The position numbers were made by a program, and so were the translations under genes. The notes beneath the pieces are model-generated. The model searched no databases, was not told where the DNA came from, and saw only the letters and a list, made by a program, of their open reading frames with translations. This document shows, piece after piece, positions 1-64,000 of a stretch of DNA of 64,000 bases. Positions within the stretch are counted from its first letter, which is position 1. The number at the start of each line of letters is the position of its first letter. Source of the stretch: Cetorhinus maximus (taxonomy: Eukaryota); contig NW_027597837.1 of the NCBI RefSeq assembly GCF_964194155.1, forward strand, positions 1 through 64,000, read 5' to 3'.

Positions 1-565
1 TGTTGAGGTCGGAGGAGCCGGCGGGGCTGGCGTCCGAGGCGGTGGCGGCGATGATGGTGGCGGCGTTGGCGGCGGGGTCCCCGTCCCGCTCCTCCTCCTC
101 CTCCTCCTCCTCCCGGCGGGCCGAGCACAGCTCCCTCAGGTCCAGGTTCTCCCTCACCAGGGCCTCCTGCCGCCGCTCCAGGTGGGCCAGCTTCCGGAGG
201 TAGCCGCCGACGTCCTCCCGCATCACCCGGGCGGCGTAGCGGCCGAAGGCCTGCCACTCGTGGGCCAGCCCCTTGGCCCTCAGCCGCTCCTCGTCCAGGA
301 AGCAGCAGAGGTCCCGCAGCTCCCGGTTCTCCTCCTGCAGCCGGCCGTTGACGGCCTTCAGCTCCCGCACCTCCCGCAGGTGGCCCTGCAGCCGCCGGTT
401 CACCTCCTGCATCAGCCTGCCCCGCTGCACCAGGGCGGCCAGCTTGTCGGCCTCGGCCCGCCGCAGCCGCCGGACCAGCTCCTCCTTGCCCCAGGCCAGC
501 AGGTCCGCCTCCGAGAGCTGGGACAGGTCGGCGGGGGGCGACTCCCCCTCCCCGGCGCCGCTCAT
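1..565 (-). CDS. CCDC85B: Coiled-coil domain-containing protein 85B (DIPA), 3' end truncated by window edge
   Basis: Manual minus-strand translation from ATG 565: MSGAGEGESPPADLSQLSEADLLAWGKEELVRRLRRAEADKLAALVQRGRLMQEVNRRLQGHLREVRELKAVNGRLQEENRELRDLCCFLDEER...EWQAFGRYAARVMREDV...LVRENLDLRELC, the CCDC85 family signature. Intronless here and head-to-head with FIBP as in human. An in-frame upstream ATG lies at 625. Confidence 0.93.
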   Translation of the reverse strand, partial: MSGAGEGESPPADLSQLSEADLLAWGKEELVRRLRRAEADKLAALVQRGRLMQEVNRRLQGHLREVRELKAVNGRLQEENRELRDLCCFLDEERLRAKGLAHEWQAFGRYAARVMREDVGGYLRKLAHLERRQEALVRENLDLRELCSARREEEEEEEERDGDPAANAATIIAATASDASPAGSSDLN

Positions 566-1099
566 CCTCCAGCCCCCCCTCCTCCCCGGGTCAGCGCGCA
601 CACCCAGGGGCCGGGAGCCCTGCATTTAGTTAGCGCCTCAGACACAATCCTTGTCCTGGATGGTGAAGGGGGAGGGGGGGGGGGGCCTTTCCTGCCCAGA
701 GGATGTCCTTGTCCTTGGGCTGCCGGTTACAATCCAGCCGGAGGCTCCCACTATGGGACCCGCAGTCTTAACGCAACCCCCCCCTATTGAAGTGAAGGCA
801 GCTCCTGTGCATCGATGGTTAGGACAATGTGAGCATCCTGTTCCAGCCTCACGCACCAATCCTTCTCACTGATGTCGGATAAGGAGGGGAGGGGGGGTTG
901 GAGGCGGGAGAAAGGCAGGAATGGGAAGCGGGAGGTCCGGCGGGGGGGGTGGGGAAGGGAAGGGAGGAAGCCTTTTTCCGTCGATTCAGCTGCTGCTGAA
1001 TCCAAAGCTACCTTCCGGGAGAGAGCAGAGTCAAGGCAGCAGCTACTGAAACCCACCTACTGCAGAGGTGCCTCCAGCTCCCCCCTTCAAACTCTCTGA

Positions 1100-1490
1100 N
1101 NNNNNNNNNNNNNNNNNNNNNNNNNNNNNNNNNNNNNNNNNNNNNNNNNNNNNNNNNNNNNNNNNNNNNNNNNNNNNNNNNNNNNNNNNNNNNNNNNNNN
1201 NNNNNNNNNNNNNNNNNNNNNNNNNNNNNNNNNNNNNNNNNNNNNNNNNNNNNNNNNNNNNNNNNNNNNNNNNNNNNNNNNNNNNNNNNNNNNNNNNNNN
1301 NNNNNNNNNNNNNNNNNNNNNNNNNNNNNNNNNNNNNNNNNNNNNNNNNNNNNNNNNNNNNNNNNNNNNNNNNNNNNNNNNNNNNNNNNNNNNNNNNNNN
1401 NNNNNNNNNNNNNNNNNNNNNNNNNNNNNNNNNNNNNNNNNNNNNNNNNNNNNNNNNNNNNNNNNNNNNNNNNNNNNNNNNNNNNNNNNN
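1100..1490. other. Assembly gap (N run)
   Basis: Continuous Ns. Confidence 1.
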
Positions 1491-1706
1491 TGTGTGTGTC
1501 TGGGTCTGGGTGTGTGTGTGTCTGGGTCTGGGTGTGTGTGTGTCTCTGGGTCTGGGTGTGTGTGTGTGTCTGGGTCTGGTGTGTGTGTGTGTCTGGGTGT
1601 GTGTGTCTGGGTCTGGGTGTGTGTGTCTGGGTCTGGGTGTGTGTGTCTGGGTCTGGGTGTGTGTGTCTGGGTCTGGGTGTGTGTGTCTGGGTCTGGGTGT
1701 GTGTGT
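1491..1706. repeat. (TG)n/TCTGGG compound microsatellite
   Basis: tgtgtgtgtctgggtctggg units abutting the gap. Confidence 0.95.
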
Positions 1707-2714
1707 AGGGTGATACCCACCACAGGCCAGCAGAATGGACAGGGTTAACTCAGGGAACCGTGAGGTGATAGGTCGAGAGAGTCTTGATAAGCGAGGGGGC
1801 CGAGAGGTTATCGGGGGTGTAGGCGGGAGGTGGCAGTCAGGTTAGCCCTGACCTTATTGAATGGCGGAGCAGGCCTCGAGTGGGCTGGCTCCTGCCTCTG
1901 ATTGGTGTTGTTTCTGGTAGCAGTGGCAAAGAGAGAGAGGCAGTGCAGGCTTAATAGCGTGGTTCGAACAAGCGTGCGGGGACAGAGGGGCCTGGGGTGG
2001 TTCACGTGGCATCGATCCTCGAAGGCGGTAGGACACAGTGAGAGAGCTGGTAGCCAAACCCGACGGCAAATCCCTCGACGGCAGCTCCGCCAGGCGGGGC
2101 TTGGGCGCTCGTGTGCCTGACACCAGACCTCCCGAAGCAACTGCTTCACTCAGGGTACCTCAGCCCTGGCAGGAGACCCCAGGGGTGAGGCGACTGCAGA
2201 AGCGCTTTTCGGGATGTCCCTGTAGAGGGGGAGGGGGTCAAACATGGCCGCCAGCCCCACCTGGGAGCCAACGGCTGGCGTTCGGCCAAAATGGAGGCAG
2301 CTCATGCGGCCGGGCACTTGAACGCGTTGAGGGACTTCGCTGGGGAGGTGCAGCGGCGAGGCTGGGGGTGTCGGCAATGGTGAAGAGAGGCTGGGGTGGA
2401 TAGGAACAGGGGGGTGCGGAGTGGTGGGGGTGGGGGGGGGAGGGTGAGAGGAAATGCCAATGCTTCCCACCCCCCTTGCTGCTGGTAAAATTGATGCAGA
2501 GGCAGGAGTGGGGAGGTAGGCAGCAGGCACAGCGGGCACCCATTGGCATCGTATGAACCCCCCCCGCCAGCCTGTGGACCTATCGCAGTGGGGGTGGCGT
2601 TGGGAGGGGGCTGGATTTGGGACCAGCGTAAAACTCTGCCCCCCGGAGTGGGCTTTCAGGCCAACCATCGTCAGCGGTGTGAGTGCGTGAGCAGGGCTTG
2701 CATTCATTAACCGA

Positions 2715-3110
2715 TCGAACATAAGACCTTGAGAATTAGGAGCAGGAGTAGGCCATTCGGCCCCTCGAGCCTGCTACCCCAATCAGCACAATCATGGCTG
2801 ATCATCCACCTCAACTGCACTTTCCCACCCACTTCCCCATACCTCGCAATTCCCACCCCACCCGTCTCCAAAAATCAGTACCCAATGACTGAGCATCCTC
2901 AGCTCTCTGGGGTAGAGAATTCCAAAGATCCACCGCCCTCGGAGTGAAGGAATTCCTCCTCGTCTCAGTCCCAAATGGCCGACCCCCTCACTCTGAGATT
3001 GTGACCCCCCACCCCCCCCCACCCCGTGTTCCAGACTCTCTCTCGCCAGGTGGAAACATCCTCTCGGTATCGACCCTGTCAAACCCTCTCCGAATTTTAC
3101 ACGTGTCAAT
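2715..3110 (-). mobile_element. CR1/HER1-like LINE 3' fragment
   Basis: aggagcaggagtaggccattcggcccctcgagcctgct 3' terminus plus reverse-strand RT tail (gggtttgacagggtcgat). Confidence 0.8.
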
Positions 3111-3184
3111 GAGATCGTTTGGTAATGGGTTTGTAGGATGGCGAGTGAGGGGGGAAATGTGAGGTGATCCCAGAAGGGAAAAAA

Positions 3185-3475
3185 ACAGTAAAAACTGGGA
3201 AATAAGAATACTGGTCCCAACTGGTCTTGTATTCCTTAAAATGGAACACCAATAAAAACTTGGAAATAAGAATACTGGTCCGAACTGGTCTTGTATTCCT
3301 TAAAATGGAACACCAATAAAAACTTGGAAATAAGAATACTGGTCCCAACTGGTCTTGAATACCTTAAAATGGAACACCAGTAAAACTGGGAAATAAGAAT
3401 ACTGGTCCCAACTGGTCTTGTATTCCTTAAAATGGAACACCAATAAAAACTGGGAAATTAGAATACTGGTCTGAA
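3185..3475. repeat. 64-bp tandem repeat, about 4.5 copies
   Basis: aataagaatactggtc recurs at 3201, 3265, 3329, 3392 and ~3456. Confidence 0.9.
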
Positions 3476-3494
3476 CTGTTTTTTCCTTCTACAA

Positions 3495-4283
3495 TTCATT
3501 TTGGTAGGAAGAACATGGAGAGGCGATATAAACTAAAGGGTACAATTCTATAGGGGGAGCAGGAGCAGAGGGACCTGAGGGTATATGTGCATCAGTCATT
3601 GAAGGTGGCAGGACAGGTTGAGAGAGTGGTTAATAAAGCATACACTATCCTGGGCTTTATCAGTAGAGGCATAGGGTACAAGAGCAAGGAGGTTATGCTG
3701 AACTTGTCTAAAACACTGGTTCAGTCTCAACTGGAGTATTGTATCCCGTTCTGGGTGCCACACTTTAGGAAGGGTGTGAAGGCATTAGAGAGGGTGCAGA
3801 AAAGATTCACGAGAATAGTTCCAGCGATGAGGGACTTCAGTTCCTTGAGTAGATTGGAGATGTTGGGACTGTTTTCCTCAGAGGAGAAGAGAAGGCTGAG
3901 AGGGGATTTGATAGAGGTGTTCAAAATCATGAGGGGTCTGGACAGAGTCGATAGGGGGAAACTGCTCCCATTGGTGGAAGAATCGAGAACGAGTGGGCAC
4001 AGATTTGAAGGCATTGATAAAAGAAGCAAAAGTGACAGGAGGAGAAACTTTATCAAACAGCGAATGGTTAGGGTCTGGAATGTGCTGCCCCAGAGTGTGG
4101 CGGGGGCAGGTTCAATTGGGGCATTCAAAAGGGAATCAGACTTATCTGAAAAGGAAGAACGTGCAGGGTTATGGGGAGAATGAGGGGAAGTGGCTCTGAG
4201 TGAAATGCTCGTTCGGAGATCTGGTGCAGACATGATGGGCCAAATGGCCTCCTCCTTTGCAGTAACCGTTCTGTGATTCTGTG
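3495..4283 (+). mobile_element. CR1-clade LINE ORF2 C-terminus and 3' UTR
   Basis: ORF 3587-4183 has LEYC..FW.PHFRK..ALERVQKRFTR..RLRGDLIEVFKIMRGLDRVD; 3' tail ttctgtgattctgtg. Confidence 0.92.
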
Positions 4284-4511
4284 AGTGAGTTTGAAGGATG
4301 AGGGAGGGATGGAGGTAGACTGAGGGAAGGGGGGAGGGGATTGGAAGAATGAGTGAGGGGAAAGCTTGAGTTTGGAGGAATGTGAATGGGGGATCGAGAA
4401 GGAGCGAGGGAGTGGAAGGATGGAACGGATTTGAGGGTGTTATGAGCAGGTGAGGAGGAGTGAACTGGCTCCCCTCAACTCAGCCTCCTCAGTTGGTCAC
4501 CACAAATGTTT

Positions 4512-5576
4512 TAAAAACAAAAAGCTACTGCGGATGCTGGAAATCCAAAACAAAAACAGAATTACCTGGAAAAACTCAGCAGGTCTGGCAGCATCGGCGG
4601 AGAAGAAATCAGTTAACGTTTCGAGCCTTCATGGCCCTTCGGCAGAACTGAAGCGTAGTTTGAAGAAGGGAGAAATATAAATTGGTTTAAGGTGGGTGGG
4701 GGGGGCGGGTGGTGGGGGGAGAGAGAGACATTGAGGGTGTGGTGATTGTGGAGATGAGCAGATAATCAAAAGATATCACAGACAAAAGGGTCAAAGAGGT
4801 GTTTTGAGAAAAGTGCTAATTAAGAATGGAGGACAGGATATTCAAAGTACAGCTCTAGTGGGGGTGGGGTGGAAAGGCTAACAAGGTTTTAGTTTTAGAT
4901 TTAAAAATAATGGAAATAGGTGGGGAAAGAAGAATCTACATAAATTATTGAAAAAAAAAGCAGGGTGGGGGGGGGAAGAAACGGGGTGGGGATGGGGGGA
5001 GGGGGAGTTTAAGATCTAAAGTTGTTGAATTCAATATTCAGCCCAGAAGGCTGTAAAGTGCCTAGTCGGAAGATGAGGTGCTGTTCCTCCAGTTTGCGTA
5101 GTGAAGCCCAACGCAAACTGGAGGAACAGCACCTCATCTTCCGACTAGGCACTTTACAGCCTTCTGGGCTGAATATTGAATTCAACAACTTTAGATCTTA
5201 AACTCCCCCTCCCCCCATCCCTGCCCCGTTTCTTCCCCCCCACCCCCCGCTTTTTTTTTCAATAATTCATATAGATTCTTCTTTCCCCACCTATTTCCAT
5301 TATTTTTAAATCTAAAACTAAAACCTTGTTAGCCTTTCCACCCCACCCCCACTAGAGCTGTACTTTGAATATCCTGTCCTCCATTCTTAATTAGCACTTT
5401 TCTCAGACAAAACACCTCTTTGACCCTTTTGTCTGTGACATCTTTTGATTATCTGCTCATCTCCACAATCACCACACCCTCAATGTCTCTCTCTCCCCCC
5501 ACCACCCCGCCCCCCCCAACCTTAAACCAATTTATATTTCTCCCTTCTTCTAACTATGCTTCAGTTCTGCCGAAGG
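4512..5576. mobile_element. Penelope-like element remnant in head-to-head inverted arrangement
   Basis: Arms 4636-5099 and 5111-5576 are reverse complements. The plus arm encodes SEAQRKLEEQHLIFRLGTLQPSGLNIEFNNFRS*, a GIY-YIG endonuclease C-terminus of the PLE type. Confidence 0.85.
4609..4651 (-). ncRNA. Minimal type I hammerhead ribozyme motif (PLE-associated), variant core
   Basis: Minus strand tcagtt-CTGCCGA-a-gggcc(atgaa)ggctc-GAAA-cg-TT-aactga: 6-bp stem I, 5-bp stem II, palindromic ACGT stem III. The core is CUGCCGA instead of CUGANGA. Confidence 0.6.
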
Positions 5577-5734
5577 CACAAATGTTTTAACATTTCTTTT
5601 ACCCTGGATGCCTTTTTCAAATCTATATCTGTACAGTGAACCATAAGGAGCCAATTAATGAAGTTTTCTTGAGTCAAAGAAAGAGCAAGTTTAACTACTA
5701 AATGTGAGAAAAAAATAATTAAAGATGCAACGTC

Positions 5735-5963
5735 ATACACACATGCACACACGTGCACACACAGACACATGCGCATACACAGACACGCGTGCACACAGGC
5801 ACACGCATGCACACAGGCACACGCGCATGCACACGTGCACGCACACACACAGGCACGCGCATACACAGACGTGCGCACACACACGTGCATACACAGACAC
5901 GCGCGCACACACAGGCACACGCGCATACACAGGCACACTACAGACGCGCACGCACATACACGT
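5735..5963. repeat. Imperfect (CA/CG)n alternating purine-pyrimidine tract
   Basis: cacacatgcacacacgtgcacac... about 230 bp. Confidence 0.9.
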
Positions 5964-6084
5964 ATAAGAAGTAAGGAAAGTTAGAGTCCAAATAAAAGTT
6001 AAAAGGATATGTGGCTCGAAGTCTTTTTCTTGCCTTTGAGGCGTAGATTATTAAACATTGCGGCCGACTGAAGTTATCTGGTAT

Positions 6085-6175
6085 AATAACAGAAAATGCC
6101 GGAAAAACTCAGCAGGTCTGACAGCATCTGTAGAGAGAGAAACAAGAGATAACGTTTCGAGTCCGTATGACTCTT
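6085..6175 (-). mobile_element. Penelope pLTR fragment with half a hammerhead motif
   Basis: gaaaaactcagcaggtctgacagcatctg..aacgtttcgagtccgtatgactc resembles 4560-4630; stem II gagtc/gactc plus GAAACGTT, 5' core missing. Confidence 0.7.
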
Positions 6176-7117
6176 GGGACAGGTAGGTGTAGATATGTTG
6201 CACTTCTTTCAAGATCCCGGTTCGTCAGTAGGTCTTGGATGCGTTGATTACTTGAACTGCGCTTATTCCCAGGCAGAGGGAGCGAGATTCCTTACTACTC
6301 CATTAGCAGTTTCTCCAGATTCCTCTGCTTCTGCTTGGTAAACCCAGTTCTTAAATTCCTGCCCACTGTCAATTCCAAAGGAATTCCAATTACCATGTCT
6401 GCTGTCATCATTGCTGTAGAACAAGTTATCACATTTTGATGTTTTATCTTAGAAACCTGTGACACATTTCAAAATCGTGGCAGCCAACAGGAGATGGGGT
6501 CCCTTCATCTTCCACAGTGGGGAGTTTGAGTGTCCGTTGGTTGTATATCCTGGCTAGCTAGCACTTCTTCATTGCTAGCATTACAGTTGATTAAAGTCCA
6601 ACACTTTACATTTTTAATATCTTCCTTAGTTTTGGGTGTTGATGTCCGTGTCCGACTTTTGTTCTATGGCTTATAATGGCCCAGTTATTAGCTTCTGAAG
6701 AAGTCATTATCCATTTTGATGACCCCCACCTCCCAGGTTGCTATTGCCTTGGTGGACTCTTGGTCTTTGCTGGAGAGGTAAGCTCATAAAGCTGCAAATA
6801 GCATGCCCATTCCTTTCAATTTTCCTTTTTGAAGTGGGGCTTGACACCCCCAGGTGTGACATTCCATGAGCAATCATGTCAGGGCCTGTCTGCAGTGCAA
6901 TCCATATAGTAACCCAGTGGTCAACTTACATTTCCAGAAATCAGGAAACATGTGGCAGCCATCTTTAGTCAGTGCTTTTTTTTTCGGTCTTTAAAATGGT
7001 CTAAACAGTTCAGTATGTCTCTGGTTAGCTGGTGAAGTTATAGGTAGCTACCACTCAGTCACAATTTCCCATCGTTGTGACAAGGGATGTGAGCGAGGGA
7101 ATGAAGTGAATTTAGCG

Positions 7118-7352
7118 GGATGGGATGGAGTGAGACAAGGGGATGGAGTGAGAGAAGGGGTGGAGTGAGGGAAGGGGATGGAATGAAAGAAGGGATGGAG
7201 TGAGAAAGGGTGTGGAGTGAGGGAAGGGTGTGGAGTGAGGGAAGGGAATGGAGTGAGGGAAGGGGACGGAATGAAAGAAGGGATGGAGTGAGAGAGGGTG
7301 TGGAGTGAGGGAAGGGGATGGAGTGAGGGAAGAGGTAGAGTGAGGGATGGAG
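7118..7352. repeat. Purine-rich degenerate repeat (gggatggagtgagggaa)
   Basis: Repeated ggagtgagggaaggg motifs. Confidence 0.85.
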
Positions 7353-7403
7353 GGCATTTGGAAGAATGACTGAGGGTCTGAAGGGGGATGGGTCGGGATG
7401 CCA

Positions 7404-7757
7404 TTGTTAGGGGCTGGAACTCCATTGCAAGGGGCTGGGACTCCGTTGCTAGGGGCTGGGACTCCGTTGCTAAGGGCTGGGTCTCTGTTGCTAAGGGCTG
7501 GGTCTCTCTTACTAGGGGCTGGGACTCTGTTGCTAGGGGCTGGGGCTCAGTTGCTAAGGGCTGGGTCTCTGTTGCTAAGGGCTGGGTCTCTGTTGCTAGG
7601 GGCTGGGACTCAGTTGCTAAGGGCTGGGTCTCTGTTGCTAGGGGCTGGGACTCTGTTGCTAGGGGCTGGTGCTCTGTTACTAGGGGCTGGGTCTCTGTTA
7701 CTAGGGGCTGGGGCTCAGTTGCTAGGGCCTGGGACTCTGTTGCTAGAGGCTGGGGCT
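7404..7757. repeat. 21-bp minisatellite (ctctgttgctaggggctggga), about 16-17 copies
   Basis: Direct tandem units; gives the artefactual LATESQP repeat ORF. Confidence 0.93.
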
Positions 7758-7794
7758 CCTTAGCTCCCGCCTCCCTGCCCTCGCCTCCTCCTCT

Positions 7795-7925
7795 ACTGAG
7801 CATGCGCGGGTCCTATCTGTGACGCGCCTCGCTGGCTTGTTCCAATTGGCCATCTCTCCACAGGACGTTACCGGTCACGCTGCCTGCTGTCTGATTGGCC
7901 GACCTCTTTGACCCGGAAGCGGTTG
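7795..7925. promoter_or_regulatory. Housekeeping-type, probably bidirectional FIBP/CCDC85B promoter core
   Basis: NRF1-like gcatgcgc (7800), CRE half-site tgacg (7820), ccaattgg (7842), ctgattggcc (7891), ETS ccggaag (7913); CpG-rich; lies between divergent genes. Confidence 0.65.
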
Positions 7926-8090
7926 CTCTGAGCTGTTTATTTTAGGGGGTTTATTGTAAATTTTAGCGGCTGAGATTCCCTCAGAGAGTTTCATGCGGTT
8001 CAGGGGAGGATTTCAAACTATCTGAGGGGGAGAAAGATCACTAAAACTGTCCGACCTTCAGAAAAAGCAACTGTCACCTCGTTTCGGGGC

Positions 8091-8421
8091 TAGTTACCAT
8101 AGTAACAGGCTCTGGGGAGTTAGTTACCATAGTAACTGGTTCTGGGGGACTAGTTACCATAGTAACAGGTTTGGGGGGGTTAGTTAACATAGTAACAGGT
8201 TTCTGGGGGGCTAGTTACCGTAGTAACAGGTCCTGGAGAAGTTAGTTACCATAGTAACAGGTTTGGGGGGGGTTAGTTACCATAGTAACAGGTTTCTGGG
8301 TGACTAGTTACCATAGTAGCAGGTTCTGGGGAGTTAGTTACCACAGTAACATGTTCTGGGGGGGCTAGTTACCATAGTAACAGGTGCAAAGGGCTGGGAG
8401 AGTGACAGTTACCACAGTAAC
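8091..8421. repeat. 30-31-bp tandem array with palindromic GTTACCATAGTAAC (RFX X-box) core, 11 copies
   Basis: Cores at 8093, 8123, 8153, 8183, 8214, 8245, 8276, 8307, 8337, 8368 and 8408. Confidence 0.92.
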
Positions 8422-8532
8422 AGGAAGGGACACATTAATGGTAGGACCTGTGGAGGGGTGCAGTCGCCATAGTTACCAGAGGACGCCAGGCAGTAGTTAC
8501 GGTGTGCGTGAGCGGGGAGATTGTGTGGAGTC

Positions 8533-8617
8533 ATGGCGTTGGAACTGGACGTGTTTGTGGGAAACACAACACTGATCGACAAGGACGTTTATCAGCTCTG
8601 GCTGGACGGGTATTCAG
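8533..8617 (+). CDS. FIBP: FIBP coding exon 1
   Basis: [28 protein letters not shown]; donor gtaaca. Confidence 0.95.
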
Positions 8618-11600
8618 GTAACAGGCTGAGGAGGCGCGCGGAGCATAGCCCCAACGATAAACTGGCCCGCGGTGGCCAACAGTGAACCCGGTCCCTTCCA
8701 GGGCGCCAACGGTGAACCATATCTTGCAATGTTAACCTTTAACCTGTACCAGCAGTGTTAACCTTTAACCTGTGCGAGAAAGGTCAGAGCTTAACCTCTG
8801 TCTTATATTCCATTACATCAGAAACAAAAAGAGGCCATTCAGCCCCTCGGGTCAGTACCGGTGTTTATGAGCCTCCGCCTGCCTCTCTCCATCTCACCCC
8901 ATCCTTGATCATATGTGGATCTTCCAGGCGTTTCTCAAGGGACAGTTAAATGCTGTTCAGCCTAAAATGGGACAGAATTTTGAAATAATATTCTCCATTT
9001 TCAGACTGGATTTGAAAAAGGAACTAGACAGTCGGGAGGTAGACGTGCTGAATGTTTGGCAGAAGGGGTTGGGGGCTGATCTGGTGTTGGGGGCTGATCT
9101 GGTGTTGGGGGCTGATCTGGTGTTGAGGGCTGATCTGGTGTTGAGGGCTGATCTGGTGTTGGGGGGTGAACTGGTGTTGGGGTACACCTATCTCAGTCTG
9201 ATCTAATCCACTGCTGCACCTTTGTTTCAGTCAGCGATGCTGTAACAATTCGGATCCAGAGTGGCATCTTAGAGCAGATCGGAGCTACGTCAGATGTTCT
9301 GGAGAGCGACACGATGGATCATTACCGGGCCTTCCAGATGTTGGAGCGCCTCCTGCACAGCCCCCAAAAGCTGATCAACCAACTGCTCTTCCAGATACCC
9401 CCGCCCATGCAGTCGATGTTAATTGAAAAGTACGCTGTCCGAGCTGGATTTAAATTAAATCGGGGAGTTTGCAATAATGGGGACAGTGGGACTGACACTG
9501 CCAAGCACCTTGGGAGCGAGTCCTGCCATCCTTGCCTTGTCAGCCTGTGAAGTGGGGGACAGCGTAAAGAGAGCTTTACTCTGTATCTAACCCCGTGCTG
9601 TTCCTGTCCTGGGAGTGTTTGATGGGGACAGTGTAAAGGGAGCTTTACTCTGTATCTAACCCCGTGCTGTACCTGTCCTGGGAGTGTTTGATGGGGACAG
9701 TGTAGAGGGAGCTTTACTCTGTATCTAACCCCGTGCTGTACCTGTCCTGGGAGTGTTTGATGGGGACAGTGTAGAGGGAGCTTTACTCTGTATCTAACCC
9801 TGTGCTGTAACTGTCCTGGGAGTGTTTGATGGGGACAGTGTAGAGGGAGCTTTACTCTGTATCTAGCCCCATGTTGTACCTGTCCTGGGAGTGTTTGATG
9901 GGGACAGTGTAGAGGGCTGTCCTGGCAGTGTTTGATGGGGACAGTGTAGAGGGAGCTTTACTCTGTATCTAATCTCGTGCTGTAACTGTCCTGGGAGTGT
10001 TTGATGGGGACAGTGTAGAGGGAGCTTTACTCTGTATCTAACCCCGTGCTGTACCTGCCCTGGGAGTGTTTGATGGGGACAGTGTAGAGGGAGCTTTACT
10101 CTGTATCTAACCCCGTGCTGTACCTGTCCTGGGAGTGTTTGATGGGGACAGTGTAGAGGGAGCTTTACTCTGTATCTAACTCCGTGCTGTACCTGTCCTG
10201 GGAGTGTTTGATGGTGACAGTGTAGAGGGAGCTTTACTCTATATCTAGCCCCATGCTGGGACGTGTGCTGTGTAAAACACGATGAATTGAAACACTTCTC
10301 CGTTTGGCAGGTATTATACGTTTGATGAGCCGTTTGTGCGAGAGGTTCTGGGGAAGAAACTATCGAAGGGGACCAAGAAAGACCTGGACGATGTAGGCGC
10401 GAAAACAGGGATCACATTGAAGAGCTGTCGGAGACAGGTAGAGAACAGTCACGACTCCTCATCACAGTCACAGCCACTTCACATCTGAATTGTTGCCAGG
10501 TTGCCTTCACGTTTAAGGAATGTTTGAACGGGAACTTTAATGTGATTGGAGATTCTTCCATCCAGTTCACGTTCAATGTAATCCCTTTGCTCAGTTAGTG
10601 ACCCGTGTTACCTTGAAGGTTCAGTGTTGTTGAGAGATTGAAGAGCCTGTTCCCCTGTTTGAAGGGGAGTGGTAATGTTATACACTGAGCCTCGGTTTGA
10701 CCATGCTCAGAGCACTGGGCTCGAGTCTGGCCCTCTTTTTTTTAAATTATTCGTTCATGGCATATGGGCGTCACTGGCCAGGCCAGCATTTATTACCCAT
10801 CCCTAGTTGCCCCCTAGTTCAGAGGGTATTTGAGAGCCAACCACGTTGTTGTGGGTCTGGAGTCACATTCCTTCCTTAAAGGGCATTAGTGAACAACAAT
10901 CAACAATGGTTTCATGGTCACCGTTAGACGTTTAATTCCAGATTTTTATCGGGAATTCCACCATCTGCCGTGGCGGGATTCGAACCCGGGTCCCCAGAAC
11001 ATTACCCTGGGTCTCTGGATTACTAGTCCAGTGACAATGCCACTATTCCATCCCCTCCACATCCCCCATATTAAAGGATATTGAGCCACCAGAGAAGGTG
11101 CAAACAAAGATTTACGCAGGATGACACCAGAACTGAGAGGTTATAACCGTCAACAGCAACTTAATTTACATAGCGCCTTTAACGTATTGAAACGTCTCCA
11201 GGCGCTTCACAAGGAGTGTCACAAAAACAAAAACTGACCCCGAGCCACATCAGGCGATATTAGGGACAGGTGCCCAATAGCTTGGGCAAAGAGCTCGCTT
11301 TGAAGGAGAGTCTTGAAGGAGGAAAGCGGGCCGGAGAGGCGTAGCGAGGGAGTTTCAGAGCTTGGGGCCCAGGCACAGCTGCCAATAGAGGATGGATGGA
11401 AGGTGTCAAAGCAGCAGAGGCCGGAATTGGAGGGGCGCAGAGATCTCGGAGAGTTGTGGGGCTGGAGGAGGTTACAGAAATAGTGAGGGGGACGAGGCCA
11501 CAGAGGGATTTGACATCGAGGATCTGTCGGGCCGGGGGCTCTTTTCTCTAGGAAACGGAAGGCTGAGGGCTGATCTGATGGGGGAACTTAAAACGATGAA

Positions 11601-14600
11601 GGGGGTTTCCATAGGGTCAATGTAGTGACAATGTTTCCACTTGTGGGGGAGACCAGAGCAAGGGGGCCATCAATAGGCCATGCTCACTAATAAATTCAAT
11701 CAGGAACTTCTTTACCCAGAGAGTGGGGAGAATGTGGAACTCGCTCCCACAGGGAGTGGTCGAGGTGAATAGTATAGATCCATTTCAGGGGGAAGCTGGA
11801 TAAACGCGTGAGGGAGAAAGGGATAGAAGGATATGGTGATGGGGGGGAGAAGACGAGGGGTGGGAGGAGGCTCGTGTGGAGCAGAAACACTGACACGGAG
11901 CGGATGGGCCCAATGGCCTCTTTCTGTTCCAGTAATATTCTATGTAACATTGCAAAGAGAGAGCCTTGGAAGCTGTAACAGCACAGGCTTGTGTAGAAGC
12001 AGTCTTGTGCTGAGGAGTGCCACTGTGGGTGTCACGCTACAAGGGAATTGGGCTAAGGAGGTGTGGGTGTGAGCGGGAGCAGAGCAACAGTGTGGGAAGG
12101 GGTGTGTTTTAACCCTGGTGCTTTAACAGTGGGTCACCTTTCTCCCTCTCTCTCTCTCTCTCTCTTTCCAGTTTGACAACTTCAAGCGAGTGTTTAAGGT
12201 GGTCGAGGAGATGAAGGGGCCGCTGGTGGAGAACATTCAGCAGAACTTCCTGCTTTCGGGCAGGCTTGCCGGGTAAATACCCCTCCCTCTGCTAATCAAG
12301 AGGAAGCGTTGTTGGTGCTGGGACCCGAAACCTGTGCATTTACTCCCACCACCCCGCCTCCCCGCAAAACCTGAGATCACGTCACATTATCAGAGGAAAG
12401 TCACTGCTCCGTCCATCACTTTGAAAGAGAAGGGCAGCAGACACATGGGAACCTCCCAGTTCCCCTCCAAGACATGCGCCATTCCTGAGTTGGAACTATA
12501 TTGGCCATTCCTTCACTGTCGCTGGGTCAAAATCCTGGAACCCCCTCCCTAACAGCGCGGTGGGTGTACCTACACCACAGGGACTGCGGCGGTTCAAGAA
12601 GGCAGCTCACCCCCACCACCTTCTCAAGGGGCAATTAGGGATGGGCAATAAATGCTGGTCAAACAGGGGAAGGGAGGTGCACCTGGAGACAAGGGTGGGG
12701 ACGTGGTGGTGGGGTGGGGTGGTTGGGGAAGTAGTCCATGCAGTTTTAATGTGGGGTCTTGCACCCAGCTACACAACTGTGGCAAATATGTTCAAAACCC
12801 CTTGGTTGCAGCCTGCGGCAGCCCTTTAAAGACTGCTCTTTCTGAACTGGATCGGGCCGGGTACATCGGTGCAGCTCGATATCGCACACGGGGCCTCAAA
12901 CAGAAGCGGGGCAGTGCCCCTTCCTTGAATCCTGAACAGGCGACTATCTATTGCCTGGTTTCCAGTGCGAGCCCCGGGTACCTGTTCTTTCAGCCTGGCC
13001 CAGTGTGACGAGAGGTGTACTCACGACGAGCCCGTACCAGAGGCTCGGCCTTGTCGGATGAGCGTTCCAGCATGGAGACAGCACCAGCAAGAGAGGCAGA
13101 ATCATTATTTGTAAATGTTGATCTTCAGAGGGACTTGGGTGTACTCATACAAGGAACACATTAAGTCAGCATGCAGGCGCAGCAAATAATTAGGAAGGCA
13201 AATGGCATATTGGCCTTTATTGCCAGGGGATTGGAGTACAGGAATAAGGGAGTCTTGTTACAATTGGCGGGACCACACCTGGAGTACAATGCACAGCGTT
13301 GGTCTCCACATTTAAGGAAGGATATACTCGCATTGGAGGCGGTACAGCGAAGGTTCACCAGATTGGTCCCTGGGATGAGGGGGTTGTCCTAGGATGAGAG
13401 GCTGAGTAAACTGGGTCTATATTCTCTGGAGTTTAGAAGAACGAGAGGGGAATCTCACTGAAACCTGCAGAACTCTTGAAGGGGTTGTGACAGGGTGGAC
13501 GCTGAGAGAGATTGTTCCCGCTGGTCGGAGAATCTAAAACACGGGGGGCCCAGTCTCAGGATAAGGGACTGAGATGAGGAGAAATCTCTTCACTCAAAGG
13601 GTTGTGAATCTTCGGAATTCTCTACCCCAGAGGATTGTGGATGCTGCATCGTTGAGTACGTTTAAGGCTGGGGATAGACAGATTTTTAGTGTCTCAGGGA
13701 GTTGAGGGATATGGGGAGCGGGCGCGATAGTGGAGTTGAAGTGAGAAGTTCAGCCACACTCATGTTGAATAGTGGAGCAGGCTCAACGGGCCAAATGGCC
13801 GTCTCCTGCTTCTGTTTCTTACAGAAACATCAGACATAAGGGACACCGAATCCCAACCCCGTGCCGATGGACAACTCGTGGGCTAGGATTCAAATGCATT
13901 AACTCTGCAGCAAAGTATTCAACATTCTCCCTCGAGCACTCACGCTGATGCCGATCGACCCCTTGAGGAAGGTGTGGGGGACGCGGGTGTAGATCGCAGA
14001 GCCGATCCCAAATGGCCCGATGTCCAGTCACTTTGGCCACTACAGCAGTGTCTCCTTTGGGGGGGTGTGCTGTGTGACTGCATTCCTCCCTCTTCCCCCT
14101 CCGCCCCTGACCAGGAGCCGCTGTTACTTTACCTAAAGTGACACGTTAGGTTTCAGAGGTCCGCCATCCCAGCCCTCAAACCACAGAGAATATGAGTTCT
14201 TAGGCCTCTGTACCGCTGCCAGTCCCACTCCCCTGTTGCTCTCTTCTGTAACGGTGAGGCTTTGCCGAGTGTTTTAATTTGTCTGCTCCTCCCCCTCCCT
14301 CTCCTCACCTGCGCTTCCTCAAGTCCAAAGAGAGCACATCTGGCCCACAGCTGGGTCTACTTGTCCTCCACCAGACGTGGCTGGAGCATTCCCACAGCTT
14401 CCCCGCCAGAGCTGCTTGCTGCTCTTGGATAGAAACATAGAAACTAGGAGCAGGAGGAAGCCATTCGGCCCTTCGAGCCTGCTCCCCCATTCATTATGAT
14501 CATGGCTGATCATCCAACTCAGTAGCCTGCTCCCGCTTTCTCACCATATCCTTTGATCCCTTTCACCCCAAGAGCTATATCTAACTCCTTCTTGAAAACA

Positions 14601-17600
14601 TACAATGTTTTGGCCTCAGCTACTTTCTGTGGTAGCGAATTCCACTCTCTGGGTGAAGAAATTTCTCCTCATCTCAGTCCTAAATGGTCTACCCCATATC
14701 CTCAGACTGTGACCCCTGGTTCTGGACTCCCCCACCATCGGGAACATCCTTCCTGCATCTACCCTGTCTAGTCCTGTTAGAATTTTATAGGTTTCTATGA
14801 GATCCCCCCTCATTCTTCTGAACTCCAGTGAATATAATCCTAACCGACTCAATCTCTCCTCATATGTCAGTCCTGCCATCCCAGGAATCAGTCGGGTAAA
14901 CCTTCGCTGCACTCCCTCTGCAGCAAGTACATCCTTCCTCAGATGAGGAGAGCAAAACTGCACACAATATTCCAGGTGTGGTCTCACCAAGGCCCTGTAC
15001 AATTTGCAGCAAGACATCCCTGTTCCTGTACTCGAATCCTCTGGCTATGAAGGCCAACATACCATTTGCCTCCTTTACCACCTGCTGCACCTGCATGCTT
15101 ACCTTCAGCATACTGGACAGTAAAGTCCCCCCCTCCACCAAACCCCCCACACACTTTTGTCCTGTCCTATCAACTGCCTCCTTCGAAACCCCCACCTCCT
15201 CTTTCCCCCCCACACTCGCACCTCCAGCAATGAGGGTGAAGAGCCCCCCCACCCACTCCGGGACCATTGTCACCAGGATCGAGACTATCCTTTCATCCCC
15301 CATCCCCCACCCCCCCGCCCACCGAAGTACTTGACCCCGATCCGGTGTTCTTCCCACCCCCCCCACTCTCATTTCACCCCAACCCCATCCTTTCCCTGAG
15401 CTCACCTTATCCACTAGAACTACCTTTGCCCCAACTCTGACCCCACCCCCCACCCACCGAACCTCCACCCCTCACCCTGAGCACCCCCAGAAACAGAGGA
15501 CCGGCCAGCACTGGAGAGGGTACAGAGGAGAGTTACAAGGATGTCACCGGTGAGGTTGAGGGACGAGGAGAGATTGGATAGGCCGGGGTTGTTCTCTCTG
15601 GAACAGAGGAGGCCGAGGGGAGATTTAATTGAGGGGCCTAGATACACTGACAGAAAGGACCTATTCCCCTTATCAGAGATCTGGGGGGGAGGGGGGAGGG
15701 GTCATAGGTTTAAAGAAATTGGTAGAAAGATTTGAGGGGACTTGAAGAGTAAATTTTATTTTTACCCAGATGGTGGGGATCTGGAATTTGTTGTCTGGAG
15801 CAGGCTCGAAGGGCCGAATGGCCTCCTCCTATTTTCTATGTATGTCTGGGAGAGGCAGAAACCCTCAAATATCTGAAACGCTCTTGAATATTCACTCAAT
15901 AGTGCGCAAACCTGCAGGACCAAGAACTGGAATGTAGGATTAGGCTGGATTGCTCGTTCTTGGCCAGCAAAGGCAGGAAGGGCCGAATGGCCTCCTCCCA
16001 TGCCAGGAATTTTCAGCGCTCTCCTTCCTGGCCTCCACGCTCTCTGAAGTTGTTAAGTGCTCCCCGCTCCTCGATTACTGTCCTTTCCCTTTGCAAACCC
16101 GCGCACCCACCACACACCACCCCCCCAAACACACCCCACCCCCCCATCTCCAAAATCCCATTGAGGTTTTGCACATTTGTCACCTCCTGGGACATCTGAA
16201 GTCTTGACTGTTTTGGGACCATCTAATGGTACAGCACAGGAGGAGGCTATTCGGCCCATCGTGCCTACACCAGCTCTTTGATAGAGCTATCCAATTAGTC
16301 CCACCCCCCTACCACACAACCGCACGTTCCCCCATAGCCCCGCAAACATTCCCTTGTCAAGTATTTATCCAGCTCCCCGTTCGAAAGTTAATATCGAATC
16401 TGCTTCCGCCACCCAGACCACAGCGACTTGCTGCGTTTAAAAGGTCTCGTGCGGAACGCGCACAACCCAGTTGGGCCGAATGGCCTGCTTCGGTGTCATA
16501 AAATCCAACCCTCTGTCTGCCAGTGAGCTGGGCAGCGTGCCCCTGAGACGCCTCTCAATGCTGCCAAATGTGCCCCCCCCCGGGGTTGGCAGGTGAGGGG
16601 ATAAGGGGCAGGAAAGTGACCTTGGGTGACCTGCCCACCAGGTCGAGGTGTCGGGTTGGTGTGGGATGTGGGGAGGGCTGGGGTGGTCCGAGGCGTTAGT
16701 GGTCATTGTCTTGCTTTTTCATGATGTTTCTTCCACCTTCACCCCTCCCCTCCCAGTGATTACGCCGCCATTGTCTTTTTTGCTAACAACCGGTTTGAGA
16801 CCGGCAAGAAGAAACTCCAGTACCTGACCTTCGAGGACTTTGCCTGCTGCGCTGAGCAGCTGATTCAGAACTGGACACTTGGAGCTGTGGGTGAGTGCGG
16901 GCATCTCTGACCTGGGATAGCCAGTGAGGCCGGTAGCCTGTCTGGGTGTCGGGAGCTGGCCATAGATTAGAGAATGGAGTGTGGAGGTGGGGAGCTCTGC
17001 TCTGCAAAAGCTTTTCCAAGATATCGCTGTCCTGTTCTCCCAACAGCACCTTCCAAACCCGCGAACTCTACCATCTGCAGATGCATGGGAACACCAGCAC
17101 CTACAAATCCCCCTCCAAGCCCCACAGCATCCTGACCTGGAACTATAACGCCGTTCCTTCACTGTCGCTGGGTCAAAATCCTGGAACGTCCCCAGCCCCG
17201 TGCTCCCTGCAAACTCCCCCCAACACACCCCCCCAATATCACTGTGGGTGTTCCTACATACAGACATACGAATTAGGAGCAGGAGTAGGCCATTCGGCCC
17301 CTCGAGCCTGCTCCGTCATTCAATAAGATCATGGCTGGTCTGACTGTGGCCTCATCCCCACATTCCCGCCTACCCCCTGATAACCTTTGACTCTCTTGTT
17401 AGTCTAGAGTTTATCTACCTCTGCCCTAAAAATATTCCTTGACCCAGCCTCCTCCGCTCTCTGGGTAAGAGAGATCCACAGACTCACGACCCTCTGAGAG
17501 AAAAGATTTCTCTTCATCTCCATCGAAAATTGGGAGACCCCGTAAATTTTAAACGGTGTCCCCTCATTCTAGCTTCTCCCACAAGGGGAAACATCCTCTC

Positions 17601-20600
17601 ACCATCCGCCCTGTCCAGTCCCCTCAGGATCTTATATGTTTCAATAAGACCACCCCTCATTCTTCTAAATACAGGCTCAGGCTGTCCAACCTTTCCCCTT
17701 AAGATAACCCCCTTCATCTCGGGTATCAGTTGGGTGAACCTTCTCTGAACTGTTTCTAATCTGTTTCTTATCTCTTAAATAAGGAGACCAAATCTGTACA
17801 CGGTGCTCCAGATGTGATCTCACCAATGCCCTGTACAATAGGCCTTGGGCTCCCCAAAGTCCCGTGCAATTCAGAAAAGACACCCGGCTTGAACATATTC
17901 CTTTTGTTTGCAGAGAATGGGCCCCTGCGTATGAACAAGTGTGGCTTCTAGCAAGTATAAATGAGCCACCATACGAGCTTAACTCTATCTTAAATTTGGT
18001 GTTAGTGTAGCCATTAGCGCACACAGGATTGGTCAGCAAGTGCTGCCTGACTCTGTGATTTCCGTGAGCCTGTGGTTCTCCACTGCTTTCCCCATGACAA
18101 CACCTCAGCCAATCGGAGCCGGCTTGCCGACCAATCGGCACCCTGATCTCCTGCAGTGCGAATTGTTGCGATTCTTTGAAATTTGGTATTCTTGTGTTTG
18201 TCCGGAGCATTCTCATTCCCTTCTGCCCTTCCGAGTGTCATCTCCCTGGACTATCCTGAGGGGAAGCTTGTGGTTTTTTTTTGCCTGCGTTATGACTTCG
18301 GAAAACCCCTTCTGAAATTGACACCCGGAGTGTCGCGTCGGTCTCCCCCAGGTAGAAAGCCGAACCCCAGCAGCCGACGCTGGTCATGAAGGAGTTGCCT
18401 CCCCGGCCTGGCAGGCAGACCACGGCCAGTGCCCAGGTGCCTGGGTGGTCACTCCTCGTACCCTCAGTCGTGAGGTTAGGCCGGGCTTCAGCAGGCAAGC
18501 TCAGAGTTCCTTCCCTGTGTCCCCTCTGGTGTTTTTCCATTCGGGGGGTCAGGGGAGTCCTATAAAATATCCCCATTGTGGGCATTGGGGGCTAAAATCA
18601 GCTGTAAACGACTTTCTCGTCTGTTCAGTAAACACAAAAAATTATCCCAGCATCACTGCATTCCCTGCAAAAAATAATCCTCCGACTCGTGTCACATCTT
18701 CAGCTCATCCCAAAGCACTTTGCTGCAAAACAAGTACTCTTTTTTTGTTTTGGAAGTGATGTAAAAAATGCTCATTTGTGCACAGCAAGATCCCACAGAT
18801 GTCGAGCCGGCTCAATTGTCCTCTTTCTTTTTAAGTGGTTTGGGTGGGGGAGAACCGGTCTCTGTTCTTCCTCTAGCACTCTGCCCACCCTGACCATCCC
18901 CTCCCCGACCCACATCCCCTCCCCGACCCACATCCCCTCCCCGACCCACATCCCCTCCCCGACCCACATCCCCTCCCCGACCCACATCCCCTCCCCGACC
19001 CACATCCCCTCCCCGACCCACATCCCCTCCCCGACCCACATCCCCTCCCCGACCCACATCCCCTCCCCGACCCACATCCCCTCTCCCATTCACATCCCCT
19101 CCCCACCTCACATCCCCTCCCCCCCTCACATCCCCTCCCTGACCCACATCCCCTCCCCACCTCACATCCCCTCCCCTGTCCACCCTTCTTGGTTTTATGT
19201 CTCATCCAAAAGACAGCGCCTCCCTCAGTGCCGCGCTGCCTCGGTGCCCACCCTCCGACAGCGCATCACTCCCTCAGCACCCATCCTCCGACAGCGCGTC
19301 ACTCCCTCGGCGCCCACCCTCCGACAGCGCGTTACTCCCTCGGCGCCCACCCTCCGACAGCGCGTCACCCCCTCGGCACCCACCCTCCGACAGCGCGTCA
19401 CTCCCTCGGCGCCCACCCTCCGACAGCGCATCACTCCCTAGGCACCCACCCTCCGACAGCGCATCACTCCCTAGGCGCCCACCCTCTGACAGCGCATCAC
19501 TCCCTAGGCACCCACCCTCCGACAGCGCATCACTCCCTAGGCGCCCACCCTCCGACAGCGCGTCACTCCCTCGGCACTCACCCTCCAACAGCGTGTCACT
19601 CCCTCGGCGCCCACCCTCCCTCAGTGCCACGCTCCCTCAGCGCCCACCCTCCGACAGCGCGTCACTCCCTCGGCGCCCACCCTCCGACAGTGCGTCACTC
19701 CCTCGGCGCCCACCCTCCGACAGCGCGTCACTCCCTCGGCGCTCACCCTCCGACAGCGCGTCACTCCCTCGGCGCTCACCCTCCGACAGCGCGTCACTCC
19801 CTCGGCGCTCACCCTCCGACAGCGCGTCACTCCCTTGGCGCCCACCCTCCGACAGCGCGTCACTCCCTCGGCGCCCACCCTCCGACAGCACGTCACTCCC
19901 TCGGCGCCCACCCTCCGACAGCGCGTCACTCCCTCGGCGCCCACCCTCCGACAGCGCGTCACTCCCTCGGCTCCCACCCTCCGACAGCGCGTCACTCCCT
20001 CGGCTCCCACCCTCCGACAGTGCGGCGCTGGGACTGTCGGCCTGGATTGTTGGCTCAAGTCTCTGGAGTGGGGCTCGAACCGATAATCTCTGACTGAGTT
20101 GGGTGCGAGGTACCTGCTGACTGACAGCTGACACCATGGAAACTGCTTGTGTCTGATACAGAATGTCAAATACATATTGACAGTCGGGTGCCAATTCATG
20201 AATCTACACGTGTAATGCTTCCCACCAACATTGACAGAACACAGTAACAGGGTAACAGCTTGGCTCACCTGGCAGTGTGGTGTCTTCGACTAAGTTAGTC
20301 CTCACATCCGAGATGACTGACTGACTTTGGTGGGGTTCAGATGTGTGCTTCAAAAATCGATTGTGAAAAGTGATTTGGAAATTTGGAAACCAAGGCCTGT
20401 GTTCAGTCTAGATTGAGCAGACCCCAGCATTTCGTGATCTCAGATCTGCCCCATCCGAGGTGTGTCTTCTTCCCCCCCCCGACTCAGAGGGCAGTGGTCT
20501 GCCAGGGGGGTAGATGGTCACTGATGTGAATCTCATCCTTTCCAGATTGTCTGGTCGAAGATATGGATGTTGACCTGGACAGAGAGTTTCTGCAGGATCT

Positions 20601-23600
20601 GAAAGACCTCAAAGTGCTCATCACCGATAAGGACCTCCTGGACCAGCATAAAAGGTAGACGGATCCACACAACATGTGCATAGCTCCCCCTGCACTGTCC
20701 ACATCAAACACTCCCAGGGCAGGTACAGCACCGGGTTAGATACAGAGTAAAGCTCCCCCTGCACTGTCCACATCAAACACTCCCAGGACAGGTACAGCAC
20801 GGGGTTAGATACAGAGTAAAGCTCCCTCTACACTGTCCCCATCAAACATTCCCAGGACAGGTACAGCACGGGGTTAGATACAGAGTAAAGCTCCCTCTAC
20901 ACTGTCCCCATCAAACACTCCCAGGACAGGTACAGCACGGGGTTAGATACAGAGTAAAGCTCCCTCTACACTGTCCCCATCAAACACTCCCAGGGCAGCT
21001 ACAGCACGGGGTTAGATACAGAGTAAAGCTCCCTCTACACCGTCCCCATCAAACACTCCCAGGGCAGCTACAGCACGGGGTTAGATACAGAGTAAAGCTC
21101 CCTCTACACTGTCCCCATCAAACACTCCCAGGACAGGTACAGCACAGGGTTAGATACAGAGTAAAGCTCCCTCTACACTGTCCCCATCAAACACTCCCAG
21201 GACAGGTACAGCACGGGGTTAGATACAGAGTAAAGCTCCCTCTACACCGTCCCCATCAAACACTCCCAGGGCAGGTACAGCACAGGGTTAGAGGAGAGTT
21301 GTTCAGTCTGGGATGGATTTGCAGCCAGTAATGAGGTGGGAATGTGACTTACGGCAGTTTTTATTTTGGAGAATGATTTTAATTGAGTTGGAAATGAATC
21401 TGATTTGGTTGCCCTGTCTGTGTTTTTCCCACAGCCTGGTCTGCACAGCACTGAGGGGCAAAGTCAGCTGCTTCACTGAAATGGAAGCAAACTTTAAGGT
21501 AAAACCAAAGCTTTGCTGATGTCACCATAGCCAGTGTGGAATATCTGACCCCTTCATTCCCTCCGGTGTAACTGGTTTGACGTTATTGCTCCCAAAGCGA
21601 GATGGAACCAAATGCCTTCCTGCAAAACCTCTGCTGTGTTCTGAGTTACACTTTCCTTTGCAGAATCTCTCTCGGGCGCTGATCAACATCGCCGCCAAGC
21701 TTATCCACACGAAGGATGTTCGCGATCTCTTCATCGACCTGGTGGAAAAGGTGCGTCTCGCCTGACAACATAAGGATTAGCAGCATTGAGCCTGCTGCTC
21801 CATTCGCTAAGATCTTGGCTGATCTGACTGCGGTCTCAATGCCGCTTTCCTGACTGCCGCCATAACCCTCGACTCCCTTATCGACCCTTGTCTAACTCAG
21901 CCTTGAGTATATTCAATGACCCAGCCTCCACTGCTCTCTGGAGGGGGGGTAGAATTGCACAGACTGACGACCCTCTGAGAGAAGAAATTCCTGCTCATCT
22001 CCGTCTTAAATGGGAGACCCCCCCTTATTCTGAAACTGCGCCCCCCTCACTCTAGATTCCCCCACCAGGGGGAAACCTCCTCTCAATATCCACCCTGTCA
22101 AGCCCCCTCAGGATCTCTCCGTTTGCTCTGTTCAATCCAGCGATGTGTCGAGGAATTCTCTTTCTCTCGCGCGTCTGTACCATATCAGTCGGTTCGGGGG
22201 TTGGGGGGGGAACAGGGGGCTCTGAATGGAAAAGAGGACATCCTTCAGGGAGGTGAGGGGGAAGATATTAACCTCACGCTTACCCGTCCAAACCTCTGAC
22301 ATTACAAGAGCAACTGCACTTCACAGGGTTTGGCCACTTGGCAATAGAGCATTTTTTGGGCCTCCTGAGGTGGTGATGGGTGCTACAGAAATGCATGTTC
22401 TTCGTACCAAGGTATGCCCGCATTTAATCTCCGAAACATCTGTCCCGGGAGAACAGATTCCCTTTTCCCCAGCGCCTCACACCTCGGGGTCCCCCCCCCA
22501 GAAGTGCTTCGCAGCCAACGATGTACCTTTTTTTTGAAATGCGGCCGCTTTGGCAACGTAGGAAACGTGGCGGCCGATCGCCGTCGCCGGCTCTGCTTTC
22601 GTTTTCGGTAAAAGGTTTCTCGAAAACAGAGCCCTCGGCGCGAGCTGTCAAAACCACTTCCGTTCGGCGTTTCGCCTCTCGTCGTTCCGGTTGCGCGTTC
22701 CGGCGGCTGGCGCGTCGCTGGGCGGGTCCCGCGCCCGAGGAGGGCCGGGGCGAGGTCTTAGCTCACCCGTTGGCGCGGCGTTAAAAACCGGGAAGGAGGA
22801 GGAGCTCCCGACCTCGTGAGCCCGCGTCCTGCGCCCGATTCCAGACTTGTAAGCTCTCCCCTGTTCACCCCCGCCTCTCCCCTCTTGTCTTTCGAACAGT
22901 TCATTGAGCCGTGTAAGTCCGAACGGTGGAACGGCAACGATGTGGGGGTTTTCCTTACGCAGTACACGAACACCGCGCGTGCCCTCGACGCCTTCAAGTG
23001 AGTACAGCGAAAGGAGTCTCCTGTCTGCTGAACGACGCGGTGGGGGGGGGGGGTAAGAGTCGCAGAACGCGTTATCCCACCCCTCCCGAGGAGCGGGGCA
23101 GGCGTCAGGATTCCTCATCGGCCCTACCCCCCCCCCCCCCCCCCCCCCCCATTCCGCGCCACCCTGTGGCCGCCAACTTTAATATCTTTCTGTGGGGCCT
23201 GGATCGGCAGGAGGTGGAGCCCCACCCCAGCCCAACCATTCCCCGCAGACTCCACAGTCTTGGCGATCGGCCCCTTGTTGCCCGATCTGACGCGATCCCG
23301 GGCTTTTGAGACAGGTGCGTGCATTCGCGTTAGAAACTCTAGTGAAGGCGTCAAATGAAAAAAAGAACTTGAATTTCTATAGCGCCTTTCATGGACGTCT
23401 TTTACCGCCAGTTATGTACTTTTGGAAGTGTAGTCACCAGTTGTAATGTAGGCAGTAAATCAGTTGATAATTTATTGAATGCTTATCGTAAAATATGTAA
23501 TTTAAAAAAAATATTTTGGACATTAGAAATTTCAGTTACTGCAGAAAAATAATGACGATCAAAAACTTTCAGAGAATGTGCTTCACAGTGCCTGCGTGCA

Positions 23601-25050
23601 GTGCAGAGTTAGGAACTTCAGATGCTTTGATGGGTTTTTCCCGTCATGTTTTGTCACAAGAGGGCTGTTAACTGTTTTTTATGCTATTACAAGAGGGCAT
23701 TAATGAATGTGCAGAATCGACAAATAATTGGCAAATGAAGTTCTCACAGATAAATGTGAGGTAGTACATTTTGGTAGGAAGAATAGGGAGGTCACTTATT
23801 ACTTGGAAGATGCGAGTCTAGGTGGGATAGAGGAACAAAGCAATCTCGGTGTACAAATACACCAATCACTAGAAGTTTCACCACAGGTTAGCAAGGACAA
23901 AAAAAAGCTAACCAAACACTTTATTTCTAGAGGGTCAGAATTGAAAAGTAGGGAGGTTATGCTACACCTGTATTGAACCTTGATTAGATAACACTTTGAG
24001 CACTGTGTGCAGTTCTGGTCCCCATATTATGGGAAGGACAAAGCGGCACACTTGGTTGGCACCCCATCCACAAACATTCACTCCCTCCACTACCGACGCA
24101 AAGTGGCAGCAGTGTGTACCATCAATAAGGTGCACTGCAGCAACTCACCAAGGCTCCTTAGGCAGCACCTTCCAAATCCATGACCACTGCCATCTAGAAG
24201 GACAAGGGCAACAGATACATGGGAACACCACCACCTGCAAGTTCCCCTCCAAGCCCACACACCATCCTGACTTGGAAATATATCGGCCGTTCCTTCACTG
24301 TCACTGGGTCAAAATCCTGGAAATCTCTCCCTCTTCCCTGTTCCTACACCACATGGACTGCAGCGGTTCAAGAAGGCGGCTCACCATCGCCTTCTCGAGG
24401 GCAATTAGGGATGGGCAATAAATGCTGGGCCCAGCCAGCGACACCCACATCCCGTGAACGAATAATAAAAAATAAAGAGGCACTGGAGAGGGTGCAGAGA
24501 AGATTTACAAGGATGATCCCAGAAATGTGTGGGTATATATATCAGGAAAAGATTGACAAAAAGAAGGCTTGAGGGGGTGACCTAATAGAGATCTTTAAAA
24601 TGCTGAAAGGTTTTGATCGAGTGGATACAGAGAGAATGTCTCCTCGTGAGGAAGAGCAGAACTGGAGGCCGTCAATATAAGATGGTCACCAAGAAATCCA
24701 ACCGGGAATTCGGGAGAAACTTCTTTACCCAGAGAGTGGGGAGAATGTAGAACTTGCTCCCACAGGGAGTGGTTGAGGTGAATAGTGTAGATACATTTAA
24801 GGGGAAACTAGACAAGTACATGAGGGGGGAAGGGAATAGAAGGTAGATGTAGTTGAAGAAAGATGGAGGAGGCTGTAGTGGAGCATAAACACCAGCATGG
24901 ATTGGTTGGGCCAAATGGCCTCTCTCTGTGCCATAAACCCTCTGCAATCCTATGTAATGTATTCTGTCTCGTTTATCTAGACACCAGTGTCTGTGGGAGC
25001 GATATATGGGCACCGTCAAAACCTGCATCATGACGATGTACCATGACTGA
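8533..25050 (+). CDS. FIBP: FGF1 intracellular binding protein, complete 10-exon CDS (1074 nt, 357 aa)
   Basis: Exons 8533-8617, 9231-9429, 10311-10437, 12172-12272, 16757-16890, 20546-20654, 21435-21498, 21664-21750, 22900-22997, 24981-25050. All GT-AG with consistent phases; [16 protein letters not shown]...[19 protein letters not shown]. Confidence 0.97.
9070..9182. repeat. 18-bp tandem repeat (ggggctgatctggtgttg) x6
   Basis: Direct repeats ~50 nt upstream of the FIBP exon 2 acceptor. Confidence 0.9.
9231..9429 (+). CDS. FIBP: FIBP coding exon 2
   Basis: [15 protein letters not shown]...[32 protein letters not shown]. Confidence 0.95.
9553..10257 (+). repeat. 69-bp satellite array, about 10 units
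   Basis: Unit gatggggacagtgtagagggagctttactctgtatctaaccccgtgctgtacctgtcctgggagtgttt. Confidence 0.95.
10311..10437 (+). CDS. FIBP: FIBP coding exon 3
   Basis: [42 protein letters not shown]. Confidence 0.96.
10750..11058 (-). mobile_element. tRNA-derived SINE (MetaSINE/SlmI-like)
   Basis: Minus-strand B box gggttcgaatccc, central gttcactaatgccctttaagg and LINE-shared tail gggatgggtaataaatgctggcc. Confidence 0.75.
11150..11512 (-). mobile_element. L2-clade LINE 3' end (single copy of the 37-bp unit)
   Basis: Degenerate ORF2 tail [22 protein letters not shown]; tail aaggcgctatgtaaat. Confidence 0.75.
11520..11947 (+). mobile_element. CR1-like LINE 3' fragment
   Basis: GLFSL..RLRADL..; ttctttacccagagagtggggagaatgtggaactc. 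Confidence 0.8.
12172..12272 (+). CDS. FIBP: FIBP coding exon 4
   Basis: [33 protein letters not shown]. Confidence 0.96.
12425..12660 (+). mobile_element. RSg-1-like LINE 3' fragment
   Basis: ttccttcactgtcgctgggtcaaaatcctggaa...gcggttcaagaaggcagctcac..gggcaattagggatgggcaataaatgctgg. Confidence 0.8.
13095..13820 (+). mobile_element. CR1-clade LINE 3' portion
   Basis: ORF 13171: [38 protein letters not shown]. Confidence 0.9.
14428..15112 (-). mobile_element. CR1/HER1-like LINE 3' portion
   Basis: ORF 14616-15017: [37 protein letters not shown]; tail atagaaacatagaaa. Confidence 0.93.
15500..15842 (+). mobile_element. CR1-like LINE fragment
   Basis: [31 protein letters not shown]. Confidence 0.75.
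16757..16890 (+). CDS. FIBP: FIBP coding exon 5
   Basis: [44 protein letters not shown]. Confidence 0.97.
17258..17840 (-). mobile_element. CR1-like LINE 3' portion (preceded by an RSg-1-like fragment, 17040-17190)
   Basis: [18 protein letters not shown]; [19 protein letters not shown]. Confidence 0.85.
18893..19176. repeat. 18-bp minisatellite (ccgacccacatcccctcc), about 15 copies
   Basis: Direct repeats; artefactual THIPSP ORF. Confidence 0.95.
19215..20025. repeat. 33-bp minisatellite, about 24 copies, inside a minus-strand DeuSINE
   Basis: Unit ccctcggcgcccaccctccgacagcgcgtcact; flanked by SINE body (gtctcatccaaaagacagc) and head (ctcaagtctctggagtggggctcgaacc). Confidence 0.92.
20546..20654 (+). 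CDS. FIBP: FIBP coding exon 6
   Basis: [35 protein letters not shown]. Confidence 0.96.
20682..21292 (-). repeat. 69-bp satellite array, about 9 units, reverse orientation
   Basis: Reverse complement of the 9553 unit. Confidence 0.95.
21435..21498 (+). CDS. FIBP: FIBP coding exon 7
   Basis: [21 protein letters not shown]. Confidence 0.96.
21664..21750 (+). CDS. FIBP: FIBP coding exon 8
   Basis: [29 protein letters not shown]. Confidence 0.97.
21768..22120 (-). mobile_element. CR1-like LINE 3' fragment
   Basis: gagaagaaattcctgctcatctccgtcttaaatggg; caccctgtcaagccccctcaggatc. Confidence 0.8.
22900..22997 (+). CDS. FIBP: FIBP coding exon 9
   Basis: [32 protein letters not shown]. Confidence 0.95.
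23725..24957 (+). mobile_element. CR1-like LINE interrupted by a nested RSg-1-like LINE 3' end (~24039-24473)
   Basis: [20 protein letters not shown] // [17 protein letters not shown]; the insert ends in an A-rich tail. Confidence 0.85.
24981..25050 (+). CDS. FIBP: FIBP coding exon 10 (stop TGA)
   Basis: [22 protein letters not shown]. Confidence 0.96.
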
Positions 25051-25449
25051 GAACTTGGGGACCAGCTGACCCAGTACGGGGAGAGCTGTGAGCCTCGGCC
25101 TGCGATTTGGAGAGAGAGCTTCCTCCTCGACAACAACAAGCTGACCACGCAGCTCTCCGGCCTGCTGCACGGAGGGGGAAACCCCCTAACCCCTTTCCCC
25201 TGTGAGAGCCCTCCTCCAGCGGGCTGCTTTCTGATTGTTCTCTTCCACGCTACACTCTGAACAGTGGGGGGTTGAAACGATGGGATTCGCTCGAGCGCTG
25301 CTGCTGCTGCTGAATTGTTTGCAATGTGGGATCGCAGTGAGAGCCCTCCTTCAAGATATCTTCTCTGATACGGAATCTTGTTCAAGGGACTGCATTTCAC
25401 TACCCGCCCCCCACCAACTGAGAAGGGAGGCTGTGCTGTTCAAATATTC

Positions 25450-25550
25450 AATAAAGATTTCAATTTTTTTTCATTCTCCTTAAATGTCACTATTACTACA
25501 CTATCTTTCACCACCTCTGGATATCTGTGTTTCACTACCACTGAAATAAA
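25450..25550 (+). terminator. FIBP polyadenylation signals
   Basis: AATAAA at 25450 and 25545, each followed by T-rich sequence. Confidence 0.7.
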
Positions 25551-25571
25551 CGTTCACGGATTTGTTTCACG

Positions 25572-25712
25572 CTCTCCCTCCCTCTCTCTCAGGGTCCCTC
25601 TCTCTCGGTCTCTCTCAGGGTCCCTCTCTCTCTTTCTCAGCCATTCTCTCAGGCTGTCTCCCTCTCAGGCCGTCTGTCTGTCTGTCTCTCAGGCTGTCTT
25701 TCTCTCTCTTCG

Positions 25713-25743
<31 letters not shown>

Positions 25744-25755
25744 CTTTATCTCTCT
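25572..25755. repeat. CT-rich low-complexity tract
   Basis: (ctct)n and ctctctcagg units. Confidence 0.85.
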
Positions 25756-26627
25756 GATGACAGGCACGTCACATCCAACACCCATAGCTCTGGGGGAAAT
25801 CCTGTCGCCTGGTCACTGGTGTGAGCCCGCGGGTAGGGTGCTGCCCCCCTGTCCGCGGGGAATAGCGAGGGAGGGTCTGCTAGGAGATCCGAACCGCAGA
25901 GACTAGAACACACGCACCACCTTTCCTCAGAGGAACTGTCTCTTGGAGCTGCAAAAGAAGGAGCATCACAGCAGAGATCAAATCTCCAGAGGCTTCAGAA
26001 CGGGTATCCAGTCAAACCAGAACACCCCAGGCAAGTCTCCTTCTCTCTGCACTTGCAAAATAAGACATTTCCTACACATGACAACACAACCGACCCTCTT
26101 TGCCCCCAATGAATTCCCTTTTGGTGCAAGTCTGTGTCCTCCACAGATAGCAGCATGAAACGAAGGTTTTCACATTCTCCTGTAATGTGACAGTTGTCGC
26201 ATTGCAGTCCCCGCAACTCTTGGTCTAGCTAGCTGTTATTTCAGTCTTCCTACTGCCTACTGGAGAGCCAAGACTGTGGGAGGTGGGTGACTCCTGGAGT
26301 TTCCAACCCCCCCCCAGATCCCTCGCGGGATTGTGGAGTGATCTCCCGGATATTGCTGCAGTGGAGATGGACTTCAGTTGAAGATAGGAACTCCAATGAT
26401 CAAATACGGTTAATTTGATAAAGTTGGAATTAAAAGCTAGTCTCAGTAATGCGACGATGAAGCAACCAATCAAAAACCCATCTGGTTCACTAATGCCCTT
26501 TAGGGAAGGAAATCTGCCGTCCTTACCTGCTTTTGGATTACAGCTAACACATGGCTCCTCATGCTGTACAGAAGTATCAAGGGAGCTGAGGTGACCCTCG
26601 ATTGGAGTAATTAGATTGAATCTTTTA

Positions 26628-27260
26628 AAAATTCATTTGTGGGATGTGGGTGTCGCTGGCCGGGCCCAGCATTTATTGTCCATCCCTAATTGCCCCTTGA
26701 GAAGGTGGTGGTGAGCTGCCTTCTTGACCCGCTGCAGTCCATGTGGTGTAGGTACACCCACAGTGCTGTTAGGGAGGGAGTTCCAGAATTTTGACCCAGC
26801 GACAGTGAAGGAACGGCCGATATATTTCCAAGTCAGGATAGTGTGTGGCTTGGAGGGGAACTTCCAGGTGGTGGTGTTCCCATGTATCTGCTGCCCTTGT
26901 CCTTCCAGGTGGTAGAGGTCGTGGGTTTGGAAGGTGTTGTCGAAGGAGCCTTGGTGAATTCCTGCAGTGCATCTTGTAGATGGTACACACACTGCTGCTA
27001 CTGTGCGTCGGTGGTGGAGGGAGTGAATGTTTGTGGATGGGGAGCCAATCAAGCGGGAGGTCCTGGATGGTGTCGAACTTCTTGAGTGTTGTGGGAGCTG
27101 CCCTCATCCAGGCAACTGGAGAGTATTTCATCACACGCCTGACTTGTGCCTTGTAGATGGTGGACAGGCTTTGGGGAGTCAGGAGGTGAGTTACTCGCTG
27201 CAGGATTCCCAGCCTCTGACCTGCTCTTGTAGCCACAGTGTTTATCTGGCTGGTCCAGTT
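26628..27260 (-). mobile_element. RSg-1-like LINE ORF2 C-terminus and tail
   Basis: [26 protein letters not shown]..; [29 protein letters not shown]. Confidence 0.88.
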
Positions 27261-27319
27261 ACACTCCTTCCTTTGAAAAGATGGTGATGAGCAACTTTCT
27301 TAAATACAACTGAATGTCC

Positions 27320-27625
27320 CGCTCGGCCATTTCAGAGGGTCAGTTAAGAGTCAACCACATTGCTGTGGGTCTGGAGTCACATGTAGGCCAGACCGGGTAA
27401 GGATGGCAGATTTCCTTCCCTAAAGGGGCATTAGTGAACCAGTTGGGTTTTTCTGATTGGTTGTTTCATAGTCACATTATTGAGACTAACTTTTAATTCC
27501 AAATGTATTAAATTAACTGTGTTTAGATTCCTCCAGTTAGCATGGTGGGATTTGAACTCGTGGACCTGGATCAATAGTCCAGACCTCTAGATTGCCAGTC
27601 CAGTAACATTAACACTCTGCTACTA
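27320..27625 (-). mobile_element. MetaSINE/SlmI-like SINE
   Basis: agagtcaaccacattgctgtgggtctggagtcacatgtaggccagaccgggtaaggatggcagatttccttccctaaa. Confidence 0.8.
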
Positions 27626-27629
27626 GACA

Positions 27630-28000
27630 GCACAGAAACTGGACCACACTGGTGTTTCTGCTCCACACAAGTCTCCCACCACCCTGCTCTCCATCTCACC
27701 CCATCACCCTATCCTTCTATCCCTTTCTCCCTCATGTGTTTATCCAGCTTCCCCCTTAAATGTATCTAAACTATTCCCCTTGATCACTCCCTGTGGGAGC
27801 GATTCTCCCCATTCTCTGGTTAAGGAAGTTTCTCCTGAATTCCCCCATTGGATTTATTATTTTATATTGATGGACTCTAGTCCTGGTCTCGCCCACAACT
27901 GGAAACATCATCTCTACGTCTACCCTGTCAAAACCGCTTTCATCATTTTTGAATTCCTCTATCAGGGCACCCCTCAGCCTTCTGTTTTCTAGAGAAGAGA
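27630..28000 (-). mobile_element. CR1-like LINE 3' fragment
   Basis: SLENRRLRGALIEEFK..GFDRVDVEMMFPVVGETRTR. Confidence 0.8.
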
Positions 28001-29384
28001 ACCCCCGATCCCATTGGGACCCCTCCCGATCCCATCGGCTCACCTCCAAAGCATTGCTCCCCAGTCCCATCGCCCCCGGTTTCCGGGAGCAGGTTTCCTG
28101 TCTCCGTTATGCGGCGGAGCTGCCAATCCTGTCACTTGTTGCAAGGGTTAAAGATTCAGAGGTTGCAGAGCTCCCGCAGTCAGGGCTGCATGGTTTTATA
28201 CTTGGCGCCACCTAAGTATAGGCCAAGTGCTCTTTTGAGAGAGGATCTGTCTGTAACAGCACGGAGGCAAAGAGAAAGTGTAGAAACCGAACTGAAACCA
28301 CTGTGGCTACACATTCTGTTTGGAGCTTTTGTCAAAATTTGCTGCAGGCTGTAATGTGACAGGAATGTATTTTGACCACGAGAGTGTGTAACATGTTGCG
28401 AGTCTGCCGTACTGCACGCGCCATCAGGAGGTTCGCCTTTAAATAGCTCTCTTCATGTTGTTAAACTTCAAAGATGGGACCAGGGTGGGTGGCCAGATGG
28501 TGGAGTGCTCGAGCTCCAAGCCAGCTTGTACTAGTAAAACACACACACTCTCCAGGACAGACAGCTGCCTCTGTCTGTCCATCGCTCCCCTCCCCTCCCA
28601 TTAACCTCCCCTGAGAGCCAACCCAACCCCCGCACTCCCACCAAACTCCCGTCTGTGCACCTCCCCCCAGAGATGGTTCACATTCCTCTCCCAGCACCCA
28701 CCCCCCAAATGGCTCGGGGTGGGGTGGAGGTGTTGGGGCTGCTTGTGGCTGGGGGTGGGGTGGGGGGGGCGGATGTGCAGAACGAGGGGGCTGAGCCTTA
28801 AAATGAAAGCCAGGTCATTCAGGGGTGAAGTCAGCACATCTTCACCCAAAGGGAAGTGGGAATCTGGAACACTGTTCCCCCCCCACCCACCACCCCCCCG
28901 CAAAAAACCATTGAGGCTGAGGGGTTGGTGGGGGGGGGAGGTGACAATTTTGAAAACCGAGATTGATGCACTGTCATTGGAGAAGGGGGATTAAGGGTTA
29001 GGGAGGCGGAGTGGGTAGACGGAGCTAAATTACAGCCCAGATGTGGTCTAATTTAATGGAACAGGCTCAAGGGGCTGAAGGGCCTCCCGCTGACCCCACA
29101 GCCTTTGTGTCGTTCGCATGCTCAATAGCAGACTCCTGAAGCTCAACGTGGAATGCAGTCACAGCAGGAGACTCAACAGCTTGAGACTAACTTGGCAATA
29201 CTCAAATTCTGTACTACTACACAACTAAATGATTTCAAAAGGAAATTGGATGGGTACTTGAAGGAAATAAACGTGCAGACTACAGGAATAGAGAGGAGGA
29301 GTGGGACAGACTGGATTGCTTTGCAGAGAACTGGCATGTCAATGGGCTGAATGGCCTCCTGTTCTGTAAATGGCTCTATGACTC

Positions 29385-29750
29385 CCGGTGGGGGGGGACA
29401 GTGGGAAGACTTTAGGGATGTCCTCAAAGCATCACTGAAGAGGTCAAACGTCCCCACAGACTCCTGGGAGCCCCTGGCTTGTGACTGACCAACAGCAGAA
29501 GGCTCATCCGGGAAGGGACCGAACACACTGAGGCTTCGATGGGAAGGTGCAGGGGTGAGGCTCGAGGCGTACGAGGGAGCGCACGACCCTCCAAACGACT
29601 CGTCCACCCGACCCTTCAAGCACCACCTGCCCCACATGAGGCAGAGTCCGCAGATCACACACTGGGCTGGTCAGCCACCTCAGAACCCATCGAACCGGAG
29701 TGGATGCAAGTCATCCTCCACCCCGAGGGACTGCCCAAGGAGAGAGAGCG
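29385..29750 (+). mobile_element. RTE-clade LINE 3' fragment
   Basis: Degenerate GGQ..FRDVLKASLKRSNVPTDSWEPLACD..; C-terminal zinc-finger remnant CPT.GRV.RSHTGLVSHLRTH. Confidence 0.75.
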
Positions 29751-30094
29751 CCCCTGATCACTCAGAGCCAAGGAAGACACGTGCAGGAGGCAATTCTGAG
29801 GGGCACAGGCAGGAACATTCAAGAACTTCGCTGGGAAGGGACGGAGGAGCGAGACTGATACCAGAATGAGTTTTCTCAATGCCCCTGGAAGTGTCCACTG
29901 CATCAGCCTCTGCGACTTAGTGAGTTTAGTTACTGACTGCTGCTTCCACACGTGGTGTTGAACTAAACCCAGCTTTACTCTGTCCCTCTGAACTGAGAGT
30001 CTGTCCAGTAACTCAGTCCTGACACCTTTCAGTCCAGCATCAAGCCCTCCTTTGTAACTGGAAAGTTAAAGGGATGAAGCTCCTGGGAATCTGC

Positions 30095-30845
30095 CCCTTC
30101 CTCCCTCTCTCTCTTTCCCACACTTCCCCCACCACCACCTCCCTCCCTCTCTCTCCCATTCGCCTCTCCCTCTCTCCTTGTCTCTTTCCCTCCCTCTCAC
30201 CATCTCTCTCCACCTCCCTCTCCTTAACTCTCTGCCTCCCTCCCTCCCTCTCGCTCTCCCTCTCTCTCAGTCTCTCGCCCACTCCAAACTTTCCCTTTCT
30301 CTCCCTCCTTCCCTCTCCTCTCTCCCCTTCCTCCCTTCTCTCTTCCCCTCCCTCTCTCCTCCTCTCTGTCTCTCTTTCCCTCCCCCTCTTTCCCTCCCCC
30401 ACTTTCCCTCCCCTCTTTCCCTCCCCCCTTTCCCTCCCTCTCTTTCCTTTCCCTCCCCCACTTTCCCTCCCCCTCTTTCCCTCCCCCTCTTTCCCTCCCC
30501 CTCTTTCCCTCCCCCTCTTTCCCTCCCCCTCTTTCCCTCCCCCTCTTTCCCTCCCCCACTTTCCCTCCCCCACTTTCCCTCCCCACTTTCCCTCCCTCTC
30601 TTTCCCTCCCCCTCTTTTCCTCCCCCTCTCTATCCCCCCTTTCTCTTTCCCTCCCTCCCTACCTCCTTTCTCCCTCCCCCTCTTTCCCTCCCCCACTTTC
30701 CCTCCCCCTTACCCTCACCCTCTCTCTTTCCCTCCCTCCCCTCTCTTTCCCTCCCTCCCTCCCTCCCTACCTCCTCTCTCTCCCTTCCTCCCTCTCTTTC
30801 CATCCCCCTCTCCCAACTCCTCTTTCACTCTCCCTCCCTCCCTCC
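30095..30845. repeat. Homopyrimidine tract with (ctttccctccccct)n subrepeat
   Basis: About 750 bp almost entirely C/T. Confidence 0.95.
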
Positions 30846-30999
30846 CGTTGGTCAGAACCTGTCACAGCTGAACAAACACTGACCTCCACCCTGCCTCCCA
30901 GGCACCAAAGTGTTAACACTGCATGTTTGACATCTGTTATTATAGCTGGGAGCTGTGGGAAAGCAGGTAGAAGTTGGCAGGATTGGAGCTGTTTGGCAA

Positions 31000-31278
31000 A
31001 CATCACAGGAATTCAGAACTGTGACGAGAGGGAGAGAGAGAGAGAGAGAGGACAGAACAGGAGAGACAGAGAGAACAAAACAGTCAGAAAAAAAGATAAA
31101 GGGAGGGAGAGAGAGAGAGAGAGATAAAGGCAGAGAGAGAGAGAGAGAGAGACTCTGCCAACAATCTACATGAATCAATTCCCAATCACTACCTTTGGGT
31201 TGAGCTGAGCATTTATTCACTGGGAACTAGTCAGTGACTTCTCCTGTCCGACGTTGGCACTCTGCAAAGCTTTCTCTG
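31000..31278 (+). other. EFEMP2: Probable non-coding first exon of EFEMP2 (start approximate)
   Basis: Consensus donor CTG|gtaagt at 31279 after a GA-rich leader; the ATG exon begins with an acceptor at 33586, so an upstream exon is required. Confidence 0.55.
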
Positions 31279-31808
31279 GTAAGTACTATTTTTTTCAAAG
31301 ACAGAAACAACCTTTACTCTGGCTCGAGTGAGAGTTAAAAGAGGTCCTTTCTCGGGAACTTTTTCTGCTTCTCCCGCTCTCCGGGAGATCGACTAATTAA
31401 AAGGAGGGAAGTTTGCAGTGCGGAGGATTCCGGTTGAAGGGCCTCGACTGTACTCATAAGGTGGCTGTTAAAAGGGAAAAGCTCGCAGCTCACAGGACAG
31501 TCATTACATTGTCAGGGCTAAATCTGCCTCTCCTGCAGCGAGGGCTCCAAGTCCCCAGATGTTTGAGAACATTAACTATATCCCCATTAAATGAAAACAT
31601 CAGAAAGTTATACAATAAGAGACCACGCCACCAACCTCTCTGGCTTTGTATCACTAAAAGTAAAGACTCTCTTAGGAAAGGTATCATGTCTTTGTAGAGA
31701 GAACAAATCTCTCAGCAAAGAGAACGATTCTCAGTAAAGATAACATGTCTCCTCTGAATACAAATGCTTCTCTCTGACAGACTAAAGATAAGAAACTTGA
31801 CAAGTTCA

Positions 31809-32847
31809 GGATGGGGACAGTGTAGAGGGAGCTTTACTCTGTATCTAACCCCGTGCTGTACCTGCCCTGGGAGTGTTTGATGGGGACAGTGTAGAGGGAG
31901 CTTTACTCTGTATCTAACCCCGTTCTGTACCTGTCCTGGGAGTGTTTGATGGGGACAGTGTAGAGGGAGCTTTACACTGTATCTAACCCCGTGCTGTACC
32001 TGTCCTGGGAGTGATTGATGGGGACAGTGTAGAGGGAGCTTTACTCTGTATCTAACCCCATGCTGTAACTGCCCTGGAACTCCCTCCATAACAGCACACT
32101 GGGTGTACCTACACTACATGGACTGCAGCGGTTCAAGAAGGCAGCTCACCCCCACCTTCTCAAGGGCAATTAGGGATAAGCAATAAATGCTGGCCTAGCC
32201 AGTGATGCCCACATCGCAAGAGTGAATTGAAAAAATGTTTGATGGGGACAGTGTAGAGGGAGCATTATTCTGTATCTAACCCCGTGCTGTACCTGTCCTG
32301 GGAATGTTTGCTGGGGACAGTGTAGAGGAAGCTTTACTCTGTATCTAACCCCGTGCTGTACCTGTCCTGGGAGTGTTTGATGGGGACAGTGTAGAGGGAG
32401 CTTTACTCTGTATCTAACCCTGTGCTGTACCTGTCCTGGGAGTGTTTGATGGAGACGGTGTAGAGGGAGCTTTACTCTGTATCTAACCCCGTGCTGTACC
32501 TGTCCTGGGAGTGTTTGATGGGGACAGTGTAGAGGGAGCTTTACTCTGTATCTAACCCCGTGCTGTACCTGTCCTGGGAGTGTTTGATGAGGACAGTGTA
32601 GAGGGAGCTTTACTCTGTATCTAACCCCATGCTGTACTTGTCCTGGGAGTGTTTGATGGGGACAGTGTAGAGGGAGCTTTACTCTGTATCTAACCCCGTG
32701 CTGTACCTGCCCTGGGAGTGTTTGATGGGGACAGTGTAGAGGGAGCTTTACTCTGTATCTAACCCCGTGCTGTACCTGCCCTGGGAGTGTTTGATGGGGA
32801 CAGTGTAGAGGGAGCTTTACTCTGTATCTAACCCCGTGCTGTACCTG
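31809..32847 (+). repeat. 69-bp satellite array, about 13 units, split by a LINE tail at ~32073-32235
   Basis: Same unit as 9553; source of the [23 protein letters not shown] repeat ORFs. Confidence 0.95.
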
Positions 32848-33608
32848 TAGCTGGGTTGAGTAGAAAGGGAGTGTTAAATACTGCTGAGTACAGACTAGGC
32901 ACTGGTTTGTACTTGCACGAGGACTGGAACAGGGAGTGGATTCCTGCCAATTCAGCACTCCCTACGCCTGCTGCTTCTGGTCTGCAGCATCCCTGGCAAG
33001 GATGGGGAGACGAGCTGACACTTGCCCAGTGGCCGTGCGCCCAGCGCCTTGTGCTGCAGGATTGAATTCTCACCCTCAGAAAGAAGGCCGGCTTCAAAAA
33101 AAATATAAAGCACCTTTCACACCCCCCCCCACCCTCGGGACGCCCCAAAGCTCTTCCTAGCCAATCCGGCACGTCCTCAAAGCGACGAATCACTGTCCTC
33201 ACGTAGGAAACACGGCTCAAGCCCATTCGTGTACAGCAAGATCCCAGTTGGCCTAATGGACCCCTCACCACCCTTGGTCCTCGGATTTGCGGGATTCCCG
33301 GTCCCAGGATTTTCCGTCTCCCTCGGCCTGGTCCGGATTTGGTTGGCGGTGAAAGGTTGTGTGCCAAGGTCAGTTTGAAAGGGGGTAAAGTGGGCGGCTG
33401 GCGCTAAGGGAAAAATCACCCAGCCACAGCTGGCGAGGGAGACTGGCAGCTTCAGGGTTTGACAGTGCCGGACCCCGGGGGTGAAGGGGGAGGGGCCAGC
33501 AGGGCCCGGCTGTCCTGTCCGGCTGGTGGGATATGTACTCCGGGACCCTGCCCACCACTCACGCTGTGCCCTCTCTCTGCTTCCAGGGTGTGAAGTCTCG
33601 GACGCACG

Positions 33609-33695
33609 ATGCTGCTCCTGGCCCTGCTGCTGGTGCTGGGCCTGTCTCTCCGCACAACCATTTCACAGCAGGTCGACGAAGCTGTCACCTACATG
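33609..33695 (+). CDS. EFEMP2: EFEMP2 coding exon 1 (signal peptide)
   Basis: [29 protein letters not shown]; donor gtaagg. Confidence 0.9.
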
Positions 33696-36600
33696 GTAAG
33701 GATCAACTCGGGGCCTCCCTCCCCCCTTCCTAATCACACACCCACCCCCCGTTCTCTCCCCCCACCGCCCCCCAACTCCCTCAAACCCCACCGCAACCCA
33801 GGAATAACACTGCCCCTTTCCTGGAGGGTCCCAGGCCAGACCTCCACTCGAATGTGGCCCTGAGTCTCCCACTCACTCAGTCCCGAAGCCCAGCAGACAG
33901 ACGACAAGGTTGCTGCCTGCAGGCCCCGGGTGTCTGTCAGCCCCGGGTGTCTGTCAGCCCCGGGTGTCTGTCAGCCCCGGGTGTCTGGGTGTCTGTCGGC
34001 CCCGCGTGTCTGTCGGCCCCGGGTGTCTGTCGGCCCCGGGTGTCTGTCGGCCCCGGGTGTCTGTCGGCCCCTGGTGTCTGTCGGCCCCTGGTGTCTGTCG
34101 GCCCCTGGTGTCTGTCGGCCCCGGGTGTCTGTCGGCCCCGGGTGTCTGTCGGCCCCGGGTGTCTGTCGGCCCCGGGTGTCTGTCGGCCCCGGGTGTCTGT
34201 CGGCCCCGGGTGTCTGTCGGCCCCGGGTGTCTGGGTGTCTGTCGGCCCCGGGTGTCTGTCGGCCCCGGGTGTCTGTCGGCCCCGGGTGTCTGTCGGCCCC
34301 GGGTGTCTGTCGGCCCCGGGTGTCTGTCGGCCCCTGGTGTCTGTCGGCCCCTGGTGTCTGTCGGCCCCTGGTGTCTGTCGGCCCCTGGTGTCTGTCGGCC
34401 CCGGGTGTCTGTCGGCCCCGGGTGTCTGTCGGCCCCGGGTGTCTGTCGGCCCCGGGTGTCTGTCGGCCCCGGGTGTCTGGGTGTCTGTCAGCCCCGGGTG
34501 TCTGTCAGCCCCGGGTGTCTGTCAGCCCCGGGTGTCTGGGTGTCTGTCAGGCCTGGGTGTCTGTCGGCCCTGGGTGTCTGTCGGCCCTGGGTGTCTGTCG
34601 GCCCTGGGTGTCTGTCGGCCCTGGGTGTCTGTCGGCCCTGGGTGTCTGTCAGGCCCTGGCCCCATGGAGATCTCTCTCAATTCTGAGGCAGACGATTACA
34701 AGGTTTGGGTCCCCGCACCAGAGACTTGAGCACGAGATCATGGCTGATACTCCCCAGGGCCAGGAAGGAGGGAGCGCCGCACTGTCAGAGGGTCAGTGCT
34801 GAGGAAGTGCTGCACTGTCGGAGGGTCAGTGCTGAGGGAGCGCCGCACTGTCGGAGGGTCAGTACTGAGGGAGCGCCGCACTGTCGGAGGGTCAGTGCTG
34901 AGGGAGCGCTGCACTGTCGGAGGGTCAGTACTGAGGGAGCGCCGCACTGTCGGAGGGTCAGTGCTGAGGGAGCGCCGCACTGTCGGAGGGTCAGTGCTGA
35001 GGGAGCGCCGCACTGTCGGAGCGTCAGTGCTGAGGGAATGCTGCACTGTCGGAGGGTCAGTGCTGAGGGAGTGCTGCACTGTCGGAGGGTCAGTACTGAG
35101 AGAATGAGGGAGTGCTGCACTGTCGAAGGGTCAGTACTGAGGGAGTGAGGGAGTGCTGCACTGTCGGAGGGTCAGTGCTGAGGGAGTGCTGCACTGTTAG
35201 CGCTGCCGTGTTTCATGATGAGACATTAAAGCCCCCCATCTGCCACCCACCTCAACCCCCCCAAAACCCCGGCTGGATGCAAAAGGTTTTTGGAATTTCT
35301 GCACTGTGGGAAACACGGCAGCTAATTTGCACACAGCAAGATCCCACGAAGAGCATCCTGGTAATGTGACCATTTTTGCTTTGAAGTGATGTCGGTTGAG
35401 GGAGAAATATTGGCCCCAGGACACCGGGGAGAACTCCCCACCTCCCCCGCACCCCCACCCCCACCCCCCAACATTCCTACAGCGGCCACGGGATCTTTTA
35501 TGTCCACCTGTAGAGGGCAGACGGTGGGCGTGGTTTAACGTCTCATCTGATAGACGGCACCTCTGACAGCGCGGCTCTCCCCCCGTGCTGGCACTGCGGG
35601 TGTCGGCCTGGATTTAGTGCCAACGTCTACGGAACCCATGACCTTCTGACTCTTGAGGAGAGCGAGAGAGAGAGAGGGAGTGTGGTATCCGCTAAGCCAC
35701 AGCTGGCATCTGCCACTGTCTCCAGCTGCCTGGGAGAATGAGGTGCCAATGTGAGGGAGAGCGGCCTGGGCCGTGGCGGGTGCCTCAGTGCCGCAGAGGC
35801 CTCAGTGCTGCGGAAGCCTTGTTTAACCAGCTCCACAGGAGTCAGAGTCACCAAGAGGAATCCTTCCCTGAATGAGTCAGGGCTCAGCCTCACTTGCTCG
35901 CTGTTAATTTACAGCCCCCTTGAACGGCTTGTTGACCGTCCTGTTCCCAAAACCCCCTGTGTCAACATTACTCTCCAAGTTCCTTGCCGAAAATACCCCT
36001 CCCACCCCCGGGTTGCCAGCTGGGGTTGGACGTGTGCCTGGAGGTTGGTCGCCTGACCACTCGCCTCCACCTCCTCGGCCCCGCCCTCCTCCTCCTCCCA
36101 CTGGCCGCCTGACCCGCCCTTCCCCAGCTAGCCGGGCCTCCCCGACCAATCGGAAAGCGGATTGGAGGGCCTCACGTGATTGTCCCGCCCCCCCCCTCCC
36201 ATGGCCGGGGCACCCGATCTTTCCCTTCACTGCTCGGTGTGGAAGGGTTGAAGAGGAGTTTAGAAAGCGGGCTTTGCCCACAGGCCCATCCGCTTGCTGT
36301 TTGCCCAGTTGAACAGTCTGTGACTTTGTGCTCGTTCTCTCTCCGCAGGAGTGTACCGATGGCTACGAGTGGGATCATGAGAGGCAGCATTGCCGAGGTA
36401 CGCAAAGCCCCCCACCCCCAACCCCCCTCCCAACCCCATTGAAGGAGCAGAAATCACCTTGGCTCAAAGCAACATCACAAATTTACCCCCCAACCCCCCT
36501 GCCCCAGCCTTTGGTGTACAGGAGGAGGCCACTGGGCCCATCATGCCTGTGCTGGCCCATTGCAAGATCTATCCAATTAATCCTACTACCCCCCACCACC

Positions 36601-39600
36601 CCACCACCCCCAGCCGCACTCTTCCCCCCCCCCCTCCCCCCGCCGCCCACAGTCCTGTAAATTTCTCCTTTTCGAGTATTTACCCAATTCCCCCTTTTGA
36701 AAGTTCCTATTGAATCTGCTTCCGTCGCCCTTTCAGGCAGCGCCTTCCAGATCACAACAACTCGCTGTGTCAAAAAAAACATTCTCCTCATCTCCCCCTC
36801 TGGCTCTTTTCCCGATTCTCTTCAATCTGTGTCCCCCTCTGGTTACCGACCCTCCTGCCACTGGGAACAGTCTCTCCTTATTCACTCTGTCCAAACCCCC
36901 TCCTGATTTTGAACATCTCGATTCAATCTCCCCCTTAACCTTCTCTGCTCTAAGGAGAACAATCCCGGCTTCTCCAGCCCCTCTCTGCATTGGCTGAAGT
37001 CCCCTCGTCCCTGGTCCCGTTCCAGGGAATCTCTGCACCCTCGCTCAGGCACTCGGCGTCTCCCCGAGAGTGTGGTGCCCAGAGTCGGCCGCGGTGGGCC
37101 TGTGATATTTCCGGCGGCGTTCCGGAGAAGGGCTGGGAGAGGAGCGCGGGAAACCCCGCAGCCTGGATTTGGCGGCCGGGCCTCACTCGTACATCTTGTT
37201 TCCTCCTGACTGGTGGCTTCACAGGAAAGCCTGAGCTTGTAGGCCTCAGTTGGAAAGAGGGGAGCGAGGGATAGGCCGGGGGGGATTGGAAAGACCTTGG
37301 GGGGGTGGGGGTTGGGGATTGGGAGGGGTGGGGGGGGTTGGGGGGCGGTGGGTGTGGGGGTGGGTGGGGGTTGGTGGGAGGGGTGGTGAGGAGGGTTGGG
37401 AGGTGGTGGATGTGGGGGTGGGTGGGGGTTGGTGGGAGGGGTGGTGAGGAGGGTTGGGAGGTGGTGGATGTGGGGGTGGGTGGGGAGTGGTGGGAGGGGG
37501 GGTGAGGAGGGTTGGGGGGTGGTGGATGTGGGGGAGGTTGGGGGCTGGGTGGGTCTGGGGGTGGGTGTTGGGGAATTGGGAGGGTAGGGGGGTTGGGGGT
37601 TTGGGTGTTGTGGGTGTGGGGGTGTTAGGGGGGTTGGGGGTGGGGTGGGTGTTGGGGGTGTGTGGGTGGGATGGGTGTTGGGAGGGGTGGGGTGGGTGTT
37701 GGGGGGGGTGGGGTGGGTGTTGGGGGGGTGGGGGTGGGAATGGGAATGGGTGTTAGGGGGGTGGGGATGGGATGGGTGTTGGGGGGGTGGGGATGGGTGT
37801 TGGGGGGGTGGGGATGGGGGTGGGGATGGGTGTTGGGGGAGTGGGGGTGGGGATGGGTGTTGGGGGGGTGGGGATGGGTGTTGGGGGGGTGGGGGTGGGG
37901 ATGGGTGTTGGAGGGGTGGGGATGGGTGTTGGGGGTGGGGATGGGTGTTGGGGGGGGGTGGGGGTGGGATGGGTGTTGGGGGGGTGGGGATGGGTGTTGG
38001 GGGGGTGGGGGTGGGGATGGGTGTTGTGGGGGGTGGGGATTGGTGTTGGGGGCGGGTTGGGGGTGGGGATGAGTGTTGGGAGGGTGTTGGGGGGGTGTGG
38101 GTGGGATGGGTGTTGGGGGCGGGTTGGGGGTGGGGATGGGTGTTGGGGGTGGGTGTTGGGGGGGGTGGGGATGGGTGTTGGGGGGGGTGGGATGGGTGTT
38201 GGGGGGGTGGGGGTAGGGATGGGTGGGGATGGGTGTTGGGGGGTGGGGATGGGTGTTGGGGGGGTGAGGGTGGGGGTGGGGGGTGGTGTGGGTGTTGGGT
38301 GGGGGGAGGGGTGGAGTGGGTGTTGGGGGGGTTGTAAAGCCCGATCATGAGGAAGGGCAGCTCGGGGAGAGGCTGCTGCCCTCGGCCCACAAGCAGGGCC
38401 CGAAAGGCTCTTTCCCAGCCTGATCCGCCCCTTCTCTCCTCCCTCCAGCTACCGGGACCCCCTACAGCACTCCCGAGGGTGTTAAAAACGCCCCTTGCCG
38501 GGGGTGGGGGGGGTGGGAGAGCCTGAAAACTCCCCACCCGCCCGCCCGCATGCTGCCCTACCCCAAACCCCCCCCAAACCACACCCCTCCCCCCAATGCT
38601 TTCTCCGAGGCCTGACCGGTCATGTGGTGGCTCTTCCGCAGACATAAACGAGTGCGAGACCATCCCTGGGGCCTGCAAGGGGGCCATGAAGTGCTTCAAT
38701 CACTACGGAGGGTACCTGTGCCTGCCCCGCTCGGCCTCCATCATCACCCACAACGACGTGCCCCCCAACAATGAGCCTGGTGCTGCCCCCCCACTCGCCA
38801 GCCAGCAGCCGCCGGTCCCCGGGGTCAACTCTGCAGCGACTGCCTGTCCCCAGGGGTACAGCCCCAACCAGGAGGAGCAGTGCGTGGGTAAGTGTCCGTT
38901 AAAAGCTAAACCACCCACCCCCCGACCACCACCGACGACACACCGGGGGTGGGGTGGCTGGTGGGGAGATGGTTTACAATCGGTATCGAGAGGGAGGCAG
39001 GGGGAAGCGGGTCTCGCATTCCTGTAGCGCCCTTTTACCGGACATCCCGAGACAGGTTCACGGGCGACGGAGTGCGTTCTCCTCCTTCCTGGAAGCGCGG
39101 CAGCCGAATTTGCGCACGGCAAGATCCCACGGCCGTTTCACGGTCCCCCCAGGAAAGGGGTGGGAATGGAAAGGGGGGAGGGCGAACTCTAATTAAATCA
39201 AGGCGCTGATTTCAATCAGGAGGGGCGCCGCCTCATACTGCGGGGGGGAGAGAGGGAGACGGAGGGAGAGAGGGAGATGGAGGGAGGTGAGCGAGGGGTG
39301 GGTTAAGAAAGCAGATCGGAGCTAAACTGGTTAAACTGACTGGTAGAAGCCAGGACTGACCACAAAGCCCCCAGTTCAGTGAAGCCACTTCCAGCTGAGA
39401 TCCAAATCCTCTTATTTTGGCAACATGTTCGCGCTCTCTCTCCCTCTCATTTGCCTCCCGGAACCTGTAATTTTCTCCACATAGCAGCAACCACCCCCCC
39501 CCCACCACCAACTCTACACCCCGTCCGATTTTAAAACTCTTACCAGCTTCCCCACCCCACCCTCTCCACGTCAAAGTGGGTCTCCAGAGTAACCACATCC

Positions 39601-42600
39601 TGTGGTTTGTGCCACGCAGTTTATTTCCCTTTAACTGCTCCTGTGTAAGTGCTGCTGATCTGGCTTAGATTAACACTGACTGTGCATGAAGAGGCCATTC
39701 AGCCCCTCTCCAGTGTTTTGTTTTCCCCTTTGTTCTTTCATGGGATGTGGGCGTCGCTGGCTGGGCCCAGCATTTATTGCCCATCCCTAACTGCCCTTGA
39801 ACTGAGTGTCTCGCTCAGCCAATTTCAGAGGGGGGCAGTTAAAAGTCAACCCCATTCGCTGTGGGGTCTGGAGTCACATGTAGGCCCAGACCGGGTAAGG
39901 ATGGCAGATTTCCTTCCCTAAAGGGGACGTTAGTGAACCAGATGCGGTTTTTACAACAATCGCTGATGGTTGTCACGGTCACCATCACTGAGACTACATT
40001 TCAACTCCAGCTTTTTTAATTAAATTTAAATTGCTCCAGTAGTGGGATTTGAACCCGTATCCTCCAGAGCATTAGCCTGGGCCTCTGGTCCAGCGACATT
40101 ACCGATACGTCGCCATCTCCCCTGCTCTGCCAGTCAATCAGATCGTGGCTGATCTGTATCCTAACTCCAGCTGCCCACCTTAGTCCCATAACCCTTAATC
40201 CCCTCACCCAACAAAAATCTATCAACCTCCGTTTTCACATTTTAAGTTGACCCTCGGTCTTTTTGAGGGAGGGGAGAGAGTTCCAGATTCCCACTCCTCT
40301 CTGTCTGAAGATGTGCTTGCTGACATCACCCCTGAACAACCTGGCTGTTGTTTTAAGACTCTGCGCACCCCCCAACCCCCAGCCCTTGTTCTGAATATCC
40401 CCACCAGAAGAAATAGTTTTTCTCTCTCGACCCCAACGAGTCCTTTAATCCGTTAGATCACACCTTAATCGCCTAAAGTCGGGACATAAGTCGGGTCAAC
40501 CACACGTCAGTCTGCACTTTTCCCCACCATCCATCCGATCGTCTGTGGGTTTAATGTGTCCCTTGTGAATCTGAGCCCCTTAATCCAGGCCGACGCTCCC
40601 TGTGCCAGCGCTGAGGGAGTGCTGCACTGTCAGAGGCATCATCTTTCAGGGAAGACGTTAAGAGTGTTGTATAAAAACCTGCGGCCATGTTTGGAAGGAG
40701 AGTGGGGGTGGGGGTAGAGGGGGCAGTTCTCCCCGGTGTCTGGGGGCTCATGTTTATCCCACAGACAAGCTCAGTTTGACGTCTAGTCCGTCGGTGTGGC
40801 GCACCCTCAGCGCTGGGAGCGTCTGTTTGGATTCTTTGCTCGATCCTCTGCCTCGAGGCCAAGAGAGCGATGGTCAGGGAGCCTGGGCGGCGAGTGTAGA
40901 CGCGGCTGGGACGGGTACTGGCGCTCCCCCACAGAATCCTGCCCTTCATACTGACTCCCTGGCTTCGCTCACCCACACAGACGTCGACGAGTGCAAGCTC
41001 GACATCCACAGCTGCCAGCCAAGCCAAGAGTGCGTCAATACCCAGGGAGGGTACAACTGCAAGTGCCCAGAGGGGTATCAGCTGGTGGGGACGGAGTGTA
41101 TCGGTAAGTGAGAAGCAGGTGGAGTACAACGCGGGAAAACTTAAGGTCCCCTACTCTGGCAGGAAGAATAGCAAAGTAGCCTATTATTTAAATGGAGAGA
41201 GACTGCAGAGCTCTGCGGTACAGAGGGATCTGGGCGTCCTGGTACATAGATCACTAAAAGTTTAGTGTACAGCTACAGCAAGTGATTAGGAAGGTAGATG
41301 CAATGTTGGCCTTAATTCTAAGGGGTATGGAGTATAACAGTAGGGAAGTCTTGCTCCAATTGTACAGGGCACTGGTGAGACCACACCTGGAGTACAGTGT
41401 ACAGTTTCGGTCTCCTTATTAAGAAAGGATATACTTACATTGGAGGCAGTTCAGAGAAGGTTCACTTGACTGATCCCTGGGATGAGGAAAGGTTGAAGGG
41501 GTTGGGCCCTGTACCCATTGGAGTGTAGAAGAATGAGAGGTGATCTTATTGAAAGATACAAGATCCTGAGGGGACTTGACAGGGTGGATGCTGAGAGGAT
41601 GTTTCCCTGTTATAGGGGAGTCTAGGTTAAAAATGAGGGGTCTCTCTCCATTTAAGATGGAGATGAGGAGAATTTTTTTCTCTTAGGGTCATGAGTCTGT
41701 GGAACTCTCTTCCCCAGAGAGCAGTGGAGGCTGGGTCACTGAGTATATTCAAGGCCGAGTTAGACAGATTTTTATTGACAAGTCAAGGGTTATGGGGGAC
41801 AGGAAGAAAGTGGAGTTAAGGCCACAATGGGCTCAGCCACGATTCTGTGTCATTATGACTGTACGATATGATCTTATTGAACAGCAGAGCAGGCTCGAGG
41901 GGCCGAATGGCCTACTCCTGCTCCTAATTCTTGTGTTCCTGGTGATGGGTTAATTGTTTTCACGGCCCTGGGAGCCGTAACAAAACTGCTGCCAAGCCTC
42001 TTCATCGAAAACTGCCAACAAGTGCTTCAGTTTTGACCCCTGTGGCTGGGAGGTGAAAGGTTGTCTGTGTGGTGCACAGGCCTGGAAATGTTGGACTGTC
42101 AGCACCTCTCTCTCATCTTTCAGACATAAACGAATGTCGCTTCAGGTACTGTCAGCACCGGTGTGTGAACTCTCCGGGGTCGTTCACGTGTCAATGTGAG
42201 CCAGGCTTCACCTTGGGGAGAGACAACCACTCCTGTGTGGGTAAGTCCAGCACCGAGGCTGCCTCTGCCTCTCTCTCTCTCTGTCTCTCTGCGTACTCCA
42301 GACTGCGGAATCTGGGAGAGGACTACACTATCCTCACCAGTCACCCTCGTACACTCTGCCTTAAGCCTAGTCCGGGTCTGTTATTACCCTTCCCCCCTCC
42401 CCCCCTCCCCACCCCGCCCCATCCCCCAACATGGCCTGGATCTGGTCTTGAGGTCTTGTCTCCTTTTCCTAGTGTGTTACAGGTCGACGGGATTGCACAG
42501 AATACACAGCACAGAAAGAGACCTTTTGGCCCAACCAGTCCGTGTCGGTCCACTCTAGCTTCCTCTCAACCTTTCCTAATGAATCTATCATCGTAACCCT

Positions 42601-45600
42601 CCCATTCCCTTCCCCCTCATATACTTGTCGAGTTCCCCCCTTAAATGTATCTACACTATTCACCTCTCTGGGGCACAGCCTCAGAGTCAAGGGAAGACCT
42701 TTTAGAACAGAGATGAGGGAGAAACTTCTTTAGCCAGAGAGTGGGTGAATCTATGGAATTCATTGCCACAGAAGGCTGTAGAGGCCAGGCCATTGAGTGT
42801 ATTTAAGACCGAGATAGATAGGTTCTTGATTGGTTAAGGGGATCCAAGGTGACGGGGAGAAGGCGGGAGAATGGGGTTGAGAAACTTATCAGCCATGATT
42901 GAATGGCGGAGCAGACTCGATGGGCCGAATGGCCTAATTTCTGCTCCTATGTCTTACGGTCTCTCCCACTCCCTGTGGGAGCGAGATCCACATTCTCCCC
43001 ACTCTCCGCGGAAAGAGGTTTCTCCCGAATTCCCGATTGGGTTTATTAGTGACCGGCCTATATCGATGGCCCCTCAAGTTCCGCTCTCGTCCACAAGAGG
43101 AGATGTTCTCTCCGTGTCCACTCTATCGAAACCTTTCCGAGTTTTAAAGACCTCTATTGGGTCACCCCCTCAGCCTTCTCTTTCCAAGAGAGGAGACCCA
43201 GCCTGTCGACTCTATCCTGGTGTGTACACCCGCACATTTCTGGGATCACCCTCGTAAATCTTCTCTCTACGCTCTTCCGAACCTCTGTCACCTTTTATAA
43301 AGTAGAACAGCACCTGGTGCTCTAAAGTGCGAACGAACCAATCCAGGTCGAGCATAACTTTCCTACTTCTCAGTTCTACCCTTCAGGAGATAAAACCTAG
43401 TGCTTGGTTTGTCTGGATTGGTAGATTTAAACCTGTGAACAACTTGCAGAAGCCCCGATTTAATCAGAGCTCGAAACGCTCCCCCCCTTTTTTTTTACAG
43501 ATGTGGACGAGTGTGAGATGGGAGCCCCATGTGAGCAGCGCTGTTTCAACACTTACGGGTCCTTCCTGTGCCGCTGTGAGCAGGGCTATGAGCTGAGCAG
43601 CGACGGGCAAAGCTGCCAAGGTAAAAGACAACCATGTGGGCTGGTGGCACGAGAGGGAGTTAACCTGGGCCAGAGGTTCGGAGCCCAGATGTTGATTGCC
43701 CCGGTCGGAGATTGGCACGAGTGGCAGACTTTGGGGGCCGGGGGTTCGGAGGGGGCGGTGGTTTAGGGGAGGTCACAACGCTTTGCGGTAACTTGTACCT
43801 GTGATGTCGGAAAACAGCCCAAGAAACATGTCACAGACAAAATGTGACCCTGAGCCACACACGGGGATCTTGCCGACCAAAGGCCCAGTCGAAGAGGTTG
43901 GTTTTGAGGAGCGTCTGAAAGGCAAGGAGAGGGAGGCGGAGAGGTTCAGGGAGGGAATTCCCCAGGCAGCTGAAGGCACGGCCGCCAATGGCGGGGCGAT
44001 GGGAACTGGGAGATGCTCGAGAGGCCGGAATTGGAGAAGCGCAGAGATCTCGGAGGGTGGTAGGGGCCGGAGAAGGTTACAGAGATAGGGAGGATTGTAG
44101 GGGCTGGAGGAGGTTACAGAGATAGAAAGGGTTGTAGGGGCTGGAGGAGGTTACAGAGATAGGGAGGGGTGTAGGGGCTGGAGGAGGTTACAGAGATAGG
44201 GAGGGGTGTGGGGGTTGGAGGAGGTTACAGAGATAGAAAGGGTTATAGGGGCTGGAGGAGGTTACAGAGATAGGGAGGGTTGTAGGGGCTGGAGGAGGTT
44301 ACAGAGATAGGGAGGGTTGTAGGGGCTGGAGGAGGTTACAGAGATAAGGAGGGTTGTAGGGGCTGGAGGAGGTTACAGAGATAGGGAGGGTTGTAGGGGC
44401 TGGAGGAGGTTACAGAGATAGGGAGGGGTATAGGGGCTGGATGAGGTTACAGAGATAGGGAGGGTTGTGGGGGCTGGAGGAGGTTACAGAGATAGGGAGG
44501 GTTGTAGGAGCTGGAGGAGATTACAGAGATAGGGAGCGTTGTAGGGGCTGGAGGAGGTTACAGAGATAGGGATATAGGGGCCAGGTGGAGGTTAGAGAGT
44601 TAGGGAGGGGGCAAGGGGGGATTTGAAAACAAGGATGAGAATTTTTAAAAGCGAGGTATTCGGACTGGGATACAGCAGGTTAGTGGACACGGGGGAGTGA
44701 CGGGTGAGGGTTTGCTAATGAGGAGTCCCTCATCATCAAGCAGGCTGCCAATACTGGCGCAGACATGAAGAACCTGGGCTGAGATAATGAGAGGGGGGAC
44801 AATGTTCTGTATTCCAACAAGGTTCACATCTCTCCTGGTGGAGAGGGGTGAAAATTGTATGTGATGCGGCAGGTTAAGTGTCGGCCATTGTAAAGCAGTA
44901 TTTGCATTGGTACCTCACTCTCTCCCAGTTCAGTAATCCCTCACCGTCCTCTGTAATGCAGATATCGATGAGTGTAGTTACTCCAACTACTTGTGTCACT
45001 ATCAGTGCGTGAATGAGCCAGGCCGTTTCTCCTGCATCTGTCCCGATGGCTACCAGCTCCTGGGCACCAGGATCTGCCAAGGTACAGTCAGCCCACCTCT
45101 ATTACTCACCTCCTGAGTTTGACTTGGATCTGCAGTGAGTTCAGAAGGGACGTATCAGTAAAATAGTCATGTTCAGCTGTACCACACTGTAGCTCAACAA
45201 GATTGTTCATCAGGATCAAACACTCCCAGGACAGGTACAGCACGGGGTTAGATACAGAGTAAAGCTCCCTCTACACTGTCCCCATCAAACACTCCCAGGA
45301 CAGGTACAGCACGGGGTTAGATACAGCGTAAAGCTCCCTCTACACCGTCCCCATCAAACACTCCCAGGGCAGGTACATCACAGGGTTGGATACAGAGTAA
45401 AGCTCCCTCTACACTGTCCCCAGCAAACACTCCCAGGGCAGGTACATCACAGGGTTGGATACAGAGTAAAGCTCCCTCTTGTATATCCCCACTCCACCCC
45501 TGACCCTTGTTCGCTCCTAAGAAAAGGGGGGGTCATCTCATGAGGAAAGGTTGGGCCTATATCCCGTTGGTGTTTAGAAGAGTGAGGGGTGATCTTATTG

Positions 45601-48600
45601 AAACTTATAAGATCCTGAGGGGACTGGACAGGGTGGATGCTGAGAGGATGTTTCTCCTTGTGGGAGAGTCTAGAACGAGGGGACGCGGTTTAAAAATAAG
45701 GGGTCTACCAATTAAGACGGAGATGAGGAGAAATTTTTTCTGTCAGAGAGTCGTGAATCGTTGGAACTCTGTTCCCCGGAGAGCGGTGTAGGCGGGGTGG
45801 TTGAATATTTTTATGGCGGAGGTAGATCGATTCTCGAGTAACAAGGGAGTCAAAGGCTATCAGGGGGTCGGCGGGAATGTGGGGTCGAGGTTACAATCGG
45901 ATCAGCCGTGATCTTATTGAATGGCGGAGCAGGGGCTCGAGGGGCCGAATGGCCTCACTCCTGCTCCCAATTCGCACACTCTTTCATCCACTGAATGCTG
46001 CTTTTGTGTTTTGGACAGTACAGATGTGAACGAGTGTGAGACAGAGCAGCACCAGTGCACGGAGGACCAGATGTGCACCAATGTGTATGGCGGATTCCGA
46101 TGTGTGCCGAAGAACCAATGCCAGGAGCCCTACGTGCAGGTGTCCGACAAGTAAGAGTCGTCGTCACTGGCCACGTGCCCACGGGCGAGGGAGACCCCAG
46201 ATTTTACTCTGGCAGCGGCTGTGGGTTGGGGGGGACTCTTCATCTGTCCCCTTACCGTGAGGAAAATGACCGCTGCCGGGGCTAGTATCCCGTGAGGCCA
46301 CTCCGCCTTCAAGCGGTTTCGAGTGTGGCTGTGGACTGAGCGTCAATACTGACCCTATTCCCCATCCCCAAACCCTCAGGAGAACTGTCAGAACACCAAG
46401 GAACCAGTAGAGATCGACTCAGATTGTGGACTGACCCAATTGAAAGGTCTAACCTCTCCCCAGCGCCTCTCACCAGCTCAGGGCATCCCAAAGCTCCACA
46501 GCCAATGAAGTCCTTTTTTTAAAGCGTGGTCACTGTTGTGATGTAGGAAACAAGGCAGCCAATTTGCGCACGGCAAGATCCCACAATCGGCCCTCTGTGC
46601 TACCGACCCAGACCATCTGTTCTTTTTTTAGTTATGTTGGTTAGGGGATAAATATGGGCCCCCGGGGAGAACGGTCCCTGATCTTTTTCAATCTTTTACA
46701 TCCTGCCGAGCGGGCAAAATGATAGCTCTCACTACGCTGATTGGGGGGAGACAAACACTCCCCAAGGCAGGTACAGCACGGGGTTAGATACAGAGTAAAC
46801 CCCCCCTACACTGTCCCCATCAAACACTCCCAGGACAGGTACAGCACGGGGTTAGATACAGAGTAAAGCTCCCTCTACACTGTCCCCATCAAACACTCCC
46901 AGGACAGGTACAGCACGGGGTTAGATACAGAGTAAAGCTCCCTCTACACTGTCCCCATCAAACACTCCCAGGACAGGTACAGCATGGGGTTAGATACAGA
47001 GTAAAGCTCCCTCTACACTGTCCCCACCAAACACTCCCAGGACAGGTACAGCACGGGGTTAGATACAGAGTAAAGCTCCCTCTACACTGTCCCCATCAAA
47101 CACTCCCAGGACAGGTACAGCACGGGGTTAGATACAGAGTAAAGCTCCCTCTACACTGTCCCCATCAAACACTCCCAGGACAGGTACAGCACGGGGTTAG
47201 ATACAGAGTAAAACCCCCTCTACACTGTCCCCATCAAACACTCCCAGGGCAGGTACAGTACGGGGTTAGATACAGAGTAAAGCTCCCTCTACACTGTCCC
47301 CATCAAACACTCCCAGGGCCGGTACAGCACGGGGTTAGATGTGTTACCTGAAAGGCAGTACCTCTGACAGTGTGGCACTCCCTGAGTACTGGCACTGGGA
47401 GTGTCGGCCTGGATTTTGTGTTCAAGTCTCTGGAGTGGGGGTCTTGAACCCACAGCTTTCTGACTCGAGAGGTGAGAGTGCTACCCACTGAGCCAGTGTC
47501 ACCTCATCTCTTGAGAACACAAGAAATAGATGCAGGAATGAGTAGGCCATAGGGCTCATCAAGCTGCCTCTGCCATTAATAACATCATGGCTGCAACTCC
47601 ATTTTCCTGCCCTCTACACATATCCCTTCATTCCCTGAGAGACCAAAAATCTCTCTATCCCGCAGCCTTCAATATATTCAACAATGGAGCATCCACTACC
47701 CTCTGAAGATTTACAACCCCCGTCTCAGTCCTAAATGATCAGCCCCTTATCCTGAGACTGGGCCCCCGTGTTTTAGATTCCCCGACCAGCGGGAACAATC
47801 TCTCAGCGTCCACCTTGTCACAACCCCTTCAAGAGTTCTGCAGGTTTCAGTGAGATCCCCTCTTGTTCTTCTAAACTCCAGAGAATATAGACCCAGTTTA
47901 CTCAGCCTCTCATCGTTGGACAACTCCCCTCATCCCAGGGACTAATCTAGTGTAACCTGCGCTGTACCGCCTCCAATGCGAGTATATCCTTTCCTTAAAT
48001 ATGGAGACCAACGCTGTGCATTGTACTCCAGGTGCGGTCCCACCAAAACTGGGTTGAATTGTAGCAAGACTTCCTTATTCTTGTAATCCAGTCCGCTTGC
48101 AATAAAGGCCAACACGCCATTTACCTTCCTCATTGCTTGCCCTGCCTGCATGCTAACTTTTTGGGTTCCGTGTACAGGTACACCCAAGTCCCTCTGAATA
48201 TCAACACCACCACATTTCACGCCTTTTAAAAAATATTATTTTTCTATTCTTACGACCAAAGTGGATATCTTCACACTTCCCCATGTTATGCTCCATCTGC
48301 CATCTTGTTGCCCACTCACTTAAGGTGTCCATATCTCTTTGCAGCCTCTTTGTGTCCTCCTCACAGCTTACCTTCCCGCCTAGCTTTGTATCATCTGCAA
48401 ACGTAGATCCATTGCTCCCTGTCTCGTCTAAGTCATTAATATAGATTGTAAATAGCTGAGGCCCCAGCACTGATCCTTGCAGCACTCCATAGGCTGCCGA
48501 CTTCAAAATGTCCGATTATCCCTATTCTCTGTTTCCTGCGCGTTAACCAATCCTCTATCCACGCTAAAATATTACCCTCAACTCCATGAGCCCTTATCTT

Positions 48601-50536
48601 GTGCATTAACCTTTTTTTGTGTGGCACCTGATTGAATGCCTCTTGGAAATCCAAGGATACAACATCTACCAGTTCCCCTTTATCTACCCTACTAGTTACA
48701 TCCTCAAAAAAAAATTTGGTCAAACAGGATTTCCCTTTCTGAAACCGTGTTTAACTCGACATGTTGACCTTCTCATTCCCACAGCCGCTGCCTGTGCCAC
48801 GCCACCACTCCAGGGTGTCAGGACAAGCCGGCCTCAATTGTCTATCGCTACATGAGCATCACATCGGACAGGAGTGTTCCCTCTGACATCTTCCAAATCC
48901 AGGCCACCAGCATCTACCCCGGCGCCTACAACACCTTCCGCATCAAGGCAGGGGACGAGCAGGGAGATTTCTACATCAGGGTGAGTACATCCTGGGAATC
49001 CTCGGGAAATGGCCAAGGATGGCGGCAGCAGAGATATCGGGAACGGGCTCAAGTTTGCGGAGGCTGGAATGTGAGAGGCCAGAGAGGGGAACGTTAGAAT
49101 CGTCAAGTCTAGAGGCAAGAAAGGCAGCGAGAGCTGAGCAGAGGCAGAAGTGGAGGTTTGCAATAGGTTAAGGCTTCACCCAAACAGCGAGGGGAGGTGG
49201 TGGTTTAGTGGTATTGTCACTGGACTAGTATTCCAGACAGCCAGGGTAATCCTGTGGGGACATTAGACCTTCAAATCCCACCACGGCAGACGGTGAAATT
49301 TGAATTCAGAAGAAAAAAAAGATCTGGAATTGAAAGTCTGATGGTGACCATGAAACGATTGCTGATTGTCATAAAAAACCCCATCTGGATCACTAATGTC
49401 CCCTTTAGGGAAGGAAATCTGCCGTCCTTACCCGGTCTGGGCCTACACGTGACTCCAGACCCACAGCAAATGCAGTTGACTCTGAACAACCTTGAACAAG
49501 GGCAATAAATTCTGGCCTCAGCAGCAGTGATGCCAAATCCCCCGGATCGAATAAGAGAGAAAAAAAAATCTGGTGATGGCCAAATTCACCTGTTGGTTCG
49601 CGATGTTGGTTTAAGGATAAATTTTGGCTCCTCCAGGACACCGGAGAGAACTCTCTCCACCCCCCCACTGCTCTTCTTCCAGCAGTGGCTGCGGGATCCA
49701 CCCGAGAGGGGCAGATGGGGCCTCGTTCTGTATCACACGTGAAAGACGGCGCCTCCAACAGGGCAGGGCTCCCTCGGCGCGGGCACTGGGTGTGTCGGCT
49801 TTTTATTCTTTTGTGCTCACATCCTGGGGGAGGGGAAGAGGGGGGAGGGGAAGAGGGGGGAGGAGGGGAAGGGGAGGAGGAGGAGGGGGGAGGGGGAGGA
49901 GGAGGAGGAGGAGGGAGGGGAGGAGGAGGTGGGGGGGACTCGAGCTGGCAACCTTCTGACGGGGAGGGGGGTAACTGCGCTACCCCCAGGGAGCAGAACT
50001 TTCAAATTCAGAGCCAGGGCATTGAGGGGGGTCGGGGGTGGGGAGGTGATGTCAGGAAGCACCTCTTCAAACAGAGGGGGAGCAGAAATCTGGAACTCTC
50101 ACACCCCCCTCCCTCCCTCCCTCCCTCCGCCCCCCAAAAAAGGTTTGGGGGGCGGTCAATTGAAAAATTCAGGACTGAGAGCGATAGATTTTTTGGCTGG
50201 GGTCTAGTGGGGGGGAATTGAGGGCGAGGGGAAAGCAGGGCAGGCGGACAGAGTTAAGATAAAGATCAGCCGTGATCGAGTTGAATGGATGGGAACGGGC
50301 TCGAGGGGCTGAATGGCCTCCCATCCCTCAGCTGGAACTAATTCTCCTCTTCATTTTGTTTCTAATCTCCGTAGCAAATCAACAACATCAGTGCGATGTT
50401 GGTGTTAGCCAAGCAAGTGACGGGCCCAAAGGACTTTGTGCTGGATCTGGAGATGGTCACTGTCAACCCCGTCATGTCATACCAGTCGAGCTCCGTGCTG
50501 AGGCTGACCATATACGTGGGCTCCTACTCCTTCTAA
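33609..50536 (+). CDS. EFEMP2: EGF-containing fibulin extracellular matrix protein 2 (fibulin-4), complete CDS (1347 nt, 448 aa)
   Basis: Exons 33609-33695, 36349-36397, 38642-38887, 40981-41103, 42124-42240, 43501-43620, 44962-45081, 46024-46150, 48785-48980, 50375-50536. Signal peptide, cbEGF repeats and fibulin C-terminal module ([28 protein letters not shown]); syntenic with MUS81 and FIBP. Confidence 0.96.
33922..34655. repeat. 17-bp CpG-rich minisatellite (ggccccgggtgtctgtc), about 42 copies
   Basis: Direct repeats; artefactual ORFs 33854-34802. Confidence 0.96.
34675..35245 (+). mobile_element. DeuSINE (SacSINE1-like) with internal 33-bp tandem expansion at 34770-35195
   Basis: Head ..ccagagacttgagcac..ggctga; about 12 units gagggagcgccgcactgtcggagggtcagtgct; then gatgagacattaaa. 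Confidence 0.85.
35300..35705 (-). mobile_element. DeuSINE (SacSINE1-like)
   Basis: aatttgcacacagcaagatcccac..aaatattggccccaggacaccggggagaactcc..gggatctttta..gtttaacgtctcatc. Confidence 0.85.
36070..36195. promoter_or_regulatory. Promoter-like motif cluster in EFEMP2 intron
   Basis: Three GC boxes, inverted CCAAT pair (36146 and 36161), TCACGTGA E-box at 36172. Confidence 0.4.
36349..36397 (+). CDS. EFEMP2: EFEMP2 coding exon 2
   Basis: [16 protein letters not shown]. Confidence 0.95.
36515..37080 (-). mobile_element. CR1-like LINE fragment
   Basis: [12 protein letters not shown]; [12 protein letters not shown]; [15 protein letters not shown]. Confidence 0.8.
37298..38333. repeat. G/T-rich low-complexity tract (ggggatgggtgttggggg)n
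   Basis: About 1 kb of G runs; source of the false 605-aa Pro/His ORF. Confidence 0.95.
38642..38887 (+). CDS. EFEMP2: EFEMP2 coding exon 3
   Basis: [32 protein letters not shown]...[14 protein letters not shown]. Confidence 0.96.
39735..40120 (-). mobile_element. MetaSINE/SlmI-like SINE
   Basis: Same core and tail as 27320; B box gggttcaaatccc on the minus strand. Confidence 0.8.
40981..41103 (+). CDS. EFEMP2: EFEMP2 coding exon 4
   Basis: [41 protein letters not shown]. Confidence 0.96.
41115..41940 (+). mobile_element. CR1-clade LINE 3' portion
   Basis: [30 protein letters not shown]; terminal gggccgaatggcctactcctgctcct. Confidence 0.88.
42124..42240 (+). CDS. EFEMP2: EFEMP2 coding exon 5
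   Basis: [39 protein letters not shown]. Confidence 0.97.
42490..43410. mobile_element. Minus-strand CR1 fragment interrupted by a plus-strand CR1 3' end (~42668-42962)
   Basis: [16 protein letters not shown] and tail cctatgtcttacggtct inside reverse-orientation CR1 sequence. Confidence 0.75.
43501..43620 (+). CDS. EFEMP2: EFEMP2 coding exon 6
   Basis: [40 protein letters not shown]. Confidence 0.97.
43820..44660 (-). mobile_element. L2 LINE 3' end with 37-bp tandem expansion (~44055-44572, about 14 units)
   Basis: Unit gggagggttgtaggggctggaggaggttacagagata; minus-strand flanks read [14 protein letters not shown] and GGRAFSC. Confidence 0.88.
44962..45081 (+). CDS. EFEMP2: EFEMP2 coding exon 7
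   Basis: [40 protein letters not shown]. Confidence 0.97.
45215..45479 (-). repeat. 69-bp satellite array, about 4 units
   Basis: Reverse complement of the 9553 unit. Confidence 0.93.
45530..45973 (+). mobile_element. CR1-like LINE 3' end
   Basis: [44 protein letters not shown]. Confidence 0.9.
46024..46150 (+). CDS. EFEMP2: EFEMP2 coding exon 8
   Basis: [42 protein letters not shown]. Confidence 0.95.
46752..47340 (-). repeat. 69-bp satellite array, about 8.5 units, lying between two DeuSINE segments (46480-46715 and 47345-47495)
   Basis: Reverse complement of the 9553 unit. Confidence 0.93.
47513..48750 (-). mobile_element. CR1-clade LINE including a degenerate RT core
   Basis: LDFQEAF..VPH; [30 protein letters not shown]; frameshifted. 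Confidence 0.93.
48785..48980 (+). CDS. EFEMP2: EFEMP2 coding exon 9
   Basis: [65 protein letters not shown]. Confidence 0.97.
49190..49568 (+). mobile_element. MetaSINE/SlmI-like SINE
   Basis: A box tggtttagtgg; ccatctggatcactaatgtcccctttagggaaggaaatctgccgtccttacc; A-rich tail. Confidence 0.82.
50375..50536 (+). CDS. EFEMP2: EFEMP2 coding exon 10 (stop TAA)
   Basis: [53 protein letters not shown]. Confidence 0.97.
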
Positions 50537-52824
50537 GGGCTGGATCACCCTCCGGCGTTACTGTAAAAGGAATTCTTTTTTTTTAATAAGTTAAAAGAAA
50601 AGTGGTTTGCAACAAACATACCTTACGTTCAAACAGCCCTCTGTTATCGTCCTTGTGTGTGTGTGTGTGTGCGTGTGTGTGTGTGAGAGAGACTTCCGCA
50701 AACACCAGCCAGCTTTTAAAAATCGCACCTTTAAACGCAGCCGAGACATCCCGCGGGCTGCGTTGTGGGTGAGTCGCTTCCCCGCCTGAATCCATCGTCC
50801 TGCGAACCGTTCTGGGGTCAAAATGCTCCCTCCTTCCAACGGCATCATGACCGCTCGGCATCGTGTGGCTCCTGGGCTGCCCCCTACCCACCTTGAACCG
50901 ACTCCAGACCTCCTCCAGCATCGCTCTGGCGCAGTGAACACCTGGACCCTGTTGAACCGCTCCCTGCCCTCCTTCCCCTGGCAATACCCCTTGCCCAGTA
51001 TTCTGTGCCCACTGCTGGTAGCATAGCCTCCTGTCTACCACCCCTGCTGCCCTGGCCCAATAATAACCAAACCCCCCCTCCCCCCAGCTTCACAACCACG
51101 TCGGGACTACCCGCTCCACTAAAGGGCTCCAGGGAGAGACGACATTTGGCGTGTCACAAAGTCTGGCTCATGGCGAGAGGCTGAAGTGCTTCTGGGATTG
51201 AAGTAAAGCACGTCACTCTGGTTTGCACTGATGTTTTACCTTTATTTATACATTTAGACACCATTCCAATAGCACCTCGCCCTTCATTACTGGGGCGTTG
51301 GCAGTCACTCATTAAGGCTAACATGAATCATACAAGTCTCCAGCAACACACCAAATTGGCGAAGCCTCACCTCTCCCGCAGACGGGAAAGAGCAGGCACA
51401 TGATCAGGGTACACAATCAGGGTACACGAATACTGCTAACAACCTCACGCACAGTGCTTTACACACACACACACACACACACACACGAGCTCCAACTTTG
51501 CACATGCAACAGAGACAATTCACATTCCATGAAAACGCACGAGGGGCGTAAACATCTCCGAAATTGGAGAGCGGGGGGCGGACAGCCGAACAGCCTGTCT
51601 GGCCAATCAGAGAGAGCGCCACCCCGAGCACACGACCCCTCCCTCCGACACGATACTGGACTGCAGAAAACACACAAACATTTAAACAACGCGCCCAGCG
51701 ACAATAACAGTTGAACGTACCCCACTGGACGGGACAGGACACAACAACATGAGCTACTAAACTGGCAGGTCAAAGAACCAAGACAAGGTGCCACCTCGAG
51801 AAAAATTCTTGCACGCCGTCTCCTCTCGCACCACACCCCCTCCCGCATCCCCCTCCCACTCTCCACCCCGCCTCCTGTCCCCGCTCTCCACCCCCCACCC
51901 TCCCGCCCACACTCTCCACACCCCCCTCCCGCCTACACTCTCCACCCCGCCTCCTGCCCCCACTCTCCACCCCGCCTCCTGCCCCCACTCTCCACCCAGC
52001 GAGGACATCCTGGGCTCAGTGTTACAAGCCCCCTCCAGGACCGACACCGGCCTCCTAGATTTGAAAATTAAACTCCAGACGCTCCGTGCAAAACCCAGGA
52101 AAAAAATGTTCATGGGGCGGGGTGAAGGGGGCACTTAAAATACTTTCTTCTCATTGAAGTTTATTCAGCTTTTAAAAACACAGACAACTGGCGGCGGGGG
52201 GAGGCGATGGAGCGGGGGAGTTATGGGGCGGGGGGGCGATGGGGCGGGGAGGGCGATGGGGCAGGGGGGCGATGGGGCGGGGAGGGCGATGGGGCCTATT
52301 TGAGCGACAAGAGAACATCTCGAGCTTGTCTGATTGGTCGGGAATGAAGGGGTGGTGGGGGGGGGGGTGGAGGCGGTGCCCGGTTGGGGTGGGCGGGTTG
52401 GTTGTCCTCCACTGGCGTCGAGCCCCAGAGGGTGAGGGAGCGGTGGTGGGTGGGACAATCCCAGTCCCTTCCCCCTCCTCCACCAACCATCCCAAAGTCG
52501 GAACAATCAAAATGGCCGACGCTTAAAGCAGGAATTCACCAGGTTTATCCGCCCCCCCGGCCGTAAATCCGGGATTCGCACGGGTTTGGGGAACGGAGCC
52601 CTGCACGTAGCTGTCTGCGGGACATCCCGTCCACAGCGTGTGAAACACAGCAGGTACAGCAAGGCTGCCCTCCGCCTCCCCCTCCCCGGAGAGGGGTAAC
52701 TGCCTTTCCCCCCATCCCCCAACTCTCCCTGCACCGTACGCCCCACGGAGGGAGGCACGGGCCCAATCCCCACACTGCCGGGTACCGGCGGGCGGGGCTC
52801 TTGGTTCTGCCTTCGGACGGAGGA

Positions 52825-53116
52825 GTGGCACCTCACCCCCACCCCCTGGGGCATCGTGGCACCTCACCCCCACCCCCTGGGGCATCGTGGCACCTCACCC
52901 CCACCCCCTGGGGCATCGTGGCACCTCACCCCCACCCCCTGGGGCATCGTGGCACCTCGCCCCACCCCCTGGGGCATCGTGGCACCTCGCCCCACCCCCT
53001 GGGGCATCGTGGCACCTCACCCCCACCCCCTGGGGCATCGTGGCACCTCACCCCCACCCCCTGGGGCATCATGGCACCTCACCCCCACCCCCTGGGGCAT
53101 CGTGGCACCTCACCCT
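52825..53116. repeat. 30-31-bp minisatellite (gtggcacctcacccccaccccctggggcatc), about 9.5 copies
   Basis: Direct repeats in the probable EFEMP2 3' UTR. Confidence 0.93.
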
Positions 53117-53669
53117 TGGGACCGACACAAACGGGGAGCGTACACCTTCCCGCCCAGGAGACATCGCCAGCATTTCCAACCTCGCGTCCGGAGCCGGAAA
53201 CCGCTGCGCCCTCCGAAATCGGGACAAAGTGTGGAAGAATTCTTGGCAAAGGGGATGCTCCTTGCAAAGCTCTACGTGGACCGACAGGGATTCCATGCAG
53301 ATATACACATATACACATATATATATACACAAACACACAAAAAAAACATTAATCCTACACACATTTCAGAAAAGTATCTTTGGAAAGCTTGTTGTTAGTT
53401 CATAGTGGACAAGTTATATTAGGGGGGGGAACTAAGATACGTGTAATTTCACTGCCCTAGCTGTGTTGTCCTGTATCAGACGGTCCGTTACTGTCTGCCG
53501 CCCTGCCCCACTCCTCGTCGACTGTGGGTTTTGACGCGTTGCCCGTGTTACAGTACGATCCCCATCGCTGGGGTTTGCTGGTGAGAGTGTGGCGGGGAAC
53601 ACACGGGAGTGGGGCGCGGGGCTGAATCCTGCTGGTCCCATCCTGTCGCGTTCCCCTCTTTTTTTCAAA

Positions 53670-53987
53670 AATAAAAACACAAAACTCCCCGTTCCTATCC
53701 TTTTTGGTTTTTTATGACCAGAAAAGGAGGGAGGTTGAGCGGCAGACGGCTCTCTGGGCTGCTGACAAATCCTCCTCATCCCGCGTCTGGAGGTTCAAAA
53801 GTCACACGGGGGGAGGGGGCGAGGGGACTGGTCAGAAATCCCGACAGCGGCCGGTCGATTTGTTAAGACGGGGGAGGGTGACGGACTGGAGGCGCAGGTC
53901 AGCCACCATCGAACCGGAGGGCGGGAAGGGCTGGAGAGGGCTGAATGGCCTCCTCCTGCCCCTGTAAACGACCTCTCCAAAAATAAA
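53670..53987 (+). terminator. Candidate EFEMP2 polyadenylation signals
   Basis: First plus-strand AATAAA I found after the stop is at 53670 (T-rich downstream), second at 53982. Confidence 0.5.
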
Positions 53988-54142
53988 ACTGTCAAAGCAG
54001 GACGTGCATTGATTAGAGCAGGGAAGTGACCGCGTTTGTGTAAATAACCTTTGGGAGTTTATAGCTGCTGAATAACAGGGACGAAGGAGCTTGCCTGATG
54101 GCACGTGGCCTACAGAAATATATAGTTTTTTAAAAAACCCTA

Positions 54143-54201
54143 TTTATTCGGTTTAAAATCTGGTCTGCCTCCAAAATACCATGAAGACCTTCCATTTTAT
54201 T
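54143..54201 (-). terminator. Candidate MUS81 polyadenylation signals
   Basis: TTTATT at 54196 and 54143 (AATAAA on the minus strand). Confidence 0.6.
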
Positions 54202-54619
54202 CATGATTTGTTTTCTTTTTTAAAAAAAAAACAGCCCCTTCCCGATGACGGGCTGGTAAACAGGGCAAAGGCTCAGATCCCACTAAAAAATAAAAAGCCT
54301 CACATTGTCGTGGAGTTAAGAAAGCAAAAAGTCCGTCCGAAGCTCGGGGTTTTTTTTTTCCCGGTGGGGTTGGGGGGGTGGAGGCTGCCGGTTTCCCCAA
54401 CCCGGGCCGGGAACGGCGGTGAAGCGACGCGGGAGCGGGCGGGTCCGCAGGCCCGAGGTAATCGGGCAGGCGGCTGGATTGAAGGAAAGGGGGGGGGGGC
54501 GGGGGGGGAGAGAAGGGACCCGGCCCGAGGGGCAGCGCCAGGGGCCTGTGGATGTTTCCCCCGAGCGTCCGGACTGGGCTCTCGATTCTGACCGCGGTTC
54601 ACTGGGATGTCGAGCGCAC

Positions 54620-54686
54620 TCAGCACAGAGGCCCTTCGGTGCAGTACAGCTGAGACACGGTCTTGCTGAGGGCGGGACCCAGGTTT
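54620..54686 (-). CDS. MUS81: MUS81 last coding exon
   Basis: [21 protein letters not shown]. Confidence 0.95.
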
Positions 54687-57600
54687 CTGGGAAGAAAAAT
54701 ATTCGTGCAGTCGGTTAACGTACAGTATTTTATAAAAAAAACTGCATTTCTATAGCGCCTTTCACCGCCTCAGGATGTTCCATCAGCAGCTTGCAGCCCA
54801 TTAAGTACTTCTCTTTTCCCCCCCAACCCCGAAGTGCTGTAAATGTTGGACAGGCGGCAGCCAATTTGCGCACAGCAAGCTCCCACAAACAGCGATGCTG
54901 AGAATGACCCAGACGGTCTATTTTTAGTGATGTTGGTTGAAGGATAAATATTGGCCCCAGGTCACCGGGGAGAACCCCGCCCCCCACCCACCCCTCCCAA
55001 CTCCCCCGTGCTGTTCTTCCAATAGTGGCCGTGGTATCTTTTACACCCACCCGAGAGGGCAGACGGGGCCTCGGTTTAAACTGGCATCTCGGACAGTGCG
55101 ATGAAGGTCTCCGTCAGTACCAGTACTGGGGGTGTCGGCCTGGATTTGGTGCTCGAGTCTCTGGCGTGGGATTGGACCCCACGGCTTTCTGACTCTGAGG
55201 TGAGAGTGTGACTGAGCCATGCTGGGCGAGAATCAAGTTAAAGAAAGGGCACTTCACTCAAACCTCCACGTCCCTTCAGTGGGGCACATCTGTTGGGGAT
55301 CAAATCTAATTCCGCCACCTTCTCCATAAATCTCTTCTGATGGTGGGGTATTAACACGCTTGGGGGGGCAAAAAGAGTGCTTACCGTTGTGTGTTGCCAC
55401 ACTTGATGTTAGACAGCAACTTCTCCCTCCCTCCGGCAGTTGGACACTCCTCATAGGCTTTCATCAGGCTGCCAATCAGAAACGCAGCCAATCAGAAACG
55501 CAGCCAATCAGAAACGCAGCCAATCAGAAACGCAGCCAATCAGAAACGCAGCCAATCAGAAACGCAGCCAATCAGAAACGCAGCCAATCAGAAACGCAGC
55601 CAATCAGAAACGCAGCCAATCAGAAACGCAGCCAATCAGAAACGCAGCCAATCAGAAACGCAGCCAATCAGAAACGCAGCCAATCAGAAACGCAGCCAAT
55701 CAGAAACGCAGCCAATCAGAAACGCAGCCAATCAGGGACACGCCAGTCAGTGAGAGGGTCAGCCAGGGACGTGCCAGTCAGTGAGAGGGTCAGCCAGGGA
55801 CGTGCCAGTCAGTGACGGGGTCAGCCAGGGACACGCCGGTCAGTGAGAGGGTCAGCCAGGGACACGCCGGTCAGTGAGAGGGTCAGCCAGGGACGTGCCG
55901 GTCAGTGACAGGGTCAGCCAGGGACGTGCCGGTCAGTGAGAGGGTCAGCCAGGGACGTGCCAGTCAGTGAGAGGGTCAGCCAAGGACGTGCCGGTCAGTG
56001 AGAGGGTCAGCCAAGGACATGCCGGTCAGTGAGAGGGTCAGCCAAGGACGTGCCGGTCAGTGAGAGGGTCAGCCAGGGACGTGCCGGTCAGTGAGAGGGT
56101 CAGCCAGGGACGTGCCGGTCAGTGAGAGGGTCAGCCAGGGACGTGCCGGTCAGTGAGAGGGTCAGCCAGGGACGTGCCGGTCAGTGAGAGGGTCAGCCAG
56201 GGACGTGCCGGTCAGTGAGAGGGTCAGCCAGGGACGTGCTGGTCAGTGAGAGGGTCAGCCAGGGACACGCAGTGCTCAGTGGGCATATATATTAGACCGG
56301 GTTTTTCCCAGCTTGCCTCACAGGTACTCACATTGCGACGATTATTTGCATCGAGGCCAGTACTAAAGGAACACAGAGATCTCAGAGAGCTGTAGAGGCT
56401 GGAGGAGGTACAGTGATGGGGAGGGTTGTAGGGGCTGGAGGAGTTTACAGAGATAGGGAGGGTTGTAGGGGCTGGAGGAGGTTACAGAGATAGGGAGGGT
56501 TGTAGGGGCTGGAGGAGGTTACAGTGATAAGGAGGATTGTGGGGGCTGGAGGAGGTTACAGAGATAGGGAGGGGTGTTGGGGCTGGTGGAGGTTACAGAG
56601 ATAGGGAGGGTTGTAGGGGCTGGAGTAGGTTACAGAGATGGGGAGGGTTGTAGGGGCTGGGGGAGGTTTGAGAGATAGGGAGTGTTGTAGGGGCTGGAGG
56701 AGGTTACAGAGATAGGGAGGGTTGTAGGGGCTGGAGGAGGTTACAGAGATAGGGAGGGTTGTAGGGGCTGGAGGAGGTTACAGAGATAGGGAGTGTTGTA
56801 GGGGCTGGAGGAGGTTACAGAGATAGGGAGTGTTGTAGGCGCTGGAGGAGGTTACAGAGATAGGGAGTGTTGTAGGCGCTGGAGGAGGTTACAGTGATAA
56901 GGAGGATTGTGGGGGCTGGAGGAGGTTACAGTGATAAGGAGGATTGTGGGGGCTGGAGGAGGTTACAGAGATAGGGAGGGGTGTTGGGGCTGGTGGAGGT
57001 TACAGAGATAGGGAGGGTTGTAGGGGCTGGAGTAGGTTACAGAGATGGGGAGGGTTGTAGGGGCTGGGGGAGGTTTGAGAGATAGGGAGTGTTGTAGGGG
57101 CTGGAGGAGGTTACAGAGATAGGGAGGGTTGTAGGGGCTGGAGGAGGTTACAGAGATAGGGAGGGTTGTAGGGGCTGGAGGAGGTTACAGAGATAGGGAG
57201 GGTTGTAGGGGCTGGAGGAGGTTACAGAGATAGGGAGGGTTGTAGGGGCTGGAGGAGGTTACAGAGATAGGGAGTGTTGTAGGCGCTGGAGGAGGTTACA
57301 GAGATAGGGAGTGTTGTAGGCGCTGGAGGAGGTTACAGTGATAAGGAGGATTGTGGGGGCTGGAGGAGGTTACAGTGATAAGGAGGATTGTGGGGGCTGG
57401 AGGAGGTTACAGAGATAGGGAGGGTTGTAGGGGCTGGAGGAGGTTACAGAGATAGGGAGGGTTGTAAGGGCTGGGGGAGGTTACAGAGATAGGGAGGGTT
57501 GTAGGGGCTGGAGTAGGTTACAGAGATGGGGAGGGTTGTAGGGGCTGGACGAGGTTACAGAGATAGGGAGGGGTGATGGGGCTGGTGGAGGTTACAGAGA

Positions 57601-60600
57601 TAGGGAGGGTTGTAGGGGCTGGAGGAGGTTACAGAGATAGGGAGGGTTGTAGGGGCTGGAGGAGGTTACAGAGATAGGGAGGGTTGTAAGGGCTGGAGGA
57701 GGTTACAGTGATAAGGAGGATTGTGGGGGCTGGAGGAGGTTACAGTGATAAGGAGGATTGTGGGGGCTGGAGGAGGTTACAGAGATAGGGGTGTTGGGGC
57801 TGGAGGAGGTTACAGAGATAGGGAGGGTTGTAGGGGCTGGAGGAGGTTACAGAGATAGGGAGGGTTGTAGGGGCTGGAGGAGGTTACAGAGATAGGGAGG
57901 GTTGTAGGGGCTGGAGGAGGTTACAGAGATAGGGAGTGTTGTAGGGGCTGGAGGAGGTTACAGAGATAGGGAGTGTTGTAGGCGCTGGAGGAGGTTACAG
58001 TGATAAGGAGGATTGTGGGGGCTGGAGGAGGTTACAGTGATAAGGAGGATTGTGGGGGCTGGAGGAGGTTACAGAGATAGGGAGGGGTGTTGGGGCTGGT
58101 GGAGGTTACAGAGATAGGGAGGGTTGTAGGGGCTGGAGGAGGTTACAGAGATAGGGAGGGTTGTAGGGGCTGGAGGAGGTTTGAGAGATAGGGAGTGTTG
58201 TAGGGGCTGGAGGAGGTTACAGAGATAGGGAGGGTTGTAGGGGCTGGAGGAGGTTACAGAGATAGGGAGGGTTGTAGGGGCTGGAGGAGGTTACAGAGAT
58301 AGGGAGGGTTGTAGGGGCTGGAGGAGGTTACAGAGATAGGGAGGGTTGTAGGGACTGGAGGAGGTTACAGAGATAGGGAGGGTTGTAGGGGCTGGAGGAG
58401 GTTACAGAGATAGGGAGTGTTGTAGGGGCTGGAGGAGGTTACAGAGATAGGGAATGTTGTAGGCGCTGGAGGAGGTTACAGTGATAAGGAGGATTGTGGG
58501 GGCTGGAGGAGGTTACAGTGATAAGGAGGATTGTGGGGGCTGGAGGAGGTTACAGAGATAGGGAGGGGTGTTGGGGCTGGTGGAGGTTACAGAGATAGGG
58601 AGGGTTGTAGGGGCTGGAGGAGGTTACAGAGATAGGGAGGGTTGTAGGGGCTGGAGGAGGTTACAGAGATAGGGAGGGTTGTAAGGGCTGGGGGAGGTTA
58701 CAGAGATAGGGAGGGTTGTAGGGGCTGGAGTAGGTTACAGAGATGGGGAGGGTTGTAGGGGCTGGACGAGGTTACAGAGATAGGGAGGAGGGATGAGGAG
58801 GCCATGAGGAGTTGTGGACACGAGGATGTGATTAAATACAGAGGCGTTTGAGGTCTGTGAGTATGGTGGGTCAGTCAGTGAGGGGGACTTGTTGCGATAC
58901 CCAGGAGAGCTGAAGTTTACAGAGGGTGGCAGGGGGGAGGCTGCGCAGAAAGGCATTGGAATACTCAGGAGTTTAAGGAAAGCAGGGGTGAAAGTTCCAG
59001 GAGCAAACCCGCTGCCCACAAGGGCGGTGGAAGCAGAGCTGATAAACCATTACAGAAGGAAGTTGAATGGACAATTGAGGGAATATTCATTCATGGGATG
59101 CAGGCATCACTGGCTGGGCCAGCATTTATTGCCCATCCCTAATTGCCCCTTGAGAAGGTGGTGGTGAGCCGCCTTACTGAACCGCTGCAGTCCCTGTGGT
59201 GTAGGTACACCCACAGCGCTGTTAGGGAGGGAGTTCCAGGATTTTGACCCAGCGACAGTGAAGGAACGGCCGATATAGTTCCAAGTCAGGATGGTGAGTG
59301 GCTTGGAGGGGAACTTGCAGGTGGTGGTGTTCCCCATGTGTCTGCTGCCCTTGTCCTTCTAGGTGGGAGTGGTCGTGGGTTTGGAAGGTGCTGTTGGAGT
59401 GTTGAAGGAGTCTTGGCGATGTTATGGAGCTGGGGGAGAGGGGAAAATGGGGTCTTGCGCTCTGAGTACTGAAGAGCACGTCTGACACATACCTGGCCAC
59501 CGAATCATAGTGGCGGAGGATGGCGACTGCTTTTTCTCCGCTGATGCCGTTGATTTGCATCAACTGCTTTGCAAATACCTCCTTCACAGTCTGTGCCTGT
59601 AAAACAACAGCAACATTCACCAACCAGCCCTTGCATTGATATAACGCCTTTAACATAGTAAAGCGCCTCGTGGGGGGACAAAACTGAGCACCGAGCCACC
59701 GAAGCAACGTTAACGGAGAGAGATGATTTGGGTTGTTATCATATTGCAGTTTGTGGGATCTTCCTGTGCGCTTTTCCTATAGTGATCACACTTTGACTAC
59801 TCAATTGCCTGGGAAGTGCTTCAGGAAATCCTGGGGTGGTGAAAGATGACAGAGAAACATATGTCTGTCTATATTAGGAGATATTAGGAACAGGTGACCA
59901 AAAGCTGGGTCAAAGAGGTCAGTTCAAAGGTCGGTCTCAAAGGAAGAGAGAGAGAGAGAGAGAGAGAGAGGCCGAGAAGTTGAGGGAGGGAATTCCGGAG
60001 CTCAGAGACACAGGCAGCTGAAGGCACGGCCACCAATGGTGGAGCGATGGGAATCGGGATGCACGGGAGGTCAGAATTAGAAAGTGGTGTAAGGGCTGGA
60101 GGAGGTTACAGAGATAGGGAGGGTTGTAGGGGCTGGACGAGGTTACAGAGATAGGGAGGGATGCAGGGGCTGGAGGAGGTTACAGAGATAGGGAGTGTTG
60201 TAGGGACTGGAGGAGGTTACAGAGACAGGGAGGGTTGTAGGGGCTGGAGGAGGTTACAGAGATAGGGAGGGTTGTAGGGGCTGGAGGAGGTTACAGAGAT
60301 AGGGAGGGTTGTAGGGACTGGAGGAGGTTACAGAGACAGGGAGGGTTGTAGGGGCTGGAGGAGGTTACAGAGACAGGGAGGGTTGTAGGGTCTGGAGGAG
60401 GTTACAGAGATAGGGAGGGTTGTAGGGGCTGGAGGAGGTTACAGAGATAGGGAGGGTTTAGGGGCTGGAGGAGGTTACAGAGATAGGGAGGGTTGTAGGG
60501 ACTGGAGGAGGTTACAGAGACAGGGAGGGTTGTAGGGGCTGGAGGAGGTTACAGAGATAGGGAGGGTTGTAGGGACTGGAGGAGGTTACAGAGATAGTGT

Positions 60601-63600
60601 TGTAGGGGCCGGAGGAGGTTACAGAGATAGGGAGGGTTGTAGGGGCTGGAGGAGGTTACAGAGATAGGGAGGGGTGTAGGGGCTGGAGGAGGTTACAGAG
60701 ATAGGGAAGGTTGTCGGGGCTGCAGGAGGTTACAGAGATAGGGAGGGTTGTAGGGGCCGGATGAGGTTACAGAGATAGTGTTGTAGGGGCCGGAGGAGGT
60801 TACAGAGATAGGGAGGGTTGTAGGGGCTGGAGGAGGTTACAGAGATAGGGAGGGGTGTAGGGGCTGGAGGAGGTTACAGAGATAGGGAAGGTTGTAGGGG
60901 CTGGAGGATGTTACAGAGACAGGGAGGGTTGTAGGGGTTGAAGGAGGTTACAGAGATAGGGAGGGTTGTAGGGACTGGAGGAGGTTACAGAGATAGGGAG
61001 GGTTGTAGGGGCTGGAGGAGGTTACAGAGATAGGGAGGGTTGTAGGGGCTGGAGGAGGTTACAGAGATAGGGAGGGTTCTAGGGGCTGGAGGAGGTTGCA
61101 GAGATAGGGAGGGTTCTAGGGGCTGGAGGAGGTTACAGAGATAGGGAGGGCTTAGGGGCTGGAGGAGGCTACAGAGATAGGGAGGGTTGTAGGGGCTGGA
61201 GGAGGTTACAGAGACAGGGAGGGTTGTAGGGGTTGAAGGAGATTACAGAGTTAGGGAGGGTTGTAGGGACTGGAGGATGTTACAGAGATAGGGAGGGTTG
61301 TAGGGGCTGGAGGAGGTTACAGAGATAGGGAGGGTTGTCGGGGCTGGAGGAGGTTACAGAGATAGGGAGGGTTGTAGGGGCTGGAGGAGGTTACAGAGAT
61401 AGGGAGGGTTGTAGGGGCTGGAGGAGGTTACGGAGATAGGGAGGTTTGTAATGGCTGGAGGAGGTTACAAAGATAGGGAGGGTTGTAGGGGCTGGAGGAG
61501 GTTACAGAGATAGGGAGGGTTGTAGGGGCTGGAGGAGGTTACAGAGATAGGGAGGGTTGTAGGGGCTGGAGGAGGTTACAGAGATAGGGAGGGTTGTAGG
61601 GGCTGGAGGAGGTTACAGAGATAGGGAGGGTTGTAGGGGCTGGAGGAGGTTACAGAATGGGAAGGTGAGATTCAGCAATGAGACTGGAAGAAAGGGATGG
61701 TCACTCTGGCGAAGCAGTGGTATGAAGGTTCTGTGAGCTACCATGGTCTGCAATACAGATTTACTCTGCGGGCAGTCAGTCAGTCAGTCAGTTCTTCAGG
61801 CTCGAGCAGCCAAAGTCGAGGAGATGAGCGAGAAGTGGAGAGGACTTGCTCACCCTGTTTTTCATGGCTCCTTCATTGAAATCGCTGAAGGTCAGGAGAA
61901 CACAGGTGTCAGAGTCGGTATCCTTCCTGCTACAGGCAGCCAGTTCCTCTTTCCTGCAGCTCAATAGCGTCTTTTGCTGGGAAGTATAATAGAGAAATCA
62001 TTTCAACATTCCCGAGCCTGCTCCCCAATAAGATCATGGCTAATCTTACCGTGGCCTCGATTCCACTTTCCTGTCAGCCCTCCCATAACCTTTCACTCCC
62101 TCATCGATCAAAAATCTAACTCAGCCTTGAATATATTCAGTGACCCAGCCTCCTCTCTCTGAGGGAAAGAGTGTTGCACAGATTCTCGACCCTCAGAGAA
62201 AAAATCCCTCACCTCCGTCTTAAACGGGAGACCCATTATTTTGCTCCCTAGTTCTAAATTCCTCCACGAGGTAAATCTTCCTCTCCGCGTCTACCCTGTC
62301 CAGCCCCCTCAGGAACTTATGTGTTTCAATAAGGTCACCTCTCGTTCTTCTAAACTCCAATGGATACAGGCCCAACCTGCTCAACTTTTCCTCATAAGAC
62401 AAACCCTCTTCATCCCAGGAATCAGCCGAATGAATCTTCTCTGAACTGCCTCCATAGCAAGTATACCCCTCCTTAAGTAAGGTGACCAAAACCATACTTG
62501 TTACTGAGACCAGAACTAGGGGACCGTCAATCGAAGATAGTCACTAATAAATCCAAATCGGGAAGTCAGGAGTAGCGTCTTCACCCAGAGAGCAGTGAGA
62601 ATGGGGAACTCACTCCCACACAGAGCAGTCAAGGTGAATAATGTAGACAAATTTAAGGGGGAAACTCTTTATTTATTCATTCATGGGATGTGGGCTTCAT
62701 TGGCTGGGCCAGAATTTATTGCCCATTCCTTGTTGCCCCTTGAGAAGGTGGTGGCGAGCTGCCTTAATGAGCCGCTGTAGTCCCTGTGGTGTAGGTACAC
62801 CCTCAGTGCTGTTAGGGAGGGAGTTCCAGGATTTTGACCCAGTGACAGTGAAGGAACGGCCGATATATTTCCAAGTCAGGATGGTGAGTGGCTTGGAGGG
62901 GAACTTGCAGGTGGTGGTGTTCCCATGTATCTGCTGTCCTTGTCCTTCTAGATGGTAGTGGTCGTGGGTTTGGAAGGTGCTGCCTAAGGAGCCTTGGTGA
63001 ATTCCTGCAGTGCATCTTGTAGATGGTACACACACTGCTGCTACTGTGCGTCGGTGGTGGAGGGAGTGAATATTTGTGGATGTGGTGTTAATCAAGCGGC
63101 TGCTTTGTCCTGGACGGTGTCAAGTTTCTTGAGTGTAGTGGGAGCTGCACTCATCCAGGCAAGTGGAGAGTATTCCATCACACTCCTGACTTATGCCTTG
63201 TAGATGGTGGACAGGCTTTGGGGAGTCAGGAGGTGAGTTACTCGCCGCAGGATTCCCAGCCTCTGACCTGCTCTTGTAGCCACAGTGTTTATATGTCTAG
63301 TCCACTTCAGTTTCTGGTCAATGCTAACCCTTCAGGATGTTGATAGTGGGGGATTCAGTGCTGGTAATGCCATTGAACGTGAAGGGGCGATTGTTGGGAT
63401 TCTCTCTTGTTGGAGATGGTCATTGCCCATTGCCTGGCACTTGTGTGGCGTGAATGTTACTTGCCGCCTGTCGTTATGAGGGAGAAGGGAATCCAAGGAT
63501 TTGGTGGGGGTGGGAGGAGGCTCGTGTGGAGAATAAACACCAGCATCGAGCAGGCAGGTCGAATGGGATGTGTCTGTGGTGCAAATACTCTTTAAGCATC

Positions 63601-63707
63601 TTGGCACCTACCAGGTAGAGATTCTGCAGGAATCTGGTCATGATCGTGAGGTAAGCTGCCGATTCCTTTACGTCTTTGGTCCGCTTAACAAAAAATCCAT
63701 CGACAAC
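54620..63707 (-). CDS. MUS81: Crossover junction endonuclease MUS81, last five coding exons (gene continues beyond the window)
   Basis: Exons 63707-63612, 61976-61854, 59596-59493, 55468-55385, 54686-54620: end of the ERCC4 domain and C-terminal HhH; GT-AG with consistent phases. Confidence 0.95.
54733..55222 (-). mobile_element. Near full-length DeuSINE (SacSINE1-like)
   Basis: tRNA-like head tggctcagt..gggtccaatccc, Deu-like body aaaccgaggccccgtctgccctctc..ccaatatttatcc, tail aaggcgctatagaaatgcag. Confidence 0.85.
55385..55468 (-). CDS. MUS81: MUS81 penultimate exon
   Basis: [29 protein letters not shown]. Confidence 0.93.
55471..55735. repeat. Perfect 16-bp tandem repeat (gccaatcagaaacgca) with 17 CCAAT cores
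   Basis: Units start at 55471+16k for k=0-16; directly abuts the MUS81 acceptor. Confidence 0.97.
55735..56268. repeat. 31-bp minisatellite (gggacgtgccggtcagtgagagggtcagcca), about 17 copies
   Basis: Direct repeats contiguous with the 16-bp array. Confidence 0.95.
56390..58787. repeat. 37-bp L2-derived minisatellite, about 65 units
   Basis: gggagggttgtaggggctggaggaggttacagagata; L2 flanks on both sides. Confidence 0.96.
59085..59400 (-). mobile_element. RSg-1-like LINE 3' end
   Basis: [41 protein letters not shown]. Confidence 0.85.
59493..59596 (-). CDS. MUS81: MUS81 exon (HhH)
   Basis: [34 protein letters not shown]. Confidence 0.96.
59870..61656. repeat. L2 3' end followed by 37-bp minisatellite (~60086-61656, about 42 units)
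   Basis: Same unit as 56390; flank ggcagctgaaggcacggccaccaatgg. Confidence 0.95.
61854..61976 (-). CDS. MUS81: MUS81 exon
   Basis: [41 protein letters not shown]. Confidence 0.92.
62003..62495 (-). mobile_element. CR1-like LINE 3' portion
   Basis: [39 protein letters not shown]. Confidence 0.88.
62670..63470 (-). mobile_element. RSg-1-like LINE ORF2 C-terminus, inserted within a plus-strand CR1 tail
   Basis: [13 protein letters not shown].. [19 protein letters not shown]..; CR1 3' sequence at 62500-62665 resumes at ~63475. Confidence 0.85.
63612..63707 (-). CDS. MUS81: MUS81 exon (end of ERCC4 nuclease domain)
   Basis: [32 protein letters not shown]. Confidence 0.96.
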
Positions 63708-64000
63708 CTTCAGGGGAAAGGTACAAAGCGAAGGACAGGTATTAACAAGCAGCAACATCCATTTCCAGCGCGAGGTGAGTGGGGAACTACCTCGGTTTAA
63801 AGGTTAACAATGGGACAGGTCTGGAGCACTTTGTTTCAGCAATTTATTACACCGCTGGTCACCTCAGACGCCAGTGTGGGAGGGATGGAAACTATCGCAG
63901 CTTTTCAAAGGTATTTTGAAAAGAAAAACGGAAAAAATGGGTGCGAAGAAAAGGGAAGAGACGGAGAGTAAGAGAGAGGGGGGCAGGGGAGGGGGGTACG

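Follow-up and report, generated by a model that had tools for sequence, protein, structure and literature searches.

The FIBP gene of the shark Cetorhinus maximus carries, in its transcribed 5' leader, a 30-31 bp minisatellite with 11 copies of a 14-mer that resembles the X-box, the binding site of RFX transcription factors (8093..8421, + strand, of the 64,000-nucleotide window analysed here, contig NW_027597837.1). From its sequence we judge the array to be a lineage-specific homotypic cluster of predicted RFX sites that came from ordinary minisatellite growth. The account we prefer, to which we give a probability of about 0.5, is that of an old, locus-specific minisatellite, grown by ordinary slippage and unequal exchange, that would serve as a redundant cluster of RFX1-3 sites and not as a phased copy-number switch.

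The boxes start at 8093, 8123, 8153, 8183, 8214, 8245, 8276, 8307, 8337, 8368 and 8408. Six are exact copies of GTTACCATAGTAAC and five are one-base variants, as the original prediction had it, compared to a mean of 0.22 matches per shuffle in 100 dinucleotide shuffles of the window. The spacings, read 5' to 3', are 30, 30, 30, 31, 31, 31, 31, 30, 31 and 40 bp, which bears out the predicted 30-31 bp period of the first ten boxes, and TRF reports a period of 31 with 9.8 copies at 8086-8385 and a higher-order period of 92 bp. The published X-box consensus, GTNRCC(N0-3)RGYAAC (PMC5752003), fits 9 of the 11 boxes, so the motif was correctly named; these nine and a single box at 7867 make up all 10 matches in the 64-kb window. 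The boxes had been described as palindromes, and near-palindromic they are, but with 2 mismatches to the reverse complement the symmetry is imperfect. An array box is three changes away from the ideal GTTGCC inverted repeat, and the binding strength of RFX tracks closeness to this ideal, affinity dropping with changes (PMC2797782). Given the fit of nine boxes to the consensus and the three changes from the ideal, the array box is a good, though not ideal, predicted RFX site. A lone degenerate X-box-like 14-mer, GTCGCCATAGTTAC, is present at 8463..8476 (+ strand), as predicted; it is weakly conserved, with 2 changes in each of two related species (B and C, below).

A search of 3.99 Gb found the array unit to be unique to this locus, which rules out a dispersed satellite family as the identity of the array. 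We also rejected a coding role: no open reading frame of at least 100 codons spans the array in the stop-to-stop list for positions 1-20000, and 31-bp steps shift the frame. By eye, the N-terminal extensions of 75 homologous proteins gave no sign of a translated X-box repeat.

The boxes had further been predicted to be helically phased, a claim that fails. With 10.5 bp to the helical turn, each step of 30 bp turns the site by -51 degrees and each of 31 bp by -17 degrees, placing the first ten boxes at 0, 309, 257, 206, 189, 171, 154, 137, 86 and 69 degrees. Box 4 thus stands 206 degrees away from box 1, and across ten boxes the drift adds up to about 290 degrees, so that the sites do not share a single helix face. 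Among all periods between 15 and 70 bp, 30% fall within 1.5 bp of a multiple of 10.5, and hence about 30% of possible periods would have passed as phased at the earlier tolerance.

FIBP (PF05427) is single-copy in the genome and has its ATG at 8533. The coding part of exon 1 occupies 8533..8617 (+ strand; PF05427 positions 2-28) and exon 2 occupies 9231..9430 (+ strand; PF05427; 3' end approximate), the closest named relatives of the latter being shark FIBPs (Heptranchias 94%, Chiloscyllium 91%). For comparison we used four of 24 candidate sequencing runs, from related species B and C, three of RNA (X15, X16 and X20, from two studies) and one of DNA (X5, species B). The RNA runs were shown to be spliced RNA by contigs that depart from the genome at 8617 into exon 2 sequence, and spliced contigs cover the array in all three, from both species: the array is transcribed. 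In X16, three contigs with 30-base overlaps form a single path from 7918 to exon 2. The contigs end on their 5' side at 7918 (X16), 7937 (X20) and 7975 (X15) with no loose end, while the DNA run X5 continues upstream. These ends give a weak hint of a FIBP transcription start at about 7918-7937, just 3' of an ETS motif at 7913, and of a 5' leader of about 615 nt (7918..8532, + strand). The RNA contigs begin approximately 170 bp 5' of the array, which extends from about +175 to about +505 relative to the inferred start. The array is therefore inside the transcribed first exon of FIBP and not upstream of the transcript; the original prediction, which set it in front of the FIBP start codon, was right as regards the ATG at 8533, but the array belongs to spliced exon 1 and not to sequence upstream of the transcript.

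About 40-50 bp upstream of the inferred start, on the minus strand at 7867..7878, lies a single, non-repeated consensus X-box with zero spacer (GTGACC GGTAAC). Such a box turns up in only 44 of 20000 dinucleotide shuffles of the unique promoter sequence (327 bp; p = 0.002), and none of the differences listed for species B changes it. A second minisatellite, found by TRF and motif scan at 7404..7758, has 16.9 copies of a 21-bp unit. Of the 17 units, 14 contain an RFX half-site, RGYAAC on the minus strand; half-sites occur in 3.5% of shuffled units (p = 0.035). This array too is unique to the locus, and its period is exactly two helical turns, with the half-sites in phase. We take the 21-mer to resemble the RFX5 / MHC X1 site. 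The motif scan also points to a core promoter of housekeeping type at 7767..7920, with a GC-box-like motif at 7767, an NRF1-like motif at 7800, a half-CRE at 7820, CCAAT motifs at 7842 and 7894 and the ETS motif; CpG o/e is 0.91 in 7801-8000. The FIBP promoter probably uses RFX, the best evidence being the 7867 box and the 21-bp half-site array.

Within about 500 bp of the inferred start, the boxes thus stand at about -50 and at +175 to +505. Validated human X-boxes occupy a window of -500 to +500 (PMC5838959), at whose edge the array lies. In the mouse, de novo X-box enrichment is reported from -250 to +50, and the RFX peaks, whose centres lie slightly 5' of the start, go together with an enrichment of CCAAT boxes (PMC7498320). 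By analogy with the mouse, the peak position fits the 7867 box better than the array, which lies beyond -250 to +50. The array had also been proposed to act on CCDC85B. A CCDC85-family coding sequence does lie head to head with FIBP (2..565, minus strand, cut by the window edge; PF10226, E 1.5e-65), but LINE fragments separate it from the array, 7.5 kb away from its start codon (565), and no contig of the three RNA runs covers 7765-7917, which gives no indication of a shared start; this target is not supported. With a MUS81 exon near 55400, the FIBP-CCDC85-MUS81 neighbourhood presumably fits the human gene order.

Species B and C differ from Cetorhinus maximus at about 4-10% of leader sites, and both have the array. 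Both are without 61 bp (two units) after the third box, a difference that appears as a skip in X16, as a loose end equal to the fifth linker in X20 and as an insertion at 8171 in X15 and in the DNA run X5. Because the junction of species B is seen in DNA, the difference is genomic and not a product of splicing; a small GT-AG intron, considered for the 61-nt skip in X16, was ruled out since the species B DNA contig has the same junction (insertion at 8171, mismatches beyond). In species C a loose end at 8385 is consistent with one more unit towards the 3' end of the array. The order and the private variants of boxes 7-11 are the same in all three species. With the array in every species, differing unit content and retained private variants, these alignments indicate an old array that predates the split of the three, gains and loses units and is without rapid homogenisation. 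The idea of a changing copy number is thus upheld as a difference between species, with copy numbers in B and C that are approximate, being from fragmented contigs.

We compared cores with linkers using only contigs with every difference listed, covering 8276-8617 (boxes 7-11). Between species, 2/70 core sites changed as against 5/76 linker sites (p = 0.44) and 13/111 sites of the leader 3' of the array (p = 0.05). Among independent core changes, four of six preserve the consensus (p = 0.03-0.10, depending on transition bias); the other two break it and have persisted, one being common to all three species. Within the array (ten units), there are 4 extra alleles in 14 core columns and 12 in 11 flank columns, and the linkers contain slippery G-runs. 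The predicted excess of linker variation is therefore seen inside the array, where G-runs occur, but is not significant between species, and we regard the whole as weak evidence of selective constraint on the cores.

The original prediction derived the array from one ancestral X-box. Amplification is borne out, at this locus only; an ancestral vertebrate X-box at FIBP is unsupported, since Fibp is missing from the mouse, frog and human RFX data. Mouse Fibp had 0 matches in the available text of the RFX1/2/3 promoter-peak and peak-association tables of PMC7498320 (Tables S1, S6, S8 and S10, which include comparison with testis and Min6 cells), where the control Tmem17 is present, and Ccdc85b has a single entry in the mouse data, weakly up-regulated. 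Fibp is likewise absent from the Rfx2 tables for mouse testis as available with PMC4498915, fibp is absent among the 911 direct Rfx2 targets of Xenopus (PMC3889689 supplements), and neither human FIBP nor CCDC85B has an RFX7 peak in U2OS cells (PMC9981735 supplement). A metagenome scan for distant FIBP promoters yielded 2 FIBP loci among 162 candidate stretches, one without exon 1 and the other a divergent locus from an animal, where 9.3 kb contain no X-box, neither of them informative on vertebrates. Among the titles and abstract beginnings listed, we found no paper on a link between FIBP and RFX or on an X-box VNTR.

Tandem repeats make up 26% of the window (35 arrays) and 44% of 7000-9300, and with local content this high, no special cause is required for amplification. 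Genome-wide, the exact FIBP 14-mer shows no enrichment, with 107 strand matches versus 173 for a reversed control. Searches for paired X-boxes gave 18 pairs at 5 loci versus 2 for the reversed pattern, 17 versus 1 at wider spacing, and 18 strand matches at 5 loci versus 0 with a relaxed pattern. Four tandem arrays other than that of FIBP have an X-box-like motif in most units. One (C2575, about 20935-21906; L033:4436-5407) lies in an intron of a divergent GRK2/3-like kinase and has 23 X-box-like units, 18 of them strict, at spacings of 30 and 54 bp; it varies mostly at free box positions. Another (C4287; L075:940-1776) has 18 near-X-boxes at 46 bp, none strict, also in an intron, and the exon before it looks to us TBC1D10-like. 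The third (C21, about 58995530-58996393; L059:4530-5393) has 24 units of 36 bp with GTTACCATGGCAGC, 2 of them strict, and adjoins a CpG-rich stretch with a YY1-like motif. The fourth (C25, about 15357060-15357296; L070:1397-1634) has six units of 40 bp with GTCGCCATGGCAGC, none strict, in a CpG-rich first-exon-like position; 3 kb downstream is an open reading frame of about 1265 codons with a C-terminal zinc-finger-like motif, which we take to be TCF20/RAI1-like.

Non-tandem sites were also found. Two gene starts 1.5 kb apart (C601; L031:3575-5140) each have non-tandem X-boxes, with C-rich minisatellites between them; the minus-strand gene has a Transmemb_17 domain and is presumably TMEM17-like, a ciliary gene. 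A satellite (C12) has boxes in scattered units only. No genes were found beside the sites C21, C9 and C1663, and Pfam scans of 143/150 and 150/260 candidate open reading frames near other arrays returned only transposon domains and Transmemb_17. A further X-box pair (C35; L062:199-1779, L045:1501-1577) lies about 3 kb upstream of a 527-codon open reading frame that has no Pfam hit and that looks to us like a VGF-type neuropeptide precursor.

Under the reading we prefer, slippage and unequal exchange would have multiplied an X-box unit in a region prone to repeats, at a promoter whose RFX input was probably already in place. RFX dimers might then occupy several array copies at once and add an RFX input to a housekeeping promoter of the GC/NRF1/CCAAT/ETS kind, probably in cells with high RFX2/3, whether germ cells or ciliated ones. 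The box at -45 (7867) would probably be the main contributor, and a few copies more or fewer would probably have little effect. Such an input would be a gain of the shark lineage and not an ancestral vertebrate link of FIBP with cilia.

The array could instead be a passenger, a neutral minisatellite that contains an X-box by chance and whose binding, if any, has no effect on FIBP; we think this unlikely. Such an array may have grown from a repeat found throughout the genome. The genome contains 4368 exact matches to one 25-mer of a 42-bp minisatellite family, presumably the tail of a SINE or LINE, and similar sequence also occurs as single dispersed copies in the window. The units of the intronic C2575 and C4287 arrays clearly derive from this family (scores 43-47 and 33-34, 0/200 shuffles). 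The FIBP unit has 15/17 bases in common with one family unit and comes first for likeness among 39 TRF units of the window; against two family units, letter shuffles give p < 0.005 and p = 0.015, and the median linker score is above all 48 flanks of the same 14-mer elsewhere. This likeness would permit an origin unrelated to a native X-box and so counts against a redundant cluster. With fairer, composition-matched nulls, however, it is not significant: the FIBP linker score is equalled by 8% of shuffled linkers and by 11% of the window's 16-mers that begin with AGG. The X-box form of the family is also rare, with 18 matches at 4 loci. We hold a derivation of the FIBP unit from the 42-bp repeat to be unlikely, though with appreciable weight. 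The passenger reading gains from the absence of FIBP among RFX targets in tetrapod data and from the non-significant contrast of core and linker, as well as from a CCAAT array in an intron of MUS81 that shows that motif-like arrays arise away from promoters. That array (55471-55735) consists of 16.6 copies of a 16-bp unit with a full, NF-Y-like CCAAT motif, at 100% identity beside an exon acceptor, and is followed directly by a 31-bp array (55733-56266). By its sequence it expanded very recently, and it serves as a control for arrays that carry motifs outside promoters. The non-repeated box at 7867 is hard for this reading to account for, and the core changes lean to free positions.

At the other extreme, some ten X-boxes may have been kept by selection so that FIBP output scales with RFX, through activation in ciliated or germ cells or through an RFX1 roadblock downstream of the start. 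Copy number appears near 9-11 in three species despite the turnover of units, and two separate RFX-type arrays flank a single promoter. There are also precedents: a promoter VNTR of human TRIB3 that contains a transcription-factor site scales expression (PMC7425993), four tandem X-boxes drive an RFX2-responsive reporter (PMC2797782), and zebrafish fibp1 morphants have fewer Kupffer's vesicle cilia (as cited in PMC3128613). Yet zebrafish fibp1 is presented as a target and mediator of Fgf8 signalling and is not described as an RFX target in the available text of that source (PMC3128613), and the copy numbers of B and C are, as said, approximate. Sharks evolve slowly, and persistence of the array over about 4-10% leader divergence is for this reason weak evidence of selection; we hold a selected rheostat to be improbable. 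More improbable still is a larger scheme in which cartilaginous fishes repeatedly build tandem RFX arrays out of native promoter sites and of one abundant minisatellite from a retroposon tail, wiring genes (FIBP, GRK2/3-like, TBC1D10-like) into the RFX germ-cell and cilia programme, with RFX2 on the units opening DNA in meiotic cells and favouring further expansion in a self-reinforcing manner. Least of all would we expect the array to act as RNA, a structured 5' leader that slows scanning together with upstream ATGs. The array is transcribed, the leader has three upstream ATGs (7993, 8351 and 8438), one of which (8438) overlaps the main start out of frame, and units 1-2 form a hairpin of -24.6 kcal/mol (z = -3.7). 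But another two-unit stretch has z = +0.2, only one of three short stretches folded was significant, and repeats of a near-palindrome always fold somewhat. The run of 5' UTR hairpins that had been predicted is weak, at -3.7 kcal/mol for a single unit and z = -1.8 for the whole array, whose centroid is mostly open; the upstream ATGs may matter more than RNA structure.

The array has parallels in three known systems. The 33-bp VNTR of the TRIB3 promoter has a unit of about 30 bp with a transcription-factor site, multiplied in one lineage near a gene start; it is polymorphic at 1-5 copies, its unit is single-copy in other mammals, and its dosage effect is supported by reporter and eQTL data (PMC7425993). 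The FIBP array differs in having about 11 copies, in lying within the transcript and in being old and common to three species. Target promoters of RFX1-3 have a consensus X-box near the start with CCAAT boxes close by, and the 7867 box is in a typical position (PMC7498320, PMC5838959, PMC2797782). Known targets as reported in these sources have one to three sites, whereas FIBP has 11 X-box 14-mers and 14 half-sites from tandem repeats, most of them well downstream or upstream of the start, and its mouse, frog and human orthologues are absent from target lists. Human minisatellite VNTRs, finally, are enriched at transcription starts and some are eQTLs (PMC8096271), a likeness to a gene-start minisatellite of changing copy number. 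That study lists an expression link for only 187 genes, so most such human repeats are without one shown, and the copy change of the FIBP array is known between species only.

At present the array counts as one more promoter minisatellite whose motif is good. Should RFX bind and dosage prove to matter, a single transcription-factor site would here be naturally titrated from 0 to 11 copies within a 5' leader, and repeat growth would have brought a housekeeping gene into the cilia and germ-cell regulon. With similar arrays in the same genome, one may ask whether minisatellites create working homotypic clusters or merely copy sites where repeats form.

Some smaller features of the window deserve mention. 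The upstream ATG at 8438 opens a 46-codon frame (8438-8577) that overlaps the FIBP start out of frame, and none of the differences listed for species B and C alters this ATG. At 5030-5200 a SINE- or LINE-like fragment folds back on itself, its two inverted arms meeting near 5100. A 69-bp repeat family is represented in at least six places of the window, and a 5.3-kb array at 56391-61656, with 142 copies of a 37-bp unit, belongs to the same family as the repeat at 44052-44609.

Follow-up and report, generated by a model that had tools for sequence, protein, structure and literature searches.

This work indicates that the intron preceding the penultimate coding exon of MUS81 in Cetorhinus maximus ends in a 768-nt zone without a single AG, made wholly of two minisatellites that carry branch-point motifs, and that this arrangement most likely came about as a by-product when repeats expanded and were tolerated, without amounting to a new way of switching splicing. 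We hold with good, though not full, confidence that the two locus-specific minisatellites arose when the branch region of the acceptor itself expanded locally in tandem, with branching predicted in the ordinary position, at -24 or -40, and that the exon is likely included.

The window, namely the 64,000 nucleotides analysed here, makes up nearly the whole of an unplaced contig of 64,042 nt in a genome of 3.99 Gb, and tandem repeats account for 26% of it. It carries CCDC85, FIBP and EFEMP2 and, on the minus strand, the five final coding exons of MUS81, whose 3' end converges with that of EFEMP2; the remainder of MUS81 is found on two further small contigs, and the gene is spread over three unplaced contigs. 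A separate contig stretch, G000:C3897:1-1132, overlaps window positions 62869-64000 with 100% identity across 1132 nt. The identity of MUS81 was given by a PDB MUS81 match of the upstream exon (E 4.8e-10) plus protein alignment, and the 13 matches of the protein search all came from sharks or rays; a protein identical to the product of the window carries a basking shark label from its source. This upstream coding exon of 104 nt (59493-59596, minus strand) is followed by the GT donor that begins the 4024-nt intron discussed here. The penultimate coding exon of 84 nt (55385-55468, minus strand), of symmetric phase 2-2, was placed by Pfam and alignment within the C-terminal EME1-MUS81_C domain, which both exons matched with scores below the cut-off, and it has a single match genome-wide in a search that may overlook weak matches. 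The last coding exon (54620-54686, minus strand) runs to the stop codon.

Read on the minus strand, the AG of the acceptor lies at 55470-55469 within GGCAG, supported by sequence and, in organism B, by cover that takes the shape of the exon. Going upstream, the next AG lies at 56240-56239, leaving 768 bases between the two, compared with the AG-free run of 20-80 bases usual before an acceptor. An AG count thus confirmed the zone of about 770 nt that the sequence-only reading had described, and TRF and motif counting found its two minisatellites at the copy numbers claimed, namely 16 complete 16-mers and 17 31-mers. The array next to the acceptor (55471-55735, minus strand; TRF 16.6 copies) consists of 16-nt units whose complete copies are 100% identical, with one YNYURAY heptamer per unit; its 17 CTGATTGG cores read on the plus strand as 17 CCAATCAG boxes, its last unit abuts CAG directly, and the array ends 2 nt short of the intron end. 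The array farther upstream (55736-56262, minus strand; TRF 17.2 copies) consists of 31-nt units, 96% identical, with up to three yUnAy motifs per unit. The zone ends within unit 1 of this array, the most distal 31-mer, where a variant, G>A at a CpG, creates the bounding AG (56239-56240, minus strand). In contrast to these AG-free arrays, a mid-intron 37-mer array (56391-58800, minus strand) has an AG in its sense-strand unit; its end coordinate is approximate, as TRF joins the array to a second block reaching 61656.

The length of the zone exceeds chance when set against ordinary acceptors, but not when set against repeat DNA. AG-free zones measure 18-77 nt at the 17 other EFEMP2/MUS81 acceptors; among 30 EGF-exon acceptors, which have one acceptor in common with the set of 17, 29 have zones of 16-74 nt. 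The zone is poor in A (79 of 768 bases, 10%), AA and TA are likewise absent from it, and shuffling left 67% of the 16-mers and 32% of the 31-mers free of AG. Among 116 minisatellite unit-strands sampled, with the MUS81 arrays included, 28 were AG-free and 12 were AG-free with a yUnAy motif. AG-free runs of at least 768 nt occurred 11 times in 200 kb (20 unselected small-contig stretches) and 18 times in 640 kb of mostly gene-bearing stretches, the window included, and the window itself contains a longer run of 804 nt elsewhere. As a caution, a long AG-free zone in repeat-rich shark DNA is not evidence that the branch point is distant or that the exon is regulated. Moreover, no purge of AG is evident within the 31-mer array, where one of seven variant types makes an AG, compared with 11 of 93 possible changes. 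The sole AG-creating variant is confined to the most distal 31-mer, with C>T at the same CpG in four units closer to the acceptor, and this confinement was counted against the by-product reading, as was the finding that CACTGAC is intact in all 17 31-mers.

The units carry yUnAy motifs, as had been claimed, and the last 770 nt hold 63 of them, along with 33 full YNYURAY heptamers. The heptamers of the 16-mer array stand at -24, at -40 and then at each further 16 nt, a copy at -8 being probably too near the AG. Judged from heptamer position, the predicted main branch adenosine is 55492 (-24, minus strand), and the next candidate is 55508 (-40, minus strand). The best branch candidates therefore occupy the conventional position and not the remote one that marks a distant branch point. 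At the far end of the zone no strong pyrimidine tract was found, the longest pyrimidine run in the 768 nt being 7 nt. The claim that an ordinary polypyrimidine tract is missing next to the AG held in part: within the last 40 nt no pyrimidine run is longer than 5, but the last 20 nt contain 12 pyrimidines, which is the low end of the range at the 17 other EFEMP2/MUS81 acceptors (12-19; three of 21 rows in this local set, being chance motif matches, were removed) and is equalled at two other MUS81 acceptors.

Based on these findings, we propose that slippage or unequal exchange multiplied a 16-nt piece lying between branch point and AG. The copied piece would have been AG-free and branch-motif-bearing at the outset, every extra copy would renew the branch-to-AG spacing, and array length could therefore change at little cost. 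The 31-mer, which resembles the common C-rich CTCAC/CTGAC repeats of this genome, would be AG-free chiefly through its poverty in A. Selection, if any, would be the usual exclusion of AG from the interval that separates branch point and acceptor; in human, AG-creating variants in this interval make up 41.9% of the analysed pathogenic extended-acceptor variants (PMC9284458). The spliceosome would use the heptamer at -24 or -40 with a short U-rich tract and take the only available AG, and the upstream copies could serve as spare or minor branch points, all leading to the same AG. Loss of a distal branch point by deletion was found to matter only modestly if another sits in the expected zone (Taggart, 2017; PMC5378181). 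With identical branch motifs every 16 nt, the array provides a natural ruler on which distance preference may be read at constant sequence.

The idea that amplification took place on the spot and involved the very branch region agrees with the distribution of the units. An exact 22-mer from the 16-mer array and an exact 24-mer from the 31-mer array occur only at the MUS81 locus in the 4-Gb genome, from which it follows that the arrays grew in place, and the last 16-mer is continuous with CAG. As for the 31-mer being a dimer of the 16-mer, equally good matches were obtained in 37 and 91 of 1000 shuffles for one unit, and in 349 and 81 for the junction variant.

Both arrays are probably older than the split from the related organisms B and C, as their contig ends suggest. 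DNA contigs of B and C cross the exon and end at 55500 and 55503, the query stretch likewise ending at 55500; the B record, however, aligned along its full 425 letters and did not extend beyond that end. A k=31 assembly of the window breaks at 55500 exactly, and in simulation the break appeared with a 57-nt array and not with a 41-nt one; the break thus requires about three or more 16-mers. Both organisms also have many contigs of 41-78 nt about 90% like the 31-mer, and these are likely orthologous to the MUS81 array; none of the B and C contigs links 31-mer-like sequence to the unique flank at 56275-56344. The apparent sharing with B and C suggests that the arrays are not a fresh accident, which was also counted against the by-product reading.

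The analogy to distant branch points and regulated exons, drawn by the sequence-only reading, was not supported, given the heptamers at -24 and -40, the lack of a strong distal tract and the absence of a skip junction from all 16 shark and ray proteins, which are annotation models in which rare isoforms would be missed. The 84-nt exon is present in 15 of these 16 proteins (12 of 13 aligned and all three further ones). In a run of organism B guessed to be RNA, this exon and the last exon were equally covered, at a depth of 25.9, the last exon being part of a 2255-nt contig and the flanking intron bins (55243-55365 and 55489-55500) being uncovered; here inclusion was judged from depth bins, because the junction tables were dominated by a dispersed repeat of the last intron. 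The one run of Cetorhinus maximus guessed to be RNA (X24) gave no cover of the exon, which favours neither inclusion nor skipping. Minor skipping of the exon could still take place, since protein records and contigs drop rare isoforms. A MUS81 isoform of Heterodontus (X2; P0003) departs from the frame exactly at the studied junction and ends nine residues later, for which read-through and an alternative acceptor are possible readings; it was counted against the by-product reading.

AG-free zones made by repeats are already known, and the MUS81 case joins them. Long AG-free zones caused by repeats have been set apart as a group, with a human exon (IDB1079466.8106) having a zone of 369 nt and a branch point at -17 (Gooding, 2006; PMC1431707). 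The MUS81 zone shares with this repeat-derived zone an AG-lacking repeat and a good branch candidate at the usual distance (-24, -40), whereas it is double the length (768 versus 369 nt) and contains two near-perfect minisatellites with a branch motif in every unit. It resembles the distant-branch-point exons (PMC1431707, PMC5378181) in the length of its AG-free zone and in having branch motifs a long way upstream; however, it has no distal branch point with a strong tract, proximal heptamers are present, and the records show no skipping. The MUS81 zone behaves like a repeat-made AG-free zone and lacks two of the features that define the distant-branch-point exons.

A second group of known cases is that of the 37-bp VNTR in intron 7 of human F7 and the 6-16, CBS, lamin B2 and PDGF cases cited with it, in which the nearest copies are mainly used (PMC1557585). 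As in these F7-type minisatellites, the MUS81 unit is copied from an exon-intron edge, a splice signal is multiplied, and the first unit adjoins the splice site without a break. The F7-type arrays, however, repeat 5' donors, whereas that of MUS81 repeats a branch motif without the AG, so that the invariant dinucleotide is not repeated; an array at a COPA acceptor (L182), which does repeat the AG, is the acceptor-side counterpart of the F7 donor VNTR. Human NARS2 likewise has a repeat beside a 3' splice site, and TNA-containing, AG-free sequence lying between branch site and acceptor is predicted in silico to be tolerated there (PMC10078293). The NARS2 unit has no branch motif and displaces the branch point, whereas the shark unit brings its own, and therefore array length should matter little at MUS81. 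A literature search that covered few subscription journals returned no paper on the MUS81 locus or on a branch-point-multiplying minisatellite.

A survey for exons directly following arrays covered 63 stretches with 176 array blocks and yielded 301 candidate peptides, 300 of which were scanned with Pfam; after two weak DUF matches were dropped, 12 of the 14 matches were kept. The array lies within about 20 nt of the acceptor in five of these 12 confirmed exons and 41-108 nt away in seven, the cut at about 20 nt being set post hoc, two of the five near acceptors belonging to one gene, and one far acceptor, in L157 (TB domain), being placed with doubt. Apart from MUS81, three of four abutting arrays are AG-free, compared with 66 of 352 array ends (19%; P=0.023, a post hoc value from small numbers), and a mild filter against AG beside the acceptor is plausible. 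The AG-free zones at these Pfam-confirmed acceptors, built of TC-type repeats, measure 639 nt (L183, about 3585, minus strand), 366 nt (L161, about 4060, plus strand) and 283 nt (L157, about 1170, plus strand), and the three arrays contain no yUnAy motif per consensus unit. Acceptor-adjacent arrays had been expected to be both depleted in AG and enriched in yUnAy; the depletion is plausible, but the enrichment did not appear in these three arrays.

The further claim, that only AG-free expansions survived, is contradicted by COPA, whose acceptor adjoins 34 repeats each containing an AG (L182:2339-3226, in G000:C4408, minus strand; COPA by PDB, E 2.2e-12). The COPA intron end is a 26-mer comprising a CTGAC branch motif, a pyrimidine tract and CAG, present in 34 copies that are 99% identical, and the reading frame agrees with COPA from the last AG only, with about 34 decoy acceptors upstream. 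The COPA array, in which the whole acceptor is repeated, is a sharper test case and arguably more surprising than the MUS81 zone.

The strongest rival explanation, which we nevertheless regard as unlikely, is that selection has favoured the arrays as a store of redundant or distant branch points, which would offset the weak tract or delay splicing and thereby tune inclusion of the in-frame 84-nt exon. The 33 heptamers of the zone, the weak tract, the symmetry of the exon and the apparent presence of the arrays in organisms B and C would all fit such selection, and there is an in silico precedent in NARS2, where TNA-containing, AG-free sequence restores predicted splicing lost through the repeat (PMC10078293). 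The yUnAy density of the 31-mer also favours it, three motifs per unit being rare for its composition (shuffle P=0.00085), which fails to explain them. However, the CTCAC/CTGAC core of the 31-mer recurs in other arrays of the genome. Several of these extend over kilobases at 0.1-0.6 AG per 100 nt, and at such AG-poor arrays rich in CTCAC/CTGAC nothing pointed to a neighbouring exon. The other AG-free abutting arrays lack yUnAy in their units. Proximal heptamers are available and the far end offers no strong tract; furthermore, none of the 16 proteins skips the exon, and skipping would cut the conserved C-terminal domain. A loose end in organism B has a unit in which the branch A is changed to T. 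We retain the tolerated by-product of repeat expansion as the preferred explanation.

A bolder view of the same material, to which we give no more than a small chance, is that dozens of usable branch points, kept as a bank in three related organisms, replace a real tract at MUS81 with copy number setting the splicing rate, that at COPA the last of about 35 look-alike acceptors is the one chosen by the spliceosome, and that minisatellites repeatedly amplify 3' splice signals in the repeat-dense, gene-rich part of shark genomes. If this were true, MUS81 and COPA would be natural test beds for the choice of branch point and AG among identical copies.

Very improbable is an action of the 16-mer array as DNA, in which its 17 CCAATCAG boxes at 16-bp spacing could form a homotypic cluster for the CCAAT-binding factor NF-Y and work as an enhancer or cryptic promoter close to the convergent gene ends. 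The CCAATCAG box occurs 17 times in the array compared with seven times in the remaining window, and tandem CTGATTGG arrays were found at 21 genomic places (51 matches versus one in a reversed control). The AG contained in nine of 15 other CTGATTGG arrays means that they are not a splicing class, and among the 15 of 20 other places inspected by eye none clearly precedes a coding exon. However, a promoter is not expected in a last-but-one intron, and the recurrence may merely reflect amplification of a common word, most other arrays having only 3-9 copies. Some of the CTGATTGG arrays lie in CpG-rich DNA (for example L086, L093, L097 and L102). Two near-identical copies, L098 and L099 (G000:C24), show a three-copy CTGATTGG array, after which come a pyrimidine run, CTGAC and CAG and then, 27 nt further on, GTGAGT; such a layout would be a possible micro-exon.

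Slighter still is the chance that RNA structure stands in for the pyrimidine tract, the arrays pairing with the donor end or folding back. Introns that depend on structure and are defined by simple repeats have been described in fish (PMC4691745), and the 16-mer array can form a G-U-rich hairpin that slightly beats its shuffles (z -1.93; four of 100 as good); however, this hairpin has an ensemble frequency of 0.018 with an almost empty centroid, and for the 31-mer array every one of 100 shuffles folds better than the array itself. Complementary repeats at both intron ends, by which structure-bridged U2AF2-independent introns are recognised, were not found in this intron. Pairing of the arrays with the 150 nt that follow the donor was tried and rejected, shuffles being as good in 288 and 196 of 300. 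That faulty assembly created the array or gave it a badly wrong size, as an unplaced 64-kb contig with 26% tandem repeat might suggest, is equally hard to credit, given the ordered variants among the units, the same-organism short-read contigs (which may be from the source sample) that reproduce the flank and unit variants, and the contig ends of B and C, which agree with a tandem 16-mer.

Other observations linked to repeats were made along the way. Just 3' of a MUS81 donor, at 61770-61800 of the window on the minus strand, a short CTGA tetranucleotide run is followed by CCCGCAG and resembles a cryptic acceptor. Elsewhere in the genome, long runs of near-identical calcium-binding EGF exons occur as tandemly amplified exon-intron units at G000:C20:67.59-67.73 Mb and at C23:70.47-70.73 Mb, those of C20 lying mostly about 2,014 nt apart.
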